Notes: a model not told the origin generated them from the sequence alone. 64,000 bases of DNA from Spirochaetia bacterium (GCA_965140585.1 OZ223264.1:839115-903114); one strand, 5' to 3'. Counted from the first letter of the stretch, positions 1-64,000 are shown. Made by a program: numbers and translations.

Positions 1-7
1 AGGAATT

Positions 8-1270
8 ATGAAAACCAAAGCTGTACGAATATACGGAAAGAACGACCTCAGACTCGAGGAGTTTGAGCTTCCGGCAATGAAAGATGATGAAATACTCGCA
101 ACAGTAATCTCAGACAGTATCTGTATGTCTTCATACAAGGCTGCTATCCAGGGGCCTGAACATAAAAGGGTTCCCAATGATGTTGCGCAGAATCCGACAA
201 TGATCGGCCATGAATTCTGCGGAGAGATTCTTGAAGTAGGTTCAAAATGGGCTGATAAGTTCAAACCTGGCCAGAAGTTTTCAATTCAGCCGGCACTTAA
301 TTATAAGGGAAGCCTTGATGCTCCGGGTTATTCATTTCATTACATAGGCGGTGATGCGACAAATATCTTGATTCCCAACGAGGTAATGGAGATGGACTGT
401 CTTCTTCCTTATGAGGGAGAGGCCTACTTCATGGGATCTCTGAGCGAACCTGTTTCCTGTATTGTCGGAACCTATCACGCCATGTACCATATTCCCCAGG
501 GAACTTATATTCATAATATGGGTATTAAGGAAGGCGGAAACCTTGCAATTATTGCCGGTGTCGGTCCAATGGGCCTCGGTGCCATAGATTACGCCATACA
601 TAATCCGGTCAAGCCCGGACTTCTGGTTGTGACCGATATTGACGACGCAAGGCTTAAAAGAGCCTCCGAGGTTTACAGCGTTGAAGAGGCTGCCAAAAAC
701 GGCGTAAAGCTCATCTATCTGAATACAAAGGATACATCAGATCCTGTTAAGCTTCTTATGGATCAGACCGGCGGAGCAGGCTACGACGATGTACTGGTTA
801 TGGCTCCTGTTAAGCCGCTTATTGAACAGGGAGACTCAATACTTACAAAAGACGGATGTCTGAACTTCTTTGCAGGACCTTCAAATACAGAGTTTAAGGC
901 TGAACTCAATTTTTACAACGTTCACTATGAGTTCCATCACCTTGTAGGAACAAGCGGCGGAAACACAGCTGATATGCGTGAATCACTTGAAATGATGGGC
1001 CGCGGAGAATTGAACCCCGCATCGATGATAACCCATATCGGCGGACTTGATTCCGTTGTCGAGACTACACTTAATCTGCCCAAGATTCCCGGCGGCAAAA
1101 AACTGATTTATGTTCAGAAGAGCATGCCGCTTACAGCAATTGCCGATTTTGAAGAACTCGGCAAGTCAGACCCTGTTTTTGCCGAACTTGATAAGCTCGT
1201 AAAGAAACATAACGGCTTGTGGAACCTTGAAGCCGAAAAATATCTTCTTGCTCACAGTACCTCAATTTAG
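8..1270 (+). CDS. Zn-dependent medium-chain dehydrogenase/reductase, sorbose-1-phosphate-reductase-like (ketose/polyol-phosphate dehydrogenase)
   Basis: 420-aa ORF with an AGGA RBS just upstream of the ATG. MDR motifs GHEFCGEILEVG (zinc region) and AGVGPMGLGAI (Rossmann). Length and layout are typical of SorE-type enzymes. Confidence 0.7.
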   Translation: MKTKAVRIYGKNDLRLEEFELPAMKDDEILATVISDSICMSSYKAAIQGPEHKRVPNDVAQNPTMIGHEFCGEILEVGSKWADKFKPGQKFSIQPALNYKGSLDAPGYSFHYIGGDATNILIPNEVMEMDCLLPYEGEAYFMGSLSEPVSCIVGTYHAMYHIPQGTYIHNMGIKEGGNLAIIAGVGPMGLGAIDYAIHNPVKPGLLVVTDIDDARLKRASEVYSVEEAAKNGVKLIYLNTKDTSDPVKLLMDQTGGAGYDDVLVMAPVKPLIEQGDSILTKDGCLNFFAGPSNTEFKAELNFYNVHYEFHHLVGTSGGNTADMRESLEMMGRGELNPASMITHIGGLDSVVETTLNLPKIPGGKKLIYVQKSMPLTAIADFEELGKSDPVFAELDKLVKKHNGLWNLEAEKYLLAHSTSI

Positions 1271-1279
1271 CGGTAAGGC

Positions 1280-2032
1280 ATGCATAGTTTAACCGAAAGA
1301 GAAAGGCGGATAGTTGAGATCCTGTCTGAAGAGGGCAGGGTCAGCGTCTCGGAGATAAGCGAGCGGCTGAATGTTTCAACCGTGACTGTCAGAAGCGATT
1401 TTAACAGTCTGGTTGAAAAAGGCGTGCTCGTGAAAACCCGGGGCGGGGCTGTTCCGGCAATGCACCCGGAAATCCTTGAGCGTCAGAGGGATATGACTGA
1501 TGTAAAAAGAAGGATTGCAAAGGAAGCTGCTTCAATGGTTGAAGACGGCGATTCCATTATGATATGTGCAGGTACGACAACTGCGTATATCGGGAATTAT
1601 CTCTTGGGCAAAAGAGACATCAGGATAGTTACAAACTCAACCCTGCTTCTTCCGTATGCAAGGATGAACCCTTCAATAAACCTTACCCTTGTAGGCGGAG
1701 AATTCCGTCCGATGGCTGAAGCTGTTGTGGGTCCGGAGCCAATCAGACAGCTGGATGCCTACCATGTGAAAATTGCTTTTATCGGAACGGAAGGATTCTC
1801 ATATCAAAGCGGGATGACCACCCAGCTTGTTGAGAATTCGGAAATAATTAAAAAGATGGTCAGGCAGTCGGAAAAGACGGTTCTTCTTGCTGACTCGGGA
1901 AAATACAACAAGGTGGGCTTTGTGAAAATCCTGCCGCTTGAAAGTACAGACCTGATTATTTCGGATGAGGGATTGGACCAGACGGTCAGGGCTGAAATGG
2001 AAGAAAAAGGACTGAACCTGAAGATAGTTTAA
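1280..2032 (+). CDS. DeoR family transcriptional regulator
   Basis: 250 aa. N-terminal HTH (RERRIVEILSEEGRVSVSEISERLNVSTVTVRSDFNSL) followed by a DeoR-type sugar-phosphate sensor domain. Separated from the upstream stop by a 9-nt gap. Confidence 0.85.
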   Translation: MHSLTERERRIVEILSEEGRVSVSEISERLNVSTVTVRSDFNSLVEKGVLVKTRGGAVPAMHPEILERQRDMTDVKRRIAKEAASMVEDGDSIMICAGTTTAYIGNYLLGKRDIRIVTNSTLLLPYARMNPSINLTLVGGEFRPMAEAVVGPEPIRQLDAYHVKIAFIGTEGFSYQSGMTTQLVENSEIIKKMVRQSEKTVLLADSGKYNKVGFVKILPLESTDLIISDEGLDQTVRAEMEEKGLNLKIV

Positions 2033-2148
2033 ATCGGGAACACATTCGTGTATTTTCGATTTTCAGAAGTTTGAAAGCAAGGCTTTAAAACTTCATTTTT
2101 GAACCTGCCGTCACGGCAGAATGATTGATGTATTATTAGGAGAGAAAT

Positions 2149-3546
2149 ATGGCAACAGCGTTATTGATGCCAAAGCAGGGTAACTCGGTAGAATCCTGTC
2201 TCATTCTTGAATGGATGAAGAAGGAAGGCGACCGGGTTAATGTCGGTGATGTAGTCTGCGAGGCTGAAACCGACAAGGCAACCATAGAAGTTGAATCTAC
2301 TGCTGAAGGTACCATTCTAAAGATTTTTTATGGACCGGATACCGAAGTGCCTGTACAGAAAATGATGGCGGTTATCGGTGACCCCGGTGAAGATATAAGC
2401 AGCTTTGAAGCTGAGTTTGCAGCCTCAGGGGACGGTGCATCCGCACCTGCGGCAGAACCCGCTGCGGAAGCTTCCCCCGCCGAATCAGCTGCTCCGGCAG
2501 CAGCACCTGCGGCAGCCCCGGCTGCAGCTGCGGTTAATACTTCCGGCGGAGACCGCTTTGTTTCTCCAAGGGCAAGAAACCTTGCTGCAGGAAAGGGCTT
2601 TGATGCCTCGGGCCTTGCAGGAAGCGGCCCCGGCGGACGTGTAATTGAGCGCGATGTTGTAAATGCACTTGCCGGAAAGGAACCCCTTACTCCTGCAGCT
2701 GTTGCAGCAGTCATAGAGCAGGGCCTTACTGCCCCGGCAGAGGGCACAGGAATCGGCGGAAGGGTCAGACTTCAGGACCTTTCATCCGCACCCGTTGCTG
2801 CTCCGGCAGCAGGCATTACCGCTTCAGCGTCGGCAGCCCTTCCGTTCCCGGGCGCTTTCAGGGATGAAAAGGTTAAGGGTGTAAGAAAGATTACCGCCGC
2901 TAGGATGATGGAATCGCTTTCAAAGACAGCCCAGCTCACACACAATTTTACAGTAGATGCTACCGAACTTCTTGCCTACCGTGCAAAGTTCAAGAACTCT
3001 CCTGAAGAACTCGGTCTTGGAAAGGTCAGCATAAACGATATCGTAATGTTTGCCGCTTCAAGGGTTCTGAAGCTTCATCCTGAGTTCAACTGCCTCTGGC
3101 TCGGCGACACAATGAGATATTTTGACAGTGTCCATCTCGGTTTCGCATGTGATACACCGAAAGGTCTGCTTGTTCCGGTAATAAAGAATGCCGACAGCCT
3201 CAGCCTGAAGGAACTTTCAGCAGAAGCGGCAAGACTTATTGCAGCCTGCCGTGAAGGAAAGGCCCAGCCTGATGAACTTACAGGAGCCACCTTCACACTA
3301 AGCAATGTAGGCGCTTTTGGAATTGACAGCTTTACTCCGATTATTAATCCGCCGGAGATAGGAATACTTGGTGTCTGCTCAACCCAGCTTAAGCCTGTGA
3401 GAACAGCGAACGGAGTTGAGTATCGAGATCACATCGGCTTCTCACTGACCTATGATCATCAGGCTGCAGACGGTGCACCGGCATCAAAGTTCTGTGCCGA
3501 TATCAGGACTGCAGTTGAGAATATCGGGATCTACCTCGCACTGTAG
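2149..3546 (+). CDS. Dihydrolipoamide acyltransferase (E2) of a 2-oxoacid/acetoin dehydrogenase-type complex
   Basis: Lipoyl domain with ETDKATIEVES, Ala/Pro-rich linkers, a peripheral-subunit-binding domain (SPRARNLAAGKGFD) and a catalytic domain with DHQAADG. Confidence 0.9.
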   Translation: MATALLMPKQGNSVESCLILEWMKKEGDRVNVGDVVCEAETDKATIEVESTAEGTILKIFYGPDTEVPVQKMMAVIGDPGEDISSFEAEFAASGDGASAPAAEPAAEASPAESAAPAAAPAAAPAAAAVNTSGGDRFVSPRARNLAAGKGFDASGLAGSGPGGRVIERDVVNALAGKEPLTPAAVAAVIEQGLTAPAEGTGIGGRVRLQDLSSAPVAAPAAGITASASAALPFPGAFRDEKVKGVRKITAARMMESLSKTAQLTHNFTVDATELLAYRAKFKNSPEELGLGKVSINDIVMFAASRVLKLHPEFNCLWLGDTMRYFDSVHLGFACDTPKGLLVPVIKNADSLSLKELSAEAARLIAACREGKAQPDELTGATFTLSNVGAFGIDSFTPIINPPEIGILGVCSTQLKPVRTANGVEYRDHIGFSLTYDHQAADGAPASKFCADIRTAVENIGIYLAL

Positions 3547-3566
3547 AAATTACTGGAGTTTGAATT

Positions 3567-4892
3567 ATGTTTGATTTGATAGTAGCTGGAGCCGGTCCCG
3601 GAGGCTATGTTGCCGCTGAACGTGCCGGCCATATGGGAAAGAAGGTTCTGCTTGTTGAAAAGGAGAACCTCGGCGGTGTCTGCACAAACCACGGCTGTAT
3701 TCCCACAAAGAGTCTTCTGAATGCCGCAAAGCATTTTACATACGGAAAAGAATCCGCAAAATTCGGCGTTCATTTTGACAATCCGGTCTTCAATTTTTCC
3801 GAGGCCATGGCCTGGAAGAATGAAACTATAGACAGTCTTAGAAAAGGTATTGCCTTTCTGATGAAGCAGGGCAAGGTTGAAGTCGTCTACGGTGAAGCAG
3901 TTTTTCCCGGAGGGAAAAAGGTGCAGGTCGGCGAAACTGTATACGAGGGTGAGAACCTGATTATTGCAACGGGATCTTCAGCCTTTGTTCCGCCTATTCC
4001 CGGATTTGACGGTCCAAATGTGGTAACAAACCGTGAAATACTGGCGCTGGAGGAACTGCCCAAAAAACTGGCAGTTATCGGCGGAGGTGTTATCGGCGTT
4101 GAGTTTGCTTCTTTCTTCAGTAATGTAGGCGTTGAGGTAAGCGTTATTGAGATGATGGATGAAATATGTCCGATGATGGACGGCGAAACCGCAAAACTCC
4201 TGCGCAAGCAAATGGGTGCGGTAAACTTCCTCCTCTCATCAAAGGTCACAGCAATTACAGCTGACGGTGTTGAATATGAAAAGGACGGAAAGAAGGAAAG
4301 CGTAAAGGCAGACCTTGTCCTGATGTCAGTCGGAAGGCGGCCGAATGTCGGAGGCTTTGAAAATCTAGGTATTGACTACAGCCCGAAGGGTGTTGTAGTT
4401 GATGAGCGGATGCGAACCAATATTCCCGGTATCTACGCCGTTGGTGATGTAACAGGTGAGAGCCTGCTTGCCCACTCGGCATCAAGGATGGGTGAAGTTG
4501 CCGTGATGAATATGTTCGGAACCGGCGGAATAATGAGATACAACGCGGTCCCCTGGGCTGTTTACTCACTGCCTGAGGTTGCCGGATGCGGCTACACAGA
4601 AAAGGATGCAAAGGCTGCCGGATACAATGTGAAATCTGCCGCTATGCAGATGCGCGCCAACGGCCGCTTTCTCGCCGAACACGGAAAGGAAGCCGGTATG
4701 TGCAAGGTTATTGCTGATGCCGATACCGACATGATTCTCGGCGTTCACATGATCGGCGCTGTATGTTCGGAGATGATAGGTACAGCCGCTGCAGCAATTG
4801 AAGCGGAACTTCGTACAAAGGATATGAGAGAAATTATCTTCCCGCACCCGAGCGTGTCGGAAATTATCAAAGATGTATGCTGGATGCTTTAA
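3567..4892 (+). CDS. lpd: Dihydrolipoyl dehydrogenase (E3)
   Basis: GAGPGGY FAD motif, redox-active disulfide GGVCTNHGCIPTK, second Rossmann motif GGGVIGVEFA, and C-terminal FPHPSVSE interface motif. Confidence 0.9.
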   Translation: MFDLIVAGAGPGGYVAAERAGHMGKKVLLVEKENLGGVCTNHGCIPTKSLLNAAKHFTYGKESAKFGVHFDNPVFNFSEAMAWKNETIDSLRKGIAFLMKQGKVEVVYGEAVFPGGKKVQVGETVYEGENLIIATGSSAFVPPIPGFDGPNVVTNREILALEELPKKLAVIGGGVIGVEFASFFSNVGVEVSVIEMMDEICPMMDGETAKLLRKQMGAVNFLLSSKVTAITADGVEYEKDGKKESVKADLVLMSVGRRPNVGGFENLGIDYSPKGVVVDERMRTNIPGIYAVGDVTGESLLAHSASRMGEVAVMNMFGTGGIMRYNAVPWAVYSLPEVAGCGYTEKDAKAAGYNVKSAAMQMRANGRFLAEHGKEAGMCKVIADADTDMILGVHMIGAVCSEMIGTAAAAIEAELRTKDMREIIFPHPSVSEIIKDVCWML

Positions 4893-4921
4893 TCCGGTGC
4901 TAAGTTATAAGGAGTTATCAA

Positions 4922-7381
4922 ATGCCTAAAATACTTGAAATAAGGCCGGAAGAAGTTAGAAAGCCCGGCACCATCAAAATAAAGGATATACCGGTAAACC
5001 AGTATAAGCCTGATATTAAGAAAGAACTTAAGCTGTACGGAAAAGACGGCCTTATCGGCATGTACTATGACATGCTTATTATCCGCGAGTTTGAAACCAT
5101 GCTCGATCTCATCAAGAAGGAAGGTTCCTACAACGGACTTGAATACAACCACAAGGGGCCTGCACACCTTTCTGCCGGTCAGGAGTCCGCATCAGTCGGT
5201 CAGTGCGCCGTCCTTGATACAGACGACTTTATCTTCGGTTCCCACCGAAGCCACGGTGAAATACTTGCAAAGTGTTTTTCCGCTATCAAGAAGCTTGATG
5301 AAGCAAGCCTGAAATCAACAATGGAAGGCTTCATGAACGGCGAAGCTCTGGGAATCGTTGATAAGCACCACAAGGGCGATAACGTAAAAGACCTTGCAGA
5401 GAACTTCGTTCTATATGGAGCACTCGCCGAGATTTTCGCCAGAGCCCCCGGTTTCAACAGAGGCCTCGGCGGTTCAATGCACACCTTCTTTGCCCCCTTC
5501 GGCAGCATGCCCAATAACGCAATTGTAGGCGGAAGTGCCGACATCAGCGTCGGTTCTGCCCTTTACAAGAGAATCAACCGGAAGCCCGGTATCGTAATTG
5601 CCAACATAGGCGACGGATCAATGGCTTGTGGTCCTGTGTGGGAAGGTCTTATGCTTGCAGCAATGGACCAGTACAACACCCTCTGGGACAAGGATCTCGG
5701 CGGAGCTCCTCCAATTATGGTTAATATCTTCAACAACTTCTACGCAATGGGCGGACAGACAAACGGTGAAACAATGGGTTACAAGGAGCCCGCCAGAATC
5801 GGCGCCGGTGTTAATCCCGACAATATGCATGCAGAGCGTGTAGACGGATTCAATCCGCTCGCAGTTGCAGATGCAATGACCAGGAAGAAAAAACTCCTGC
5901 TGGAAGGCAAGGGTCCTGTATTGATGGATACAATCACCTACAGACTCTCCGGCCACTCACCCTCAGATGCTTCATCATACAGAAGCAAGGAGGAGATGGA
6001 TGCCTTCAGGGACGCTGATGTAATTCAGAACTTTGAAAAGTACCTCATTGAGAATGATGTTCTTGATCAGAAAACTTCCGAGAGCCTCAAAGAGAAGGTT
6101 ACCGGAAAGATTACCAATACAATGCGTATTGCAATTGACGACAATATTTCAAAGCATGTAGACGGCAAGTTCATCGAATCTGTGATGTTCTCAAATACAA
6201 AGATGGAAAAACTCGATGACCGCGAGCCCGAAGTTCTTATGCCGCTTGAGGAAAACCCGAGAGTAAAGGCAAACGCCAGAAAGAGAAGATACGCCTTCGA
6301 TGAAGCAGGAAACAAGCTTCCGGCTTCAAAGCAGTTTGTATACCGTGATGCGCTTTTTGAAGCGGCCGTTCATGGTTTTTATACCGATCCGACATTGGTC
6401 GCATATGGTGAAGAAAACCGTGACTGGGGCGGAGCTTTTGCCGTTTACCGCGGTCTTACTGAAGCTCTTCCGTACCACAGACTGTTCAACTCACCGATCT
6501 CAGAAGGTTCAATTGTAGGCTCGGCTGTAGGTTACGCTATGAGCGGCGGACGTGCAATGGTTGAACTCATGTACTGCGATTTCCTCGGAAGGGCAGGTGA
6601 TGAAGTATTCAACCAGATGCCCAAGTGGCAGTCAATGTCCGGAGGCGAGCTCAGAATGCCGCTTGTCCTTCGTGTTTCTGTCGGAAACAAATACGGCGCC
6701 CAGCACTCACAGGACTGGTCGGCTCTTGTTGCCCATATTCCCGGACTCAAGGCAATGTTCCCTGCAACTCCGTATGATGCAAAGGGGATGCTTAACCTGG
6801 CGCTCAGTGGAACAGACCCTGTTATCTTTTTTGAAAGCCAGAAACTTTACGGTATCGGCGAAGAGTTTGAGAAAGCCGGTGTTCCTGAAGGATACTATGA
6901 AATCGAAGAAGGCGAACCTGCAGTTAGAAGAACCGGAAGTGATGTAACAATTATCACCATCGGGGCTACTCTCTATGAAGCAGTCAAGGCTGCCGATGAG
7001 CTTCAGGAAAAATACGGAATGAGCGCCGAGGTTATCGACCTCAGATTCATCAATCCGCTCAACTATGACAAGATCATCGAGTCTGTTAAGAAGACCGGTA
7101 AGGTGGTTCTTTCATCAGACGCAAGCGAGAGGGGTTCATACCTGCACAACATAGCATCAAATATCAGCAGACTGGCATTCGATTACCTCGATGCGCCACC
7201 GGTAGTAGTCGGTTCAAAGAACTGGATTACTCCGCCGGCAGAAATGGAAGACTACTTCTTCCCGACATCAAAGTGGATCATTGATGCCATTGATGAAAAC
7301 ATAATTCCGCTTTCCGGCCACAGCCCTTCATCTGTTCAGACCAACGGAGAGCTCCTCAGATCCCAGAGGGAAGGTGTATGA
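4922..7381 (+). CDS. TPP-dependent dehydrogenase E1 component, fused alpha-beta subunits
   Basis: 819 aa. The N-terminal half is E1-alpha-like ([20 protein letters not shown] motif [14 protein letters not shown]). The C-terminal half, from about aa 470, is E1-beta/transketolase-like ([27 protein letters not shown]). Confidence 0.85.
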
Positions 7382-8715
7382 TAAATACCGATCCCGGAAA
7401 AGTATTATCAGAGCAACTCAACAGCAGCAGCCGGACCGAGCGTCTGGCTGCTGCTTCTGCAATAGGGGATATGATTAAAAGCGGGAAGCTCTCAAACGGG
7501 CAGACCGATGAGGTCAACAATCATATCCATACAATTTATTCCTTCAGCCCTTATTCACCTTCAAAGGCCGCATTTATGGCCTGGGCATCAGGACTGAAGG
7601 CTGCGGGCAGTGTTGACCATGACAGCATCGGGGCGGCCGCGGAGATGGTTGAAGCATGTAAGTCCATAGGCATAGGTTCGACAACCGGCTTTGAGCTGAG
7701 AGTCAACTTCAGCGGCACTTCACTTGAAACCAGAAAGATAAACAACCCCGACACCATAAACAGTGCATACATCTGTATTCACGGCGTTCCCCACGGTCGC
7801 TTTGCTGAGGTTGCGGAATTTATCAAGCCGATAAGAGATGAGCGGAATATCAGAAACCGGACGGAGGTTGAAAAGCTCAACAGCATCCTTCCTCAGGGAG
7901 TTTTTGAAACCCTGGATTTTGAGAAGGATGTGCTTGCAATTTCAGAATCTGCAGACGGGGGAGGTGTTACCGAGCGTCATATCCTCTACGCCTTAAGCCA
8001 TAAGATAATCGAGGCTGCCGGAAAGGGGGAGGGCACGGTTGATTTGGTAACTGATAAACTCGGCATACCTTTGACTGATAAAATCAAAGGCTTCCTGCTT
8101 GATACTGAAAATCCCCATTATGTTTACGATCTGCTCGGCATACTCAAAAGCAATCTTGTACCGTCTTTTTTCATACAGCCGAATGAGGTTGAATGTCCGG
8201 CTGCAGATAAGGTTGTGGCATTTGCCAACAGCATCAATGCTATTCCTTCGTATGCCTACCTCGGAGATGTTGCCGAAAGTCCTACCGGAGACAAGAAGGC
8301 TGAAAAATTCGAGGATGACTATCTTGATGAACTGTTTGAAATATTGAAAAAGACCGGCTTCAAGGCAGTAACATACATGCCGCCGAGAAACACTGTTAAG
8401 CAGCTTCTTCGGGTACAGGCTCTCTGCGATAAGCATGCGTTCATGCAGATCAGCGGTGTGGATATAAACTCCTCCAGACAGGTTTTCAGATGTCCGGAAA
8501 TTCTTCAGCCCGAGTTTACACATCTTATCGATGCAACATGGACGCTTATTGCTCATGAGCATCTTGCCTCTGCCGACGAATCTTATGCGCTTTTCAATCC
8601 TCAAGGAAAATTCGCGTCAAAGCCGCTTTCCGAAAGAATGAAGCTCTATGCTGAGGCCGGTAAAAAGATGGATCTTTTTAATCCTGAAAATATAATCGAT
8701 TTAATAGGAGCATAA
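7378..8715 (+). CDS. PHP-domain metal-dependent phosphoesterase-like protein, function unknown
   Basis: 445 aa. [15 protein letters not shown]...AAGSVDHDS fits the HxH...DH ligand pattern at PHP N-termini. ATGA start/stop overlap with the E1 gene. Confidence 0.55.
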
Positions 8716-8716
8716 A

Positions 8717-9814
8717 ATGAGCATAAAAGCAGAAGCTATAGCACCGCTTATCCGCGGGCTTACATATAACGGTGAAACAGGGGCAACTGTAACCTTCAGT
8801 CCTGAGAGGAAATCCGGACCGGGTGTGCTTTCTGTTAAGGATGCTGAAGCTTTTTTTGAGAATCCCGGTACTGCATACAGTGAGTATCTGTTAGTAAACA
8901 AGAATATTCCTGAAGCCGTTTCGGTGGAAGGCTTGGGGTCTTTTGCTGTCAGTACAGCACTGCGCGACGGCTGGCCTTCAGTACTAGCCGGTAAGATTGC
9001 AGTAGTAACCGGCGGGGCCCAGGGCTTTGGAGCAGGCATTGTCGAGCAGCTTGTGAAAAAGGACATCTTTGTCTTTGTTGCCGACATGAACCTTAAGGGT
9101 GCGCAGGAGTTTGCCGCACAGACTAATAAGTCTATCGGTAGAGAATGCTGCGACGCCGTCGAGGTCAATGTTGCTGATGAAGCTTCTGTTGAACAGATGA
9201 TGAATACCATTGCCCTGAAGAAGGGCGGAATTGATATCTTTATAAATAACGCCGGTGTGCTTAAGGCCGGTAGCGTTAAAGAGATGAATCTCGGAGATTT
9301 TGAGTTTGTGACAAAGGTAAACTACACCGGCTACTTCATCTGCACCAAGTTCGCCTCACGCCTTATGGCTGAGCAGAACCGGGGTGCTGAATCAATCGGC
9401 AAAAACTATTACTCCGATGTTATCCAGATAAACTCAAAGTCAGGGCTTGAGGGATCAAACAAGAACGGTGCATATGCCGGCGGCAAGTTCGGCGGAATCG
9501 GCCTTACCCAGAGTTTCGCTCTTGAACTGATAAGCGACAATATCAAGGTTAACTCAATATGTCCGGGGAACTTCTTTGAAGGCCCTCTCTGGTCGGATCC
9601 GGAAAGGGGACTTTTTGTTCAATATTTAAACGCTGGAAAGGTTCCGGGTGCGAAGACAATTGCGGATGTGAAGGAGTTCTATGAGGCAAAGGTTCCAATG
9701 GGCCGCGGCTGTAATCCTGTCGATGTATCAAAGGCTGTTTTTTACCTTGTAGAGCAGAAATATGAAACAGGACAGGCCCTCCCGGTAACCGGCGGCCAGA
9801 TAATGTTAAAATAA
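8717..9814 (+). CDS. Short-chain dehydrogenase/reductase with an N-terminal extension of about 90 aa
   Basis: VVTGGAQGFGAG (TGxxxGxG), NNAG, and catalytic YAGGK (YxxxK). Starts 1 nt after the upstream stop. Confidence 0.85.
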   Translation: MSIKAEAIAPLIRGLTYNGETGATVTFSPERKSGPGVLSVKDAEAFFENPGTAYSEYLLVNKNIPEAVSVEGLGSFAVSTALRDGWPSVLAGKIAVVTGGAQGFGAGIVEQLVKKDIFVFVADMNLKGAQEFAAQTNKSIGRECCDAVEVNVADEASVEQMMNTIALKKGGIDIFINNAGVLKAGSVKEMNLGDFEFVTKVNYTGYFICTKFASRLMAEQNRGAESIGKNYYSDVIQINSKSGLEGSNKNGAYAGGKFGGIGLTQSFALELISDNIKVNSICPGNFFEGPLWSDPERGLFVQYLNAGKVPGAKTIADVKEFYEAKVPMGRGCNPVDVSKAVFYLVEQKYETGQALPVTGGQIMLK

Positions 9815-9829
9815 GGGAGCGGTTGATTT

Positions 9830-11245
9830 ATGAGGAAGTTTATAGCTGTAGACCTGGGAGCATCAAGCGGCAGGGTGATTGTCGGGGATCTCTACGGAAT
9901 AGAGATAATGACAAGATTTCCAAGCCGGATTGTCAGGATTAAAGACACAATATACTGGGATTTTCTTGCCCTTTTCACAGATATTAAAAAGGGTCTGAAG
10001 GAAGCCTTTGATAAATACGGAAGCCAGATTAAAAGTATCGGGATAGATACCTGGGGCGTTGATTATGCTCTGCTTGATAAAAACGGAGATCTCATCTCCA
10101 ACCCATACCACTACCGCGACAGCAGAACAGATGGTATGGAGGAGGAGTTTTTCAAGCTTGTTCCTAAAGAGGATATATACAAGGAAACCGGTATTCAGTT
10201 CATGCAGCTCAATACCATCTTCCAGCTGCTTGCTCACAGCAGAAAATCTCCTGAAACGGTTGCCGCTGCAAGGCATTTTCTTACCGTACCGGACCTGCTG
10301 AACTACTGGCTGACAGGCGTAATCAGCAACGAGTTTTCCGAAGCCTCAACGACCCAGCTGCTCAATCCCGAGACTCGCAAGTGGTCTGAAAGACTGATAA
10401 CCGCAGCCGGGTTTAAGCCTGAAATATTCAGTGATGTTGTCCTTCCGGGCGCCGTAATTGGAAAGCTCCTGCCGGAAGAGGCGGCCGAAATAGGGGCTCC
10501 TTCCGATGTTGTTGTAACGGCACCGGCCTGTCACGATACCGCATCAGCGGTTGCCGCAATGCCATATACCGGCAGCGGGAATGCAGCATACCTGAGTTCC
10601 GGTACCTGGTCTCTGCTCGGTATTGAACTTGAGAAACCCATTATCAATGATCTTAGCTTCAAGTATAATTTTACCAATGAAGGCGGCCGTGAAGGTCTTA
10701 TTACATACCTTAAGAATATAATGGGGCTCTGGGTAATTCAGGAATGCAAGGCCGACTGGGACAAGAGCGGGAACGAACTAGGCTGGGGTGAGATTGTGAG
10801 TCTTGCAGAGAAAGCCCGGACAGCGGAATGGCCTGTGGATCTCGATGATCCGCTGTTTTTGAAATCAAGTCTTACAGACGGCAGCATGCCCGGCCGCATC
10901 ATTCAGTACTGTAAGGATGCCGGAACTGATGTGCCTGCAAACCCGGGTGAGGTTGCTGCATGTGTATTCAGAAATCTTGCTGATAAGTATGCAAAAACTG
11001 TTGGAAAGCTTGAAGAAATAACCGGTAAGCGGGTGGAGCAGCTTAATATTATCGGCGGCGGCTGTCAGAATGATCTTATAAATAAATGGACTGCCGAAGC
11101 TCTTAAAAGACCTGTTCTGGCCGGACCGGTAGAGGCGACAGCCCTTGGAAATATTCTGATTCAGGCTGTATCTGCCGGTGAAGTTTCCTCCTATGAAGAA
11201 GGCAGAAAACTGATCGCTCAGAACTTCGAAATCAGAGAGTACTAA
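9830..11245 (+). CDS. FGGY-family carbohydrate kinase, rhamnulokinase-like
   Basis: 471 aa. AVDLGASSGRV phosphate-1 motif typical of rhamnulokinase-type FGGY kinases, GIDTWGVDY, and C-terminal IIGGGCQNDL. Confidence 0.75.
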   Translation: MRKFIAVDLGASSGRVIVGDLYGIEIMTRFPSRIVRIKDTIYWDFLALFTDIKKGLKEAFDKYGSQIKSIGIDTWGVDYALLDKNGDLISNPYHYRDSRTDGMEEEFFKLVPKEDIYKETGIQFMQLNTIFQLLAHSRKSPETVAAARHFLTVPDLLNYWLTGVISNEFSEASTTQLLNPETRKWSERLITAAGFKPEIFSDVVLPGAVIGKLLPEEAAEIGAPSDVVVTAPACHDTASAVAAMPYTGSGNAAYLSSGTWSLLGIELEKPIINDLSFKYNFTNEGGREGLITYLKNIMGLWVIQECKADWDKSGNELGWGEIVSLAEKARTAEWPVDLDDPLFLKSSLTDGSMPGRIIQYCKDAGTDVPANPGEVAACVFRNLADKYAKTVGKLEEITGKRVEQLNIIGGGCQNDLINKWTAEALKRPVLAGPVEATALGNILIQAVSAGEVSSYEEGRKLIAQNFEIREY

Positions 11246-11335
11246 AGCATAATAGAATTAAAAAGCTTCAGTTTTTTAATTCTTACCATAGATTTACACA
11301 CATAATATTTTTTTGAAAAAAAAAATTATGCAAAA

Positions 11336-11369
11336 ACACCGGGAAACCCGTACCGGGGCATCCCGGTGT
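11336..11369 (+). other. Strong nested stem-loop in the intergenic region
   Basis: ACACCGGGA (11336-11344) pairs with TCCCGGTGT (11361-11369). The loop contains a second CCCG/CGGG stem. Confidence 0.5.
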
Positions 11370-11404
11370 TTCATCCATCAAGAAGCGGGTGGAGATTTCT
11401 TTTG

Positions 11405-11431
11405 GCCGGCAGCCGATGCCGGTCTTTTTTT
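11405..11431 (+). terminator. Rho-independent terminator
   Basis: GCCGGCA-gccga-TGCCGGT stem-loop, then C and a run of seven T (11425-11431). Confidence 0.65.
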
Positions 11432-11534
11432 GCTGTACAGAATGATCATAAAAAATAGAATATAGTAAAACATATATAGACAAATAGAAATATAGCGTGT
11501 ATCCTGTGGTTAATAATTGAATGGAGAATCTGTA

Positions 11535-12050
11535 ATGAAATCCTCAAATCGTATAACCTCATTTTTTACTTCTAAAAGGAGATGGATACAGCTGCTTGCC
11601 GGTGCGGGGATGTTTGCCGCAGTATTTTACCTGCATATCAGCCTTTTGTATGTTCTCGGCGTCGGGGCTTTGGCAGGAATAATATTTGGAAAGGTTTTCT
11701 GCCGCTGGATCTGCCCGATGGGTTTTATCAAGGAGCTTCTAACCGGTTCAGTTCCCGATGAAGATAAGTTTATACAGACATACCAGTATCACAAAATGGG
11801 ATGCCCAATTGCCTGGGTTTCCGGATTCCTCAACAGGTTTTCATTGTTCAGGATAAAACTGGACCGGGACTCATGTAAAAACTGCGGAGTCTGCGACAGG
11901 GCCTGCTACCTATCTACACTGGAGTCAGAGACTTACAGTTTATATAAAGAAGATAAAAAGATTCCCGGAGAAGCATTCGCCTGTTCCAAATGTCTTAAAT
12001 GTGTTGAAGCCTGTCCTTCAGGATGTCTGAGCTACAGTCCGGGCAGATAG
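11535..12050 (+). CDS. Membrane-anchored 4Fe-4S ferredoxin-type protein
   Basis: Hydrophobic N-terminal segment, then CRWICPMG, CKNCGVCDRAC and CSKCLKCVEACP cysteine clusters. GGAGA RBS 7 nt upstream of ATG 11535; the ORF opens at TTG 11517. Confidence 0.7.
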   Translation: MKSSNRITSFFTSKRRWIQLLAGAGMFAAVFYLHISLLYVLGVGALAGIIFGKVFCRWICPMGFIKELLTGSVPDEDKFIQTYQYHKMGCPIAWVSGFLNRFSLFRIKLDRDSCKNCGVCDRACYLSTLESETYSLYKEDKKIPGEAFACSKCLKCVEACPSGCLSYSPGR

Positions 12051-12129
12051 CCGGAAGCATTAGAAAAACACTACTTGAAATTGCTGTCTCCAGCAAATAG
12101 AATGATGGAACTTTTTAAACGGGGTTCAT

Positions 12130-13053
12130 ATGGGCAATATCTTATCTTCTGTTTTCAGCGTGGTACCGATTTTCATCCTGATAATTTTCGGGATAATTCT
12201 CCGGCGTTTCAATTTTCTGAATGATGATTTTATTAAAAAATCCAATAAGATAATTTTTACATTTGCACTGCCGGCGACCCTTTTTCAGAAGATGCGCTCT
12301 ATTGAATCAGTACCATCCGAACTGCTTGGGGGGATTGGTGTCTTTCTTGCTGCAACCATCACCACAGTTTTTGTAACATGGCTCATCCTTCGTAGATACG
12401 AGCACCCTATGAGGGCAAGTGCACTGCAGGGGGCATTCCGCAGCAATGTTGCTATTGTAGGCCTTGCAGTTGTGCAGAATCTGCTGTCTGATTCCGGTGT
12501 TGCTGTGGCCATCGTAATTATAGCTTTTACTATGCCTGTTTATAATATACTTTGTATCATTGTTCTTGGGGATCACTCAGAACAGAAACCGTATCAGATT
12601 GTATTGAATGTAATTATAAAATTAATAAAAAATCCGCTGTTTTTGAGTCTTGCCGCCGGTTTATTGTTTTCGCTGATTAAAATCCCTGTACATTCGGTGA
12701 TTGATTCATCGTTGAATTATCTTTCCAGAATGACTCTGCCGCTTGCACTGCTTTGTGTAGGAGGTTCACTTCAGCTTTCCAGCCTTATTCATGGCAGGGT
12801 TTTATGGGGTGTAAGTTCATTCATGAAGCTTGTTCTTCTTCCGCTGCTTGTCTTTACTGCCTGCAGGCTTCTGAACTATTCGAATGAAATGACAGCTGTT
12901 CTTGTGCTTCTCGCAGGCAACCCGACTGCAGTTTCAACCTTTGCAATGGCAGACGGGTTCGGGGCTGATACAAGGCTTGCGGGTGAAATAATATCGGTGA
13001 CAACTATTTTTTCTATAATCACCATGTCGCTCTGGATTGTAGTTTTAATCTGA
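12130..13053 (+). CDS. AEC (auxin efflux carrier) family permease
   Basis: 307 aa, highly hydrophobic, with about 10 predicted TM segments in two halves as in AEC transporters. Confidence 0.7.
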   Translation: MGNILSSVFSVVPIFILIIFGIILRRFNFLNDDFIKKSNKIIFTFALPATLFQKMRSIESVPSELLGGIGVFLAATITTVFVTWLILRRYEHPMRASALQGAFRSNVAIVGLAVVQNLLSDSGVAVAIVIIAFTMPVYNILCIIVLGDHSEQKPYQIVLNVIIKLIKNPLFLSLAAGLLFSLIKIPVHSVIDSSLNYLSRMTLPLALLCVGGSLQLSSLIHGRVLWGVSSFMKLVLLPLLVFTACRLLNYSNEMTAVLVLLAGNPTAVSTFAMADGFGADTRLAGEIISVTTIFSIITMSLWIVVLI

Positions 13054-13382
13054 GTCATCGGTCGGCCGCTGTGAGGGCTAAGAGGGAGCATTCTTTTTAC
13101 TTCCGCGAGGATATTATTCCAGTCTGTCCGGCTGTCTTCAAGAAGTATTCCCAGCGGCTCAGTATATTCATGAAATAAGCTGAAAAACTTATTAACCGTC
13201 TGATTAAAGCTTGTTTCAAGAGCCTCTCCTGTGACCGGGTTTTTATAAGTTATGAGTCCATTCACAAAAGCTTCCTTAAGTCCCTCCGCAGCCTTCTTCC
13301 CGTAAAGCAAATGTTTCACGCGTACACTCAATCTGTGAATAGAATTCCTGATATGTACGGGAATGAGTTCAGGATAAACCAT
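12876..13382 (-). CDS. Hypothetical protein; the 3' third is probably not real coding sequence
   Basis: 168-aa ORF. The last 178 nt overlap the convergent AEC gene on the opposite strand. No recognisable motif. It lies downstream of the methyltransferase, in a different frame from ORF 13414-13617. Confidence 0.3.
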   Translation of the reverse strand: MVYPELIPVHIRNSIHRLSVRVKHLLYGKKAAEGLKEAFVNGLITYKNPVTGEALETSFNQTVNKFFSLFHEYTEPLGILLEDSRTDWNNILAEVKRMLPLSPHSGRPMTQIKTTIQSDMVIIEKIVVTDIISPASLVSAPNPSAIAKVETAVGLPARSTRTAVISFE

Positions 13383-13413
13383 CTAAGACGGATATCTATT
13401 TCAGTTTCCAGTG

Positions 13414-13617
13414 CTATGTCCATCCTTCGATGCTATTAACTGTTTTCTTTCCGGTACCGTGCTTATAATTGAAAACGGAATCTGGAACCATTGCCCCGGT
13501 CATAAAGATATTAGGACTCGATTCAATGAGCTTTGAAAGCTGTTTAAGTTCCTTACGTGATTTAAGATATTCTCTCAGTCTGAAGTTAAGATAAATATGA
13601 GATGATTCCTTGGGCAA
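13414..13617 (-). CDS. Hypothetical small protein (67 aa), possibly the 5' piece of a disrupted gene
   Basis: Starts 24 nt after the methyltransferase stop. Separated by 31 nt and a frame change from ORF 12876-13382. Confidence 0.3.
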   Translation of the reverse strand: MPKESSHIYLNFRLREYLKSRKELKQLSKLIESSPNIFMTGAMVPDSVFNYKHGTGKKTVNSIEGWT

Positions 13618-13641
13618 AACAGGCCTCCTGCGGCAATTGTA

Positions 13642-15492
13642 TTATCTGAGTTCTGAACGGATATATTCGGTTTCTTTTACCGAAATACCATAATAATCAT
13701 ATAATATATCTTCTGTATTACTCTGCCCAGGATTAAGAAGCTTCCTGCCCTGCTCAATAGCTTCGGGTTCAGGTAACGGCAACGCTTCAAGATTTTTACG
13801 AAGAACTTTCAGGGCATTAAAACGCTTCTGGTAGATGAAATTATATAGGTCTGTATTAAATATTTCAGTCAGTAATCTGCAGCTGATAAATGACTCATCC
13901 GGGATGATTATATTTGCGCTGTTCAGTGTCAGGCTGCTGCATGTATCAACTGCGCATATCAGTTTTTTTGAAATGAAACGATACACAATTTTTTCGGGTT
14001 TCCTGTAAAGTTCTTCTGCAGCGGCCTGCTGAAGCCTGTCTTTTTCGAAAATTATAAATTTGGATGCTGGTTTTATAAATCCGGGATAAATATCAGACCC
14101 TGTTATTACCGGTTCTGCATTATCGGATTCTCTGCTGCGAAGATACCTGCGGTTATCACCGGTAACAATACCAAGTGCCCATTCTGCATTCCCTGTAAGT
14201 GTCTCCGCGGCTTTTTTCTCAATCTTTTGAATTATGGCGGAATCTTCTGATTTCAGGTAAAAATCAAAGATATAATCTGCATTTCCAAGATACCTGCTGC
14301 TTTGAGCATTTCTTTCCGGGATTGTTTTTTTTCTGAACTCGAGACTAACCACCGATGTAAAAACATTTTTAAATATGCGGCCGTGATTTATTATTGAAGT
14401 TATTTCAGCATTCTCAAGTATCTCTTTTCTGGCAGTTTTATGCTTTTTTATATTAGTAACAGATTCTGGTAAAAGCATTGAGACCATGCCTCCCTCAGAG
14501 ACAAGACGGCAGCTGAGTTTGAGGAAACTTGAAAAACTGTCTTCACCTTTGCTCTGTTTAAGCTCGGCGCCCCAGGGCGGGTTTGTTACTATAATATCCG
14601 GTTTGCTGCCGATAAGCTCATGCATTTTTTGGGCTGTCATCTCTAGCGCATCAGTGCAAATAATCTTCGGAGAGAAATCAATTTCAGGAAATCTTGCCAT
14701 CAGGTTGGCTTTCGCTATCCTGACGGCTATGGGGTCTGAATCAAATCCGATTATATTTTCAGGTGATGCACCTGCCTCTGCAAACGACAGCAGAAACTGT
14801 CCGGAACCGCAGCATGGATCCAGAAACAGTAGCTTTTCTGCTGTATTTCCTTTGTCTGCTTTTAACCCTGCAACAGCAGATGATGTCATTTCTTCTGCTG
14901 TGATTCCGGGTGTATAGAAAGAGCCTTTAACAGCCATTTCCCCTCGCTGCAGCATTGCCTGATAGATACAGCCTGCCGGATCTTCTATCTGTAGCTCCGG
15001 GATCATATGAAGGTAAGAAGAGAACGGGATTGTTGTCAGAGCTGTTTCGGCATACCAGGATGAGATGAACGCTTTGACAGCAGGATGCCGGAACTCAGTT
15101 TCAATGTAGCCCCGGAGATTTCCGTCTGCTGCCATATTAATAAGTCCGGCTTTCTGAAGCTGTTTCAGTACTGCAGTAAAAATCACTGTGTTAAGATCTG
15201 TATCATCGGGGGGGCACTTCTTTAAAAAAGCTTTCAGAGCAGCCGCGTCAGTTTTCTGCAGAATATGCCCGGAGGGATTGGTTGTCCCGGAAGCCTGTTT
15301 TTTATTTGCCCTGCTGCTGAGTCTGCTGACAGTTCCGTTTTTGATGCTCTTCAGCAGTTCATTCACTTCGGAAGCCGCAAATTTGCCGTCCATTCTAACC
15401 AGAAGACTATGTTTTTCCCAGTTTTTTATACTGGCTTTTGTAATCCCGAGTATCTCAGCTGTTTCTTCTGCGGAAATAAGTTCATCGTTCAT
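13642..15492 (-). CDS. N6-adenine DNA methyltransferase (gamma-class, Eco57I/TaqI-like) with an N-terminal MerR/excisionase-type HTH
   Basis: 616 aa. AdoMet motif LDPCCGSGQF precedes the catalytic motif TNPPWG. N-terminus is ISAEETAEILGITKASIKNWEKH. The C-terminal third is consistent with a target-recognition domain. Confidence 0.85.
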   Translation of the reverse strand: MNDELISAEETAEILGITKASIKNWEKHSLLVRMDGKFAASEVNELLKSIKNGTVSRLSSRANKKQASGTTNPSGHILQKTDAAALKAFLKKCPPDDTDLNTVIFTAVLKQLQKAGLINMAADGNLRGYIETEFRHPAVKAFISSWYAETALTTIPFSSYLHMIPELQIEDPAGCIYQAMLQRGEMAVKGSFYTPGITAEEMTSSAVAGLKADKGNTAEKLLFLDPCCGSGQFLLSFAEAGASPENIIGFDSDPIAVRIAKANLMARFPEIDFSPKIICTDALEMTAQKMHELIGSKPDIIVTNPPWGAELKQSKGEDSFSSFLKLSCRLVSEGGMVSMLLPESVTNIKKHKTARKEILENAEITSIINHGRIFKNVFTSVVSLEFRKKTIPERNAQSSRYLGNADYIFDFYLKSEDSAIIQKIEKKAAETLTGNAEWALGIVTGDNRRYLRSRESDNAEPVITGSDIYPGFIKPASKFIIFEKDRLQQAAAEELYRKPEKIVYRFISKKLICAVDTCSSLTLNSANIIIPDESFISCRLLTEIFNTDLYNFIYQKRFNALKVLRKNLEALPLPEPEAIEQGRKLLNPGQSNTEDILYDYYGISVKETEYIRSELR

Positions 15493-15669
15493 AGATTAAT
15501 ATTCAGGAATAATATCATTTTTACCTGAGGGTGTAAAATCAGGTTCAAAATTAAATTTCATGGATAACAATTAAGAAAGATCAGGGTCTTTAGATCCATG
15601 GAGGCATCTATTTGCTTTTAGAGCTTGATCTGTTAAATGATAAACAATATTATGAATTGATATTAATAT

Positions 15670-16341
15670 ATGGCTGAATACGAATCCGGTAAAATTACCA
15701 AGTTAAAAATCCTAAATGCATATAAGCAATTGTTTTACCTTCAGGGATATAAAAAAACCACATACAAGGATGTTTTTAATCTTACCGGATTGAATCAAGG
15801 GCTTATCACATACCATTACAAGTCAAAACGAGCAATAGCCGGTCAAATTCATACTGAATTCAGAATAAACATCAAGAACACTGTAAAACAATATTTTCAA
15901 TCTAAAAGTATAAAGTACGATCTTCGTGTAGCATCGGCTTTGGAACAGATTATTTATAGTCAAATAAAATTTAGTGATGAAAATTTGAAACGTTTTGTAT
16001 ATGAAATTTCCATGGAAGGTATTTTTATGGAATATGAAATTTCCGAATTAAAATTTTTTTGGGACTTACATGTAAAAGAGTATAATCTGGATTTAAGTGA
16101 TTCTGAAATAAGAATGATTCAGGTAGAGAATTCTTCCGTAACATGGGGAATAACAACCAAGATGATTGAAGGGTATCTTGATATTTCAAAAGATGAGTAT
16201 GCTGATCTTAGAACAAGACTTATGTACAGATCCATGGGGCTTTCTGATCAGGAAATTGATAAAATACTGGAAGAAAGCTATTTGCATTACGGTCAGATAG
16301 ATATTTCTTTGGTCGAATTTTTTAGAATTAGTATAAATTGA
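15670..16341 (+). CDS. TetR family transcriptional regulator
   Basis: 223 aa. The N-terminal HTH region (KILNAYKQLFYLQGYKKTTYKDVFNLTGLNQGLITYHYKSK) matches the TetR_N pattern. AT-rich gene. Confidence 0.75.
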   Translation: MAEYESGKITKLKILNAYKQLFYLQGYKKTTYKDVFNLTGLNQGLITYHYKSKRAIAGQIHTEFRINIKNTVKQYFQSKSIKYDLRVASALEQIIYSQIKFSDENLKRFVYEISMEGIFMEYEISELKFFWDLHVKEYNLDLSDSEIRMIQVENSSVTWGITTKMIEGYLDISKDEYADLRTRLMYRSMGLSDQEIDKILEESYLHYGQIDISLVEFFRISIN

Positions 16342-16363
16342 AGTAAATTTTTTTCTCCATAGA

Positions 16364-16401
16364 TTATGTATACATAAATTTAGGTAAACATAAATTTATG
16401 T
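16364..16401. promoter_or_regulatory. Two 14-bp perfect palindromes (candidate TetR operators)
   Basis: TTATGTATACATAA (16364-16377) and ACATAAATTTATGT (16388-16401) share the half-site ACATAA/TTATGT and abut the -35 box. Confidence 0.55.
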
Positions 16402-16402
16402 G

Positions 16403-16432
16403 TTGACAAAATAGAATTCCCAATGAGATAAT
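16403..16432 (+). promoter_or_regulatory. Sigma70-like promoter of the 16484 gene
   Basis: TTGACA (16403-16408), an 18-nt spacer, then GATAAT (16427-16432). Confidence 0.5.
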
Positions 16433-16483
16433 TTTCTAAATATAAAACAAAGAATCCCAATTAGGGAAAAGGATGAGAGAGGA

Positions 16484-18031
16484 ATGTATATAAAAAAAAC
16501 CAATGGAATTAAGCTGAATGTCAAACCTGTATTTATTGCTTTTTATCATGAATATGTATTTGAAGGGCCTTGTCGTTTCGGAATGGAAGAAGAACTTACA
16601 AAAGAATATGATATGAAGGGCAGCGCTGCGGCATACAAGAAGTTTCAGGAAGAACTTGAACAGTATATGCCTGAAGGAGTAAATGTTCTTGCTCCCGTAT
16701 ATGTGGAGAGAAACGAGGAACTCCGGATACAGGAAGATCTTCTTGAGAAAATCGGCGAAGGTAGTGATGAAGCGGATGTTTATCTGTTCGGTGAAAAGGG
16801 CCGCGGATACGATATCATCGTAGAATTTGCACAGCGCTACGGAAAGCCCATCATGTTCACAGAAAACCCGTTATATAATTCAATAACTGGTGCAGCTCTG
16901 CTTGCAAGGGGCCTTGAGGCATATCCAACAATGACCTGGGAAGATACTGTTGAAACTCTGAAGGTTTTACGGGTAAGAAAAGTTCTAAAAGAGACGAGGG
17001 TTTTGCTTGCTCCAAGAGAGAATTCAAACATTTCTTTCAGCACGACCGATTCTTTTTTATCACTTGAAGATGTTACTGCAAAGCTGGGCATCAGGTTTAG
17101 GTATATTAATGCACATGAACTGCTGGATCAGTTGCATGATAGCGACCCGGAAAACAATTATACTCTGCCCAGAAAGAAAGGCTTGAATCCTACATCGGAA
17201 GATCTGAAGGAGATCGGCAAGATCACTGATGATTTTATTGCGGGCGCTGTGGAGTGCGATATGAAACGGGATGATGTATTTAAATCTGTTAATGCATTTC
17301 ATACCGTAAAAAGACTTATGGCCGATAATCAATGCAGCGCCTTCTCTATGCCCTGTCCGGATGTTTGTGCAACCAGGCGTTTGAATCAGGAAGAGATCAC
17401 TTTCTGCCTGACTCATTCGTTGCTAAATGAAGAAGGGATTCCATCATCATGTGAATATGATATCCCGGCGCTTCTTTCTCTGATAGTGCTTATGAATTTC
17501 TCCGATTCGGCGCCGTATATGGGAAATACAGTTCCCATGATGATAAAAGATGGTAAGCGCCAATTGGGAACTTCACACCTATTCAGATCCAGGGAATCGC
17601 TTGAAGTTGATATTCCAAATCTTGGAGATACTGCTAATGTTATTCTTACCTTTCATGCTGTTCCTAACCGTAAAATGAAGGGATTTGATAAAGTCCCCGG
17701 TCCTTATGCAATCAGGCCTTTTGCCAGGGCAGGTAAATGGGGTGCAACAATACGCTATGACTTTAATAAAGACAAAGGCCAGGTGATAACCATGTGCCGT
17801 TTCGACCCGTCATGCAGAAAATTGTTTCTTGCAAAAGGCACCATAGTCGGCGGAATAGGCTATCATGATGAAAACTGCAGTGAAGGGGTATTTTTTACGG
17901 TAAAAGACGATAAAGATTTCTACAATAAGCAGGTTGCATTTGGTAATCATGTTCCGCTTGTTTATGGAGACTACTTTTCTCAGGTAAAAAGGTTAGGTGA
18001 AATTCTTGGGCTTGAAGTCGTGACTTCCTAA
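16484..18031 (+). CDS. Hypothetical protein, possibly of the fucose/arabinose-isomerase-like superfamily
   Basis: 515-aa ORF with a GAGAGGA RBS. The general layout and the C-terminal GNHVPLVYGDY...LG motif are reminiscent of FucI/AraA-like proteins. This is only a recollection-level match. Confidence 0.35.
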   Translation: MYIKKTNGIKLNVKPVFIAFYHEYVFEGPCRFGMEEELTKEYDMKGSAAAYKKFQEELEQYMPEGVNVLAPVYVERNEELRIQEDLLEKIGEGSDEADVYLFGEKGRGYDIIVEFAQRYGKPIMFTENPLYNSITGAALLARGLEAYPTMTWEDTVETLKVLRVRKVLKETRVLLAPRENSNISFSTTDSFLSLEDVTAKLGIRFRYINAHELLDQLHDSDPENNYTLPRKKGLNPTSEDLKEIGKITDDFIAGAVECDMKRDDVFKSVNAFHTVKRLMADNQCSAFSMPCPDVCATRRLNQEEITFCLTHSLLNEEGIPSSCEYDIPALLSLIVLMNFSDSAPYMGNTVPMMIKDGKRQLGTSHLFRSRESLEVDIPNLGDTANVILTFHAVPNRKMKGFDKVPGPYAIRPFARAGKWGATIRYDFNKDKGQVITMCRFDPSCRKLFLAKGTIVGGIGYHDENCSEGVFFTVKDDKDFYNKQVAFGNHVPLVYGDYFSQVKRLGEILGLEVVTS

Positions 18032-18434
18032 ATCCTGTTATTGATAAGGGGCTGACTTAATAATCGCAGGATCATGGAACCTCTGTGATATTTTTCTCCC
18101 AAAGAATTTGAAATGATGTATTATGAACAGGAAGAAAGTCTGGCTGTAAGTGCCGGACTCAAATAAAACCGTCTCCGGGATTCTCGGGGCGGTTCAATTG
18201 CGTTTCTTTTGAATTTCGCGTCATACCGACGTCTCTTTTTCTCACTAATAGTTAATATCTCATTCTATTTGAATTTGGTCTTAACTACACTCCGGAGAAT
18301 CGAGGCAGGAGCAACCTCAACTTATAATACCAATTTAAATGTTTAGAATTGTGAAAAATCATATACTGTATAACTTCACATGGACTTTCCTCATTATGAT
18401 ATTATATGTAAGTTATTCATAGTCATAAAATTTA

Positions 18435-19623
18435 GGACGCCTCTAAAAACTAAAGGAATTTCAAAAGATTCAAAATCTGATATTCTATTACTTTGGGAGG
18501 AATAAATGTCAAAGCAGAAAGGTTTTTTCATAGAAGATTTAAGACTATCAGAATTATCACAGCACGGAGATCCCTTGCAGAGATTGAGTGCAATGATTCC
18601 ATGGGAAAACTTTCGGCATAAATTAAATCGTATCTTTGTAAAAGAAGCAAAAGGCCCTGGAGGAATACCTCCATACGATTATGTGATGATGTTTAAAATC
18701 CTCGTATTGCAGAGAATTTATAATCTATCCGATTCGCAAATGCAGTACCAGATCATGGATCGATTATCATTTATGAGATTTCTCGGTTTGAATCTTGATG
18801 ACAAAGTACCCGATGAAAAAACAATCTGGCACTTTAGAGAAGAACTTGTTGAATCAAGGAAACTTGAAATACTATTTGAACAGTTCAGGAATTATCTGAT
18901 AAAAGAAGGAATACTGCTTGAGTCGGGGACAATTGTCGATGCTTCTTTTGTTGAAGTACCAAAACAAAGAAATAATAAAGATGAAAATAAAGAGATAAAA
19001 GAGGGCGAAACTCCTAAAGAGTGGTCAGACAATAAATTAAGACAAAAAGATGTGGATGCAAGATGGGTAACAAAAGGCGGGCAACGCCATTATGGCTACA
19101 AAAATCACATAAAAATTTATCGTAAATCCAAGCTTATTAAAAATTATGTAGTAACCAGTGCTGCAGTTCATGACTCGCAAGTAATAGAAGGAATTTTAGA
19201 AGAAGCTGATTCGCATCATGAATTATATGCTGATAGTGCTTATTGCGGAGCTCCAATAAAAGAAATATTGTCGGAATTGAAAATTAGAAACCGGATACAT
19301 GAAAAAGGTTATCGAAATAGCCCGTTGACTGAGAAACAAAAAGAGCGGAATCGAAAAAAGTCGAAGACGCGGGCGAGAGTAGAACATGTATATGGATTTA
19401 TGGTTAATTCGATGCAAGGTGATTTTATCAGGTACATAGGTCAGAAAAGAGCTGAAGCAGTGATAGGATTAAGTAACCTTGTTTATAATATGATGAGGTA
19501 TATCTATATATGTCCTGCTTGACGGTGGGATGATTGAATGAAGGCTGTATCGGCTGGCTGGTACAATGATAAAAAGGCTGCAGATGTTTTATGCAGCATA
19601 GCTGAAGGTTTTTAGAGGCGTCC
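18435..19623 (+). mobile_element. IS5-family insertion sequence, copy A
   Basis: 1189 bp. Perfect 16-bp terminal IRs GGACGCCTCTAAAAAC (18435-18450) and GTTTTTAGAGGCGTCC (19608-19623). TTA direct repeats at 18432-18434 and 19624-19626. Confidence 0.9.
18506..19522 (+). CDS. IS5-family DDE transposase
   Basis: 338 aa. InsH-type N-terminal domain (PPYDYVMMFKILVLQRIYNLSDSQ). Candidate DDE residues in IVDASF, YADSAY and VEHVYGF. Confidence 0.9.
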   Translation: MSKQKGFFIEDLRLSELSQHGDPLQRLSAMIPWENFRHKLNRIFVKEAKGPGGIPPYDYVMMFKILVLQRIYNLSDSQMQYQIMDRLSFMRFLGLNLDDKVPDEKTIWHFREELVESRKLEILFEQFRNYLIKEGILLESGTIVDASFVEVPKQRNNKDENKEIKEGETPKEWSDNKLRQKDVDARWVTKGGQRHYGYKNHIKIYRKSKLIKNYVVTSAAVHDSQVIEGILEEADSHHELYADSAYCGAPIKEILSELKIRNRIHEKGYRNSPLTEKQKERNRKKSKTRARVEHVYGFMVNSMQGDFIRYIGQKRAEAVIGLSNLVYNMMRYIYICPA

Positions 19624-19627
19624 TTAA

Positions 19628-19646
19628 GTTATAGGCAATAAGCGCT
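19628..19646. repeat. Left arm of the inverted repeat flanking the GFA gene
   Basis: GTTATAGGCAATAAGCGCT. The 13-nt core GGCAATAAGCGCT is the perfect reverse complement of 20175-20187. Confidence 0.8.
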
Positions 19647-19695
19647 TTAGCTTTTGATAAAAAGAGCCACCTCAGCGGCTTAGATTGGAGGAAAA

Positions 19696-20100
19696 ATGAA
19701 ACATTCAGGTTCGTGTCTTTGTGGAAATATTAAATATGAAATAAGAGGAAATTTTGAAAACTTTTTTTTCTGTCACTGTAAATCTTGTCGTAAAGATACT
19801 GGGTCAGTTCATGCTTCAAATCTTTTTTCAACAACTGCAACTTTGAAATGGTTGAAAGGAGAGGAAAAAGTTAAAACGTATAACCATAATAATTCAGGAC
19901 ACATAAAGAGCTTTTGTCCTAACTGTGGTTCTGCACTACCTAATATTCAAATGGATGATAAACTACTTGTTGTTCCCGCAGGAAGCCTAGATTCAGATAT
20001 AGAGATGGTTCCAACCGGTCACATCTATTTAAATGAAAAAGCTAATTGGGATCACAATCTCGAGATGATTCCCCATTATGAGGATTTCCCAAAAGAATAA
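19696..20100 (+). CDS. GFA (glutathione-dependent formaldehyde-activating / CENP-V-like) family zinc protein
   Basis: 134 aa. Cys motifs CLCGNIKYEI, CHCKSCRK and CPNCGS. GGAGG RBS. Confidence 0.8.
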   Translation: MKHSGSCLCGNIKYEIRGNFENFFFCHCKSCRKDTGSVHASNLFSTTATLKWLKGEEKVKTYNHNNSGHIKSFCPNCGSALPNIQMDDKLLVVPAGSLDSDIEMVPTGHIYLNEKANWDHNLEMIPHYEDFPKE

Positions 20101-20174
20101 AATGCGTAGAAAACCTGAATTTATCAGAAGTCGAGCATTGTTAACCGGCATGGCTCATTACATTACAACATACC

Positions 20175-20193
20175 AGCGCTTATTGCCAATAAC
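20175..20193. repeat. Right arm of the inverted repeat flanking the GFA gene
   Basis: AGCGCTTATTGCCAATAAC, which matches the reverse complement of the left arm at 18 of 19 positions. Confidence 0.8.
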
Positions 20194-20288
20194 AGTGTTT
20201 ATATGCGGCGCCTACGGCTTGGGCTTCGTCACATTTGCCTACGGCAAACGTCACATAATTCCGGGACGTTAGATGTAATGTCCCGATT

Positions 20289-21372
20289 GTCAAACCAGGA
20301 CATGGGTAACGATTTAACTTCAAGACATAGGTAACACTTAGCAGGGAATAATTCGTAAAATTCTTCTAAGGAGGATTTTAGAAATGCCCTGGAAGGAGAC
20401 TTATGTTATGGAACAGAGAAAAATGTTTGTACTTGAAGCAATGGATCCTCTTTGCAATTTTACTAGGCTTTGCAGCAAATACGGGATTTCAACTAAAACC
20501 GGATATAAATGGAAAAGCCGATTTATCCAGGAAGGGTTTGTTGGTTTATACGATCAATCAAGAAGACCAGATAATTCCCTTACACAAATATCTGAAGATG
20601 TAATGCTTGAGATAATTAGATTAAAGATCAAAAGGAAACATTGGGGACCAAAGAAGATAAGAGAAGTTTTTAAAAAGAATAACCCACAAGAAACTATTCC
20701 ATGTACAACCAGTGTTGAAAGGATTTTAAGAAAAGCTGGTTTAGTTGAGAAAAGAAAACGGAGAAGAACTGGAAAAGGTGTTCGAATACAGGATTCAGCA
20801 TTAGCAAAGAAGCCCAATGATGTGTGGACGGTTGATTTCAAGGGGTGGTGGTATACCCATGATAAAGAGAAAGTAAATCCATTAACCGTAAGAGATGATT
20901 ATTCAAAATACATTTTATGCATAAGAGCTTTAAGAAAAGGCGATACTCCATCAGTAAAAGCGGAATTTGAAATATGGAGAAAATAGTACAACAATGAAAG
21001 ACCGCATGAATCACTGGGGATGAAAACTCCATCAATGGTGTATACAGAATCGGATGAAAAGTATGTTGAAGTGATTGAAGAATTAGAATACCCAGGCAAT
21101 TTTCGGATAAGAATGGTAAATGATAGGGGCTTTATAAGCATAAAAAAAAGAATGTTCTTCATAGGAAATCCATTTTCAGGTTATTATATAGGAATAAGAC
21201 CACAGCCAGATGGTCAACAAAATGTTTGGTTTGGGAATTATTATTTAGGATATCTTGATATAGATACAAGTCTACTGAAGCCTGAACATGTGGTGAGATT
21301 TGAAGAAGGTAATCTTAAAAAACCGTTACCTATGTCTTGAAGGTGTTTTGTTACCCATGTCCTGAAGTTGGA
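20289..21372 (+). mobile_element. Degenerate IS481-family element with an internal deletion
   Basis: Terminal IRs of about 45 bp: 20289-20336 versus the reverse complement of 21325-21372, with shared cores CAGGACATGGGTAAC and CTTCAAGACATAGGTAAC. 7-bp direct repeat CCCGATT at 20282-20288 and 21373-21379. Confidence 0.8.
20384..21340 (+). pseudogene. IS481-type transposase (rve integrase core), disrupted
   Basis: ORF 20384-20986 holds the HTH region and the first catalytic Asp region (WTVDFKG), then stops. YNNERPHESLGMKTP follows within about 15 codons in another frame. About 80 aa are therefore missing, including the second Asp and the Glu. Confidence 0.8.
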
Positions 21373-22123
21373 CCCGATTTTATAACTAATAGAAAACCTC
21401 GCCATCCAGGGTTCGTAGGAAAGAGAGTAAATGAGTAAAAAGAAACAGTCGATTTTGAGAGGGGCCGTGGGATAGTATGAGTTTGTGATATTGAAAATTC
21501 TTCTAAATATTTGAATGATGCAAAGTATGTAGATTACTTAGAGAATTTCTTGATCAGGTTTCATTGGTTTTCTAGAAGAATTGTTGATCCGGCCTTCAAA
21601 AAACGGACACGTAGTTAAGCAACTTAAAAGTCAGTTCCTTGATAGCAAGCTTTTACTGATAATCTAACCCCATACTTCTTCGGCAATTTCCTTCTTCGGT
21701 TGAGGCACATGTCGAATGATAATTTCCCCGTTAAACATGGGGTGATATTCTTAGATCAGACGGTAAATCACCGATTGCCTTATTATTTAATTCAAGATAT
21801 ATATCCTGAAGCTTGTCCGGGTCAACCCCGTCTCCTGTCATCAATTTCCAGAAATCACGGTCGCAGAGCATTCTTCAGGTGCAGTCATCAAGTTTTAAAT
21901 CTCTGCATCCAAGCTTGTAAAAGGCCAGAATTGTTTTACGGTAAGCTTCGCTTATATCGTTGATTAAATCGTTGCAATCGGGATAGATTTCATCCGTTTT
22001 TCCTCGTTTGCCTCCTTGAGTAGTTCGGCGTAGAGTTGCGCGGGTGATAGAATATTCGGACGGGCTACAGCCTTATCACCGGCAGCCTCCTTTAAAAATT
22101 TGTAATTAGCCAAAAAAGGATGA

Positions 22124-22745
22124 GTGTCCGAAAAATGGATTTTTCCGTTTACCCTTGCCGAAGCAGTCCAGGCTCTTTATGTTACACAGCCGGCCCTTAC
22201 CCATGCTATACGGAAACTTGAAGACCAGCTTGAGACAAGGATATGGGCTAAAGACGGCAGGAAAATAAGGCTGACGCAAAGTGGAGTGTTGCTTGAGCTG
22301 GCCGGACGAGTTCTGCCGCAGATGAAATACACTGAATTTCTTATAAAACAGATATTAGCCGGTAAAAGGGGACTCCTGCGAATCGGGATGGAATGTCATC
22401 CCTATTATAAATGGCTTCAGTATGTGCTTACCCCGTTTTTAAAGAACTGGCCCTATGTTGAGGTGGAGCTAAAACAACAGTTCCAGTTTAGCGGAGTTAA
22501 GGCTTTGATGCGTTATGAAGTCGATATATTGATCACACCGGATCCGTATAAAAGCAGCTCCCTCGAGTATGTTCCGGTTTTTGATTACAAACAGGTACTA
22601 GCGGTATCAAAAGAGCACAAGCTCGCCGGCCTGAGGGGGGCTGTCGGATTGGCTGATTAAAGAATACAGAAAGACTCTTCCGTTGACGTCAATAAAACTG
22701 AACAAGACTGGTATCTGCAAAAGTATACATATCGGTGCAAGGTAA
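22124..22745 (+). pseudogene. LysR-family (MetR-like) regulator, truncated at both ends and frameshifted
   Basis: The HTH remnant LYVTQPALTHAIRKLEDQL lacks about the first 10-15 aa. The substrate domain ends at aa 178, against about 300 in intact family members. A further C-terminal-like stretch (LTSIKLNKTGICKSIHIGAR) lies in another frame. Confidence 0.65.
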
Positions 22746-22829
22746 TCGAGGTAGCACCCCGATTACCTGCAAAGTTTTATAAAAACTACCGGTGAAAGCA
22801 GCCTGTCTCTTTTGCGATAGAATGTAAAT

Positions 22830-23378
22830 TCAGCCTGCGGCAGTATCTACCGCCTGATTGAGTATTGTAGGTACAGCCTGAGCATTAAGCGCACGGGCAG
22901 CCATCTCTGAATCATATCTTAAGAGGCCGTTTGAGTCGTCTTTCAGTCTTTTTAGTTTTACCAGAATCTGATTCGCTGTGTCTTCTTCTTCCACTTGTTC
23001 GTTTACATACCACATCAGGAAATTCTCGGTTGCATAATCTTCTATCTTCCTGGAAAGTGTAACCAGTTTATTGATCCGATCGCTTATGTATTCTTCATGT
23101 TTGACAACTGCATCGAATGCTTCTGCATATGAGTTCCATGTTGTATCCGGTGCTTCGATTGCCTTTATTTCACCTCGTCCGCCCCGTTCGTCAAGGAAAT
23201 TGTAGAATTTCATTGCGTGCATTGTTTCTTCCAGGTACTGACATCTCATCCAGTTGGAAAAACCCGGAAGGTCTTCGCTGTCAAACCATGTTGCCATGGA
23301 AAGGTAAAGGTTTGCTGAGAACATCTCCGCATTTATCTGATCATTGATAGCATCCTGCATTTCTTTTTTGATACTCAT
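22830..23378 (-). CDS. ftn: Non-heme ferritin
   Basis: 182 aa. Ferroxidase-centre pattern NAEMFSANLYLSM...YLEETMHAMKFYNFL...EQVEEE. Confidence 0.9.
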   Translation of the reverse strand: MSIKKEMQDAINDQINAEMFSANLYLSMATWFDSEDLPGFSNWMRCQYLEETMHAMKFYNFLDERGGRGEIKAIEAPDTTWNSYAEAFDAVVKHEEYISDRINKLVTLSRKIEDYATENFLMWYVNEQVEEEDTANQILVKLKRLKDDSNGLLRYDSEMAARALNAQAVPTILNQAVDTAAG

Positions 23379-23474
23379 TGAATTCTCCTTGATTAATTAA
23401 AACTTATATTAATAGTAATAATAGAGGTGACATCTTGCAACTGAAAAAGTAAATGTATTAACTTTTTACGTTTG

Positions 23475-24086
23475 TTACTCTTTGCCCGCCTTTATTGCGG
23501 CTTCGGCATCCTCAAGGTTTTCATAACCATACATGTTAACGGTATTGAGAAGAAGCTTTGCGGCAAGGTTTTCATTTCTCTTTTCATGATCACGGAGCCA
23601 TTTAAGAATCAGATAAAGTGTTCTCTCAGAGTAGGTTGAAAGCTCACCTTTCAGATATGTCTGCTTTGATGTTACATATTCTGTGTCCTGGCTTCCTCTT
23701 CCCCTTGATGTTATGGCAGGATATTCAGCTTCAAGCTCAGTATCCCATTGCAGGTAAATTGCTGCAATTTCTTCAACTGCCTGTTTTGCCGGATCAGAAA
23801 CTTCAGGAAGACTGCCCTTTATCTGTTCATATTCCGTCGGGAAGGTATATTCCATCATTCTGGCGTATTTCTCGGTCATCAGGTTTCTTTTGGCAGCCTC
23901 TGCTCTTCTGAGATCTTCAAGCCAGCTCTGCAGAATCTCATCATTATAGATCTCAAACTGGCTGATCCTCATTATTTCAAAGGTTTTTCTGTCGTCCTGG
24001 CAGGTTGCTTTTCCTCCCTGGTTATTCACAGCTGTAAACATCTCAAACTCAATATCGATTATTTTCTCTATTAATGCAGCATTCAT
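23475..24086 (-). CDS. Hypothetical protein (DUF4125-like by recollection)
   Basis: 203-aa ORF separated by a 10-nt gap from the upstream gene on the same strand. No catalytic motif recognised. Confidence 0.5.
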   Translation of the reverse strand: MNAALIEKIIDIEFEMFTAVNNQGGKATCQDDRKTFEIMRISQFEIYNDEILQSWLEDLRRAEAAKRNLMTEKYARMMEYTFPTEYEQIKGSLPEVSDPAKQAVEEIAAIYLQWDTELEAEYPAITSRGRGSQDTEYVTSKQTYLKGELSTYSERTLYLILKWLRDHEKRNENLAAKLLLNTVNMYGYENLEDAEAAIKAGKE

Positions 24087-24096
24087 ATAAGTTCCT

Positions 24097-25011
24097 CTAA
24101 GGTTCGATTTTTAATATAGCAAGCTCTTTGCTGCTTATTCTATCATGGATATCTGCCAGATGATCAATCAGGAAGTCGCTACCGCCGTCTGAAAGACCCT
24201 GATTTTTAATCTCCTCAATAAGTCTGCTGCTTATTGTTTCGATGATGTCGATAACTTCTTTCTTTTCAAAAAGCTTTATGAACAGCGGTGAAAGCTGTTT
24301 TCCGGCTTCGCCGGTGTCAATGAGTCCCCGGTGGAGCCATTTATAGTACGGCGGATATCTGCGGCCAAGGTGGTAGAGCATTTTCATGGCAGATTCGCCG
24401 AAGCGTGAGAGTGCAAGATTCTGCGCCGGTGTATCACCTCTCCTGAAGGCTCTCAGATAATTGTACTGGCCGGACTGTCCGGCTTTGAATGCATATTGGG
24501 CAATGTGCTTGACTCTCACATCCTCAGGCATGGCTGAAAGATATTCCCGGGCTGCAGAGAATACCCCGGGAGAATCAGAAAATACTTCACCGTTGGTGGA
24601 CGCTGCAAGCATGAAATCGGGAATTCCCCACCAATCAAGCACCGTTTTAGGGAGTCTTTTCATGCCTGTGAACTGCTTAAAGAAAGTGCTGATTTCAAAT
24701 ACGCCGGTGCGGGCAGGTGCGCCTGAAAGGCGTGTTTTAAAGCCCTTCCATGTCTGCGGAAGATTTCCATATGCTTCTCTCAGTTCTGTATTTAGGTTAT
24801 CATCCGCGGCAGACTCAATCCAGATACAGAAACCCGGCCCCCAGTCATGATCCCTTGATATCTCATCGTCATAACCGAAACAGTCCGAGCCTTCTCCGAC
24901 CATACCGAAAGCTGCTTTCTCTTCAATATTTGGAAACTGATTTTTTAAGGCAGGCAGCCCCGCTTCGAGAAAGAATTGCTTGGAGATTTTTAAACCTGAC
25001 ATCTGTAACAA
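24097..25011 (-). CDS. Hypothetical protein (DUF4037-like by recollection)
   Basis: 304 aa. MVGEGSDCFGYDDEISRDHDWGPGF resembles the conserved N-terminal block I associate with DUF4037. Confidence 0.5.
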   Translation of the reverse strand: MLQMSGLKISKQFFLEAGLPALKNQFPNIEEKAAFGMVGEGSDCFGYDDEISRDHDWGPGFCIWIESAADDNLNTELREAYGNLPQTWKGFKTRLSGAPARTGVFEISTFFKQFTGMKRLPKTVLDWWGIPDFMLAASTNGEVFSDSPGVFSAAREYLSAMPEDVRVKHIAQYAFKAGQSGQYNYLRAFRRGDTPAQNLALSRFGESAMKMLYHLGRRYPPYYKWLHRGLIDTGEAGKQLSPLFIKLFEKKEVIDIIETISSRLIEEIKNQGLSDGGSDFLIDHLADIHDRISSKELAILKIEP

Positions 25012-25105
25012 AATATATTTATTTATTATACACCCGGCAACATTAAAGTGAATATTTTGTGTTGAATATGGTAGTATTTATAGTATCAAATATGGAGTAA
25101 AAACA

Positions 25106-26017
25106 GTGGTTGAGGTAAAACAGGTATCAAAAAGTTACGGCAGTCTGAAAGCTGTTGATGAGCTTTCATTTTCAATTCAACCGGGGCAGATTTATGGTTT
25201 ACTTGGTCCCAACGGAGCAGGAAAATCAACAACGATCAGGATGATAATGAATATTATCAGCCCTGATTCGGGTGAGATTCTTTTCGATGGAACCCCCATC
25301 AATGAAGGGGACAAGGATCGTATCGGTTATCTTCCTGAAGAGCGGGGGCTGTATAAAAAGGTTGTTGTTGAGGACCTTCTTCTATATCTGGCAGAGCTGA
25401 AAGGTGCCAGTTTATCTAAGGCCAAAAGCGATATGGTTCCGCTTCTAAAAAGATTCGATCTGCTTGATTGGAAAAATAAGAAGACGGATGAGCTGTCAAA
25501 GGGAATGGCTCAGAAAATTCAGTTTATTTCCACCATCCTTCATGACCCGCAGATTATTGTACTTGATGAACCCTTTTCAGGTCTTGATCCCGTAAGTGCC
25601 GATCAGCTAAGTGCTCTTATTGCAGAGCTGAGGGACAGGGGCAAAACTATAATTTTCAGTACCCACGTTATGAGTCATGCCGAACAGATATGCAACCGAA
25701 TCTGCATTATGAAAAAAGGAAAAGTTAAAACATCGGGTTCACTGTCTGAGGTTAAAAAACAGTTCGGGCGGAATACAGTAAGAATAGATTTTGAAGGCAG
25801 TGCAGCCTTTGTGAAAGAGCTGCCCTTTGTCAAGGATATAAACCTCTGGCCAGGCTCATGCGAGGTTGAGCTGATTGAAGATGATAATGCCTCGGATAAA
25901 CTTTTCAGTGCTGTAGCCGGAAAGCTTAAGGTTGCGAGGTTCAAACTTCAGGCCCCAAGCCTGCATAAGATATTTGTTGATCTTGCAGGAGACGGAGATG
26001 AATATGAAAAACAGTAA
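25106..26017 (+). CDS. ABC transporter ATP-binding protein (ABC-2 / NatA-like exporter)
   Basis: Walker A GPNGAGKST, signature LSKGMAQK, Walker B IIVLDEPFSGLD. GTG start with a GGAG RBS. Confidence 0.9.
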   Translation: MVEVKQVSKSYGSLKAVDELSFSIQPGQIYGLLGPNGAGKSTTIRMIMNIISPDSGEILFDGTPINEGDKDRIGYLPEERGLYKKVVVEDLLLYLAELKGASLSKAKSDMVPLLKRFDLLDWKNKKTDELSKGMAQKIQFISTILHDPQIIVLDEPFSGLDPVSADQLSALIAELRDRGKTIIFSTHVMSHAEQICNRICIMKKGKVKTSGSLSEVKKQFGRNTVRIDFEGSAAFVKELPFVKDINLWPGSCEVELIEDDNASDKLFSAVAGKLKVARFKLQAPSLHKIFVDLAGDGDEYEKQ

Positions 26018-27236
26018 ATTATTAACAATGATTAAATTCAATTACCGGCGTACCGCAATGAAGAAGAGCTTTATTGTCATTACAATTATAGGGCCGGTTC
26101 TGATACTTGCAATGACGGTTCTTCCAAGCATTCTGACCGAGAAGAGCCTTGACAGTTTCAGCGGTGCAGAAGTTGAAATCTACGGGGGAAATCCGGTTGT
26201 GGTTGAAGCAATAATGGCCTCAAGTTCCGAGATTCTGACCCTGTCAAAAACAGAGGATCTTGAATCATCCAGGCAGAGAGCAGCAGAGAACGGGATTGAC
26301 GGACTGCTTATTCTGCCTGAGGACCCGCTTAATTCAAATGAGCTTGTATTCTATACATCAAATGCCAGTGATATCATGCTTACCGAGACTGTGCGGAATG
26401 TTGTTGGACAGATTGTCACCTCAATGCGGATAAGCGGAGAAGGGCTTGATCCGGTAAAAGTTGCCTCACTTACAGCAAAACCGCGGCTTGATGTTATTCA
26501 GCTTAAAAAGGGCGGAGAGGAAAAAGAAGCTCAGGATTTTACATCTTTTATATACTCCGCAATTGCATTTATCATGCTTCTGTATATGACAACCCTTCTT
26601 TACAGCCAGATGATCGGCCGTGAAGTAGTAGGAGAGAAAACCAGCAAAACAGTAGAGGTTATGCTTTCTTCAGTTAAACCTGTCACACTGATGCTTGGAA
26701 AGATTCTGGGACTCGGTCTTGCGGGGATTTCACAGTATGTGGTTTGGATAGCTGCGTCGCTCCTGCTTATTAAGGTTGTGGGTCCGGTTTTTAACTTATC
26801 TATGCCTTCGGTCTTTTCAGTTGATATGCTTGGCTACCTTGTTCTGTTCTTTCTGCTTGCCTTCTTTCTCTACTCATGTCTCTATGCCGCAACCGGAGCG
26901 CTGGCGGAGGATGAGCAGAGTATGGGCCAGCTGCAGATGCCTATGCTTATTCCGCTTATTCTTCCGATGGTTATGATTTCATACTTCGTAATGAATCCCG
27001 ATTCCGGTATTTCACTGTTTTTCTCTCTCTTTCCGCTGACATCTCCAATGGTTATGTTTGTAAGACTGATGGTAGGGCAGCCTCCGGTCTGGCAGGTTCT
27101 GCTGTGTGTAGTGATTCTGATAGTTTCTATTGCAGGTGTTGCAATAGCTTCAGGAAAGATTTTCAGGCAGGCCATACTGATGACCGGAAAAGCAAAATCG
27201 CTGAAAGACGGTTTTAAGATGGTGATTGCAAAGTAG
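25998..27236 (+). CDS. ABC-2 type transporter permease (NatB-like)
   Basis: One N-terminal TM segment, a large loop and a C-terminal bundle of about 5 TM segments. ATG 25998 overlaps the ATPase stop; the ORF is open from 25932. Confidence 0.75.
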   Translation: MNMKNSKLLTMIKFNYRRTAMKKSFIVITIIGPVLILAMTVLPSILTEKSLDSFSGAEVEIYGGNPVVVEAIMASSSEILTLSKTEDLESSRQRAAENGIDGLLILPEDPLNSNELVFYTSNASDIMLTETVRNVVGQIVTSMRISGEGLDPVKVASLTAKPRLDVIQLKKGGEEKEAQDFTSFIYSAIAFIMLLYMTTLLYSQMIGREVVGEKTSKTVEVMLSSVKPVTLMLGKILGLGLAGISQYVVWIAASLLLIKVVGPVFNLSMPSVFSVDMLGYLVLFFLLAFFLYSCLYAATGALAEDEQSMGQLQMPMLIPLILPMVMISYFVMNPDSGISLFFSLFPLTSPMVMFVRLMVGQPPVWQVLLCVVILIVSIAGVAIASGKIFRQAILMTGKAKSLKDGFKMVIAK

Positions 27237-27258
27237 TTAACTTAAAATCCAAATTAAG

Positions 27259-27286
27259 GGAGGCTGAAATATTCAGCCTCCTTTTT
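27259..27286 (+). terminator. Rho-independent terminator
   Basis: GGAGGCTGAA-ata-TTCAGCCTCC perfect 10-bp stem followed by TTTTT. Confidence 0.85.
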
Positions 27287-27502
27287 ATTTAATTAAAGTA
27301 ATTTATCAGTGTATTAAAAAATAGATTTGCAACTGCTGAGAGTTGTCATACAATATCTATATTTTTTGCTGTACGCCTGCCTGGACATGCTATTTTGATT
27401 TTAACCGCTAATATATGAAAAACATATTTCGAAAATGAGTCAATAATGGTGAAATAAGATGGGTTTTAGTCTAAATAATGATAAAAAAACCTTAAAAAAT
27501 GA

Positions 27503-27569
27503 AATGGCTATTGCGAAATTAGAAAACTCGTGTTTTAATATTAATAAATAGGAATGGCCATTTCGAAAT
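27503..27569. promoter_or_regulatory. Repeated 17-nt operator-like motif upstream of lyase copy 1
   Basis: AATGGCTATTGCGAAAT (27503-27519) and AATGGCCATTTCGAAAT (27553-27569), 50 bp apart. The second contains the 10-bp palindrome ATTTCGAAAT. A related TTTCGAAA lies at 27427-27434. Confidence 0.45.
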
Positions 27570-28500
27570 ACTAAGGAGTGAATATCGTGACAAAGAAAAA
27601 GCCAGAAGGCATTTTTATCCCAATGGTGACTCCATTCAATGCATCTGATGAATCAATAGATTTTTCAGGTCTGAAGGAAGTGACTGAGTTTCTTGTAAAA
27701 AACGGAGTCGACGGGGTAATCCCCTCCGGAAGTACCGGCGAGTTTGTCGCAATGACAAAAGAAGAGCAGATGAAGGTCAATGCAGCGGTATGTGAATATG
27801 CAGCCGGAAGGATGAAGGTGTTCTGTTCAACAGGCGCTTACCGGACTGCTGATACAATTGAAATGTCACAGAGTGCAGAAGCTGCCGGAGCGGATGGAGT
27901 AATGATAGTAACACCATGGTACATGGCGCCTAACGAGGAAGAGCTTTATGACCACTACAAAGCGATCAGGAAATCGATATCGATACCGGTAATGGTCTAT
28001 CATAATCCGTACTATTCAACCTGTCTGATGACAGACGAGTTTATGGCCCGACTTTATAACGACGGATTGATTGATGCAGTGAAGGAAAGACAGGCTGATG
28101 TCTACAGACAGCAGGATCTGAGAGCCTTGACCGATGACGGCTTCGGCATATTTTACGGATATGACATCTGTCCGGTAGAGAGTGTTTCGATGTGGGCCGA
28201 CGGCTGGGTATGCGGAACAGGAAACCTGTTTCCGAAAGAAAACAAGACTGTCTATGATCTTGCAAAGTCAAGGCAGATAGAAGAAGCCCAGAAATATCAT
28301 TTTGAGAAAATTAGGCCGTATCTTCCCCTGTTTACTGAAAGTACATCAAAGGGACTGCCTTGTCCGTGGTTATCAGTGATAAAGGAAGGCCTTAAGCTTA
28401 GGGGCGTTAATGCGGGAGTTGCAAGGAAACCTGTAATGGAGCTTCCGGATGACGTGATGGTTAAACTGAAAAAAGTTTTAAAGGAATACGGGCATCTTTA
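27545..28500 (+). repeat. 956-bp direct repeat, copy 1 (identical to 33964-34919)
   Basis: Every line I compared matched base for base at an offset of 6419. The sense ORF and two antisense ORF translations are also identical. Identity starts 42 nt upstream of the start codon and ends inside the stop codon. Confidence 0.9.
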
Positions 28501-28501
28501 G
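27587..28501 (+). CDS. DHDPS/N-acetylneuraminate-lyase family class I aldolase/lyase, copy 1
   Basis: PSGSTGEF, VYHNPYY and AVKERQAD (Schiff-base Lys region). AAGGAG RBS 8 nt upstream of GTG 27587; the ORF opens at GTG 27578. Confidence 0.85.
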   Translation: MTKKKPEGIFIPMVTPFNASDESIDFSGLKEVTEFLVKNGVDGVIPSGSTGEFVAMTKEEQMKVNAAVCEYAAGRMKVFCSTGAYRTADTIEMSQSAEAAGADGVMIVTPWYMAPNEEELYDHYKAIRKSISIPVMVYHNPYYSTCLMTDEFMARLYNDGLIDAVKERQADVYRQQDLRALTDDGFGIFYGYDICPVESVSMWADGWVCGTGNLFPKENKTVYDLAKSRQIEEAQKYHFEKIRPYLPLFTESTSKGLPCPWLSVIKEGLKLRGVNAGVARKPVMELPDDVMVKLKKVLKEYGHL

Positions 28502-28524
28502 AAGCAAATTAATATAAGGGGTGT

Positions 28525-29871
28525 ATGATGAAACTGAAAAAGGTAGATGTTTTGGTCGCAGGTGGAGGTACTGCTGGTGCTATCGCCGGTATAGCCGCTG
28601 CCAGAAATGGGGCGAATACCTTGATTGTAGACAGGCAAAGATGTCTGGGTGGACAGTTTACTGCAGGAATGCAGGGCGCCTGGGTAGGATTTAGTGATAA
28701 AGAAAAGCTGATTGTCAAAGGAATTGCGTGGGAAATAAGAAATATTCTCAAGGACAAAAACGCAATAGTTGAAGATGATCCTGACACCGATGTCTGTTTT
28801 CTGTATGACACAGAGGTTGCTAAAGTAGTTCTGGATGAGATGGCTTACAGAGAACCGAATCTAAGCACTTATCTTAATGCTTCTATTCTGGATGTTGTTA
28901 TGGATGGTGATCGAGTAGCCGGCCTGATTGTTCTTTCAGAAATGGAACAGATGGAAATCCGGGCAGATGTTGTAATTGACTGCACTGGAGATGCTGCGGT
29001 TTCTGCGGAGGCTGATGTTCCATTTGAAATAAGACCTAAAAAAGATATACAGCCTATGACACTTATTGGGAAAATGGGCGGTGTGGATATGGATCGTGTT
29101 AAGCAGTATTACCGTGAAAACCCTCCTGTTCACGATGCTTCTGAACCGCCGGCCTGGCATGATTTCAAGACTTTTCCCGGATTCATGCATTTCGGACTGA
29201 AGGATGAACTTGAAAATGTAGAACTTCCGCCTGAACTTGAATACCTGCGTAACTGGCTTGCCATTTTTACATCTACACCAAATCCTGATGAGGTAACGAT
29301 TAACTGTTCCGGAGCTATCGAGGCACATAGTACTGCCGGATTTGAAGACCGGGCAGCCCAGGAATATATTTCACAGAAATGCCTGTATGATGTAGCTGAA
29401 GCCCTTAGGTTATATGTTCCCGGTTTTGAAAAATCATACATCTCTTCAATCGCGGGATTACTGGGAATCCGGGAAAGCCGGCGAATTATAGGTGATTACA
29501 AGGTAACCCTAGATGATTTTCTTGCAGCAAAAGAATTCCCTGACAGTATAGGAAGAGGTGCGATGCCGGCTGGAGCGCATACTGCCGATGGTGTGACAAT
29601 GAATGTATATGATTTGGCACCGGGGAGTTCGATGACTATTCCCTACAGCTGTATGATCCCAAAAGGAAAAGATGGACTTCTTGTTGCAGGACGCTGTGTT
29701 TCATATGAGGCACCAGTCGCTAACTGCATAAGGTGTATGCCTCAGTGCATGGTTATGGGAGAAGCCGCAGGGACCGCGGCTGCCATTGCAGTTAAAAACG
29801 GCACCACACCAAGAAATGTTGATATAAAACTGCTGCAGGAAACATTGATAAAGCAGCAGGTGATTATTTGA
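28525..29871 (+). CDS. FAD-dependent oxidoreductase (FAD_oxidored-type, substrate unknown)
   Basis: 448 aa. VDVLVAGGGTAGAIAGIAAARNGANTLIVDR dinucleotide-binding motif and VIDCTGDAAV. Confidence 0.75.
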   Translation: MMKLKKVDVLVAGGGTAGAIAGIAAARNGANTLIVDRQRCLGGQFTAGMQGAWVGFSDKEKLIVKGIAWEIRNILKDKNAIVEDDPDTDVCFLYDTEVAKVVLDEMAYREPNLSTYLNASILDVVMDGDRVAGLIVLSEMEQMEIRADVVIDCTGDAAVSAEADVPFEIRPKKDIQPMTLIGKMGGVDMDRVKQYYRENPPVHDASEPPAWHDFKTFPGFMHFGLKDELENVELPPELEYLRNWLAIFTSTPNPDEVTINCSGAIEAHSTAGFEDRAAQEYISQKCLYDVAEALRLYVPGFEKSYISSIAGLLGIRESRRIIGDYKVTLDDFLAAKEFPDSIGRGAMPAGAHTADGVTMNVYDLAPGSSMTIPYSCMIPKGKDGLLVAGRCVSYEAPVANCIRCMPQCMVMGEAAGTAAAIAVKNGTTPRNVDIKLLQETLIKQQVII

Positions 29872-29903
29872 TTGAGGTGTGAATTAGATTAGGAGGAACT
29901 ATC

Positions 29904-31241
29904 ATGAAGAATAAAGTGGTTTTTATACTGATTATAGCATTGGTATTAACAACAGTATCGGTATTTGCTGGCGGAAAGCAGGAAATTGAGGAAACTGAAA
30001 AACTAATAATATGGACAAACCTCACTGCTGAAGCTCAAACTGTAGTTTTAACAAAACAATTTAATGAAATCGCAGAAGAGATGGGTATAGATATTGAAAT
30101 GGTTACAGTCTCTTTCGGTGATATGTATACAAAGCTTGCAACTGCAATGCAGTCCGGTGATGTTCCTGATATCATGCATACCAATGAAGGCGGCGTTGCA
30201 TATCTTTATGCCAATGATATGCTGACGCCAATGAATGATGTAATTAAAAATATAGGTAAGGATGATTTTGTTAAATCCTACCTGGATATACTTACAGTTG
30301 ATGGTACCATTTGGGGAGTTCCTGACTGGGCATTACATACCTCTGTCTGGTATAGAAAAGATCTGTTTAAAGAGTATGGTTTAAGCATTCCACGTAATTG
30401 GGATGAATTGATGAAGACTGCAAAGTCATTGAATATTGATAGTGATTCAGATGGTAATATTGATACCTATGGTTTTGCCGTATCAATGTCGGCGGTAAAT
30501 GTTGCTGCGCAGGTTTATTATGAATTTCTGTATTCAGCAGGTGTTTATACATTTGACCCTGTAACCGGTGAATATATTTTTGGAAATAATAAAAAGAAAG
30601 CTACAGAGGTTCTTCAGTATATGATCGACCTCTATCATGCTGCTTCACCACCTTCGAGTATTGAATGGGCATGGAGTGAATTCAGAAATGCGCTTGTAGA
30701 GGGTAATGTTGCAATGACTCAGGATATGGGTGCGGTAATTCTCATGGCGCAGAATAATAATCCTGAATTGGTAGGTAATTTAGGATGTTTTGATTTACCA
30801 GGTATTAATGGTGATAAAAAAGCATCCTTTGGAGGTTCATATAATTTTGTTGCCGGAAACCAGGGCGGCGAGGATAAAGCTGAACTTTCTCAAAAATTTA
30901 TTGAAAAACTCTATACACCTGAACGTGCTGCGGAAAGGGCCCTTTCCCGACCAATGTTTGCATTTCCTTCAATGTATTCTGCTTTCGATCTGTATAAAAA
31001 AGCTGATTCTGTTTCATTGTATCAGGATGAAGTTGATGTAATTTATGATGCATTCCAGAATTCCACATGGTACAGGTACGGCATGGAAGCCGGGTTGAAT
31101 CAGATGGCATCCCAGATTGAGTCTACTACATTTTTTGGAGAAGCTATTCAAAGTGCAGCTCTTGGACAATGGACTGCTGAAAAAGCGGTTGATTATATTG
31201 ATCAGATGCTTCAGGAGCAGCTTGCAGTTATTGGTTATTAA
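29904..31241 (+). CDS. Carbohydrate ABC transporter substrate-binding protein (family 1)
   Basis: 445 aa. N-terminal signal peptide (no lipobox Cys). Typical sugar-SBP length and composition. AGGAGG RBS. Confidence 0.8.
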   Translation: MKNKVVFILIIALVLTTVSVFAGGKQEIEETEKLIIWTNLTAEAQTVVLTKQFNEIAEEMGIDIEMVTVSFGDMYTKLATAMQSGDVPDIMHTNEGGVAYLYANDMLTPMNDVIKNIGKDDFVKSYLDILTVDGTIWGVPDWALHTSVWYRKDLFKEYGLSIPRNWDELMKTAKSLNIDSDSDGNIDTYGFAVSMSAVNVAAQVYYEFLYSAGVYTFDPVTGEYIFGNNKKKATEVLQYMIDLYHAASPPSSIEWAWSEFRNALVEGNVAMTQDMGAVILMAQNNNPELVGNLGCFDLPGINGDKKASFGGSYNFVAGNQGGEDKAELSQKFIEKLYTPERAAERALSRPMFAFPSMYSAFDLYKKADSVSLYQDEVDVIYDAFQNSTWYRYGMEAGLNQMASQIESTTFFGEAIQSAALGQWTAEKAVDYIDQMLQEQLAVIGY

Positions 31242-31378
31242 GTCCGTACCGGGCTGATTTAACCATCAGCTGAAGTGATTCTGTATATGCATGGCGGCAT
31301 TATCGGGTTCATTTGCACATGTTGGATGAATCCGGATAATGCTGTTGTAGTCATAACAGGTTTTGAAGGGAGAGCGAT

Positions 31379-32317
31379 ATGGCAACAGGTGAGATGTCTT
31401 ATTTAATAAAGTCATCAAAACAGAAAATTTCAATTAGAATGAATTTCTATAAAAGAAGACAGTTACTTGGGATTTTATTTATTCTGCCCACAATCTTATT
31501 TTTGGCTGTATTTATTTTATATCCGGTGCTGAGTAATTTAGCCCTCAGTTTTACCGATGCATACCTGATTAAAAAAAACTATAATTTTATTGGATTAAAA
31601 AATTACATAAGTCTTATTACAAACCCCATGTTCCTGAAATATTCATGGAATACATTGTTATGGACTTTCTTCTCGGTTGTCGGTCAACTGGTACTTGGTC
31701 TTGGACTTGCTCTTCTGATTAATCAGAAGCTAAGCGGCGGTCCATTTATAAGAGGATTTCTTTTAATTCCTTATGTAGTTCCGGCTGTAGCTCTTGCCCT
31801 GATAACAAAATGGATTTTCAATGGAGATTACGGAATTGCGAGTAAATGGCTGCAGAGTCTGGGGGTTATTGACTATAAACAGTCTCCGCTTGCTCTTCCT
31901 GGCGGAGCAATGGCTGTAATTGTGATTGTGAATATTTGGCGGTCATATCCTTTTCCAATGCTTATATACTGGGCTGCTTTAAAAGGGATAGATAAAGAGC
32001 TTTATGAAGCCGCAGATGTAGACGGCGCAAACAGATTTCAATCATTCTGGTATATTACGCTCCCTCAACTTAAGAATACGACAATAGTGCTTGCTATTCT
32101 CCGTATAGTCTGGACGGCAACGTATTTTGATTTAATATGGATGGTTACGGGCGGAGGTCCTGCAGGAACAACAACCCATCTTCCGATTATGATTTATCAA
32201 TCCTCATTCGGAACTTTCAGGATCGGCTATGCCTCTGCTATATCCATGATGCTCGGCATTGTGCTGTTTGTCTGTATCATCTACTACGTAAGAAAATCCG
32301 GAGATTTTGCGGATTGA
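31379..32317 (+). CDS. Carbohydrate ABC transporter permease (MalF/UgpA-like)
   Basis: Six TM segments. EAA loop LYEAADVDGANRFQSFWYITLP. The start may be the internal ATG at 31439. Confidence 0.85.
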   Translation: MATGEMSYLIKSSKQKISIRMNFYKRRQLLGILFILPTILFLAVFILYPVLSNLALSFTDAYLIKKNYNFIGLKNYISLITNPMFLKYSWNTLLWTFFSVVGQLVLGLGLALLINQKLSGGPFIRGFLLIPYVVPAVALALITKWIFNGDYGIASKWLQSLGVIDYKQSPLALPGGAMAVIVIVNIWRSYPFPMLIYWAALKGIDKELYEAADVDGANRFQSFWYITLPQLKNTTIVLAILRIVWTATYFDLIWMVTGGGPAGTTTHLPIMIYQSSFGTFRIGYASAISMMLGIVLFVCIIYYVRKSGDFAD

Positions 32318-33179
32318 GGAAAATAAAATGAATTCTACAATTAAATTAGAGAATCAGAATCTGCTGCGCAAGTGTATCCTGGGTGCTGTATCGGCATTCT
32401 TTATATGTGTGGTAGGATTCCCCTTATTATGGATGGTTTTAAGTTCATTAAAGCCGGCCACAGAGCTGTTTAAATCTCCTCCTACAATCTTTCCGGAAAC
32501 GATCACTTTTGAATGGTACCGAAGTGCATTCAGTGATAAAACCGTAGTGAGATATTTTGTAAACAGTTTTATTGTTGCAACCGGTACAACAGCAATAGTG
32601 ATTATAATGGCAACATTCGGAGCTTATGGATTAACCAGGTTTCGATTTTTCGGCAGAAAGGCAATAACTGTAGCTGTGCTTTCCGCTTATTGTATTCCTC
32701 CTATAATGCTGATGATTCCATTATACCGGATTATTGCAAAGATGCATCTGAATGCATCACTGTTTGGTGTTATTATTGGTCACTCAACTGTTACATTTCC
32801 ATTTGCTGTCTGGCTTCTTATTTCCTTTTTCAGGAGTATTCCGCGGGACATAGAAGAAGCTGCACTTGTGAATGGTGCTTCGGATTTGACCATTTTTTTT
32901 AGAATAATTTTACCTCTATGTGTGCCTGGTATTCTTAGTACCGGGATTCTTGTGTTTATACTCTCATGGAATGAATACCTGCTTGCAAGCGTATTGATTT
33001 CCCAGGATTCCATGAAGACTCTGACTGTAGGAATTGCCAACTATATCAGTTCAACAGAAATAAACTGGGGTGTGATAATGGCTCTAGGTACTGCAACTAC
33101 GGTTCCCATTGTTTTAATGTTTACAGCCATTCAGAAATATTTTGTTGAAGGCCTTACTGCAGGGGCTGTAAAAGGGTAA
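32307..33179 (+). CDS. Carbohydrate ABC transporter permease (MalG/UgpE-like)
   Basis: EAA loop IEEAALVNGASDLTIFFRIILP. The start is probably ATG 32328. Confidence 0.85.
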   Translation: MRIEENKMNSTIKLENQNLLRKCILGAVSAFFICVVGFPLLWMVLSSLKPATELFKSPPTIFPETITFEWYRSAFSDKTVVRYFVNSFIVATGTTAIVIIMATFGAYGLTRFRFFGRKAITVAVLSAYCIPPIMLMIPLYRIIAKMHLNASLFGVIIGHSTVTFPFAVWLLISFFRSIPRDIEEAALVNGASDLTIFFRIILPLCVPGILSTGILVFILSWNEYLLASVLISQDSMKTLTVGIANYISSTEINWGVIMALGTATTVPIVLMFTAIQKYFVEGLTAGAVKG

Positions 33180-33191
33180 GCGGGTAGAGTA

Positions 33192-33842
33192 ATGAATATT
33201 TATTCGATTGAAAGTGATGAATTTGCCGTTTATGGTGAAATCCTTGAAGGCATAGACACAAGTGAGTTGTGTTTGGTGATGAAGGAAATAAAAATGCCTG
33301 ATAGGGGAGTATTATATCGCCCCGAGGTGAATGAGCTTGAATCCTGCGCAGTTTTCAATGATTTTCGTGATCTTTTTTTTGGGGGGCTTGAAATCCAAAT
33401 TGGTATGTGCTGGGGCTATAATTCAGTATTGAATTGTCTGGAATATCATCGCAGCAGTGAGATCATTGTAGGTTCCGATGATTTTATTCTCCTGCTTGCA
33501 AGACGTGATGAGCTGGCAGCTAATTCACTGAATACCTCCAAAGTAAAAGGATTCCTGGTTCCTTCAGGTTCTGCTGTTGAGCTGTACTCTTCTACCCTCC
33601 ATTATGCGCCCTGTCATTCTGTTGCTATGCAAGGATTCAGGACTGCTGTTATCCTTCCAAAAGGAACGAATACTGTGCAGCCGTCTTTCAGCCCTGATAG
33701 TATCGGTCAATTCCATCCGTCTGCCATAAATAAGTGGGTGCTGGCACATCCGGAATCTCCGGAGGCTTCTGGTGGTGCAATAATTGGTCTTTTAGGAAAA
33801 AATATTGATATTGGATGCAATAGTCTTGTATATGTGGAATAG
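33192..33842 (+). CDS. Hypothetical protein (DUF4867-like / ureidoglycolate-lyase-fold by recollection)
   Basis: 216-aa ORF separated by a 12-nt gap from the permease stop. No motif that I can assign with certainty. Confidence 0.45.
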   Translation: MNIYSIESDEFAVYGEILEGIDTSELCLVMKEIKMPDRGVLYRPEVNELESCAVFNDFRDLFFGGLEIQIGMCWGYNSVLNCLEYHRSSEIIVGSDDFILLLARRDELAANSLNTSKVKGFLVPSGSAVELYSSTLHYAPCHSVAMQGFRTAVILPKGTNTVQPSFSPDSIGQFHPSAINKWVLAHPESPEASGGAIIGLLGKNIDIGCNSLVYVE

Positions 33843-33922
33843 GCATTCCGTATAATGAAGGTGAAATTGCATTTTTATGTTTCTTTTTTCAAAAATGTAA
33901 TAAATATACTCTCAAAAAACGA

Positions 33923-33988
33923 AATGGGCATTGTAAAAAGTAAAGAGTTGTGTTTAAATTATCTAAATAGGAATGGCCATTTCGAAAT
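33923..33988. promoter_or_regulatory. Operator-like motif pair upstream of lyase copy 2
   Basis: Degenerate AATGGGCATTGTAAAAA (33923-33939) and exact AATGGCCATTTCGAAAT (33972-33988). Confidence 0.4.
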
Positions 33989-34919
33989 ACTAAGGAGTGA
34001 ATATCGTGACAAAGAAAAAGCCAGAAGGCATTTTTATCCCAATGGTGACTCCATTCAATGCATCTGATGAATCAATAGATTTTTCAGGTCTGAAGGAAGT
34101 GACTGAGTTTCTTGTAAAAAACGGAGTCGACGGGGTAATCCCCTCCGGAAGTACCGGCGAGTTTGTCGCAATGACAAAAGAAGAGCAGATGAAGGTCAAT
34201 GCAGCGGTATGTGAATATGCAGCCGGAAGGATGAAGGTGTTCTGTTCAACAGGCGCTTACCGGACTGCTGATACAATTGAAATGTCACAGAGTGCAGAAG
34301 CTGCCGGAGCGGATGGAGTAATGATAGTAACACCATGGTACATGGCGCCTAACGAGGAAGAGCTTTATGACCACTACAAAGCGATCAGGAAATCGATATC
34401 GATACCGGTAATGGTCTATCATAATCCGTACTATTCAACCTGTCTGATGACAGACGAGTTTATGGCCCGACTTTATAACGACGGATTGATTGATGCAGTG
34501 AAGGAAAGACAGGCTGATGTCTACAGACAGCAGGATCTGAGAGCCTTGACCGATGACGGCTTCGGCATATTTTACGGATATGACATCTGTCCGGTAGAGA
34601 GTGTTTCGATGTGGGCCGACGGCTGGGTATGCGGAACAGGAAACCTGTTTCCGAAAGAAAACAAGACTGTCTATGATCTTGCAAAGTCAAGGCAGATAGA
34701 AGAAGCCCAGAAATATCATTTTGAGAAAATTAGGCCGTATCTTCCCCTGTTTACTGAAAGTACATCAAAGGGACTGCCTTGTCCGTGGTTATCAGTGATA
34801 AAGGAAGGCCTTAAGCTTAGGGGCGTTAATGCGGGAGTTGCAAGGAAACCTGTAATGGAGCTTCCGGATGACGTGATGGTTAAACTGAAAAAAGTTTTAA
34901 AGGAATACGGGCATCTTTA
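33964..34919 (+). repeat. 956-bp direct repeat, copy 2
   Basis: See copy 1. The offset is exactly 6419 bp. Confidence 0.9.
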
Positions 34920-34920
34920 A
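34006..34920 (+). CDS. DHDPS/N-acetylneuraminate-lyase family class I aldolase/lyase, copy 2
   Basis: Protein identical to copy 1. Only the stop codon differs (TAA versus TAG). Confidence 0.85.
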   Translation: MTKKKPEGIFIPMVTPFNASDESIDFSGLKEVTEFLVKNGVDGVIPSGSTGEFVAMTKEEQMKVNAAVCEYAAGRMKVFCSTGAYRTADTIEMSQSAEAAGADGVMIVTPWYMAPNEEELYDHYKAIRKSISIPVMVYHNPYYSTCLMTDEFMARLYNDGLIDAVKERQADVYRQQDLRALTDDGFGIFYGYDICPVESVSMWADGWVCGTGNLFPKENKTVYDLAKSRQIEEAQKYHFEKIRPYLPLFTESTSKGLPCPWLSVIKEGLKLRGVNAGVARKPVMELPDDVMVKLKKVLKEYGHL

Positions 34921-34937
34921 TGTTTTAAATACGGAGT

Positions 34938-34973
34938 GGGAAAGGTTCGGACAGACTGAACCTCTCACTTTTT
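34938..34973 (+). terminator. Rho-independent terminator
   Basis: GGGAAAGGTTC...GAACCTCTC imperfect stem followed by a T-run (34969-34973). Confidence 0.65.
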
Positions 34974-35073
34974 CTAATTCTGATTAAAACTGTTAATATA
35001 CTGTTGGTTATTGACTAGCTATGTTAATATGAATTAGAAATAGAAAAGGGTATTTCATATTTATTATGTATAA

Positions 35074-35859
35074 ATGGAGGATTCATTTTTGGAAGAGAAA
35101 TCAAAAGAAAATGTCAAAGCATTGGAAAAGGCTCTTATTATTTTGGAAATGATAAAGGAATCAAAAATTCCTCTGGGAGTAAATGAAATATCCAGACAAT
35201 GCAAGATAAATCTGACGACAGCTTTCAGGATCCTTCAAACATTTAAAAGTAAGGGGTGGGTCTATCAGAATTCAGAAGATAAGTACATTATCGGGATGAA
35301 AGTTTCATTTGTTACTGATAGAAACAATTTCTACCTTGCTCTTAAAGAAATAGCATATTACACAATGGCAAGATTAAGTGCAAAAGTATCTCAAGCCATG
35401 AATTTGATAGTGAGAGAGAATGAAAAGTGCTTTATTCTGCAGCAGTCCCGGACGGATAAAATTGTAGATTATGTTCCTCCTATAGGTACAGTTCTTCCTA
35501 TCTATGCCAGTGCCGGCGGAAAAGTACTGCTGGCTGAACTTCCGGAAATGCTTCTTGAAGAGATTCTGGATATGCTTGATTTTAAACCGCTTACGAAATA
35601 CACAATTATCAGGCGATCAGTTTTTCTTGAAGAGCTTCAGAAAGTTAAAACACTTGGCTATGCAATTGATGAGCATGAATCCCAGGAGGAAGGGTTTTGT
35701 CTTGCTGTTCCGGTAAGAAACCGGGAGAATGAAATAATAGCAGCTTTATCTTTTTCCGGATTTATTGGAACCTTGAATGAAACAGAAATAAAGGATTGCT
35801 ATTTAACTCTTAAAGAAGCTTCCGAAGAGATAACAGGAAATCTTTACAAGTACCAGTAA
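35074..35859 (+). CDS. IclR family transcriptional regulator
   Basis: 261 aa. N-terminal winged HTH (LEKALIILEMIKESKIPLGVNEISRQCKINLTTAFRILQTF) and a C-terminal IclR effector domain. Confidence 0.85.
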   Translation: MEDSFLEEKSKENVKALEKALIILEMIKESKIPLGVNEISRQCKINLTTAFRILQTFKSKGWVYQNSEDKYIIGMKVSFVTDRNNFYLALKEIAYYTMARLSAKVSQAMNLIVRENEKCFILQQSRTDKIVDYVPPIGTVLPIYASAGGKVLLAELPEMLLEEILDMLDFKPLTKYTIIRRSVFLEELQKVKTLGYAIDEHESQEEGFCLAVPVRNRENEIIAALSFSGFIGTLNETEIKDCYLTLKEASEEITGNLYKYQ

Positions 35860-35958
35860 TTTAAAACCGGTGTATTCATTTTGCTTCAGTCAGAAGCTTC
35901 TGCATACCAGTCCACTTAAAACAATCAGCCCCTTCTGTTATAGTAGGAGAGGTTTTTT

Positions 35959-36879
35959 ATGAGATACACAGTAATAGGCACCGGAGCAATAGGCTCCTAC
36001 TACGGCGGACGCTTACAGCAGTCCGGATTAATGGTTAATTACCTGGCCAGAAGTGACTATGAACATCTTAAGAGTTCAGGCATGGTCATTGAGTCAATAA
36101 ACGGTGATTTTAAATTAGAAGATATAGCAGCTTTTAAGAAGGCTGAAGATATTCCTGAAACCGACGTTGTCCTGGTTTCTTTGAAAACAACAGCAAATTC
36201 AAAGCTTCCTGATCTGATAAGGCCGCTGGTACACCGCGGTACAGTTATTCTTGTGCTTCAAAATGGTCTTGATATGGAAGAGGAGCTTCGGACGGCCTTT
36301 CCAGAGGCCAGGGTTATGGGCGGAATGTGTTTTATATGTTCATTCAGGAAGGCTCCTGGGCATATTATGCATGTTGATAAGGGCTCAATACTGGCTGCAC
36401 CTCTGGATCCTGCTGACCTGCCGATTCTGAAACAGATTGAGACTGATTTTATTGCAGCCGGAATTGAGTTTAAAAGCAGTGAAGATCTGAGAACCTCCCG
36501 ATGGAGTAAACTGCTTTGGAATATTCCGTTTAACGGGCTTTCCGTTATTCTGAATGCCACTACAAGCGATATTCTTTCCAGCCGTCAGGGCGAAACAATA
36601 GTTAGAAAGCTAATGTCGGAGGTTGTTCAGGGTGCCAGGGCTGACGGCTGCAGTTTGAATGAAAGCCAGATTGAGCCGATGATTGATTTTACAAGGGTAA
36701 TGACTCCGTATAAGCCGAGTATGAAACTTGATTTTGAATCAGGGAGACCGATGGAAATTGATTACATGTTCCGGAAACCGCTTAAGGCTGCAGAAAAAAA
36801 AGGTATTGAGCTGCCGTCTATTACAATGATTGCGGATCAGCTTGAAATTCTGGAAGGGCTAAATAATCAAGATTGCTGA
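35959..36879 (+). CDS. panE: 2-dehydropantoate 2-reductase family (ApbA/PanE) oxidoreductase
   Basis: 306 aa. N-terminal IGTGAIGSYYGGRL Rossmann motif, LKTTA motif and C-terminal ApbA_C-like region. Confidence 0.75.
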   Translation: MRYTVIGTGAIGSYYGGRLQQSGLMVNYLARSDYEHLKSSGMVIESINGDFKLEDIAAFKKAEDIPETDVVLVSLKTTANSKLPDLIRPLVHRGTVILVLQNGLDMEEELRTAFPEARVMGGMCFICSFRKAPGHIMHVDKGSILAAPLDPADLPILKQIETDFIAAGIEFKSSEDLRTSRWSKLLWNIPFNGLSVILNATTSDILSSRQGETIVRKLMSEVVQGARADGCSLNESQIEPMIDFTRVMTPYKPSMKLDFESGRPMEIDYMFRKPLKAAEKKGIELPSITMIADQLEILEGLNNQDC

Positions 36880-36908
36880 CCTTCGGTTTAAGCAGTGAAA
36901 TAGCAGCG

Positions 36909-36989
36909 ATGGTGAGTGAAAAGAGCAGTCCCGCACCCTTTGTTAAATGGGAAGGCGGAAAGCGGCAGCTGTATAAAGAGCTACCTTAA
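36909..36989 (+). pseudogene. 26-codon N-terminal fragment of a Dam-type methyltransferase
   Basis: Translates to MVSEKSSPAPFVKWEGGKRQLYKELP then a stop. PFVKWEGGKRQL is the N-terminal Dam-family signature. It lies in a different frame from the intact gene 32 nt downstream, which has its own VVKWVGGKRQL. Confidence 0.6.
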
Positions 36990-37020
36990 TTTTTTTTACG
37001 ATATAGAGTACTATTTCACG

Positions 37021-37863
37021 GTGACATATAAAAGAAACAGACTTGTTGCTCCGGTTGTGAAATGGGTCGGTGGAAAACGTCAGTTAATTTCAGAAATTTC
37101 TAAGTATTACCCAAAATTCTCTGGAACATATTTCGAACCATTTTTAGGTGGTGCGGCTGTTTTATTCCATTTCCAGCCAAAAGTAGCTATCGTTAATGAT
37201 AATAATGCAGAATTAGTGAACTTATACAATGTAATAAAGAATAATCCGGAACTCTTGATATCGGATCTGAAGAAGCACATCAATGATAAAGAGTATTTTT
37301 ATGAGATTAGATCACTTGATCGGGATAAAGAAAAGTATGGTCGGCTGACCCCAATTGAGAGAGCCTCCAGAATATTATTCCTTAATAAAACATGTTATAA
37401 CGGTCTTTTTCGGGTAAATAGTTCAGGTGAGTTTAATACGCCTTTTGGAAGATATAAAAATCCGAATATCGTAAATGAAATAACCATTAATGCTGTTAGT
37501 AGATATTTCAATAGTGTGGAAATCTCTATTCTAAATGTAGATTTTGAAAATGCGGTTAAGAATGCAAAAAAAGGGGATTTTGTATATTTTGATCCACCAT
37601 ACGACCCCATTTCTGATAGTTCAAATTTCACTGGTTACACAAAAATTGGATTTGATAGAGCAGAACAACTAAGGTTGAAATACCTGTGTGATGACTTAAA
37701 AAAAAGAGATGTGAAATTTTTGTTATCCAATTCAGCCACAGATTTTATATGGGAACTTTATAAAGACTATAGTAGAACGAAGATAACTGCTACACGTGCT
37801 ATCAATTCAAAAGCTGAAGGCAGAGGTGTTGTTGAAGAGGTTCTTGTGAAAAATTATGACTAA
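37021..37863 (+). CDS. Dam-like (alpha-class) N6-adenine DNA methyltransferase
   Basis: VKWVGGKRQL, FEPFLGGAAV (FxGxG) and FVYFDPPY (DPPY). GTG 37021 gives the typical 280 aa; the ORF is open from 36916. AT-rich gene. Confidence 0.85.
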   Translation: MTYKRNRLVAPVVKWVGGKRQLISEISKYYPKFSGTYFEPFLGGAAVLFHFQPKVAIVNDNNAELVNLYNVIKNNPELLISDLKKHINDKEYFYEIRSLDRDKEKYGRLTPIERASRILFLNKTCYNGLFRVNSSGEFNTPFGRYKNPNIVNEITINAVSRYFNSVEISILNVDFENAVKNAKKGDFVYFDPPYDPISDSSNFTGYTKIGFDRAEQLRLKYLCDDLKKRDVKFLLSNSATDFIWELYKDYSRTKITATRAINSKAEGRGVVEEVLVKNYD

Positions 37864-37885
37864 TGAATTATCTAAAAATGATTAG

Positions 37886-38086
37886 GTGTGGATTAAGATT
37901 TTCGATAAATACAGTATAAATAAAAGATTTAAAGAAGATGGACACTATTTTATTTCAGCTGATCAGATAAATCAGTATAGGGAAGCACGCTTGATGACAA
38001 AATTTGATCATTATAGAAACCTTCCAAATCTTTTAAAAGAGTAAAAAGTTAATATTTTACCGATTTCAAGAGGTTTTTATATAATA
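37886..38086 (+). pseudogene. Fragment of a probable restriction endonuclease gene (nonsense codon, then cut by the IS)
   Basis: GTG-initiated frame MWIKIFDKYS...REARLMTKFDHYRNLPNLLKE, an in-frame TAA (38042-38044), then KVNILPISRGFYII running into the IS5 end at 38087. The RLMTKFD...LP...ILPISRG.Y pattern resembles type II REase N-termini as I recall them. Confidence 0.45.
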
Positions 38087-39277
38087 GGCGCTTCTAAAAA
38101 CTAAAGGAAATTCAATGAATTCAAAAATCTGATATGCTTTTACTTTTGGATGAATAAATGTCAAAGCAGAAAGGTTTTTTCATAGAAGATTTAAAGCTAT
38201 CAGAATTATCACAGCACGGAGATCCCTTGCAGAGATTGAGTGCAATGATTCCATGGGAAAACTTTCGGCATAAATTAAATCGTATCTTTGTAAAAGAAGC
38301 AAAAGGCCCTGGAGGAATACCTCCATACGATTATGTGATGATGTTTAAAATCCTCGTATTACAGAGAATTTATAATCTATCCGATTCGCAAATGCAGTAC
38401 CAGATCATGGATCGATTATCATTTATGAGATTTCTTGGTTTGAATCTTGATGACAAAGTACCCGATGAAAAAACAATCTGGCACTTTAGAGAAGAACTTG
38501 TTGAATCAAGGAAACTTGAAATACTATTTGAACAGTTCAGGAATTATCTGATAAAAGAAGGAATACTGCTTGAGTCGGGGACAATTGTCGATGCTTCTTT
38601 TGTTGAAGTACCAAAACAAAGAAATAATAAAGACGAAAATAAAGAGATAAAAGAGGGCGAAACTCCTAAAGAGTGGTCAGACAATAAATTAAGACAAAAA
38701 GATGTGGATGCAAGATGGGTAACAAAAGGCGGGCAACGCCATTATGGCTACAAAAATCACATAAAAATTTATCGTAAATCCAAGCTTATTAACAATTATG
38801 TAGTAACCAGTGCTGCAGTTCATGACTCGCAAGTAATAGAAGAAATTTTAGAAGAATCTGATTCGCATCATGAATTATATGCTGATAGTGCTTATAGCGG
38901 AGCTCCAATAAAAGAAATATTGTCGGAATTGAAAATCAGGAACCGGATACATGAAAAAGGCTATCGAAATAGCCCGTTAACTAAGAAACAAAAAGAGCGG
39001 AATCGAAAAAAGTCGAAGACGCGGGCGAGAGTAGAACATGTATATGGATTTATGGTTAATTCGATGCAAGGTGATTTTATCAGGTACATAGGTCAGAAAA
39101 GAGCTGAAGCAGTGATAGGATTAAGTAACCTTGTTTATAATATGATGAGGTATATCCAGATATGTTCTGCATGAGCTGGGTAGATTGATGGATGAGGAAT
39201 GTATCGACATGCCGGTACAATGATAAAAAAGCTGATGATGTTTAATACAGCATAGCTGAAGGTTTTTAGAGGCGCCC
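38087..39277 (+). mobile_element. IS5-family insertion sequence, copy B
   Basis: 1191 bp, same orientation as copy A. Right IR GTTTTTAGAGGCGCCC (39262-39277); left IR is degenerate (GGCGCTTCTAAAAAC). Flanks are ATA and TTA, so there is no clean target duplication. Confidence 0.85.
38158..39174 (+). CDS. IS5-family DDE transposase
   Basis: 338 aa, with 8 substitutions relative to copy A. Confidence 0.9.
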   Translation: MSKQKGFFIEDLKLSELSQHGDPLQRLSAMIPWENFRHKLNRIFVKEAKGPGGIPPYDYVMMFKILVLQRIYNLSDSQMQYQIMDRLSFMRFLGLNLDDKVPDEKTIWHFREELVESRKLEILFEQFRNYLIKEGILLESGTIVDASFVEVPKQRNNKDENKEIKEGETPKEWSDNKLRQKDVDARWVTKGGQRHYGYKNHIKIYRKSKLINNYVVTSAAVHDSQVIEEILEESDSHHELYADSAYSGAPIKEILSELKIRNRIHEKGYRNSPLTKKQKERNRKKSKTRARVEHVYGFMVNSMQGDFIRYIGQKRAEAVIGLSNLVYNMMRYIQICSA

Positions 39278-39707
39278 TTAAGAAAAAGCCAATTCTTTAT
39301 GAATTCAACAACCACTATTACAGAGCCAGCTGATCTAATATGGAAAACTTGCGTCATTCCCATAGGCGAGGTATATCCTCATCTTGATGAAATCCAAAAT
39401 ATTTCATTTTTGACTTAGAAAAAGCTGATTATCAGATATCAACACCGGTCCAAAACTGTAGGAAGCACCATAAAGAGGCTTCATGATCGAGCTAATTTAA
39501 CTTTCGCATATTAAATTGTCAGTAAGGGATGCCAAAGATATTAAATGTATTAATGTGCACAAAGTACATTTCTTGCACAGGATAATGTGCGCTTCTTATA
39601 AAGCTTAAAAAGCAGATACAGTTTTTTATTCTGAATAATTAAAAAGCGTGTTAGGCTAATTACGGTTTTAAATTTTGTTGGATAAATATAAAACAGGAGC
39701 AAGAATA

Positions 39708-42614
39708 GTGAATATATGGGCGCGTGAATCTTTATTTTTAAAAGGCTGTGACGGCTGCAGGCTGGCAGTAGATATATATAAACCACTGTCAGGGCATGGT
39801 CTGAAACAACTGCCTGTAATTCTTCACACCGGATACAATCCCCGACGAAGCGCATATAAAAAATTCAGTGTATTCATTGATAAGTTGATATCGGAAGGAT
39901 ACATTGTTGTGATTGCAGAACCGAGGGGCGTAGGTGCATCTTTCGGACGTCACGACGGGTTCTGGAGCCGGAAAGATGCCAGAGATATGAAGTGCATAAT
40001 TGATCAGATTGGGAAGATGCCTTGGTGTAACGGCCGAGTTGGAATGTTCGGCAGTTCGAATTGCGGGATGATCCAACTGCTGACGGCGGCAGAAAAACCA
40101 GAGCATCTTAAAGCGATAATTCCATGTGATAATAATTCTGATTTTTATTACCAGAATTTCCCTAACGGGGCCTCTGCATTACCATACCTTCCAGAGACTC
40201 ATAAAGATGCTTCTTCTGAAGTTGTGCCCGTGGATGAAGATAGTGCACCGGATTTTCCTCTGGCAAAAAGCGTGCAAAACGCACATCTTAACAACGGAAG
40301 GTTTCTGAGTCAGTATGAACCGAATATGTTTCGGGATTCTTTCAATCAGGTTCTTGGGTATGCCCCTAACCAGGAAGTGCCTGCATGGGAGAGAGTGGAG
40401 AACATAAAATATTCCGATATCAGAGTTTATTCTAACGCATCCTGGTTTGACTCAAGCTGTACCGGTGGGGTTATCGGATATAAAGCCTACGGCGATAAAT
40501 TATTAATAGGTCCATGGACTCATAGTCAAATGCACACAGGTGTATCTGCACTGGATAACGGAACCCATGACTGGATGAGTGATCATCTAAGGTTTTTCGA
40601 CGCCTGTTTAAAGGGTGAGGAGAACTCTGTCTTTAACGAACCGCCTGTGCGTTATTATATGTGTAATGGCAAGTCCGGTAATGAGTGGCGGTGGTCGGCC
40701 GATTTCCCTCTGGATAATCAGGTTCTTACTGACCTTTACCTGTCAAGTCCATCCGAATCAGATGTTTCTTCCGATGGAACTGCATATCTGACAAGTCAGA
40801 TGCCGAGGTCGGGTAAGCTTGAGTACAAAGTTGAAAAATCGGTGAATTTCTTCAACGAAACCGGAAAGATGAATAGAAGAATTGAGAGTGATCTGTCATC
40901 TCTGGACAGCCGGACTCTTGTTTTTACTTCAGAGCCGTTATCTCGCGACATTGAATTGATGGGGCTACCGTCTGTAAGTCTATGGGTAACATCTACATAT
41001 GAAGACGGAAATTTTATTGCGGTTTTGGAAGAAGTTAATGAAAACGGTGAATCCCGTTACCTGACAGACGGTGCAGGCAGAGCTTCACACTCGAAAATTA
41101 CCCCGCACAGTGTATGGAATTCTTTAGGTCTGGCCTATCACTCCAGTCTGGAAAAAGATGCTGTAAAGCTTTCATCCGAGACACCGTTGAACCTCGTTTT
41201 CAATCTGGATGCTTTGTCGTCCTGTGTGAATGCTGGGTATCGATTGCGGTTAAGGATTATGTGTGCCGAGGAGGCAATGTACCAGCAGCCGAATGGGTTT
41301 CCTGCCCCCCCCCCTACAATCACCCTCTATACAGGTTCTGAGACGGCATCTTTTTTAAGGCTTCCTGTCATAAAGCCTGATTTGAACGAATTTAGCGACG
41401 GAGAGATTTCGGTATATACCTTTAAAAGGGGTGTTTATTTTAATAAAGCCGGAAATTGGACTTACCATAAAAACGTTCAGGTTTATTCTAAGGATGATGA
41501 AATCCGTTATGTGACGGAAGCCTTCACCGCTATTAAGAAAACAAATGGAAATACAGTGCAGCTTGGAATTGAAACGCCGGAATTCATTTTCAAAGCCTCC
41601 GGAAACCTTCCAGAAACGGGATATCTCTCCGAGAATTCTATGGAATTGAAGTTGTTAAAACCGGATAGTTCATTCGGAAAGAATAAATCTTCTATAGAAC
41701 CGGATTTCAAGAATATCTATCTTGCTACTGTTCCGGTAAAGGCCGGGCAAAAGGGCATGCCTAATATTCAGCCCTTCTCTACTTTGGATCTTTTTATTGA
41801 TGTTGCATTGCCGGATACCGGAATGGAGAAGTATCCATGTATTGTTAATATTCACGGATATAGTGGTAGTCATCATGATTTTGGTTATCTGGCTGAACCG
41901 CTTTTAAAAAGCGGGTATGCCATTGCTTCAATTGACTACAGGGTTTATCCACCAAATATCTGGCCTGCACCGATGCATGATGTAAAGGCTGCTATTAGAT
42001 TCTTAAAGGCCAATTCGAAGAAATACAAGCTCGATCCGGAACGTTTCGGGGTAATGGGCGGTTCGGCCGGCGGCCATCTGTCTGCAATTGTGGCGGCGAC
42101 AAACGGTAAGCCAGAATTTGAAGGAGACATTGCTGGCAACAATGATTTTACAAGCACCGTAAAGGCTGCGGCAATATATTTCCCATGGACTGATATCTTC
42201 AGTTTTGGAGATGATCAGAGCATAAAATACTCAGGAAATTCTGAGAAGGTAATGATGGCAGACGGGCCTTATTCGCCGCTTGGTGCAATGGTGGGGTATT
42301 CCGGACCAGGAAAAGGGATGGGAAAATTAAAAAAACATCTTCATGATGAAAGCCCATTTTATAAAACCCTGATTGCTAAATCGATTGAAGCAAGTCCTGT
42401 CTCTCATGTTGATGAAAACAGCGCGCCATCCGTGTTTGTTCACGGGATTTTTGAAGGCGGGGTTGAAATACCTATGCAGCAGAGTATTCGCATGTTTGAA
42501 CGGCTTACGGAGAAGGGTGTGAAATCACTTCTGCTTTGTAACAATAATTGTTTCTACGGTGAAGATCCGGAAGTCCGGATGGCAGTGCTGGAATTTATAA
42601 AGCTCAGAGTCTGA
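39708..42614 (+). CDS. Two-domain hydrolase: N-terminal CocE/NonD (S15 X-Pro dipeptidyl-peptidase-like) domain fused to a C-terminal alpha/beta-hydrolase esterase
   Basis: N-terminal half: VVIAEPRGVGASFG and GMFGSSNCG (a GxSxxG nucleophile elbow as in CocE). C-terminal 280 aa: VNIHGYSGSH, IASIDYRV, GVMGGSAGGHLSA. AGGAG RBS 10 nt upstream of GTG 39708; the ORF opens at TTG 39675. Confidence 0.7.
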   Translation: MNIWARESLFLKGCDGCRLAVDIYKPLSGHGLKQLPVILHTGYNPRRSAYKKFSVFIDKLISEGYIVVIAEPRGVGASFGRHDGFWSRKDARDMKCIIDQIGKMPWCNGRVGMFGSSNCGMIQLLTAAEKPEHLKAIIPCDNNSDFYYQNFPNGASALPYLPETHKDASSEVVPVDEDSAPDFPLAKSVQNAHLNNGRFLSQYEPNMFRDSFNQVLGYAPNQEVPAWERVENIKYSDIRVYSNASWFDSSCTGGVIGYKAYGDKLLIGPWTHSQMHTGVSALDNGTHDWMSDHLRFFDACLKGEENSVFNEPPVRYYMCNGKSGNEWRWSADFPLDNQVLTDLYLSSPSESDVSSDGTAYLTSQMPRSGKLEYKVEKSVNFFNETGKMNRRIESDLSSLDSRTLVFTSEPLSRDIELMGLPSVSLWVTSTYEDGNFIAVLEEVNENGESRYLTDGAGRASHSKITPHSVWNSLGLAYHSSLEKDAVKLSSETPLNLVFNLDALSSCVNAGYRLRLRIMCAEEAMYQQPNGFPAPPPTITLYTGSETASFLRLPVIKPDLNEFSDGEISVYTFKRGVYFNKAGNWTYHKNVQVYSKDDEIRYVTEAFTAIKKTNGNTVQLGIETPEFIFKASGNLPETGYLSENSMELKLLKPDSSFGKNKSSIEPDFKNIYLATVPVKAGQKGMPNIQPFSTLDLFIDVALPDTGMEKYPCIVNIHGYSGSHHDFGYLAEPLLKSGYAIASIDYRVYPPNIWPAPMHDVKAAIRFLKANSKKYKLDPERFGVMGGSAGGHLSAIVAATNGKPEFEGDIAGNNDFTSTVKAAAIYFPWTDIFSFGDDQSIKYSGNSEKVMMADGPYSPLGAMVGYSGPGKGMGKLKKHLHDESPFYKTLIAKSIEASPVSHVDENSAPSVFVHGIFEGGVEIPMQQSIRMFERLTEKGVKSLLLCNNNCFYGEDPEVRMAVLEFIKLRV

Positions 42615-42714
42615 GAATGAGAAATTGTAAAGAATATCAATTCTACTCCCGCATGCGGATGAGTATAGAGTTTTTATATACAGGAAATATTAAAAGAATT
42701 TGGAGGAATAATTA

Positions 42715-43647
42715 ATGCTGGGTTTCATTGTAAAGCGTATTCTTATGCTTATCCCAATATTGATAGCTGTATCAATATTACTATTTATTTTAATGTCGTT
42801 TACGCCGGGTGATCCTGCGAAGCTCATTTTAGGTTTAAATGCTTCCGATGAGAAAGTTGCGGCTCTTAGAGCCGATATGGGGTTGGATGATCCAATTCCG
42901 GTCAGGTATTTAGTATACCTAAAGGGTGTAGTAACCAGGTTTGATCTGGGAACATCCTATATTACCGGTCGCAGTGTTACTCACGAAGTAAAGGAGCGCT
43001 TGCCTTACACCCTTCTGGTGGCCTCCTTCAGCATAGTGATAGCATTGGTTTTTGGAATTCCGCTGGGTTTTATTGCTGCAACAAATCAGAATACGTGGAA
43101 GGATAATGCGGCCATGTTTCTTTCCCTGTTTTTTATATCTATGCCGGCGTTTTGGTTTGCCCTGATTCTTGTAATGATATTTGCGATTAATCTGCATCTA
43201 CTTCCCGTTGTCGGCATTTCAAGCTGGAAAGGCTTCATTCTGCCAGTAGTTTCTCTTGCTCTGGGCGCTACGGCTGGAATTGCGCGGCAGACAAGATCCA
43301 GTATGCTCGAGGTTATCCGCCAAGATTATATTTCCACCGCCGCCGCCAAAGGCCAGACAGATTTCAAAGTAAAAACAAATCATGTCCTTCGTAATTCATT
43401 AATTCCAATTATTGTCTATGCAGGGTCAGGACTGGGCAGAGCAATGGGCGGGGCTCTAATTGCTGAGAATATATTTTCAATACCGGGTATGGGAACGTAT
43501 ATGGTTAGTGCTATCGCCAGACGTGATTATCCGGTAATAATGGGCGGGGTTCTGGTCATTTCCGTATGCTTTTGCCTGATAATGCTGGCTGTGGATGTAA
43601 TTATGGCATACGTGGATCCCAGGATGAGAGCTCAGATTGTCAAATAA
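42715..43647 (+). CDS. Peptide/nickel-type ABC transporter permease (DppB/OppB-like)
   Basis: 310 aa, 6 TM segments, typical N-terminal MLGFIVKRILMLIPILIAVS and a BPD_transp_1 core. Confidence 0.85.
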   Translation: MLGFIVKRILMLIPILIAVSILLFILMSFTPGDPAKLILGLNASDEKVAALRADMGLDDPIPVRYLVYLKGVVTRFDLGTSYITGRSVTHEVKERLPYTLLVASFSIVIALVFGIPLGFIAATNQNTWKDNAAMFLSLFFISMPAFWFALILVMIFAINLHLLPVVGISSWKGFILPVVSLALGATAGIARQTRSSMLEVIRQDYISTAAAKGQTDFKVKTNHVLRNSLIPIIVYAGSGLGRAMGGALIAENIFSIPGMGTYMVSAIARRDYPVIMGGVLVISVCFCLIMLAVDVIMAYVDPRMRAQIVK

Positions 43648-44545
43648 TATAATGGAGGATGATTATAATATGGGAAACTCTGTCGATTTATCGCAGATTA
43701 AAAAAAGATCTGCAGTTAAAATATTTTTTAAAAGGCTGGCAAAAAACAAACTTGCCGTAGCTGGCCTGGTAATTATTGCATTATTAGTTCTTTTAGCTTT
43801 GTTCGGACCATTAATTGCACCGTACAGTTATAAAGAGCAGGATCTCAACAATACGTTCGCAAGGTCAAGCCTGGAGCATCCCCTAGGTACTGACAATCTA
43901 GGTCGTGACGAGTTGAGTCGGCTGATCTATGGAACAAGACAATCCCTGAGAATTGGATTCATGTCCGTGCTGCTTGCATCGTTTCTGGGTACATTTTTTG
44001 GTGTAATTGCTGGTTATTACGGCGGCCTTGTGGACAATCTCCTTATGAGAATTCTAGATGTCTATCAATCAATTCCAGGGCTGATACTATGTATCGTTCT
44101 TGCAGTAACGCTTGGGCCGGGACTCGGCAACGCGATAATTGCTTTAGGCATTGGTACTATGCCTGTTTATGCGAGGATTGTCAGGGCTCCGATGCTTCAA
44201 ATTCGGAGTATGGAGTATATTGAAGCAGCTAAGGCCATAAACGCCAGCGATCGGCGCATAATTCTGAGATACGGTCTTCCCAACGCTATTGCGCCCTTGA
44301 TTATCCAGATAACTATGAGTGTAGGACTCTCCATTTTAGCAGCAGCCATGCTTAGTTTTATCGGTCTTGGTGCTCAGCCCCCGCTTGCTGAGTGGGGTGC
44401 CATGCTGACGGATGGGAAAGGGTACATCAGAGACCATGGTTACCTTATTACCTATCCGGGCATAGCTATTGTCATAAGTGTGCTTGCTTTCAATTTATTC
44501 GGCGATGGCTTGCGGGATGCGCTTGATCCCCGCCTTAAAAACTAA
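43637..44545 (+). CDS. Peptide/nickel-type ABC transporter permease (DppC/OppC-like)
   Basis: Typical HPLGTDNLGRDELSRLIYG motif. The real start is probably ATG 43652 or 43670 (GGAGGA RBS at 43654-43659). Confidence 0.85.
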   Translation: MSNNIMEDDYNMGNSVDLSQIKKRSAVKIFFKRLAKNKLAVAGLVIIALLVLLALFGPLIAPYSYKEQDLNNTFARSSLEHPLGTDNLGRDELSRLIYGTRQSLRIGFMSVLLASFLGTFFGVIAGYYGGLVDNLLMRILDVYQSIPGLILCIVLAVTLGPGLGNAIIALGIGTMPVYARIVRAPMLQIRSMEYIEAAKAINASDRRIILRYGLPNAIAPLIIQITMSVGLSILAAAMLSFIGLGAQPPLAEWGAMLTDGKGYIRDHGYLITYPGIAIVISVLAFNLFGDGLRDALDPRLKN

Positions 44546-44563
44546 AAGGAATAAGGTGTTTTA

Positions 44564-45550
44564 ATGATTATGGATTCTGATAAGGACATATTACTAGAGG
44601 TTAAAGACCTGTTTGTTGAATATAAATCTGATGATGAGATTCTTCATGCGGTTAACGGTATCTCTTTCGATATTAAAAAGGGAGAAACTCTCGGGTTGGT
44701 CGGCGAAACCGGAGCTGGAAAAACCACGATCGCCAAATCGATTCTGCGAATTCTGCCCAAACTGCAATCGACCATAAAAAACGGTTCTATTCATTTTTCC
44801 GGCAGACAACTTCTGAACCTTGGCGAACGTGAAATGCAGGGCATACGTGGGAATAAAATTTCAATGATATTTCAGGACCCGATGTCGGCTCTCAACCCTG
44901 TTATGTCCATAGGTGCACAGATAGAAGAGTCAATTAAGCTTCACCGCAATTTATCCCGGAAGGACAGGGAGAAACTTGTGGTGGAAATTCTGGAAAAGGT
45001 TGGGATCCCGGGTTCAAGGAAAAGTGAGTATCCGCATCAGTTTTCCGGGGGCATGAAACAGCGTGTAGTTATTGCAATTGCTCTTGCCTGCAGTCCCAGT
45101 CTGCTTTTGGCGGATGAACCTACTACTGCGCTTGACGTTACAATTCAGGCGCAGGTTCTGGACATGATTGAAAAACTGAAATCCGAATTCCACATGTCCA
45201 TGCTGCTTATAACTCATGATCTTGGTATTGTCGCGGAAACATGCGACAGGGTCGCAATTATCTATGCGGGTGAGATAGTGGAGTTAGGAGAGGTCGAACA
45301 GGTTTTCGATCATCCGCTTCATCCATATACAATAGGCCTTTTCGGTTCACTCCCAAGTATAGAAGATTCAGCTTCAGACAGGCTGAAGCCAATCAACGGA
45401 CTTATGCCGAACCCCCTGGCGCTTCCTGTCGGCTGCAAGTTTGCGTCGCGATGTCCGAGGGTTACTGACTTATGCAGGGAAAATGATCCGGAAAGCAGAT
45501 TATTTAAAGGGCATTATGTCAGCTGCCATCATGCTGAAGGGGGAGAATAA
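44564..45550 (+). CDS. Oligopeptide-type ABC transporter ATP-binding protein (DppD/OppD-like)
   Basis: Walker A GETGAGKT, signature FSGGMKQR, Walker [13 protein letters not shown], and a C-terminal oligo_HPY-like tail (HPYT). Confidence 0.9.
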
Positions 45551-46500
45551 TGGCGCCAATTTTACAGGTAGAAAATCTAAAGAAGTATTTTAAATCCCCG
45601 AAGGGAAATTTACATGCAGTTGATAATGTGAGTTTTACTATTGAAAAAGGTGAGACTCTTGGTGTTGTTGGTGAATCAGGTTGCGGTAAATCCACATTGG
45701 GTAGGACTCTGATGCACCTTGTTGAAAATACCGGCGGAAAGATTATTTTCGACGGCGAAGATATTACAAAGGTAAGCAAGCAAAAACTGAGAAAAATTCG
45801 TGAAAACATGCAGATTATTTTTCAGGATCCTCTTTCCTCTCTGAACCCCAGGATGACTGTGATTCAGACCATCAGCGAACCATTTTATATTCAAGGTATA
45901 AAAACCAGAAAAGAAATAGAGTATGAAACACAAAAACTCATGGATACAGTCGGTCTGTCACGGGAGTTCGCCTATGCCTATCCACATGAACTGGATGGCG
46001 GACGCTGTCAGCGAATAGGGATCGCACGAGCCCTTACTCTGGAGCCGAAGTTTATTGTTTGTGATGAACCTGTTTCTGCACTTGATGTATCGATACAGGC
46101 CCAGGTTTTGAACCTGATTCAGGATTTGCAGGAAGAAAAAGAACTGACCTATCTTTTTATTACCCATGACTTATCGGTTGTAAAACATATATCTGATCAT
46201 ATATGCGTAATGTATCTGGGCGAGATCGTGGAGAAGGCAACTTCCCGGGATTTATTCAAAAAACCGTTACATCCGTATACCAGGGCGCTGCTCTCGGCAA
46301 TTCCTGTGCCCAATGTGCATTTTAAAAAGGAGCGGATTCTGATAGAGGGCGAAATTACATCTCCAATAGAACCTCCGGAGGGATGCCGTTTTGCTGCCAG
46401 ATGCATATATGCATCGGAAGAATGCAGGAAAAAGCAGCTTCTTACTGAGGTGGAACCGGAGCACTTTGTGCTGTGTTCAAAAGTCAAGGAATTCATGTAG
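45550..46500 (+). CDS. Oligopeptide-type ABC transporter ATP-binding protein (DppF/OppF-like)
   Basis: Walker [10 protein letters not shown], Walker [21 protein letters not shown] tail. The start overlaps the upstream stop. Confidence 0.9.
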
Positions 46501-46576
46501 AGAGCCCTTTAAAAACAGTTCTAAAGCTGACCTGTTATTCTGAATATCGGTACAGCATATTATAAGGAGGCATATT

Positions 46577-48121
46577 ATGCAGAAAAAAATTCGATTACTG
46601 TTGTTAATTGTAGTATTAGCATTCAGTATGTTGGCATGCGGAGGCAAAGGCAGCGATGCAGATTCCGCCAAATCAGCAGGAGAGGCAGAACTCTCAAAAT
46701 TGGTGGTAGCAATACCGGATGATCCCGGTACTTTAACCTTTCTTTCAGCAATGGGTTCGCAATCCTATTACAATATTGTAGGGCAGATGTATGACTGCCT
46801 GTTCGAATATGGTGTTAATAATGAGATGACCCCTGAACTTGCTGAATCCTGGGAAAAGGTAGACGATTTACACTACATTTTTAATCTGCGCAAAGATGTA
46901 AAATTTTCAGACGGGCGTGAATTTACAGTTGAGGATGTTGTTTTTTCCATGAATATTGCAGCTACAGACCCCGCACAAAGCCAGGCGGTTGCAGGTATTG
47001 TATTGGAGGATCTCAAGATTATCGATGACTATACGATTGAGGTTCCCTTAAAAACAGCGTCTCTCCCTAACTTTGTAAATATCGGATCTGTAAGGATAAC
47101 CAAAGAAGTAGCGTACAACGAGAGTCCTGATCAGCTGAAGACATCTACCTACGGTACCGGTGCCTATATGCTGAAATCATACAAACCCGGTAACTCTGTT
47201 ACACTGGTTAAAAACCCCTACTATTGGGGAGAAGAGCCGTCCATTGATGAAGTTGAGATGAAGATAATATCAGATCCTTCACAGCGAACAAATGCTCTTG
47301 TAGCAGGCGATGTCGATATAATTCAGAATCCATCAATCAATGATCTAACGTATTTTAAAGAAGAGGAAAATTTTGAAGTTAACAGTCTTATTACCTGGAA
47401 ATCAGATGGTTTCTTTTTTAATACTACTTCAAACTCTCCATGTGAAGATGTGCATTTAAGAAGAGCAATTGCCTATGCCATCGACAAAGAAGGAATTCTC
47501 AATACCGTATTCTACGGATTCGGATCGCCTTCTGTATCTCCCTTTACTGAAACTTTCATTGACTTTGATGAGGCCTATATTGCCGACGGTTACTATGATT
47601 ATAATGTTGAAAAAGCTAAAGAGGAGCTTGCCAAAGCTAATATTCCTGCGGACATGATGCTTAAAATAATCATCAATAATTCAGCTGATAGTCAGTCCGT
47701 ATCCCAGATAATACAGTCGCTACTGTCTACAGTAGGGATTGTATCTGAGATTGTCTCATACGATTCAGCAGTCTATTTCGGTACAATGAGAGATTCTTCC
47801 AGCGGCTGGGATATTGCCTTGAACTATACAACCTGCCCCAGCGGTCTGGCTTCAGACCTTGTAAACGCCTGGGTACTTCACCTTGGTATTTCCGGGTACA
47901 GAGATCCGGATATGGTAGGTGCTATCGATACTGCGCTTCAGCTGGGTAATGTAGATGAAATGGCCCCTTCAACTGAAGTTGTGTATAAAAAAGTAATCGA
48001 TGATTTGCCGTTCTTTTCTTATATCCAGACTGCAGTTAATATTGCATACAACAGCAAGGTTGAGGATTTTGACTGGTGGGGTCGAGGGAATATGAAATTC
48101 CGTCTGTATTCAGTAGAATAA
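46577..48121 (+). CDS. ABC transporter substrate-binding lipoprotein, family 5 (peptide/oligosaccharide)
   Basis: 514 aa. Signal peptide with lipobox LACGG. Typical family-5 SBP size and motifs (FSDGREFTVEDVVFS). Confidence 0.85.
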   Translation: MQKKIRLLLLIVVLAFSMLACGGKGSDADSAKSAGEAELSKLVVAIPDDPGTLTFLSAMGSQSYYNIVGQMYDCLFEYGVNNEMTPELAESWEKVDDLHYIFNLRKDVKFSDGREFTVEDVVFSMNIAATDPAQSQAVAGIVLEDLKIIDDYTIEVPLKTASLPNFVNIGSVRITKEVAYNESPDQLKTSTYGTGAYMLKSYKPGNSVTLVKNPYYWGEEPSIDEVEMKIISDPSQRTNALVAGDVDIIQNPSINDLTYFKEEENFEVNSLITWKSDGFFFNTTSNSPCEDVHLRRAIAYAIDKEGILNTVFYGFGSPSVSPFTETFIDFDEAYIADGYYDYNVEKAKEELAKANIPADMMLKIIINNSADSQSVSQIIQSLLSTVGIVSEIVSYDSAVYFGTMRDSSSGWDIALNYTTCPSGLASDLVNAWVLHLGISGYRDPDMVGAIDTALQLGNVDEMAPSTEVVYKKVIDDLPFFSYIQTAVNIAYNSKVEDFDWWGRGNMKFRLYSVE

Positions 48122-48202
48122 TTTAATTTAGCTTCTTTTAATATATATCCGCCGGCAGTTTAATCTGGTCGGCGGAATAATTGTCATGCAGGAGATCATT
48201 CA

Positions 48203-48997
48203 ATGGCATCAATCAGTTGTACTTTCTATTCAGAAATTTTGGAAAAAGAGGTGCAGGCGTTTGTTTTTCTCCCTGCGTTTACTTTCAAGGACAAAGGATT
48301 CCCGGAAGAAGAAAGATATTTCAAAAAACGTAAATTTAAAACTCTTGTATTATTGCATGGTTATTCGGGAACCTTTTCATCCTGGCAAAGAAATACCCGG
48401 CTTGAATATTATGCCGAACAAAATGATTTGGCGGTTATCTGTCCCGACGGTAATAACGGACATTACAGCGACTGGGAAAGTGGTCCAAGGTATCTGAGCT
48501 TTCTTAATGATGAATTTTTACCTGCTACTCGCTCAATGTTTCCGCTTTCAACTGAAAAAGAGGATAATTTTATCGGTGGTTATTCAATGGGCGGCTACGG
48601 TGCGGTAAAATGGGCTTTTACATATCCCGATATTTTTTCCCATGTAATAAATTTTTCCGGCGGTCTGAACATTTTACCGCGGATTGAGTATTACAAAAAA
48701 ATGATAGGTGTTGAACAGACAAAAGCGGTTTTCGGAAATCTAGACGAAATAGAAAACAGCCGTCATGATATTTACTGGCTTATGCAGGAATATATGAAAA
48801 ATGATAATTCCCGATTGCGCATTTACTCCTGTTCAGGTACGGAGGACCTTCCTGCAACGGAAGCACATATGTTATTTGTAAGAATCGCCGAGAAACTTGG
48901 CTATGATATTACTACTTTCACTGGTCCGGGAGGACATGATTTTGATTTTTGGGATGAGGTATTAAAAAAAGTGATTTATCAGTGGCTTCCGCTCTAA
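48203..48997 (+). CDS. Esterase-D / putative-esterase family serine hydrolase
   Basis: 264 aa. LLHGYSGT, GGYSMGGYGA (GxSxG), and C-terminal GGHDFDFW. Confidence 0.75.
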   Translation: MASISCTFYSEILEKEVQAFVFLPAFTFKDKGFPEEERYFKKRKFKTLVLLHGYSGTFSSWQRNTRLEYYAEQNDLAVICPDGNNGHYSDWESGPRYLSFLNDEFLPATRSMFPLSTEKEDNFIGGYSMGGYGAVKWAFTYPDIFSHVINFSGGLNILPRIEYYKKMIGVEQTKAVFGNLDEIENSRHDIYWLMQEYMKNDNSRLRIYSCSGTEDLPATEAHMLFVRIAEKLGYDITTFTGPGGHDFDFWDEVLKKVIYQWLPL

Positions 48998-49027
48998 AAC
49001 CTTAAAAGATTTCAGGACTTACAATAA

Positions 49028-49621
49028 ATGAACATTACTGACAGAATAATAAAACACGTATACAGCACAGATTTTAAGGATATTCCAGAGGCAGTGATAA
49101 ATATTCAGAAGAAAGCACTAATCGATGCTGTTGCTGTATCCTTTGCCGCCTCTTCAAAAGGCGAGAGTTGCGGTGAATTCATCGGGCTTGCTAAAGATCT
49201 TGGAGGAGCGGAGTCTTGTGTAGTGATAGGCTGCGGGTTTAAAGCTTCTCCCGTTGGAGCGGCTCTTGCAAACGGTGCAATGGCTCATGCGATGGATTAT
49301 GAGGATGCGCATGATCTTTCCTGTATACATTCCAACGCAGTCTCTACAGCGGCAGCACTTACGATGGCGGATCTTAAAAGGCCGGATGTCCGGAAAGGAT
49401 TTTCTTGCTGCACTGACATTAGTAAGCGATATCTCCATAAAATAACGGATGTTTTCTATATGCCGGTAGATATTCCTGAAAATTGCTCGCCGGTTATCGT
49501 TGAACCTGAAAATCCAAAATTCAATGAGATAAATAATTATATAGAAAAGATTACAAGAGCAGAAAACATTGATACGGAATTTACTGTTTGCGGTAACGAA
49601 ATAAAGATTAATCTGAAATAA
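49028..49621 (+). pseudogene. MmgE/PrpD-family remnant (N-terminal ~120 aa intact, then frameshift and deletion)
   Basis: The N-terminus ...ALIDAVAVSFAASS...ALANGAMAHAMDYEDAH... is PrpD-like. The continuation SGKDFLAALTLVSDISIK lies in another frame (ORF 49254-49445). The total of 197 aa compares with about 450 in intact members. Confidence 0.6.
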
Positions 49622-49641
49622 TATTTTAGGGAGGATTTGAT

Positions 49642-50442
49642 ATGGGGTTCTTCAGATATACATTTTTATCGGTAATTCTGGAATGTACAACATCAATTAC
49701 CGTTACATTACCAGATTTTGAGCGGCAGCATAGGGATAAATCCCTTGATGATATTTATCTCGAAGGTGTCAAACTGCCCACCATTTACCTGCTTCACGGC
49801 GGAAGTGGTGATTCTTCTGATTGGTTAAGAAAGACTCAGATAGAGCTGCTATCGAATGAAATGGGTTTCATGACCGTCTCGATTGATGCTTTGGAGAGTT
49901 TTTACTCCGATATGATACATGGCAGGGATTATTTTACCTATCTGACTGAAGAAGTCCCCCGGATAGTTCAGCGACTGTTCCCCTCGTCTCCGTACAGGAA
50001 AGATAACTATATTGCCGGTTTTTCTATGGGCGGACACGGTGCCATGAAAGTAGCATTAAGGTGTCCCGAAAAATTTACAGCAGTTCTGGCCCTCTCCGGA
50101 GCCAAAGACATGGTGAAGATGGCAAAGCTTGCCGAAGAAATGGGGATCATTGCGTCTAACAGCACTGTAGACGAGGCCTTCGGCTCGATTGACAATATCT
50201 ATGACTCAGAGAATGATCTCTTGTTTCTGGCAAAAGAATTAAAGAAGTCAGGAAAACAGCAGCCTGAGATCTTTCTGGGCTGCGGTACCGAAGACTATGG
50301 TTATGAATTATGCCGTGAATACAGTTCTTTTCTGAAAAAAACAGGCTTGAAAAATGAGTTCATTTCCATTCCGGGAAAGCATGATTATTTTTTCGTCAAT
50401 CAGATGATAACCAAAGCAGTTAAAGAATTATTTAAATTATGA
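49642..50442 (+). CDS. Esterase-D / putative-esterase family serine hydrolase (second copy, diverged)
   Basis: 266 aa. LLHGGSGDSSDW, AGFSMGGHGA (GxSxG), GKHDYFF. Confidence 0.75.
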   Translation: MGFFRYTFLSVILECTTSITVTLPDFERQHRDKSLDDIYLEGVKLPTIYLLHGGSGDSSDWLRKTQIELLSNEMGFMTVSIDALESFYSDMIHGRDYFTYLTEEVPRIVQRLFPSSPYRKDNYIAGFSMGGHGAMKVALRCPEKFTAVLALSGAKDMVKMAKLAEEMGIIASNSTVDEAFGSIDNIYDSENDLLFLAKELKKSGKQQPEIFLGCGTEDYGYELCREYSSFLKKTGLKNEFISIPGKHDYFFVNQMITKAVKELFKL

Positions 50443-51629
50443 CAGATTCTGACAAACTGTTTTCTAGAGACTATATTCTTATATCCATTCTGGGCCTGCT
50501 TATTAGATTCAGCATGTTTATTAAGATGACTATTCAGCCGCTTTACCTTATTAATCTCTTTTCATCCAAAACTGTAGCGGGATTGGCTGTGACTGTATTC
50601 ACAATATCCGCACTGGTGCTCCGGCCTCTGTCCGGGAGAATAATCGATAAATACGGACGAAGGAATATGTTTTTTTGGGGGACAGTAACCTTTTCGCTGA
50701 CAACTCTACCTTTGGGTTTTATCGACAATCTTTTTATAATATATATCTTCCAGGCAGTTGGAGGAATCGCTTTTTCAATTCAATCAGTCGCCGACACAAC
50801 GATGGTCACGGATGTTGTTCCTGAATCAAAACTGACACAGGGTCTCGGATATTATGGATTAACGGCAACTCTTGCACAGGCTCTGGGACCCTCCGTAGGG
50901 CTATTGTTAATTTCAGCTTATAATTACAGTATTAGCTTCCTTATAACCGGAGCAATTAATCTTATTTCAATATTTCTTGTATTTTTAATAGCTTATGAAA
51001 AACAACCTGCTTATATTCGTTCAGTTGCGGAACGAATACGGAACAGGAGTGATGTTAAACGGACATTTCTTGACAATCTTATAGCAAGAAGTGCGGCATA
51101 TCCTTCCCTGTATATTGGCATTCTTTCTTTTATCGGTGCCTCAATAGGTACTTTTCTTGTGCCGTATGCAAAGCTGTCAGGAATACCAAGCATCGGTCTA
51201 TACTTTTCATTCAGAGCCATTGGTGTTGCATTGTCGCGGATGTTTGTCAGCCGGGTAACAGATGCTTTGGGAAAATTCAAATCATTGATTCTAAGTATGC
51301 TCCTGATTGTATTCGGGACAACAGGAATCCTTTTCATGAGTAATATTTTTATGGTGGTACTGGTAGCGCTTTTATATGGTATCGGATTTGGAATAGCCTC
51401 GGTGGTGTTAAACGTAGGTGCAGTAATTAACACTCCTCAAGTCAATAGAGCCGCCGCAAATGCAACCTTCTTTTTGATGATAGATGCGGGTATTGGATTA
51501 GGCTCGGTAACATGGGGTATTATAGGCGATACTCTGGGAATTAGCAGTATATTTATTGGTTCAGCCATTATGTCACTTTTCGTTTTTATAGTATTTGCAG
51601 GAATGAAGAAAAGTCGTGAGATATTCTGA
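50439..51629 (+). CDS. MFS transporter
   Basis: 396 aa, about 12 TM segments. MFS loop motif GRIIDKYGRR. ATGA overlap with the esterase gene. Confidence 0.85.
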   Translation: MTDSDKLFSRDYILISILGLLIRFSMFIKMTIQPLYLINLFSSKTVAGLAVTVFTISALVLRPLSGRIIDKYGRRNMFFWGTVTFSLTTLPLGFIDNLFIIYIFQAVGGIAFSIQSVADTTMVTDVVPESKLTQGLGYYGLTATLAQALGPSVGLLLISAYNYSISFLITGAINLISIFLVFLIAYEKQPAYIRSVAERIRNRSDVKRTFLDNLIARSAAYPSLYIGILSFIGASIGTFLVPYAKLSGIPSIGLYFSFRAIGVALSRMFVSRVTDALGKFKSLILSMLLIVFGTTGILFMSNIFMVVLVALLYGIGFGIASVVLNVGAVINTPQVNRAAANATFFLMIDAGIGLGSVTWGIIGDTLGISSIFIGSAIMSLFVFIVFAGMKKSREIF

Positions 51630-51679
51630 TTTTGAAGATTTTACTGTTCGTTTGTTTTTTACATATTCAAGCACATGAG

Positions 51680-52409
51680 TTATTTTTTTACATCTTTAAT
51701 CACTTGATCGATAATAATGGTGGTGTATGTGTCGGTTTGATTCGCTGAAGCTCGCTATATTCTGTTTCATCTGCTCAAAGGTTGATGCCCCTGAAAGGTT
51801 CCATTACCCATACAGGTATTTTATAATGTTTAAGCAGCTCCACCTTAGCTTCAGCATCCTGGAAGGACCAGTCAACATAGTTAAGCTGCAGCTGACCGAA
51901 TTCCATATGCTCGCCATAGGCTTCAAGAAAACGTTTTATCACTTCGTAACTTCCATGTGCTGAAAAACCGAGGTGTTTTATTCTTCCGTTTTTTTTCTGC
52001 TCAAGAAGGTACTTAAGAATACCCTATCTTTCATTGAGATAGGCATCGATATTAATTTCGCAGACATTATGAAAGAGGTAGAAATCAAAATATTCAACAC
52101 CGCATTTTTTCAGCTGTTCTTCGAAGATTTCCTCCACCTTATCCATGTTGGACAGATCGTATACGGAGAATTTTGTTGCAAGATAAAATTTATTCCTGGG
52201 ATAGTTGCCCAGGATTCGGCCTATTACTGTTTCTGACTGTCCGTCATGATAGCCGCATGCAGTATCAAAATAATTAACTCCATTATCAAATGCATATTTA
52301 ACCATATCAGCGGCTGCCTGCTCATCTATCTGACCGTCATTACCGGCAGTCTCATTGTTCCCATACCCAGAAGGGACAGATCCTTGTCTTTAAATTTCCT
52401 GTAGATCAT
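51680..52409 (-). pseudogene. Aldo/keto reductase with multiple lesions
   Basis: MIYRKFKDKDLSLLGMGTMRLP, then a frameshift, then NDGQIDEQAAADMVKYAFDNGVNYFDTA. An in-frame TAG lies at 52024-52026 between ...AYLNER and GILKYLLEQKKNGRIKHLGFSAHG. The frame ends early after EPFRG. A C-terminal remnant EQMKQNI... follows directly, implying an internal deletion of about 100 aa. Confidence 0.8.
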
Positions 52410-53156
52410 TTATTTAACCTCGTTGATGCAGCGTAAGGCATTAAGACTTCTGGGATAGCCTATAAAAGGAAGACACCGCGACAGAATCTTAATAAGAAAT
52501 GCTTTATCATTTCCTACGTTAATGTTGCCGGCCACATGCCCCATAAGCTGAGGTTCGCATCCGCCCTGGGCAGCAAGGAAACAGAAGGTGATCATTTCTC
52601 TTTGCGCAAGATCAAGGCCTGTTCTTGTGTAATAATCACCGAAACAGTTATCTGCAAGCCAGCGGTTTATATGTCTGCTTTCTTCGGGGCCGGATTTCCA
52701 GAAATCTTTCATCTGTTCACCGAAGATCTCAACCTGAGCCTGGCTTCCGGCGGGGAGTCTTGTATCAGAGTCGGTTGTAGCCTGAGGAGGCAGGGGCAGT
52801 TCAATTCCATGCTGTGACAGGATTTCATTGACTGCTTTAAGAAATGGCTGTACCCGTCCTATGCCGAGGTAGGCTGTGGCCTGATACACTGTTTCCTTGA
52901 CTTCAACCGGTGTAACTCCGAAATTCAGCGCAGCGGGCAGCATTACCTTAAACTCATCAATTCCCTGGCAGCCGAGAAGGGCTGCAAGAATAGCAAGCAT
53001 TCTGGTTTTATCATCAAGATTATCAGTGTTTACAACTTCATCAAAGGCAAAATTGTTAAAAATCTCAACAAACTCAGGATCTGTTTTCATTAAATCCGGA
53101 GTAATGCCAGGAAGCATTCTTTCATGGTATTCTTTTGCTTTACTTGTAATAGACAT
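52410..53156 (-). CDS. Carboxymuconolactone decarboxylase (AhpD-like) family protein, two-domain
   Basis: 248 aa. Two CMD-like repeats (DDKTRMLAILAALLGCQG...; AQREMITFCFLAAQGGCEPQL). Its stop abuts the AKR start codon. Confidence 0.75.
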   Translation of the reverse strand: MSITSKAKEYHERMLPGITPDLMKTDPEFVEIFNNFAFDEVVNTDNLDDKTRMLAILAALLGCQGIDEFKVMLPAALNFGVTPVEVKETVYQATAYLGIGRVQPFLKAVNEILSQHGIELPLPPQATTDSDTRLPAGSQAQVEIFGEQMKDFWKSGPEESRHINRWLADNCFGDYYTRTGLDLAQREMITFCFLAAQGGCEPQLMGHVAGNINVGNDKAFLIKILSRCLPFIGYPRSLNALRCINEVK

Positions 53157-53165
53157 AATTATTCC

Positions 53166-53570
53166 TTATTTCAGTTTGCTGTAATGTTCATCGTCAACAG
53201 CTTCAAGCCATTCTGTTTTTCCGTTTACTCCCGGAATCTCAACTGCAATATGGACAAACCAGCTGTCTTTAGCCGCACCATGCCAGTGTTTAACTCCCTG
53301 GGGAATATTTACAACATCACCTGCCTGAAGTTCCTGTGCTTCCTTTCCTTCTTCCTGGTACCATCCGCGGCCGCCGGTAACAAGCAGAATCTGTCCGCCC
53401 TTTTTATCGGCCATGTGAATGTGCCAGTTATTTCTGCATCCGGGTTCGAAAGTTACATTGGCAGTAATAAGTCCGTCTCTGGTCCGCAGTTTTAAATAGC
53501 TTTTGCCAATAAAATAATCTCCGAAGGGATTAATTTCACTATAAAAATTGCCTATTCCTCCGAAATGCAG
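53166..53570 (-). CDS. Cupin-domain protein (canonical start codon missing)
   Basis: Cupin core GCRNNWHIH...GDVVNIPQGVKHWHGA. The first ATG (53414) lies in the middle of the domain. The frame is open for 52 more codons back to CTG 53570, which follows a GAGG RBS. No ATG, GTG or TTG exists in that stretch. Confidence 0.6.
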   Translation of the reverse strand: MHFGGIGNFYSEINPFGDYFIGKSYLKLRTRDGLITANVTFEPGCRNNWHIHMADKKGGQILLVTGGRGWYQEEGKEAQELQAGDVVNIPQGVKHWHGAAKDSWFVHIAVEIPGVNGKTEWLEAVDDEHYSKLK

Positions 53571-53640
53571 GACTATTTACCTCTAAAACAGCTTAATTTA
53601 TGCTTAATATCTTATTACAGTCAGTTAATGAGGTGAAAAT

Positions 53641-54522
53641 ATGGGCACAGGAACCGAACAAATGAAAAAACTGCTTCTTGAATATCTTCCAAAAGAGAAA
53701 GCTGTTGATACTGCAATAAGGGGAGTCAGAATCTTCAGGCGTGATGAGCCCTATGATCCGAAGCCTCTTATATATAAGCCCCAGATTATTATCCTGGCCC
53801 AGGGACGGAAGGACCTTTACATTGGTGATAGGAAATATACCTATGATGCTGATAACTACATAGTTTTGACTGTACCTCTTCCTGTTGTCTGTGAAGCAAT
53901 TATAAAGAAGGGAGAACCGATGCTCGGAATGGTGATAGAAATAGAACCGCAGATTATCGGAGAGATCCTTTATGAGATGGATGTGGAGCCTGTGAAGAAG
54001 CCGGTGCTGAATAACAGCATGTATCAGGCTGCAGTGTCGGATGAGATTATTGATGCTGCTTTACGGCTTTTAAAGACCCTCAGATCAAAAAATGAAACTA
54101 GAATTCTTGGTCAGATCTATGTGAAAGAAATTCTGTTCAAAGTTCTTAACGGTGAGCATGGGGAGATTCTGAAGGAACTTGCTTTCAATAACAGGAGCCT
54201 TTACCAGATTTCAAGAGCTATAAACAGGATTCATGAAGATTTTCCCAAGCCTCTTGAGGTTCAGACTCTGGCAAAGGAAGCGGGAATGAGTGTTTCCACC
54301 TTCCACAGCAACTTTAAAGATATTACCAGTACCTCGCCTCTTCAGTATATAAAGAATATCCGGCTACATAAGGCCAAGGAACTGATTCAGCAGGAAGGTG
54401 AGAAGGTATACGAAGCCGCTGTAAGAGTGGGCTATGAGAGTTCTTCCCAGTTCAACAGGGAGTATAAACGGCTTTTTGGAATTACACCGGCAAAGGATAG
54501 TGTTGCCAGTCCGGTTCATTAA
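53641..54522 (+). CDS. AraC family transcriptional regulator
   Basis: 293 aa. C-terminal double HTH (LAKEAGMSVSTFHSNFKDITSTSPLQYIKNIRLHKAKELI...SSSQFNREYKRLFGITP). Divergent from the cupin-CMD-AKR unit. Confidence 0.85.
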   Translation: MGTGTEQMKKLLLEYLPKEKAVDTAIRGVRIFRRDEPYDPKPLIYKPQIIILAQGRKDLYIGDRKYTYDADNYIVLTVPLPVVCEAIIKKGEPMLGMVIEIEPQIIGEILYEMDVEPVKKPVLNNSMYQAAVSDEIIDAALRLLKTLRSKNETRILGQIYVKEILFKVLNGEHGEILKELAFNNRSLYQISRAINRIHEDFPKPLEVQTLAKEAGMSVSTFHSNFKDITSTSPLQYIKNIRLHKAKELIQQEGEKVYEAAVRVGYESSSQFNREYKRLFGITPAKDSVASPVH

Positions 54523-54580
54523 AAAAACTTTTAATTTAACCCGCTGTGAAATACATGATAATATAGCTCAGGAGTGAAAC

Positions 54581-55303
54581 ATGAAACAGCCGCATATATT
54601 ATGTGATTCAGAAGATGTAGCAGAAAGAGTTCTTCTGCCCGGAGATCCTGCCCGTGTGTTCAGGGTAGCAGAGCTCCTTGATAATGTCCGTGAGATTGCA
54701 TTCAATAGGGAGTTCAGGACTGTAACCGGAAGCTATAGGGGGACTCCTGTGACAGTTACTTCAACTGGTATAGGCGGGGCATCGGCAGTTATTGCAGTTG
54801 AAGAACTTGCAGCCTGCGGGGCAAAGTCCTTCATCAGAATTGGCAGCTGCGGAGCCTGTCAGCCGGGAATTGCCCTTGGTGATCTGGTTATTTCAACCGG
54901 TTCCGTACGTGAGGACGGGGCTTCCGTGATGTACGCCCCGAAAGAGTTTCCGGCTGTTCCTGACTTCTCACTTTTATCGGCTCTTGTTAAAGCCTGTTCC
55001 GATGCCGGTTATTCTTATCATACCGGGATTACACGCAGCCATGATTCCTTCTATATAGATCATGAGGCTGAGCTGATGCGCAGGTGGAACAGTCTGGGAG
55101 TTATGGCCTCGGACATGGAAACCTCTGCACTCTTTACGCTTGCATCAATCCGCCGGGTTCGGGCGGCATCAATCCTTAATAATGTTGTATTGTATGAGGG
55201 CGATGTGAAGGAAGGAGTCGGTGACTATGTTGATGAAGCTGCCGCAGCCGCTGAGGGAGAAAAGAAGGAAATCCTTGCAGCACTGAATGCCTTGGTAATC
55301 TGA
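54581..55303 (+). CDS. Nucleoside phosphorylase (PNP/UDP family 1; uridine or purine nucleoside phosphorylase)
   Basis: 240 aa. LLPGDPARV, TSTGIGGAS, MASDMETSALFTLA. Confidence 0.8.
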   Translation: MKQPHILCDSEDVAERVLLPGDPARVFRVAELLDNVREIAFNREFRTVTGSYRGTPVTVTSTGIGGASAVIAVEELAACGAKSFIRIGSCGACQPGIALGDLVISTGSVREDGASVMYAPKEFPAVPDFSLLSALVKACSDAGYSYHTGITRSHDSFYIDHEAELMRRWNSLGVMASDMETSALFTLASIRRVRAASILNNVVLYEGDVKEGVGDYVDEAAAAAEGEKKEILAALNALVI

Positions 55304-55305
55304 AC

Positions 55306-55608
55306 TCATCCTCCGCCGAGCAGAACCTTGAAGATAATCTTCTCACCATCTGAAACTTCAGTCCTGTCCAGTGCATAGGGGCCGATCACCTCACCCATAT
55401 ACTCGGTTTTAATCGGATGCCGCATCATTTTCCTGTTATGATCGAATATTTTATCCCAAAGTTCCGGAGTCTCTTTATAAAGACTGGTAATAATATCAGC
55501 GATTGAGTCTCCTGAATTAAACTTGGTTTTTACAGTATAGGGGCCGGGTTTTTCTGTCTGAAAGTGATAGGAAAGAGGCGGATAAATCTGAACTTCGGCT
55601 TTAGGCAT
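55306..55608 (-). CDS. MoaD/ThiS-family beta-grasp (ubiquitin-like sulfur-carrier-type) protein
   Basis: 100 aa ending ...SDGEKIIFKVLLGGG then a stop. The pattern (YPPL... GDSIADIITSLYKETPEL ... DG[DE]x[IV] ... GG-COOH) matches the MoaD family. Confidence 0.6.
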   Translation of the reverse strand: MPKAEVQIYPPLSYHFQTEKPGPYTVKTKFNSGDSIADIITSLYKETPELWDKIFDHNRKMMRHPIKTEYMGEVIGPYALDRTEVSDGEKIIFKVLLGGG

Positions 55609-55709
55609 TTCTGATATCTCCGGTGAGTTATCATACCAAACTTTATTAAATTTTTCATCATTAGCTATTGTTTATTAATACTCCTGAATATAGATTCAAA
55701 TTATATATT

Positions 55710-56939
55710 ATGAACAGACCTACATATTTAAATATACTTATGGCTGCTACATTTCTATTCAGCCTGGCAACCGGAATGGTTAGTTTTGCAATTGTTTTTT
55801 ACGTAAAGCAGCGTTTTGATGCTGATCATACTATGATAGGTATGATTACTTCAGGACAAACTCTTTTCTATATAATAGGAGTTCTTGCTTTTTCCCTTAA
55901 TAAAAATACGCATCCAAGGTATTTTCTCGGTTTTTCCGCCCTTGGTATGGCTGTATTGTTAACTGTCTACCAGATTTTTCCATACTGGCGTCTCACCCTT
56001 ATTTGCGGATGTCTGTACGGACTCTTTATGGCTCTTTTCTGGCCGCGAATTTCAGGCTGGGTATCCTGGGGTCTTGAGGGTAATAACCTGAGTAAAACCA
56101 TGTCCCAGTATAATTTTTCGTGGTCTACTGGGGGAATTATTGCTCCGGCAGTCAGTGGTTTTCTTACCGAGCGAAATATTGTTCTACCATTTATTTCAAC
56201 TATATTTATGCTGCTGTTTATAGGACTGCTTCTTTTTATATTTTCACGTATCTATCCGGAAATGAGAAAGGGGCAGGCGGAAATCAGAAAAGCAAGAGTA
56301 AAGGCTCTGGAAGTGGGTGAAGAACCTGCCGATACAGATCCGGAAATCGGAACCACTCAGATGACTCCGCTCAGGTTTCCTGCGAGGCTTGGTGTGATTT
56401 CGACCTTTGTAATTTCCGGGATGATAGTTTTTATTTTTCCGGCATATATGAGGGAAAGTCTTGGCTACCGGGAAGGGATAATCGGTTTTTTCCTTCTGTT
56501 CAGACAGATCTTTTCAACTGCGGGCTTTATTCTCTGGGGGAAATGGAAGGGCTGGCATTTTAAGCCGCGACTGATTCTTTTTAATCAGATACTCACTGTA
56601 CTGACACTTGCCCTGCTTATGGTATCCAGGACTCCTGCAGCCCTGCTTGTTTTCTTCGGTGTGATGGGATTTAATCTCAGCTTTTCCTATACTCTGGGAC
56701 AGTTTTACGGAGCAACCGGAAGTACCAACCGGGAACGCAGTATGGCTATGCATGAGGGAGTGATTAACCTGGGAATAATTGTAGGAACGTTCTTCGGCGG
56801 AATAATCAGTGACGGGAAGGGCATGTCTGTGACGCTTTTTTCTTTCCTTATTGTCTGCACTGCCTTGCTAATCGCCCAGTTCATTCTTTTGAGATATTTT
56901 AAGAAAAAAGGACTTCTTGTATTTGTAGACATGGTATGA
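55710..56939 (+). CDS. MFS transporter
   Basis: About 12 TM segments. ATG 55710 is preferred; the ORF opens at TTG 55668. Confidence 0.8.
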   Translation: MNRPTYLNILMAATFLFSLATGMVSFAIVFYVKQRFDADHTMIGMITSGQTLFYIIGVLAFSLNKNTHPRYFLGFSALGMAVLLTVYQIFPYWRLTLICGCLYGLFMALFWPRISGWVSWGLEGNNLSKTMSQYNFSWSTGGIIAPAVSGFLTERNIVLPFISTIFMLLFIGLLLFIFSRIYPEMRKGQAEIRKARVKALEVGEEPADTDPEIGTTQMTPLRFPARLGVISTFVISGMIVFIFPAYMRESLGYREGIIGFFLLFRQIFSTAGFILWGKWKGWHFKPRLILFNQILTVLTLALLMVSRTPAALLVFFGVMGFNLSFSYTLGQFYGATGSTNRERSMAMHEGVINLGIIVGTFFGGIISDGKGMSVTLFSFLIVCTALLIAQFILLRYFKKKGLLVFVDMV

Positions 56940-56940
56940 T

Positions 56941-57807
56941 GTGAAGAGTATGAAGCTCCAGCATTACTATCTTTTTCACAGGGAGAATCTCTATAAGGAC
57001 GATATCTCATCAATTACCCTTCTTGGTGATCTGGTATGCACCCCTGACTACTACCGGGAACCGCATCATCACAGTGAGGATATTGAAATCTGCCTGATAA
57101 CTGCCGGAAAAGGAAGCTTTATAATAGAAGATACCGAATATAAAGTGAAACAGGGAGACCTGTTTTTTGCCATGCCTTACCAGGTTCATCATTCAATTGC
57201 TGATCCCCACGATCCATACCGGATGTATTATCTTGCCTTTCGACTCTTTGATGATCCGGTATATAAAAAACTTTATGACGAGATGTCACATGTTACACAG
57301 CACGTGTTTACCGATCAATTCAACCTGCCTCAATATTTCAGTGCACTTATTGAAGAAGTTCTGAATAATTTTACAGCCAGAAACAAGGCTATTGAAAGTC
57401 TGTTTCATTCTATCGTTATTTTTCTTCACCGTAACTGCCTGGTCGATAAGGCAGGAATAGTCCGGGAATACAGCAGCAAGCAGCTTCTTATCCAGAAGAT
57501 TACGACATACATCGATTCTAATATACACCAGAAATTCTACCTCGATGACATAGCAAATGAACTGGGCTACTCCTCATACTACATCAGCCGTGTTTTTAAA
57601 GAGCAGATGGATATGCCGCTTTCGGGATACTGGAACAGGGCCAAGATCCTGAGAGCCCGATACCTGCTTAAAAATAATCCTGAAATGACGCTGCTTGAGG
57701 CTTCTGAACGGGTCGGTATCGATGACTATCACTACTTTTCAAGACTATACAAGCAGATTACCGGACTTTCACCCACAGCCGACCGCAAAATAATCCAAGA
57801 AACCTGA
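56941..57807 (+). CDS. AraC family transcriptional regulator (cupin sensor plus HTH)
   Basis: N-terminal cupin (HHHSEDIEICLITAGKGSF). C-terminal HTH (IANELGYSSYYISRVFKEQM...YHYFSRLYKQITGLSP). Starts 1 nt after the MFS stop; an alternative ATG is at 56950. Confidence 0.85.
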   Translation: MKSMKLQHYYLFHRENLYKDDISSITLLGDLVCTPDYYREPHHHSEDIEICLITAGKGSFIIEDTEYKVKQGDLFFAMPYQVHHSIADPHDPYRMYYLAFRLFDDPVYKKLYDEMSHVTQHVFTDQFNLPQYFSALIEEVLNNFTARNKAIESLFHSIVIFLHRNCLVDKAGIVREYSSKQLLIQKITTYIDSNIHQKFYLDDIANELGYSSYYISRVFKEQMDMPLSGYWNRAKILRARYLLKNNPEMTLLEASERVGIDDYHYFSRLYKQITGLSPTADRKIIQET

Positions 57808-57897
57808 CAAAACAGTCTAACGACAACCCGCAGATCCTGAACGATAATTAAACTAAATAATGAAATAATTGTTAAGAATGCAGTCCGGAGGCGAGGT

Positions 57898-59760
57898 ATG
57901 AGCGAAATAGAGGTGTGGAAGGATCTTATAGGGGATGCCGATTCCGGCAATTCTGTTTATATAAACAGGGTTAGAAAATGCTTCACTGATATGGACAATA
58001 AGCAGACTGTGAATATAAGCCTGCTTTTAACTGCTCTTGAAGGTGAAAACCGCTCACGCTTTGATATAATTCTGCCGGATCCCGAAGCAGTGGAATCTGA
58101 GTTGGCAGATCTATCCCGCCGTTATCTGTACGCTGAAGTCTATAATATCCTTTCGTCACTTGGCGGCAGAATGCTTGAGATCTTCTATGACAAGGCAAAC
58201 CGCAGCCTTGATGCTCTGTGCTCCTCACTTGATGAGGCCTTCGGCATCAGTTTAAGCCGGAAAGACAGGCCTGGTTACGGCAGATGCGTAAATGTAATTG
58301 ACCGCATGCTTGCCGCCCTTTCTTCAGATAATGAGCGTTTCAGTTTTGTTTATTCGGATATCAGCACTCTCGGTAATCCATCACCTGTATCTTCTGAATC
58401 CGGCAGAGAATCAGGGCTTGTTATATTCAGACGAGCTGTCGATGGCCTTGAGGGAAAGCTGCTCTGCGGAATTGATGTAGGCGGGACCGATATCAAGCTG
58501 GCCGTTGTCTATGACGGACGGGTGATTGCTTTCAAAGAATACGACTGGTTTCCGGCTGTTTTTAAACAGTCGAAGCAGCTTGTTGAACCTGTAGTCCTGC
58601 TTACAAGAATGCTCCGTAATATTTTCATACTTACTCATGTGCATGATAAAGTCCCGGTCGAGCTCAAGGTTCGAATTGCCGATGTTCTCAGACGCGAAGC
58701 TTCGGAGACGGAAATGTCTGTATTTTGTGATGATGCCGAATCCTTTCTGAAGGATCACATCATTAACTTTGACGGAATAGGCCTTTGCTTTCCTGATGTC
58801 GTAATCAGGGACAAGGTTGTAGGCGGTGAGGTCTACAAGACCAGAGGAATAAGGAATAACCCCGAGATAGATTATGAGGATGATTTTACAAGCCTTACGG
58901 ATCTTAATGTGCGGCTTGAGCAGTACTGCTCAAAGCCCGGGGCTGTCAGCATGATAAATGACGGACCGATGGCGGCCTTCACTGCTGCCGTTGAAATGGC
59001 TGCTTCGGATAAGGCTCCGATGGTTGAAAAGGGTGTATTTGCCCATACTCTTGGAACAGAGCTTGGTACAGGCTGGGTCCGTGAGGATGGTACAATACCT
59101 GATATACCGCTTGAAGTGTACAACTTTATAATCGATCTCGGATGTGTACCGGAACAGCAGTACCATCCGGACGATCTTAGAAGTGTGAATAATTTCAACA
59201 CAGGGCTTTCCGGAACGCTTCAGAAATATACAAGCCAGAGCGGTGTCTTCAGGCTGGCGGTAAAATACTTTCCGGCAGAACGTCCCGACCTTTACAGGGA
59301 GCTTGAAGAAAAGGGCTATGTACAGGCTGTTCAGATTGACGGGGAAAGCAGACTGATTGTTCCAACTGAGCCGGAAGATATGAGAAAGGCTTTTCTTGAG
59401 CACATGATGATGCTTGCAGAAAGGGAAAAAGATGAAACCAACCGTAAAATCTGGCTTGAAATTGGTTCTGCACTTGGAGTCACCTGGATTGAAACCGAAC
59501 GTATCCTGCACCCGGCTGCAAAAACGCGGTTTCAGTTCGGCCGTCTTGTTAAACGGAAGGTTTGCTATGACCTTCTTCTGGAGGGAGCAAAAACAATTGT
59601 TCCGGAGATTGAGTTTGAAATAGCAGACTCAACTCTGGCCAATACAAGCCTTATGAAACAGCTTGAGGAGGATCGGGACTATACGGTTGCCCAGTTTGCA
59701 CAGGCTGTTGGAGCAATTTATTATGCCAATGAATGCCTGACCGGAAAAGGCCTGGTATAA
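57898..59760 (+). CDS. Atypical 620-aa ASKHA-superfamily (ROK/hexokinase-like) ATPase, putative sugar kinase
   Basis: GIDVGGTDIKLAVV (phosphate-1), INDGPMAAFTAAVE and HTLGTELGTGWV (phosphate-2/adenosine-like) lie in the central part. There is an N-terminal extension of about 190 aa with no motif I recognise. I do not see the ROK zinc-Cys motif. Confidence 0.55.
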   Translation: MSEIEVWKDLIGDADSGNSVYINRVRKCFTDMDNKQTVNISLLLTALEGENRSRFDIILPDPEAVESELADLSRRYLYAEVYNILSSLGGRMLEIFYDKANRSLDALCSSLDEAFGISLSRKDRPGYGRCVNVIDRMLAALSSDNERFSFVYSDISTLGNPSPVSSESGRESGLVIFRRAVDGLEGKLLCGIDVGGTDIKLAVVYDGRVIAFKEYDWFPAVFKQSKQLVEPVVLLTRMLRNIFILTHVHDKVPVELKVRIADVLRREASETEMSVFCDDAESFLKDHIINFDGIGLCFPDVVIRDKVVGGEVYKTRGIRNNPEIDYEDDFTSLTDLNVRLEQYCSKPGAVSMINDGPMAAFTAAVEMAASDKAPMVEKGVFAHTLGTELGTGWVREDGTIPDIPLEVYNFIIDLGCVPEQQYHPDDLRSVNNFNTGLSGTLQKYTSQSGVFRLAVKYFPAERPDLYRELEEKGYVQAVQIDGESRLIVPTEPEDMRKAFLEHMMMLAEREKDETNRKIWLEIGSALGVTWIETERILHPAAKTRFQFGRLVKRKVCYDLLLEGAKTIVPEIEFEIADSTLANTSLMKQLEEDRDYTVAQFAQAVGAIYYANECLTGKGLV

Positions 59761-59773
59761 GGAGGAATCAGCA

Positions 59774-62164
59774 ATGAACAGCAATGACAGAAGCAGATAT
59801 GTAAAAGAAATAAAGGGTCTGGACTTATCAGGACGGATAGGAAAGTTAAAAGAATTGATGCTCGATGAACCGCGTTATCTTTCCATAGAACAGGCCCTGA
59901 TTGTTACCTCTGTTTACAAGAAAAATGAGGATAAACCGGTAGAAATTAAACGGGCTATGGCGCTAGCTGCAGCCCTCGAAAAGATTGATATAAGAATTGA
60001 TGTAGGTGAGCTTATAGTTGGAAACCGCACCGCAGGTGTCCGGGCCGGAGTTGTTTCTCCTGATGCAGGAATTTCCTGGATAGACCGTGAAATAGAGCAT
60101 CTGCACGACCGGCCACAGGACCGCTTTAATGTTCACCCTGAAGATATTGAATTGTTCAGAAAAGAGATTTTGCCCTACTGGAAGGGCAGGAGTCTTGAAG
60201 ATCTTATTTACAGCAGTATCGGGGACGAGGTTTCGGCTATCGGTAAGGTTGCAAAGATAAACCAGAAAGATCACGCCCAGGGCCATATATGCCCGGATAC
60301 TGAAAACTGGATTGCCAGAGGGCCTGCAGGGCTGCTTGAAGAAGCAAGGCTTAATGCCATGAATGCTTCCGATAAAAACAGGAATTTTTATACAGCAGTC
60401 GAAACTGTACTTACTGGCACTATCAGTTTTATTCTCCGTTATGCGGATGAGGCTGAGAGGCTGGCCTCTGAAGCTTCCGATGGAAAGATTAAGGCTGATT
60501 TTGCAGAAGTTGCACGAATCTGCCGTAAACTTGCATCTGAACCGGCTGGCAGCTTTCATGAGGCGCTTCAGTCTATGTGGTTTCTGTATGTAATACTTCA
60601 GATGGAATCAAATGCCTCATCCTTCTCTCCCGGCCGCGCCGATCAGTATCTCTACCCCTACTGGAAAAAGGATATGGACAAGGGTGATATTGATTACGCA
60701 CGATCTCTTGAACTGGTTGAGGCGCTCTGGCTGAAGTTTAATCAGATTGTATACCTGCGTAATTCAGGGAGTGCCCGCTACTTCGCCGGATTCCCAATAG
60801 GGTTTAATGTAGCTCTGGGCGGACAGACCTCTTCCGGTGAGGACTCATCCAATGAGCTTTCGTTCCTGTTTCTGAAGGCGCAGGAACATATCGGCCTTCC
60901 CCAGCCGAACCTCTCTGCCAGGCTGTTCAAGGGCAGTCCCGATGACCTGGTTGATGAGTGTGCCAGGGTAATAGGGAAGGGCAGCGGAATGCCCCAGATC
61001 TTCAATGATGAAAGCATTATCCTGGCACTGATGAACCAGGGGATTGAACCCGATGATGCCAGAAATTACGCTATTGTCGGCTGCGTTGAGCTAACGACTC
61101 ACGGCAACAACCTTGGCTGGAGTGATGCCGCGATGTTTAATCTGAACAAGGCTCTGGAACTTACGCTCAACAACGGCATCTGTCTTTTAACCGGTGATAA
61201 AATCGGTATGGACCTCGGTTCACTTGCTGATTATAAAACCTATGAAGAGCTGGAGGCTGCGTATACAAAGCAGCTTGATTATTTTATAGACCGGATGATG
61301 CTGATGTGCGATCGGGTTGACCGTTTTCATGCAGAGGTTGTCCCCTCGGCGTTTCTGTCCTCTGTGATCGATAACTGCCTGGAAAAGGGAGTGGATGTCA
61401 CTGCGGGAGGAGCCCGCTACAACCTGTCAGGTATTCAGGCCATCCAGGTAGCAAACCTTGCCGACAGCTTTGCAGTAATCAAGAAGCTTGTTTATGATGA
61501 AAAAAGCGTAAGCGGTGAGCAGCTGCTGAAAGCACTTCAGACCAACTGGGAATCCGACGAGGTTCTCAGGCAGAGAGTTCTCAACAGGGTTCCGAAATAT
61601 GGAAATGATGAAGAATGGGTTGATGCAATAGGCGCCAAATGGGTTAATTACTTTGCCGGCCGTATGGGAGAGTTTACCAATGCCCGCGGCGGCCGATATC
61701 ATACCGGTTTGTATACAGTTTCGGCCCATGTCCCGATGGGGCAGAATGTAGGAGCATCACCGGACGGGCGCCTTGCAAAGGATCCACTTGCAGACGGAGG
61801 CATGTCGGCAATGTACGGCCGCGACATCGAGGGCCCCACAGCCCTGCTGAAGTCTGTATCAAGAATACCCGCAGCCTGCGGAAGCAACGGAACCCTGCTT
61901 AATATGAAATTCCTTCCGGAGTTTTTTCATACTGAGGACGGCATCAGAAAGTTCAACGGCTTTCTGAGAACCTTCGTCCGGCTGAATATAAACCACATCC
62001 AGTTCAACGTTCTGCGGAAGGAAGACCTGATAGCCGCCAGGGAGACTCCCGAGAAGTACCGGAGCATGACTGTCCGTGTAGCCGGCTATACAGCCTATTT
62101 TACCGAGCTTGCCGGCGACCTCCAGGAGGAGATAATAGCCCGTACAAGCTACGGTGATGCATAG
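59774..62164 (+). CDS. Glycyl-radical enzyme, PFL2/glycerol-dehydratase-like (eliminase-type)
   Basis: 796 aa. C-terminal glycyl-radical fingerprint TVRVAGYTAYF. Active-site loop IVGCVELT (Cys-x-Glu, not the Cys-Cys of PflB). GGAGGA RBS, with a 13-nt gap after the upstream stop. Confidence 0.9.
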   Translation: MNSNDRSRYVKEIKGLDLSGRIGKLKELMLDEPRYLSIEQALIVTSVYKKNEDKPVEIKRAMALAAALEKIDIRIDVGELIVGNRTAGVRAGVVSPDAGISWIDREIEHLHDRPQDRFNVHPEDIELFRKEILPYWKGRSLEDLIYSSIGDEVSAIGKVAKINQKDHAQGHICPDTENWIARGPAGLLEEARLNAMNASDKNRNFYTAVETVLTGTISFILRYADEAERLASEASDGKIKADFAEVARICRKLASEPAGSFHEALQSMWFLYVILQMESNASSFSPGRADQYLYPYWKKDMDKGDIDYARSLELVEALWLKFNQIVYLRNSGSARYFAGFPIGFNVALGGQTSSGEDSSNELSFLFLKAQEHIGLPQPNLSARLFKGSPDDLVDECARVIGKGSGMPQIFNDESIILALMNQGIEPDDARNYAIVGCVELTTHGNNLGWSDAAMFNLNKALELTLNNGICLLTGDKIGMDLGSLADYKTYEELEAAYTKQLDYFIDRMMLMCDRVDRFHAEVVPSAFLSSVIDNCLEKGVDVTAGGARYNLSGIQAIQVANLADSFAVIKKLVYDEKSVSGEQLLKALQTNWESDEVLRQRVLNRVPKYGNDEEWVDAIGAKWVNYFAGRMGEFTNARGGRYHTGLYTVSAHVPMGQNVGASPDGRLAKDPLADGGMSAMYGRDIEGPTALLKSVSRIPAACGSNGTLLNMKFLPEFFHTEDGIRKFNGFLRTFVRLNINHIQFNVLRKEDLIAARETPEKYRSMTVRVAGYTAYFTELAGDLQEEIIARTSYGDA

Positions 62165-62176
62165 GAAGCCGTTTTA

Positions 62177-62929
62177 TCAGCCGCCCATATGCTGCGGGGT
62201 AAGCGATTCAAGCTCTATGCCCCTGTTCACTGCTTCTGCTGCATCTGTCAGGATAGCGGCGGTTGCAGTGGCTCCGGCCCGTATTACACCGATTGAGCGG
62301 ACGTAAAGAAGGTCTTTCAGGGTTCTGACTCCGCCTGCAGCCTTTATCTGAATGCTGCTGTCTGTGTTCGCCCGCATCAGTTTCAGATGAGCTTCGGTGG
62401 CGCCCTTGTAGGTGTAGAATCCGTTGTCCTGTTTTACAAATCCGTAGCCGGTACTTGTTTTTACAAAGGCAGGTTTAACTTCACTGCAGATCCGGCAGAG
62501 CTGAATTATCGTTTCATCATCAAGATAATCGTTCTCAAAAATCACTTTCAGATACGCGCCACCGGTTACCGCAGCCTCATTAACAGCGGCAATTTCATCT
62601 TTTACAAAGCTCCATTCTTTGCCCAGGGCCTTGCCGATATTTATTACCATGTCAATTTCTGCAGCTCCATCGGCACATGCTCGGGCTGTTTCAGCAACCT
62701 TGATTTCAGTACTGCTGTTTCCATGGGGGAAGCCGATTACAGTTCCGACGGCCACATCTGTGTCCGCAAGTATTTCAACCGCGAGTGAAACTGCATACGG
62801 CTTGATGCATACCGATGCGGTATCATAATTTGCTGCAACTTCGCATTCTTTTCTTAGTATTTCATCAGTCATTGTCGGGTGAAGCAGTGAGTGGTCTATC
62901 ATCTTTGCCAGATCTTTTACACTTATCAT
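62177..62929 (-). CDS. deoC: Deoxyribose-phosphate aldolase family (class I aldolase)
   Basis: 250 aa. DHSLLHPTMTDEI, ASVCIKPY, Schiff-base lysine context FVKTSTGY. Convergent with the GRE, with 12 nt between the stops. Confidence 0.85.
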   Translation of the reverse strand: MISVKDLAKMIDHSLLHPTMTDEILRKECEVAANYDTASVCIKPYAVSLAVEILADTDVAVGTVIGFPHGNSSTEIKVAETARACADGAAEIDMVINIGKALGKEWSFVKDEIAAVNEAAVTGGAYLKVIFENDYLDDETIIQLCRICSEVKPAFVKTSTGYGFVKQDNGFYTYKGATEAHLKLMRANTDSSIQIKAAGGVRTLKDLLYVRSIGVIRAGATATAAILTDAAEAVNRGIELESLTPQHMGG

Positions 62930-62982
62930 CTATATCCTCCGGTATAGTATTAATAATATCGGTACTCTTTTAAATCGAGAAT

Positions 62983-63906
62983 GTGCAGACAGGAAAATGG
63001 CATATCAATTCGGGCAAAACGGGTTATAATGAGTTGATGGTTGCCGAGATAAATAATTTTTACAGAAAAGACTATGTTCGCAGAGCCGGTGTTGTGGATA
63101 TGTATAAGGAGATAAAGCCGTCTTTTCTTGATTTTCACAGAATGACGGTCAGCAGGGATTATGAATATCCGGGACATCAGCATGAAAATTATGAGCTTAT
63201 CTGGGTTGAGCACGGACCCTATATGTTCAGTCTCAATCATCAGGAGCTTGAAATAAGAAATAATATGTTTGTTGTAATCAAGCCCGGTGATCTTCATCAG
63301 GATCATCTGAAAAAAGGTCAGTCTCACTTTGTACTCCATTTTTCTCTCAACGAACCACTTTTTTCTCCCCTGGTAACAGCTCCGGAGCAGATAGGTGCTT
63401 CGATCCTTGACGGAGCTGCGAGTATCCTGAATGATATGGAGCAGGAAGCCTCTGTTTCAGGAAATACCGACCGCTTTTCCGGAGCTCTTCAGGATTCCCT
63501 GTTGGAAACCCTCTTCTGGCACATCGCGAGAATTTTGCCTGAAACATCCCTGTCTGAGGTGTTTAGAAATTATTCAGACCGGCAGCTTTTTGTTTCCAGA
63601 CTGTATTCTGTTTTCAAAGAAAAACTGAATCAACCGTTGGGAGTTGAAGAGATAGCCGGGAAAATGGGCATTTCAAAAAGGGCATTGTCGATGAAATGCA
63701 GTGAGTACCTCAACAGTTCACCGGCCCGGCTGTATCTGGAATCACGATTTCAGAAGGCGGAGACTCTTCTGAGGCATAGTGATAAAACAGTTAAAGAAAT
63801 AAGTATTGAGCTGGGATTTGATTCTCCGTTTAACTTTACACGTGCATATAAGCGGGTGAGGGGCCTTACACCTTCCGAGTTCAGGGAACTGAATGATTTT
63901 TCCTGA
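62983..63906 (+). CDS. AraC family transcriptional regulator (cupin sensor plus HTH)
   Basis: Cupin (YEYPGHQHENYELIWVEHG). C-terminal HTH (IAGKMGISKRALSMKCSEYL...FNFTRAYKRVRGLTPSEF). The true start may be an internal ATG. Confidence 0.8.
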   Translation: MQTGKWHINSGKTGYNELMVAEINNFYRKDYVRRAGVVDMYKEIKPSFLDFHRMTVSRDYEYPGHQHENYELIWVEHGPYMFSLNHQELEIRNNMFVVIKPGDLHQDHLKKGQSHFVLHFSLNEPLFSPLVTAPEQIGASILDGAASILNDMEQEASVSGNTDRFSGALQDSLLETLFWHIARILPETSLSEVFRNYSDRQLFVSRLYSVFKEKLNQPLGVEEIAGKMGISKRALSMKCSEYLNSSPARLYLESRFQKAETLLRHSDKTVKEISIELGFDSPFNFTRAYKRVRGLTPSEFRELNDFS

Positions 63907-64000
63907 TAAGCATTAAGTATCAACAATAAATTTAAAGAAGCGCTGAACTCTTTCTTTTGATTATCTCCCTGGCCGTTGCTTCATCGGTTATCAGAGATTT

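Follow-up and report, generated by a model that had tools for sequence, protein, structure and literature searches.

Organization of the locus

The window, by which we mean the whole 64-kb stretch of DNA analysed here, contains a glycyl radical enzyme (GRE) encoded next to a large putative sugar kinase that we name K600. Upstream of this pair lies the gene of an MFS transporter (55668..56939, plus strand; 423 aa; PF07690 MFS_1, 91 bits), presumed to be the substrate importer, and 1 nt separates its stop from the next gene on the same strand, which encodes the AraC-family regulator of the K600/GRE module (56941..57807; AraC_binding and HTH_18 domains). This regulator is 64% identical to the AraC protein that precedes activase, K600 and GRE in a Sphaerochaeta locus (L001). 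In the 90-nt gap that follows, ACGACA-17-GATAAT (57820..57848, plus strand) is a weak sigma-70-like promoter match, agreeing at 9 of 12 positions and to be read as a consensus match only. K600 is an intact ORF of 620 aa (57898-59760, plus strand) with a GGAGG Shine-Dalgarno sequence 5' of its start, and the 13 nt between its stop and the GRE gene (59774..62164, plus strand; 796 aa; PFL-like and Gly_radical domains) contain an AGGAGG Shine-Dalgarno sequence. K600 and the GRE are a co-transcribed, strongly conserved functional pair. A deoxyribose-phosphate aldolase, DeoC (62177..62929, minus strand; 250 aa), is encoded convergently with the GRE, with 12 nt between the two stops, and divergent from it is the gene of a second AraC regulator (62983..63906, plus strand), which we place with the DeoC module and not with the GRE module. 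The ORFs, spacings and motifs of the original prediction were all reproduced in the sequence, and so was its statement that the window lacks an activase.

For the latter, a six-frame scan of the 64 kb, restricted to stop-to-stop segments of 80 aa or longer, gave the CxxxCxxC signature once, in a 98-aa minus-strand segment near nt 2526 that is taken to be non-coding; the window thus holds no radical-SAM activase, and the activase that generates the glycyl radical must have its gene in another part of the genome. Activation of one GRE by the activase of another is reportedly rare (PMC13450708 section 2.5). The missing activase is a lineage-specific trait and not a property of the system, an adjacent activase gene being present in 57 of 69 orthologous K600 loci. 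Among the loci found, only two carry a GRE of the same clade (GRE-K, defined below) with no activase within 5 kb, namely the window, which was checked by hand, and its 94% twin, L005. A search of the 2.2-Mb contig of the twin for close relatives of the Sphaerochaeta activase, a weak test, gave none. These observations would fit a window copy that is a decaying, non-functional remnant whose activase has been lost, a reading that we consider extremely improbable. The ORFs are all intact, the Cys, Glu and Gly loop residues are conserved, and good ribosome-binding sites precede both K600 and the GRE. Between the window and the twin, two genomes that both lack a nearby activase, dN/dS is 0.098 for K600, 0.072 for the GRE and 0.08 for the MFS transporter, which the twin has kept, and values of about 0.07-0.10 indicate that the three genes are still under selection.

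K600, a predicted sugar kinase with an additional domain

K600 had been described as a ROK-like ATPase. Searches at the sequence level gave this description no support, since K600 had no Pfam or NCBIfam match at E <= 0.01 (the ROK family PF00480 included) and no sequence match in the PDB, but a structure model and a profile-profile comparison both uphold it. In the AF2 model (mean pLDDT 86.6) a conserved alpha/beta N-terminal domain (residues 1-160; 57898..58377, plus strand) is followed, behind a low-confidence linker (residues ~161-185), by an ASKHA/ROK-like kinase domain (58378..59760, plus strand), the C-terminal 430 residues of the protein modelling as a ROK-type sugar kinase. Foldseek matches the model best with ROK kinases (NagK, NanK and hexokinase), at target-normalised TM scores of 0.66-0.72 and about 13% identity. 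An hhalign comparison of K600 with ROK gave a probability of 76% (E = 2.4e-5) and aligned N354-D355 to the N-D of the ROK DNDAN motif, in which the Asp is presumably catalytic. Besides the fold and this aligned N-D, K600 has the ASKHA phosphate-1 (DxGxT) and phosphate-2 (GTGxG) motifs, and its sequences D193xGGTxIK200, N354-D355-G356 and G386TELGTG392 are invariant apart from D198 (at least 90%).

The ROK kinases (NagK, NanK and ROK glucokinase/hexokinase; PF00480) are thus the best structural matches of K600 and share its phosphate motifs, whereas K600 is twice as long and carries the N-terminal domain of 160 residues in addition. The ROK ExGH sugar-binding and CxCGxxGC zinc motifs are absent from K600; the region aligned to them contains neither Cys nor His and reads DDLRSxNNFNTGLxGTLQKY, which is conserved. 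The N-terminal domain is modelled with a block-mean pLDDT of ~90 or higher over residues 11-140, and its invariant residues include Y76, Y82, N83, R124, Y127, G128, N132, D135 and R136. A Foldseek search of the PDB found no solved fold relative for it, the best match having E = 0.13 and TM <= 0.3. The K600 family profile retrieved only 382 cluster representatives among 1.84 billion, which indicates that HMMER does not bridge to the ROK family.

The GRE and its neighbor DeoC

The window GRE has both hallmarks of the glycyl radical enzyme superfamily, a PFL-like barrel (PF02901, 672 bits) and a C-terminal glycine-radical domain (Gly_radical PF01228, 97 bits) with an RVxG[FYW] loop, which alignment identifies as R768-V-A-G771-Y772 (62075..62089, plus strand). 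Its Cys loop G436-C437-V438-E439 (61079..61090, plus strand), which contains the thiyl radical Cys and the Glu of the CxE motif, aligns with those of PflD, YbiW and glycerol dehydratase (C433/E435) and places the enzyme among the CxE GREs, which comprise 1,2-eliminases and isomerases. It scores 777 bits against TIGR01774, above the cut-off, and 754.9 bits against the PflD equivalog model (NCBIfam PRK09983), below the cut-off of 1109; its best PDB match is E. coli PflD (8yjo, 641 bits), with glycerol dehydratase at 570 bits. In an NJ tree GRE-K is monophyletic (80%), as is the PflD group (100%), and the node joining the two has 100% support. GRE-K is thereby sister to, and outside, the clade of E. 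coli PflD (the 1,5-anhydromannitol-6-phosphate C-O lyase) and the AM6P-bound 8ID0, in agreement with the expectation that the enzyme would fall outside every characterised clade. Identity between GRE-K and PflD is 40-45% (42% for the window GRE), the same distance as that between PflD and glycerol dehydratase.

E. coli PflD is the nearest characterised GRE. In addition to the CxE Cys loop, the two groups have in common the motifs NQxD..QGH, ESNASS and TVSAH and the ADGG insertion, whereas the pocket of GRE-K has GFPIGFN for the PflD sequence GFPTGYT, SGIQAIQ for SGVQGIG and VELTTHGN.LGWSD for VELSIPGRTYGLHD. The glycyl loop consensus is RVAGYTAYF in GRE-K and RVAGYSAFF in PflD and YbiW. YbiW, 34% identical to the window GRE, keeps NGHS and lacks the ADGG insertion. 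With the B12-independent glycerol and 1,2-propanediol dehydratases the window GRE shares the CxE motif and the equivalents of His164 (His171) and Asp447 (Asp451); it differs from glycerol dehydratase in having ESNASS for ESNGHS (a motif also present in YbiW), AGFPIGFN for GGYPMYQN and the one-residue ADGG insertion, and the tree places it with PflD.

These motifs bear on the route originally proposed for the locus, in which a kinase would supply an alditol or anhydro-alditol phosphate, the GRE, as a 1,2-diol dehydratase, would convert it to a 2-deoxy-aldose-5-phosphate (a 2-deoxypentose-5-phosphate from a pentitol phosphate), and DeoC would cleave this to glyceraldehyde-3-phosphate and acetaldehyde. 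We now regard this route as highly unlikely, even though DeoC, so close to the GRE stop, is a bona fide DERA-type enzyme. It scores 188 bits against the NCBIfam deoC equivalog TIGR00126 (cut-off 117), and its D93, K157 and K196 align with D102, K167 and K201 of E. coli DERA, which we take to be the catalytic residues; it is 31% identical to the E. coli enzyme (b4381), from which it differs by a 10-residue insertion after TSTGYG. Purifying selection on DeoC is evident from the comparison with the twin (dN/dS 0.098). A different DeoC (231 aa) is encoded beside a Cof-type sugar phosphatase in three distinct loci of the Sphaerochaeta type, 8-10 kb away from the module, an arrangement that loosely parallels ybiV-ybiW-ybiY-fsaA of E. 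coli, and the retention of His171, the counterpart of glycerol dehydratase His164 (PMC13450708 section 5.6.1), also speaks for a dehydratase. Formation of a 2-deoxypentose-5-phosphate by the GRE is nevertheless disfavored by the lack of ESNGHS and by the ESNASS, TVSAH and ADGG motifs shared with PflD, a ring-opening isomerase.

The distribution of DeoC argues in the same direction. Of 163 scanned loci only 3 have it no more than 10 kb away from K600, namely the window, its twin and one Sphaerochaeta locus, and direct adjacency is confined to the lineage of the window. The Sphaerochaeta DeoC is only 45% identical to that of the window, against 75% for the GRE and 64% for the AraC regulator of the same genomes; the same distant DeoC arrangement is seen in three further Sphaerochaeta-type loci. 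The window DeoC belongs to a subfamily of ~255 aa that has members in Planctomycetota, Lentisphaerota and Spirochaetota, with 62-73% conservation, and whose genes do not neighbor any GRE gene. The closest orthologues of the window DeoC (65-72% identical) are stand-alone genes in all four contexts, two of which have a divergent upstream AraC-family gene, full-length in one case and a 58-aa fragment in the other. The full-length protein, the one of the two that was compared with the second AraC of the window, is 37% identical to that regulator over 281 aa (E = 2e-60). It is encoded divergently from the DeoC orthologue of Oceanispirochaeta (L173), a locus whose surrounding 8 kb contain no GRE. 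DeoC and its divergent AraC regulator are therefore most likely an independent neighboring module, and the view of DeoC as the committed downstream enzyme is not supported. The aldolase embedded in compact clusters is fructose-6-phosphate aldolase (FSA), not DeoC.

The conserved module and its proposed pathway

Relatives of K600 were found in at least 297 species genomes from several phyla. Linkage was counted over 69 loci flanked by 4.5 kb or more of sequence on each side, and a wider scan of neighbors covered 163 loci. GRE-K lies within 5 kb of K600 in 56 of the 69, the GREs next to K600 elsewhere being orthologues of the window enzyme (62-75% identical), so that two members of the predicted GRE/ROK-like/DeoC trio do recur together and the third, as described above, does not. 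The usual order is ABC transporter, GRE, activase and K600, with GRE-activase-K600 in 50 loci. K600 has no GRE nearby in 12 of the 69 loci; in L056, the one such locus annotated in detail, it stands beside a ROK kinase and a URO-D-like gene. Linkage of K600 to GRE and activase is very tight, as would be expected of a GRE-associated ATPase that serves as a regulator, chaperone or radical-maintenance factor and not as a substrate kinase; such a role would also be in keeping with the N-terminal domain, which is large, conserved and unlike any solved fold, and with the want of a sequence-level match to any kinase family. We strongly doubt it, given that the fold of K600 and the N-D aligned with DNDAN match sugar kinases and that K600 also occurs with no GRE within 10 kb. 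Furthermore, a kinase is required in the clusters that rely on an importer, since the substrates of the known relatives are 6-phosphates (PMC13450708 section 5.7).

PflD and YbiW are the only sugar-acting GREs described in a review of June 2026 (PMC13450708), section 5.7 of which shows that the original prediction had described them essentially correctly as enzymes acting on 1,5-anhydrohexitol-6-phosphates and followed by an aldolase. PflD-PflC of E. coli, together with the Frw PTS, FsaB and GldA, constitutes the 1,5-anhydromannitol branch of anhydroglycolysis (Ma et al. 2024, as reviewed in PMC13450708 and PMC12441222), and for the known pathway two reviews describe phosphorylation by the PTS only (PMC12441222 section 5.1; PMC13450708 section 5.7). 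In place of PTS uptake, the K600 module has an MFS or ABC importer and K600 as the predicted ATP-dependent kinase. The window differs from the PflD system also in having no adjacent activase; of the parts of an anhydroglycolysis-type cluster it contains the GRE, the kinase candidate and the importer, the activase and FSA being absent.

Only 5 of 163 loci have FSA close to the module, and in one of the compact clusters an Fe-dependent alcohol dehydrogenase (Fe-ADH) is present as well. The Vallitalea longa cluster consists of Fe-ADH, GRE-K, activase, K600, FSA and an ABC transporter, and its FSA and Fe-ADH parallel fsaB and gldA of the E. coli cluster gldA-fsaB...pflD-pflC. In three other loci (L137, L138 and L153) the genes for ABC transporter, AraC, GRE-K, activase and K600 stand back to back with those for FSA, a YbiW orthologue and an activase. 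Several loci have an orthologue of YbiW (48-56% identity to the E. coli protein) beside the module, in some cases with a ROK kinase (5 of 23) or FSA as its own neighbor. The same overall chemistry is expected as for YbiW-YbiY-FsaA-YbiV, the 1,5-anhydroglucitol-6-phosphate C-O lyase branch of E. coli. A succession of transporter, kinase, radical enzyme acting on a sugar phosphate and aldolase, as originally envisaged, fits these comparative data.

On balance we favor, with some reserve, the view that MFS-AraC-K600-GRE is a reduced form of a widespread and seemingly undescribed module, most likely for an ATP-dependent, non-PTS form of radical anhydroglycolysis. A neutral cyclic sugar alcohol, for which 1,5-anhydromannitol or a near relative is our best guess, would be imported by the MFS carrier in the window and by the ribose-type ABC system that takes its place in most orthologous clusters. 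K600 would then phosphorylate the sugar alcohol with ATP, replacing the PTS of E. coli. Through Cys437 the GRE would abstract a hydrogen from the carbinol carbon adjacent to the ring oxygen and Glu439 would deprotonate the hydroxyl, upon which the ring C-O bond would break to give a 1-deoxy-ketose phosphate. Finally, a class I aldolase (FSA where cluster-encoded) would split this product into glyceraldehyde-3-phosphate and hydroxyacetone.

In some loci, L102 among them, GRE-K is accompanied by a PflD-like GRE, and in L048 by a YbiW-like GRE as well, and this co-occurrence in single loci suggests that GRE-K has its own, different substrate. The commonest conserved neighbor is a shikimate-dehydrogenase (AroE)-like gene, which 57 of 163 loci contain and which in 30 of them directly follows K600; GFO, GMC, SDR and Zn-ADH oxidoreductases also recur nearby. 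In the AroE-like protein of a Propionivibrio locus (L034), the one sequence inspected, the stretch HSKSP of E. coli AroE, which presumably provides the carboxylate-binding serines, reads ENPGV, suggesting a non-shikimate substrate. Taken with the clade-specific pocket substitutions, these features could mean that GRE-K acts on a phosphorylated cyclic polyol other than an anhydrohexitol, for example a carbocyclic or other ring compound that the shikimate-dehydrogenase-like and GMC/GFO oxidoreductases often flanking the module would process, with K600 as the dedicated kinase. This appears rather unlikely to us. The FSA and Fe-ADH of Vallitalea and the FSA/YbiW genes of the L137-type loci point to a 1-deoxy-ketose-phosphate product, the partner of K600 in the Propionivibrio locus is a genuine orthologue of PflD with 68% identity to the E. 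coli enzyme, and the oxidoreductases could, we infer, equally be read as interconverting 1,5-anhydroglucitol, 1,5-anhydrofructose and 1,5-anhydromannitol.

We tentatively raise the possibility that K600 founds an unrecognised family of sugar kinases of ~600 residues, with a ROK-like core and a new N-terminal domain, and that with GRE-K it forms a third radical ring-opening branch, whose substrate would be a phosphorylated cyclic sugar alcohol distinct from those of YbiW and PflD. If so, the shikimate-dehydrogenase-like and GMC/GFO oxidoreductases would interconvert free anhydro-sugars as feed, and the branch would be at work outside the gut, in ~300 anaerobe species, most of them uncultured, from Spirochaetota, Bacillota, Planctomycetota, Rhodocyclaceae and Myxococcota.

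The locus points to a conserved PTS-independent version of radical anhydroglycolysis in several phyla, which would extend this chemistry beyond gut Enterobacteria. A kinase family with no database name and a distinct GRE clade together make a target for enzyme discovery with respect to the kinase, its N-terminal domain and the specificity of the GRE. Among the orthologous clusters at least one comes from a named strain, and this organism, Vallitalea longa SH1V18, may allow a direct test of the prediction. Public records that contain the module include metagenomes from peat, sediment and bioreactors.

The K600 and GRE genes and the fold of K600

The gene for K600, a 620-aa sugar-kinase-like protein (57898-59760, + strand), is followed by that of a 796-aa glycyl radical enzyme (GRE; 59774-62164, +), which starts 13 nt past the K600 stop. 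Upstream lie the genes for an MFS transporter (55668-56939, +) and a first AraC regulator (56941-57807, +), the latter starting 1 nt past the MFS stop. Downstream, a deoC gene (62177-62929, -) converges with the GRE gene, the stops being 12 nt apart, and a second AraC gene (62983-63906, +) is divergent from deoC. The ORF map of the window recovered all elements and spacings of the original prediction. The presence of an AGGAGG ribosome-binding site in the 13-nt gap, together with a GGAGG preceding K600 itself, makes it almost certain that K600 and the GRE are co-transcribed. An Rfam scan of the window returned no RNA families. A uridine-phosphorylase-like gene (54581-55303, +; 228 bits, under the TIGR01718 cut-off of 280) and a convergent 100-aa ORF (55306-55608, -), with only a weak match to the ubiquitin-like SAMP1, are both conserved ahead of the MFS gene in the twin, a 94%-identical locus (L005) in a related genome.

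The K600 sequence has no match in Pfam, NCBIfam or PDB, and its classification came only from a structure model and from profile-profile comparison. The protein database holds 1273 relatives at E <= 0.001; the 120 matches listed are all unnamed or 'hypothetical', more than 50% identical to K600 and mostly about 600-630 aa long. Only 382 matches to the family profile were found among 1.84 billion cluster representatives; this is a small family, isolated among known sequences. From an alignment of 29 homologues AlphaFold2 gave a confident model (mean pLDDT 86.6). Structurally it comes nearest to ROK sugar kinases (NagK, NanK and ROK hexokinase), at about 13% identity and with target-normalised TM-scores of 0.66-0.72. 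Comparison by hhalign with ROK kinases from neighbouring genes gave 76% probability (E = 2.4e-5), pairing N354-D355 of K600 with N-D in the DNDAN motif of ROK kinases, and its GTELGTG with their phosphate-2 motif. Where ROK kinases carry the ExGH and zinc-cysteine motif, K600 has another invariant stretch. The predicted "ROK-like ASKHA ATPase" therefore stands at the level of fold, in both model and hhalign, but by sequence criteria K600 falls outside the ROK family. The model also places residues 1-160, with confidence, in a domain of their own, for which a PDB fold search detected no significant relative (best E = 0.13). An activator ATPase of the 2-hydroxyacyl-CoA-dehydratase type was also considered for K600 and set aside, since the fold is that of sugar kinases and the sole invariant Cys is C556.

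The GRE-K clade and the neighborhood of K600 genes

The window GRE contains PFL-like and Gly_radical domains, with G436-C437-V438-E439 as the Cys loop and R768-V-A-G771-Y772 as the glycyl loop. It belongs to a clade of K600-linked enzymes, designated GRE-K, whose members are 62-75% identical to it across phyla; identities to E. coli PflD (40-45%), YbiW (32-38%) and glycerol dehydratase (36-41%) are much lower. Among solved structures, the best hits of the window GRE are PflD (8yjo, 641 bits; 8id0, 604 bits), followed by glycerol dehydratase (570 bits). In a neighbor-joining tree GRE-K (80% bootstrap) is sister to the PflD group, with 100% at the joint node, and the two stand apart from YbiW and from the dehydratases. 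The window GRE reaches 755 bits with the PflD equivalog model, under the cut-off of 1109. The pockets were compared by motif alignment: PflD and GRE-K have in common the NQxD..QGH loop, TVSAH, a one-residue ADGG insertion and ESNASS, at the site of which glycerol dehydratase and YbiW have NGHS. GRE-K differs from PflD in GFPIGFN (PflD GFPTGYT), VELTTHGN.LGWSD (PflD VELSIPGRTYGLHD) and SGIQAIQ (PflD SGVQGIG).

Relatives of K600 occur in 297 stretches from one scan of species-representative genomes and in 247 further stretches from a metagenome scan, the titles of these records naming Spirochaetota, Bacillota, Planctomycetota, Rhodocyclaceae (Propionivibrio) and Anaeromyxobacter. ORFs were called in 163 loci and classified with seed proteins, and linkage was counted in the 69 whose K600 gene is flanked by 4.5 kb or more on each side. 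An orthologue of the window GRE lies within 5 kb of K600 in 56 of the 69 and a GRE activase in 57, the gene order being GRE, activase, K600 in 50; no GRE is nearby in 12. A ribose-type ABC transporter is usually encoded upstream of the GRE. Recurrent neighbors among the 163 loci include DeoR regulators (44 loci), ROK kinases (34), HbpS-like proteins (26), YbiW-like GREs (26) and oxidoreductases of the GFO, GMC, SDR and Zn-ADH types. A shikimate-dehydrogenase-like gene is present in 57 of the 163, directly 3' of K600 in 30. One such gene (locus L034, 11822-12685) scores 223 bits, above the 200 of the aroE model, and its product, the one sequence inspected, has ENPGV in place of the HSKSP of E. 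coli AroE, a stretch that we take to bind the substrate carboxylate. This replacement suggests that enzymes of the L034 type probably act on a non-carboxylated ring compound. In a Clostridia subgroup (L056, 7966-11842, and L055, L058, L066, L074, L076 and L081), K600 is 46-49% identical, lacks a GRE within 10 kb and is preceded by ABC-ATPase genes, a URO-D-like gene and a ROK kinase; L056, the sole locus of the subgroup annotated in detail, has rpoA and rplQ immediately upstream.

Proposed pathway and the place of DeoC

[quoted passage not shown] A cluster of Vallitalea longa SH1V18 encodes an Fe-alcohol dehydrogenase, GRE-K, activase, K600, a fructose-6-phosphate aldolase (FSA) and an ABC transporter, mirroring gldA-fsaB...pflD-pflC of E. 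coli. Three metagenome loci join ABC, AraC, GRE-K, activase and K600 genes, back to back, to genes for FSA, a YbiW orthologue and an activase; a ROK kinase was not detected in any of the three. In Propionivibrio, K600 lies beside a pyranose-oxidase-like GMC enzyme and a GRE that is a true PflD orthologue, sharing 68% identity with the E. coli protein. These clusters tie the module to PflD/YbiW chemistry, and on the simplest reading K600 would be an ATP-dependent kinase that takes the place of the PTS in importer-based clusters, with GRE-K catalyzing a PflD-like C-O ring opening. The exact substrate of GRE-K may differ, as it has a pocket signature of its own and shares loci with other GREs: L102 encodes both GRE-K and a PflD-like GRE, and L048 a YbiW-like GRE as well. 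In both loci each GRE-K and PflD-like gene has an adjacent activase, and there is one K600 per locus. The flanking oxidoreductases could, we infer, interconvert anhydroglucitol, anhydrofructose and anhydromannitol.

The general logic first put forward for the window, in which a transporter, a kinase, a radical enzyme acting on a sugar phosphate and an aldolase follow one another, is supported by these clusters. Its specific form, in which the GRE dehydrates a pentitol-5-phosphate to a 2-deoxypentose-5-phosphate for cleavage by DeoC, is not. The window DeoC scores above the NCBIfam deoC equivalog cut-off and keeps the residues aligned with D102, K167 and K201 of E. coli DERA, presumably the catalytic Asp and two Lys. 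As a downstream partner of the GRE it is unlikely, since only 3 of the 163 scanned loci have DeoC near K600: besides the window and its twin, this is Sphaerochaeta L001, whose DeoC is a different one at a distance of 8 kb. DeoC is likewise distant from K600 in three more Sphaerochaeta-type loci found by look-ups. The window DeoC belongs to a subfamily of roughly 255 aa that is 62-73% conserved across phyla, and in all four contexts examined its orthologues are isolated genes that have neither a GRE nor K600 in the vicinity. Divergently upstream of the orthologue, two of the four have an AraC-family gene, one a 58-aa fragment and one full-length, the latter (Oceanispirochaeta) encoding a protein 37% identical to the window's second AraC (E = 2e-60). 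From this rarity and these contexts, DeoC and the second AraC are most simply viewed as an independent module that abuts the GRE operon by chance. A residual hint that DeoC is tied to the K600/GRE module after all comes from Sphaerochaeta clusters, in which DeoC and a Cof-type phosphatase are retained at no more than 10 kb from the module, in an arrangement loosely parallel to ybiV-ybiW-ybiY-fsaA of E. coli; the Sphaerochaeta DeoC has 231 aa and is only 45% identical to that of the window.

A review of June 2026 counts six C-O eliminases and three isomerases among GREs, none of which makes a DeoC substrate or is reported with a kinase (PMC13450708). Literature searches gave nothing relevant linking GREs with deoxyribose-phosphate aldolase, shikimate dehydrogenase or ROK, and no description of the K600/GRE-K module in a coverage that excluded Ma et al. 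2024 (JACS). The module most likely represents a variant of radical anhydroglycolysis that depends on a kinase and does without the PTS; the pathway itself is known, and what is new is an unnamed kinase family (K600) and an uncharacterised GRE clade (GRE-K).

The activase and other features of the window

A six-frame scan of all 64 kb found no credible CxxxCxxC motif, in agreement with the activase gap noticed at the outset. Among the loci found, a GRE lacks a nearby activase only in the window and in its twin, and both belong to the few that are ordered K600 then GRE. Sphaerochaeta relatives keep the order AraC, activase, K600, GRE (their AraC being 64% identical to the window's first), which indicates that the activase gene has been specifically lost or relocated in the window lineage. 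Between window and twin, dN/dS is 0.072 for the GRE, 0.080 for the MFS transporter and 0.098 for both K600 and DeoC; these genes are maintained by selection, and therefore an activase encoded elsewhere in the genome likely supplies the radical. The best 120 relatives of the Sphaerochaeta activase, a set that leaves out more distant activases, include none on the 2,205,822-bp contig of the twin. Erosion of the activase gene in Sphaerochaeta L169, called at 214 aa, was considered and rejected, as the full 305-codon frame is open and CPLSCRWC is kept. In L001, L167 and L169 a PFL-type GRE of 760-770 aa and a 208-aa PflA-like activase directly follow the activase-K600-GRE-K operon (at about 14.6-18.5 kb in each locus). 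GRE-K on a Sphaerochaeta metagenome contig (L170, 2713-5087) was called as two ORFs of 502 and 289 aa, reflecting a frameshift or an assembly error.

Elsewhere in the window, a Zn-ADH, DeoR, E2/E3, fused E1 (819 aa), SDR and FGGY kinase cluster includes a 445-aa ORF (7378-8715) which, like a 515-aa ORF at 16484-18031, has no Pfam match. A 616-aa TaqI-like/Eco57I-type N6 DNA methylase (13642-15492, -) adjoins a low-GC stretch (36-39% GC at 16-22 kb). Two ORFs are apparent gene remnants: a 197-aa one (49028-49621), in which an MmgE/PrpD domain is reduced to its N-terminal half, and a 93-aa one (52024-52305) that by eye resembles an aldo-keto-reductase fragment. Two IS5-like DDE transposase genes (DDE_Tnp_1 and DUF772; 18506-19522 and 38158-39174), of 338 aa each and with near-identical N-termini, bracket about 19 kb. 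A DHDPS-family gene of 307 aa occurs twice (27578-28501 and 33997-34920), the copies being identical over their first 40 residues and flanking an FAD-oxidoreductase, a sugar ABC transporter and a DUF4867 gene; the pair looks like a segmental duplication.
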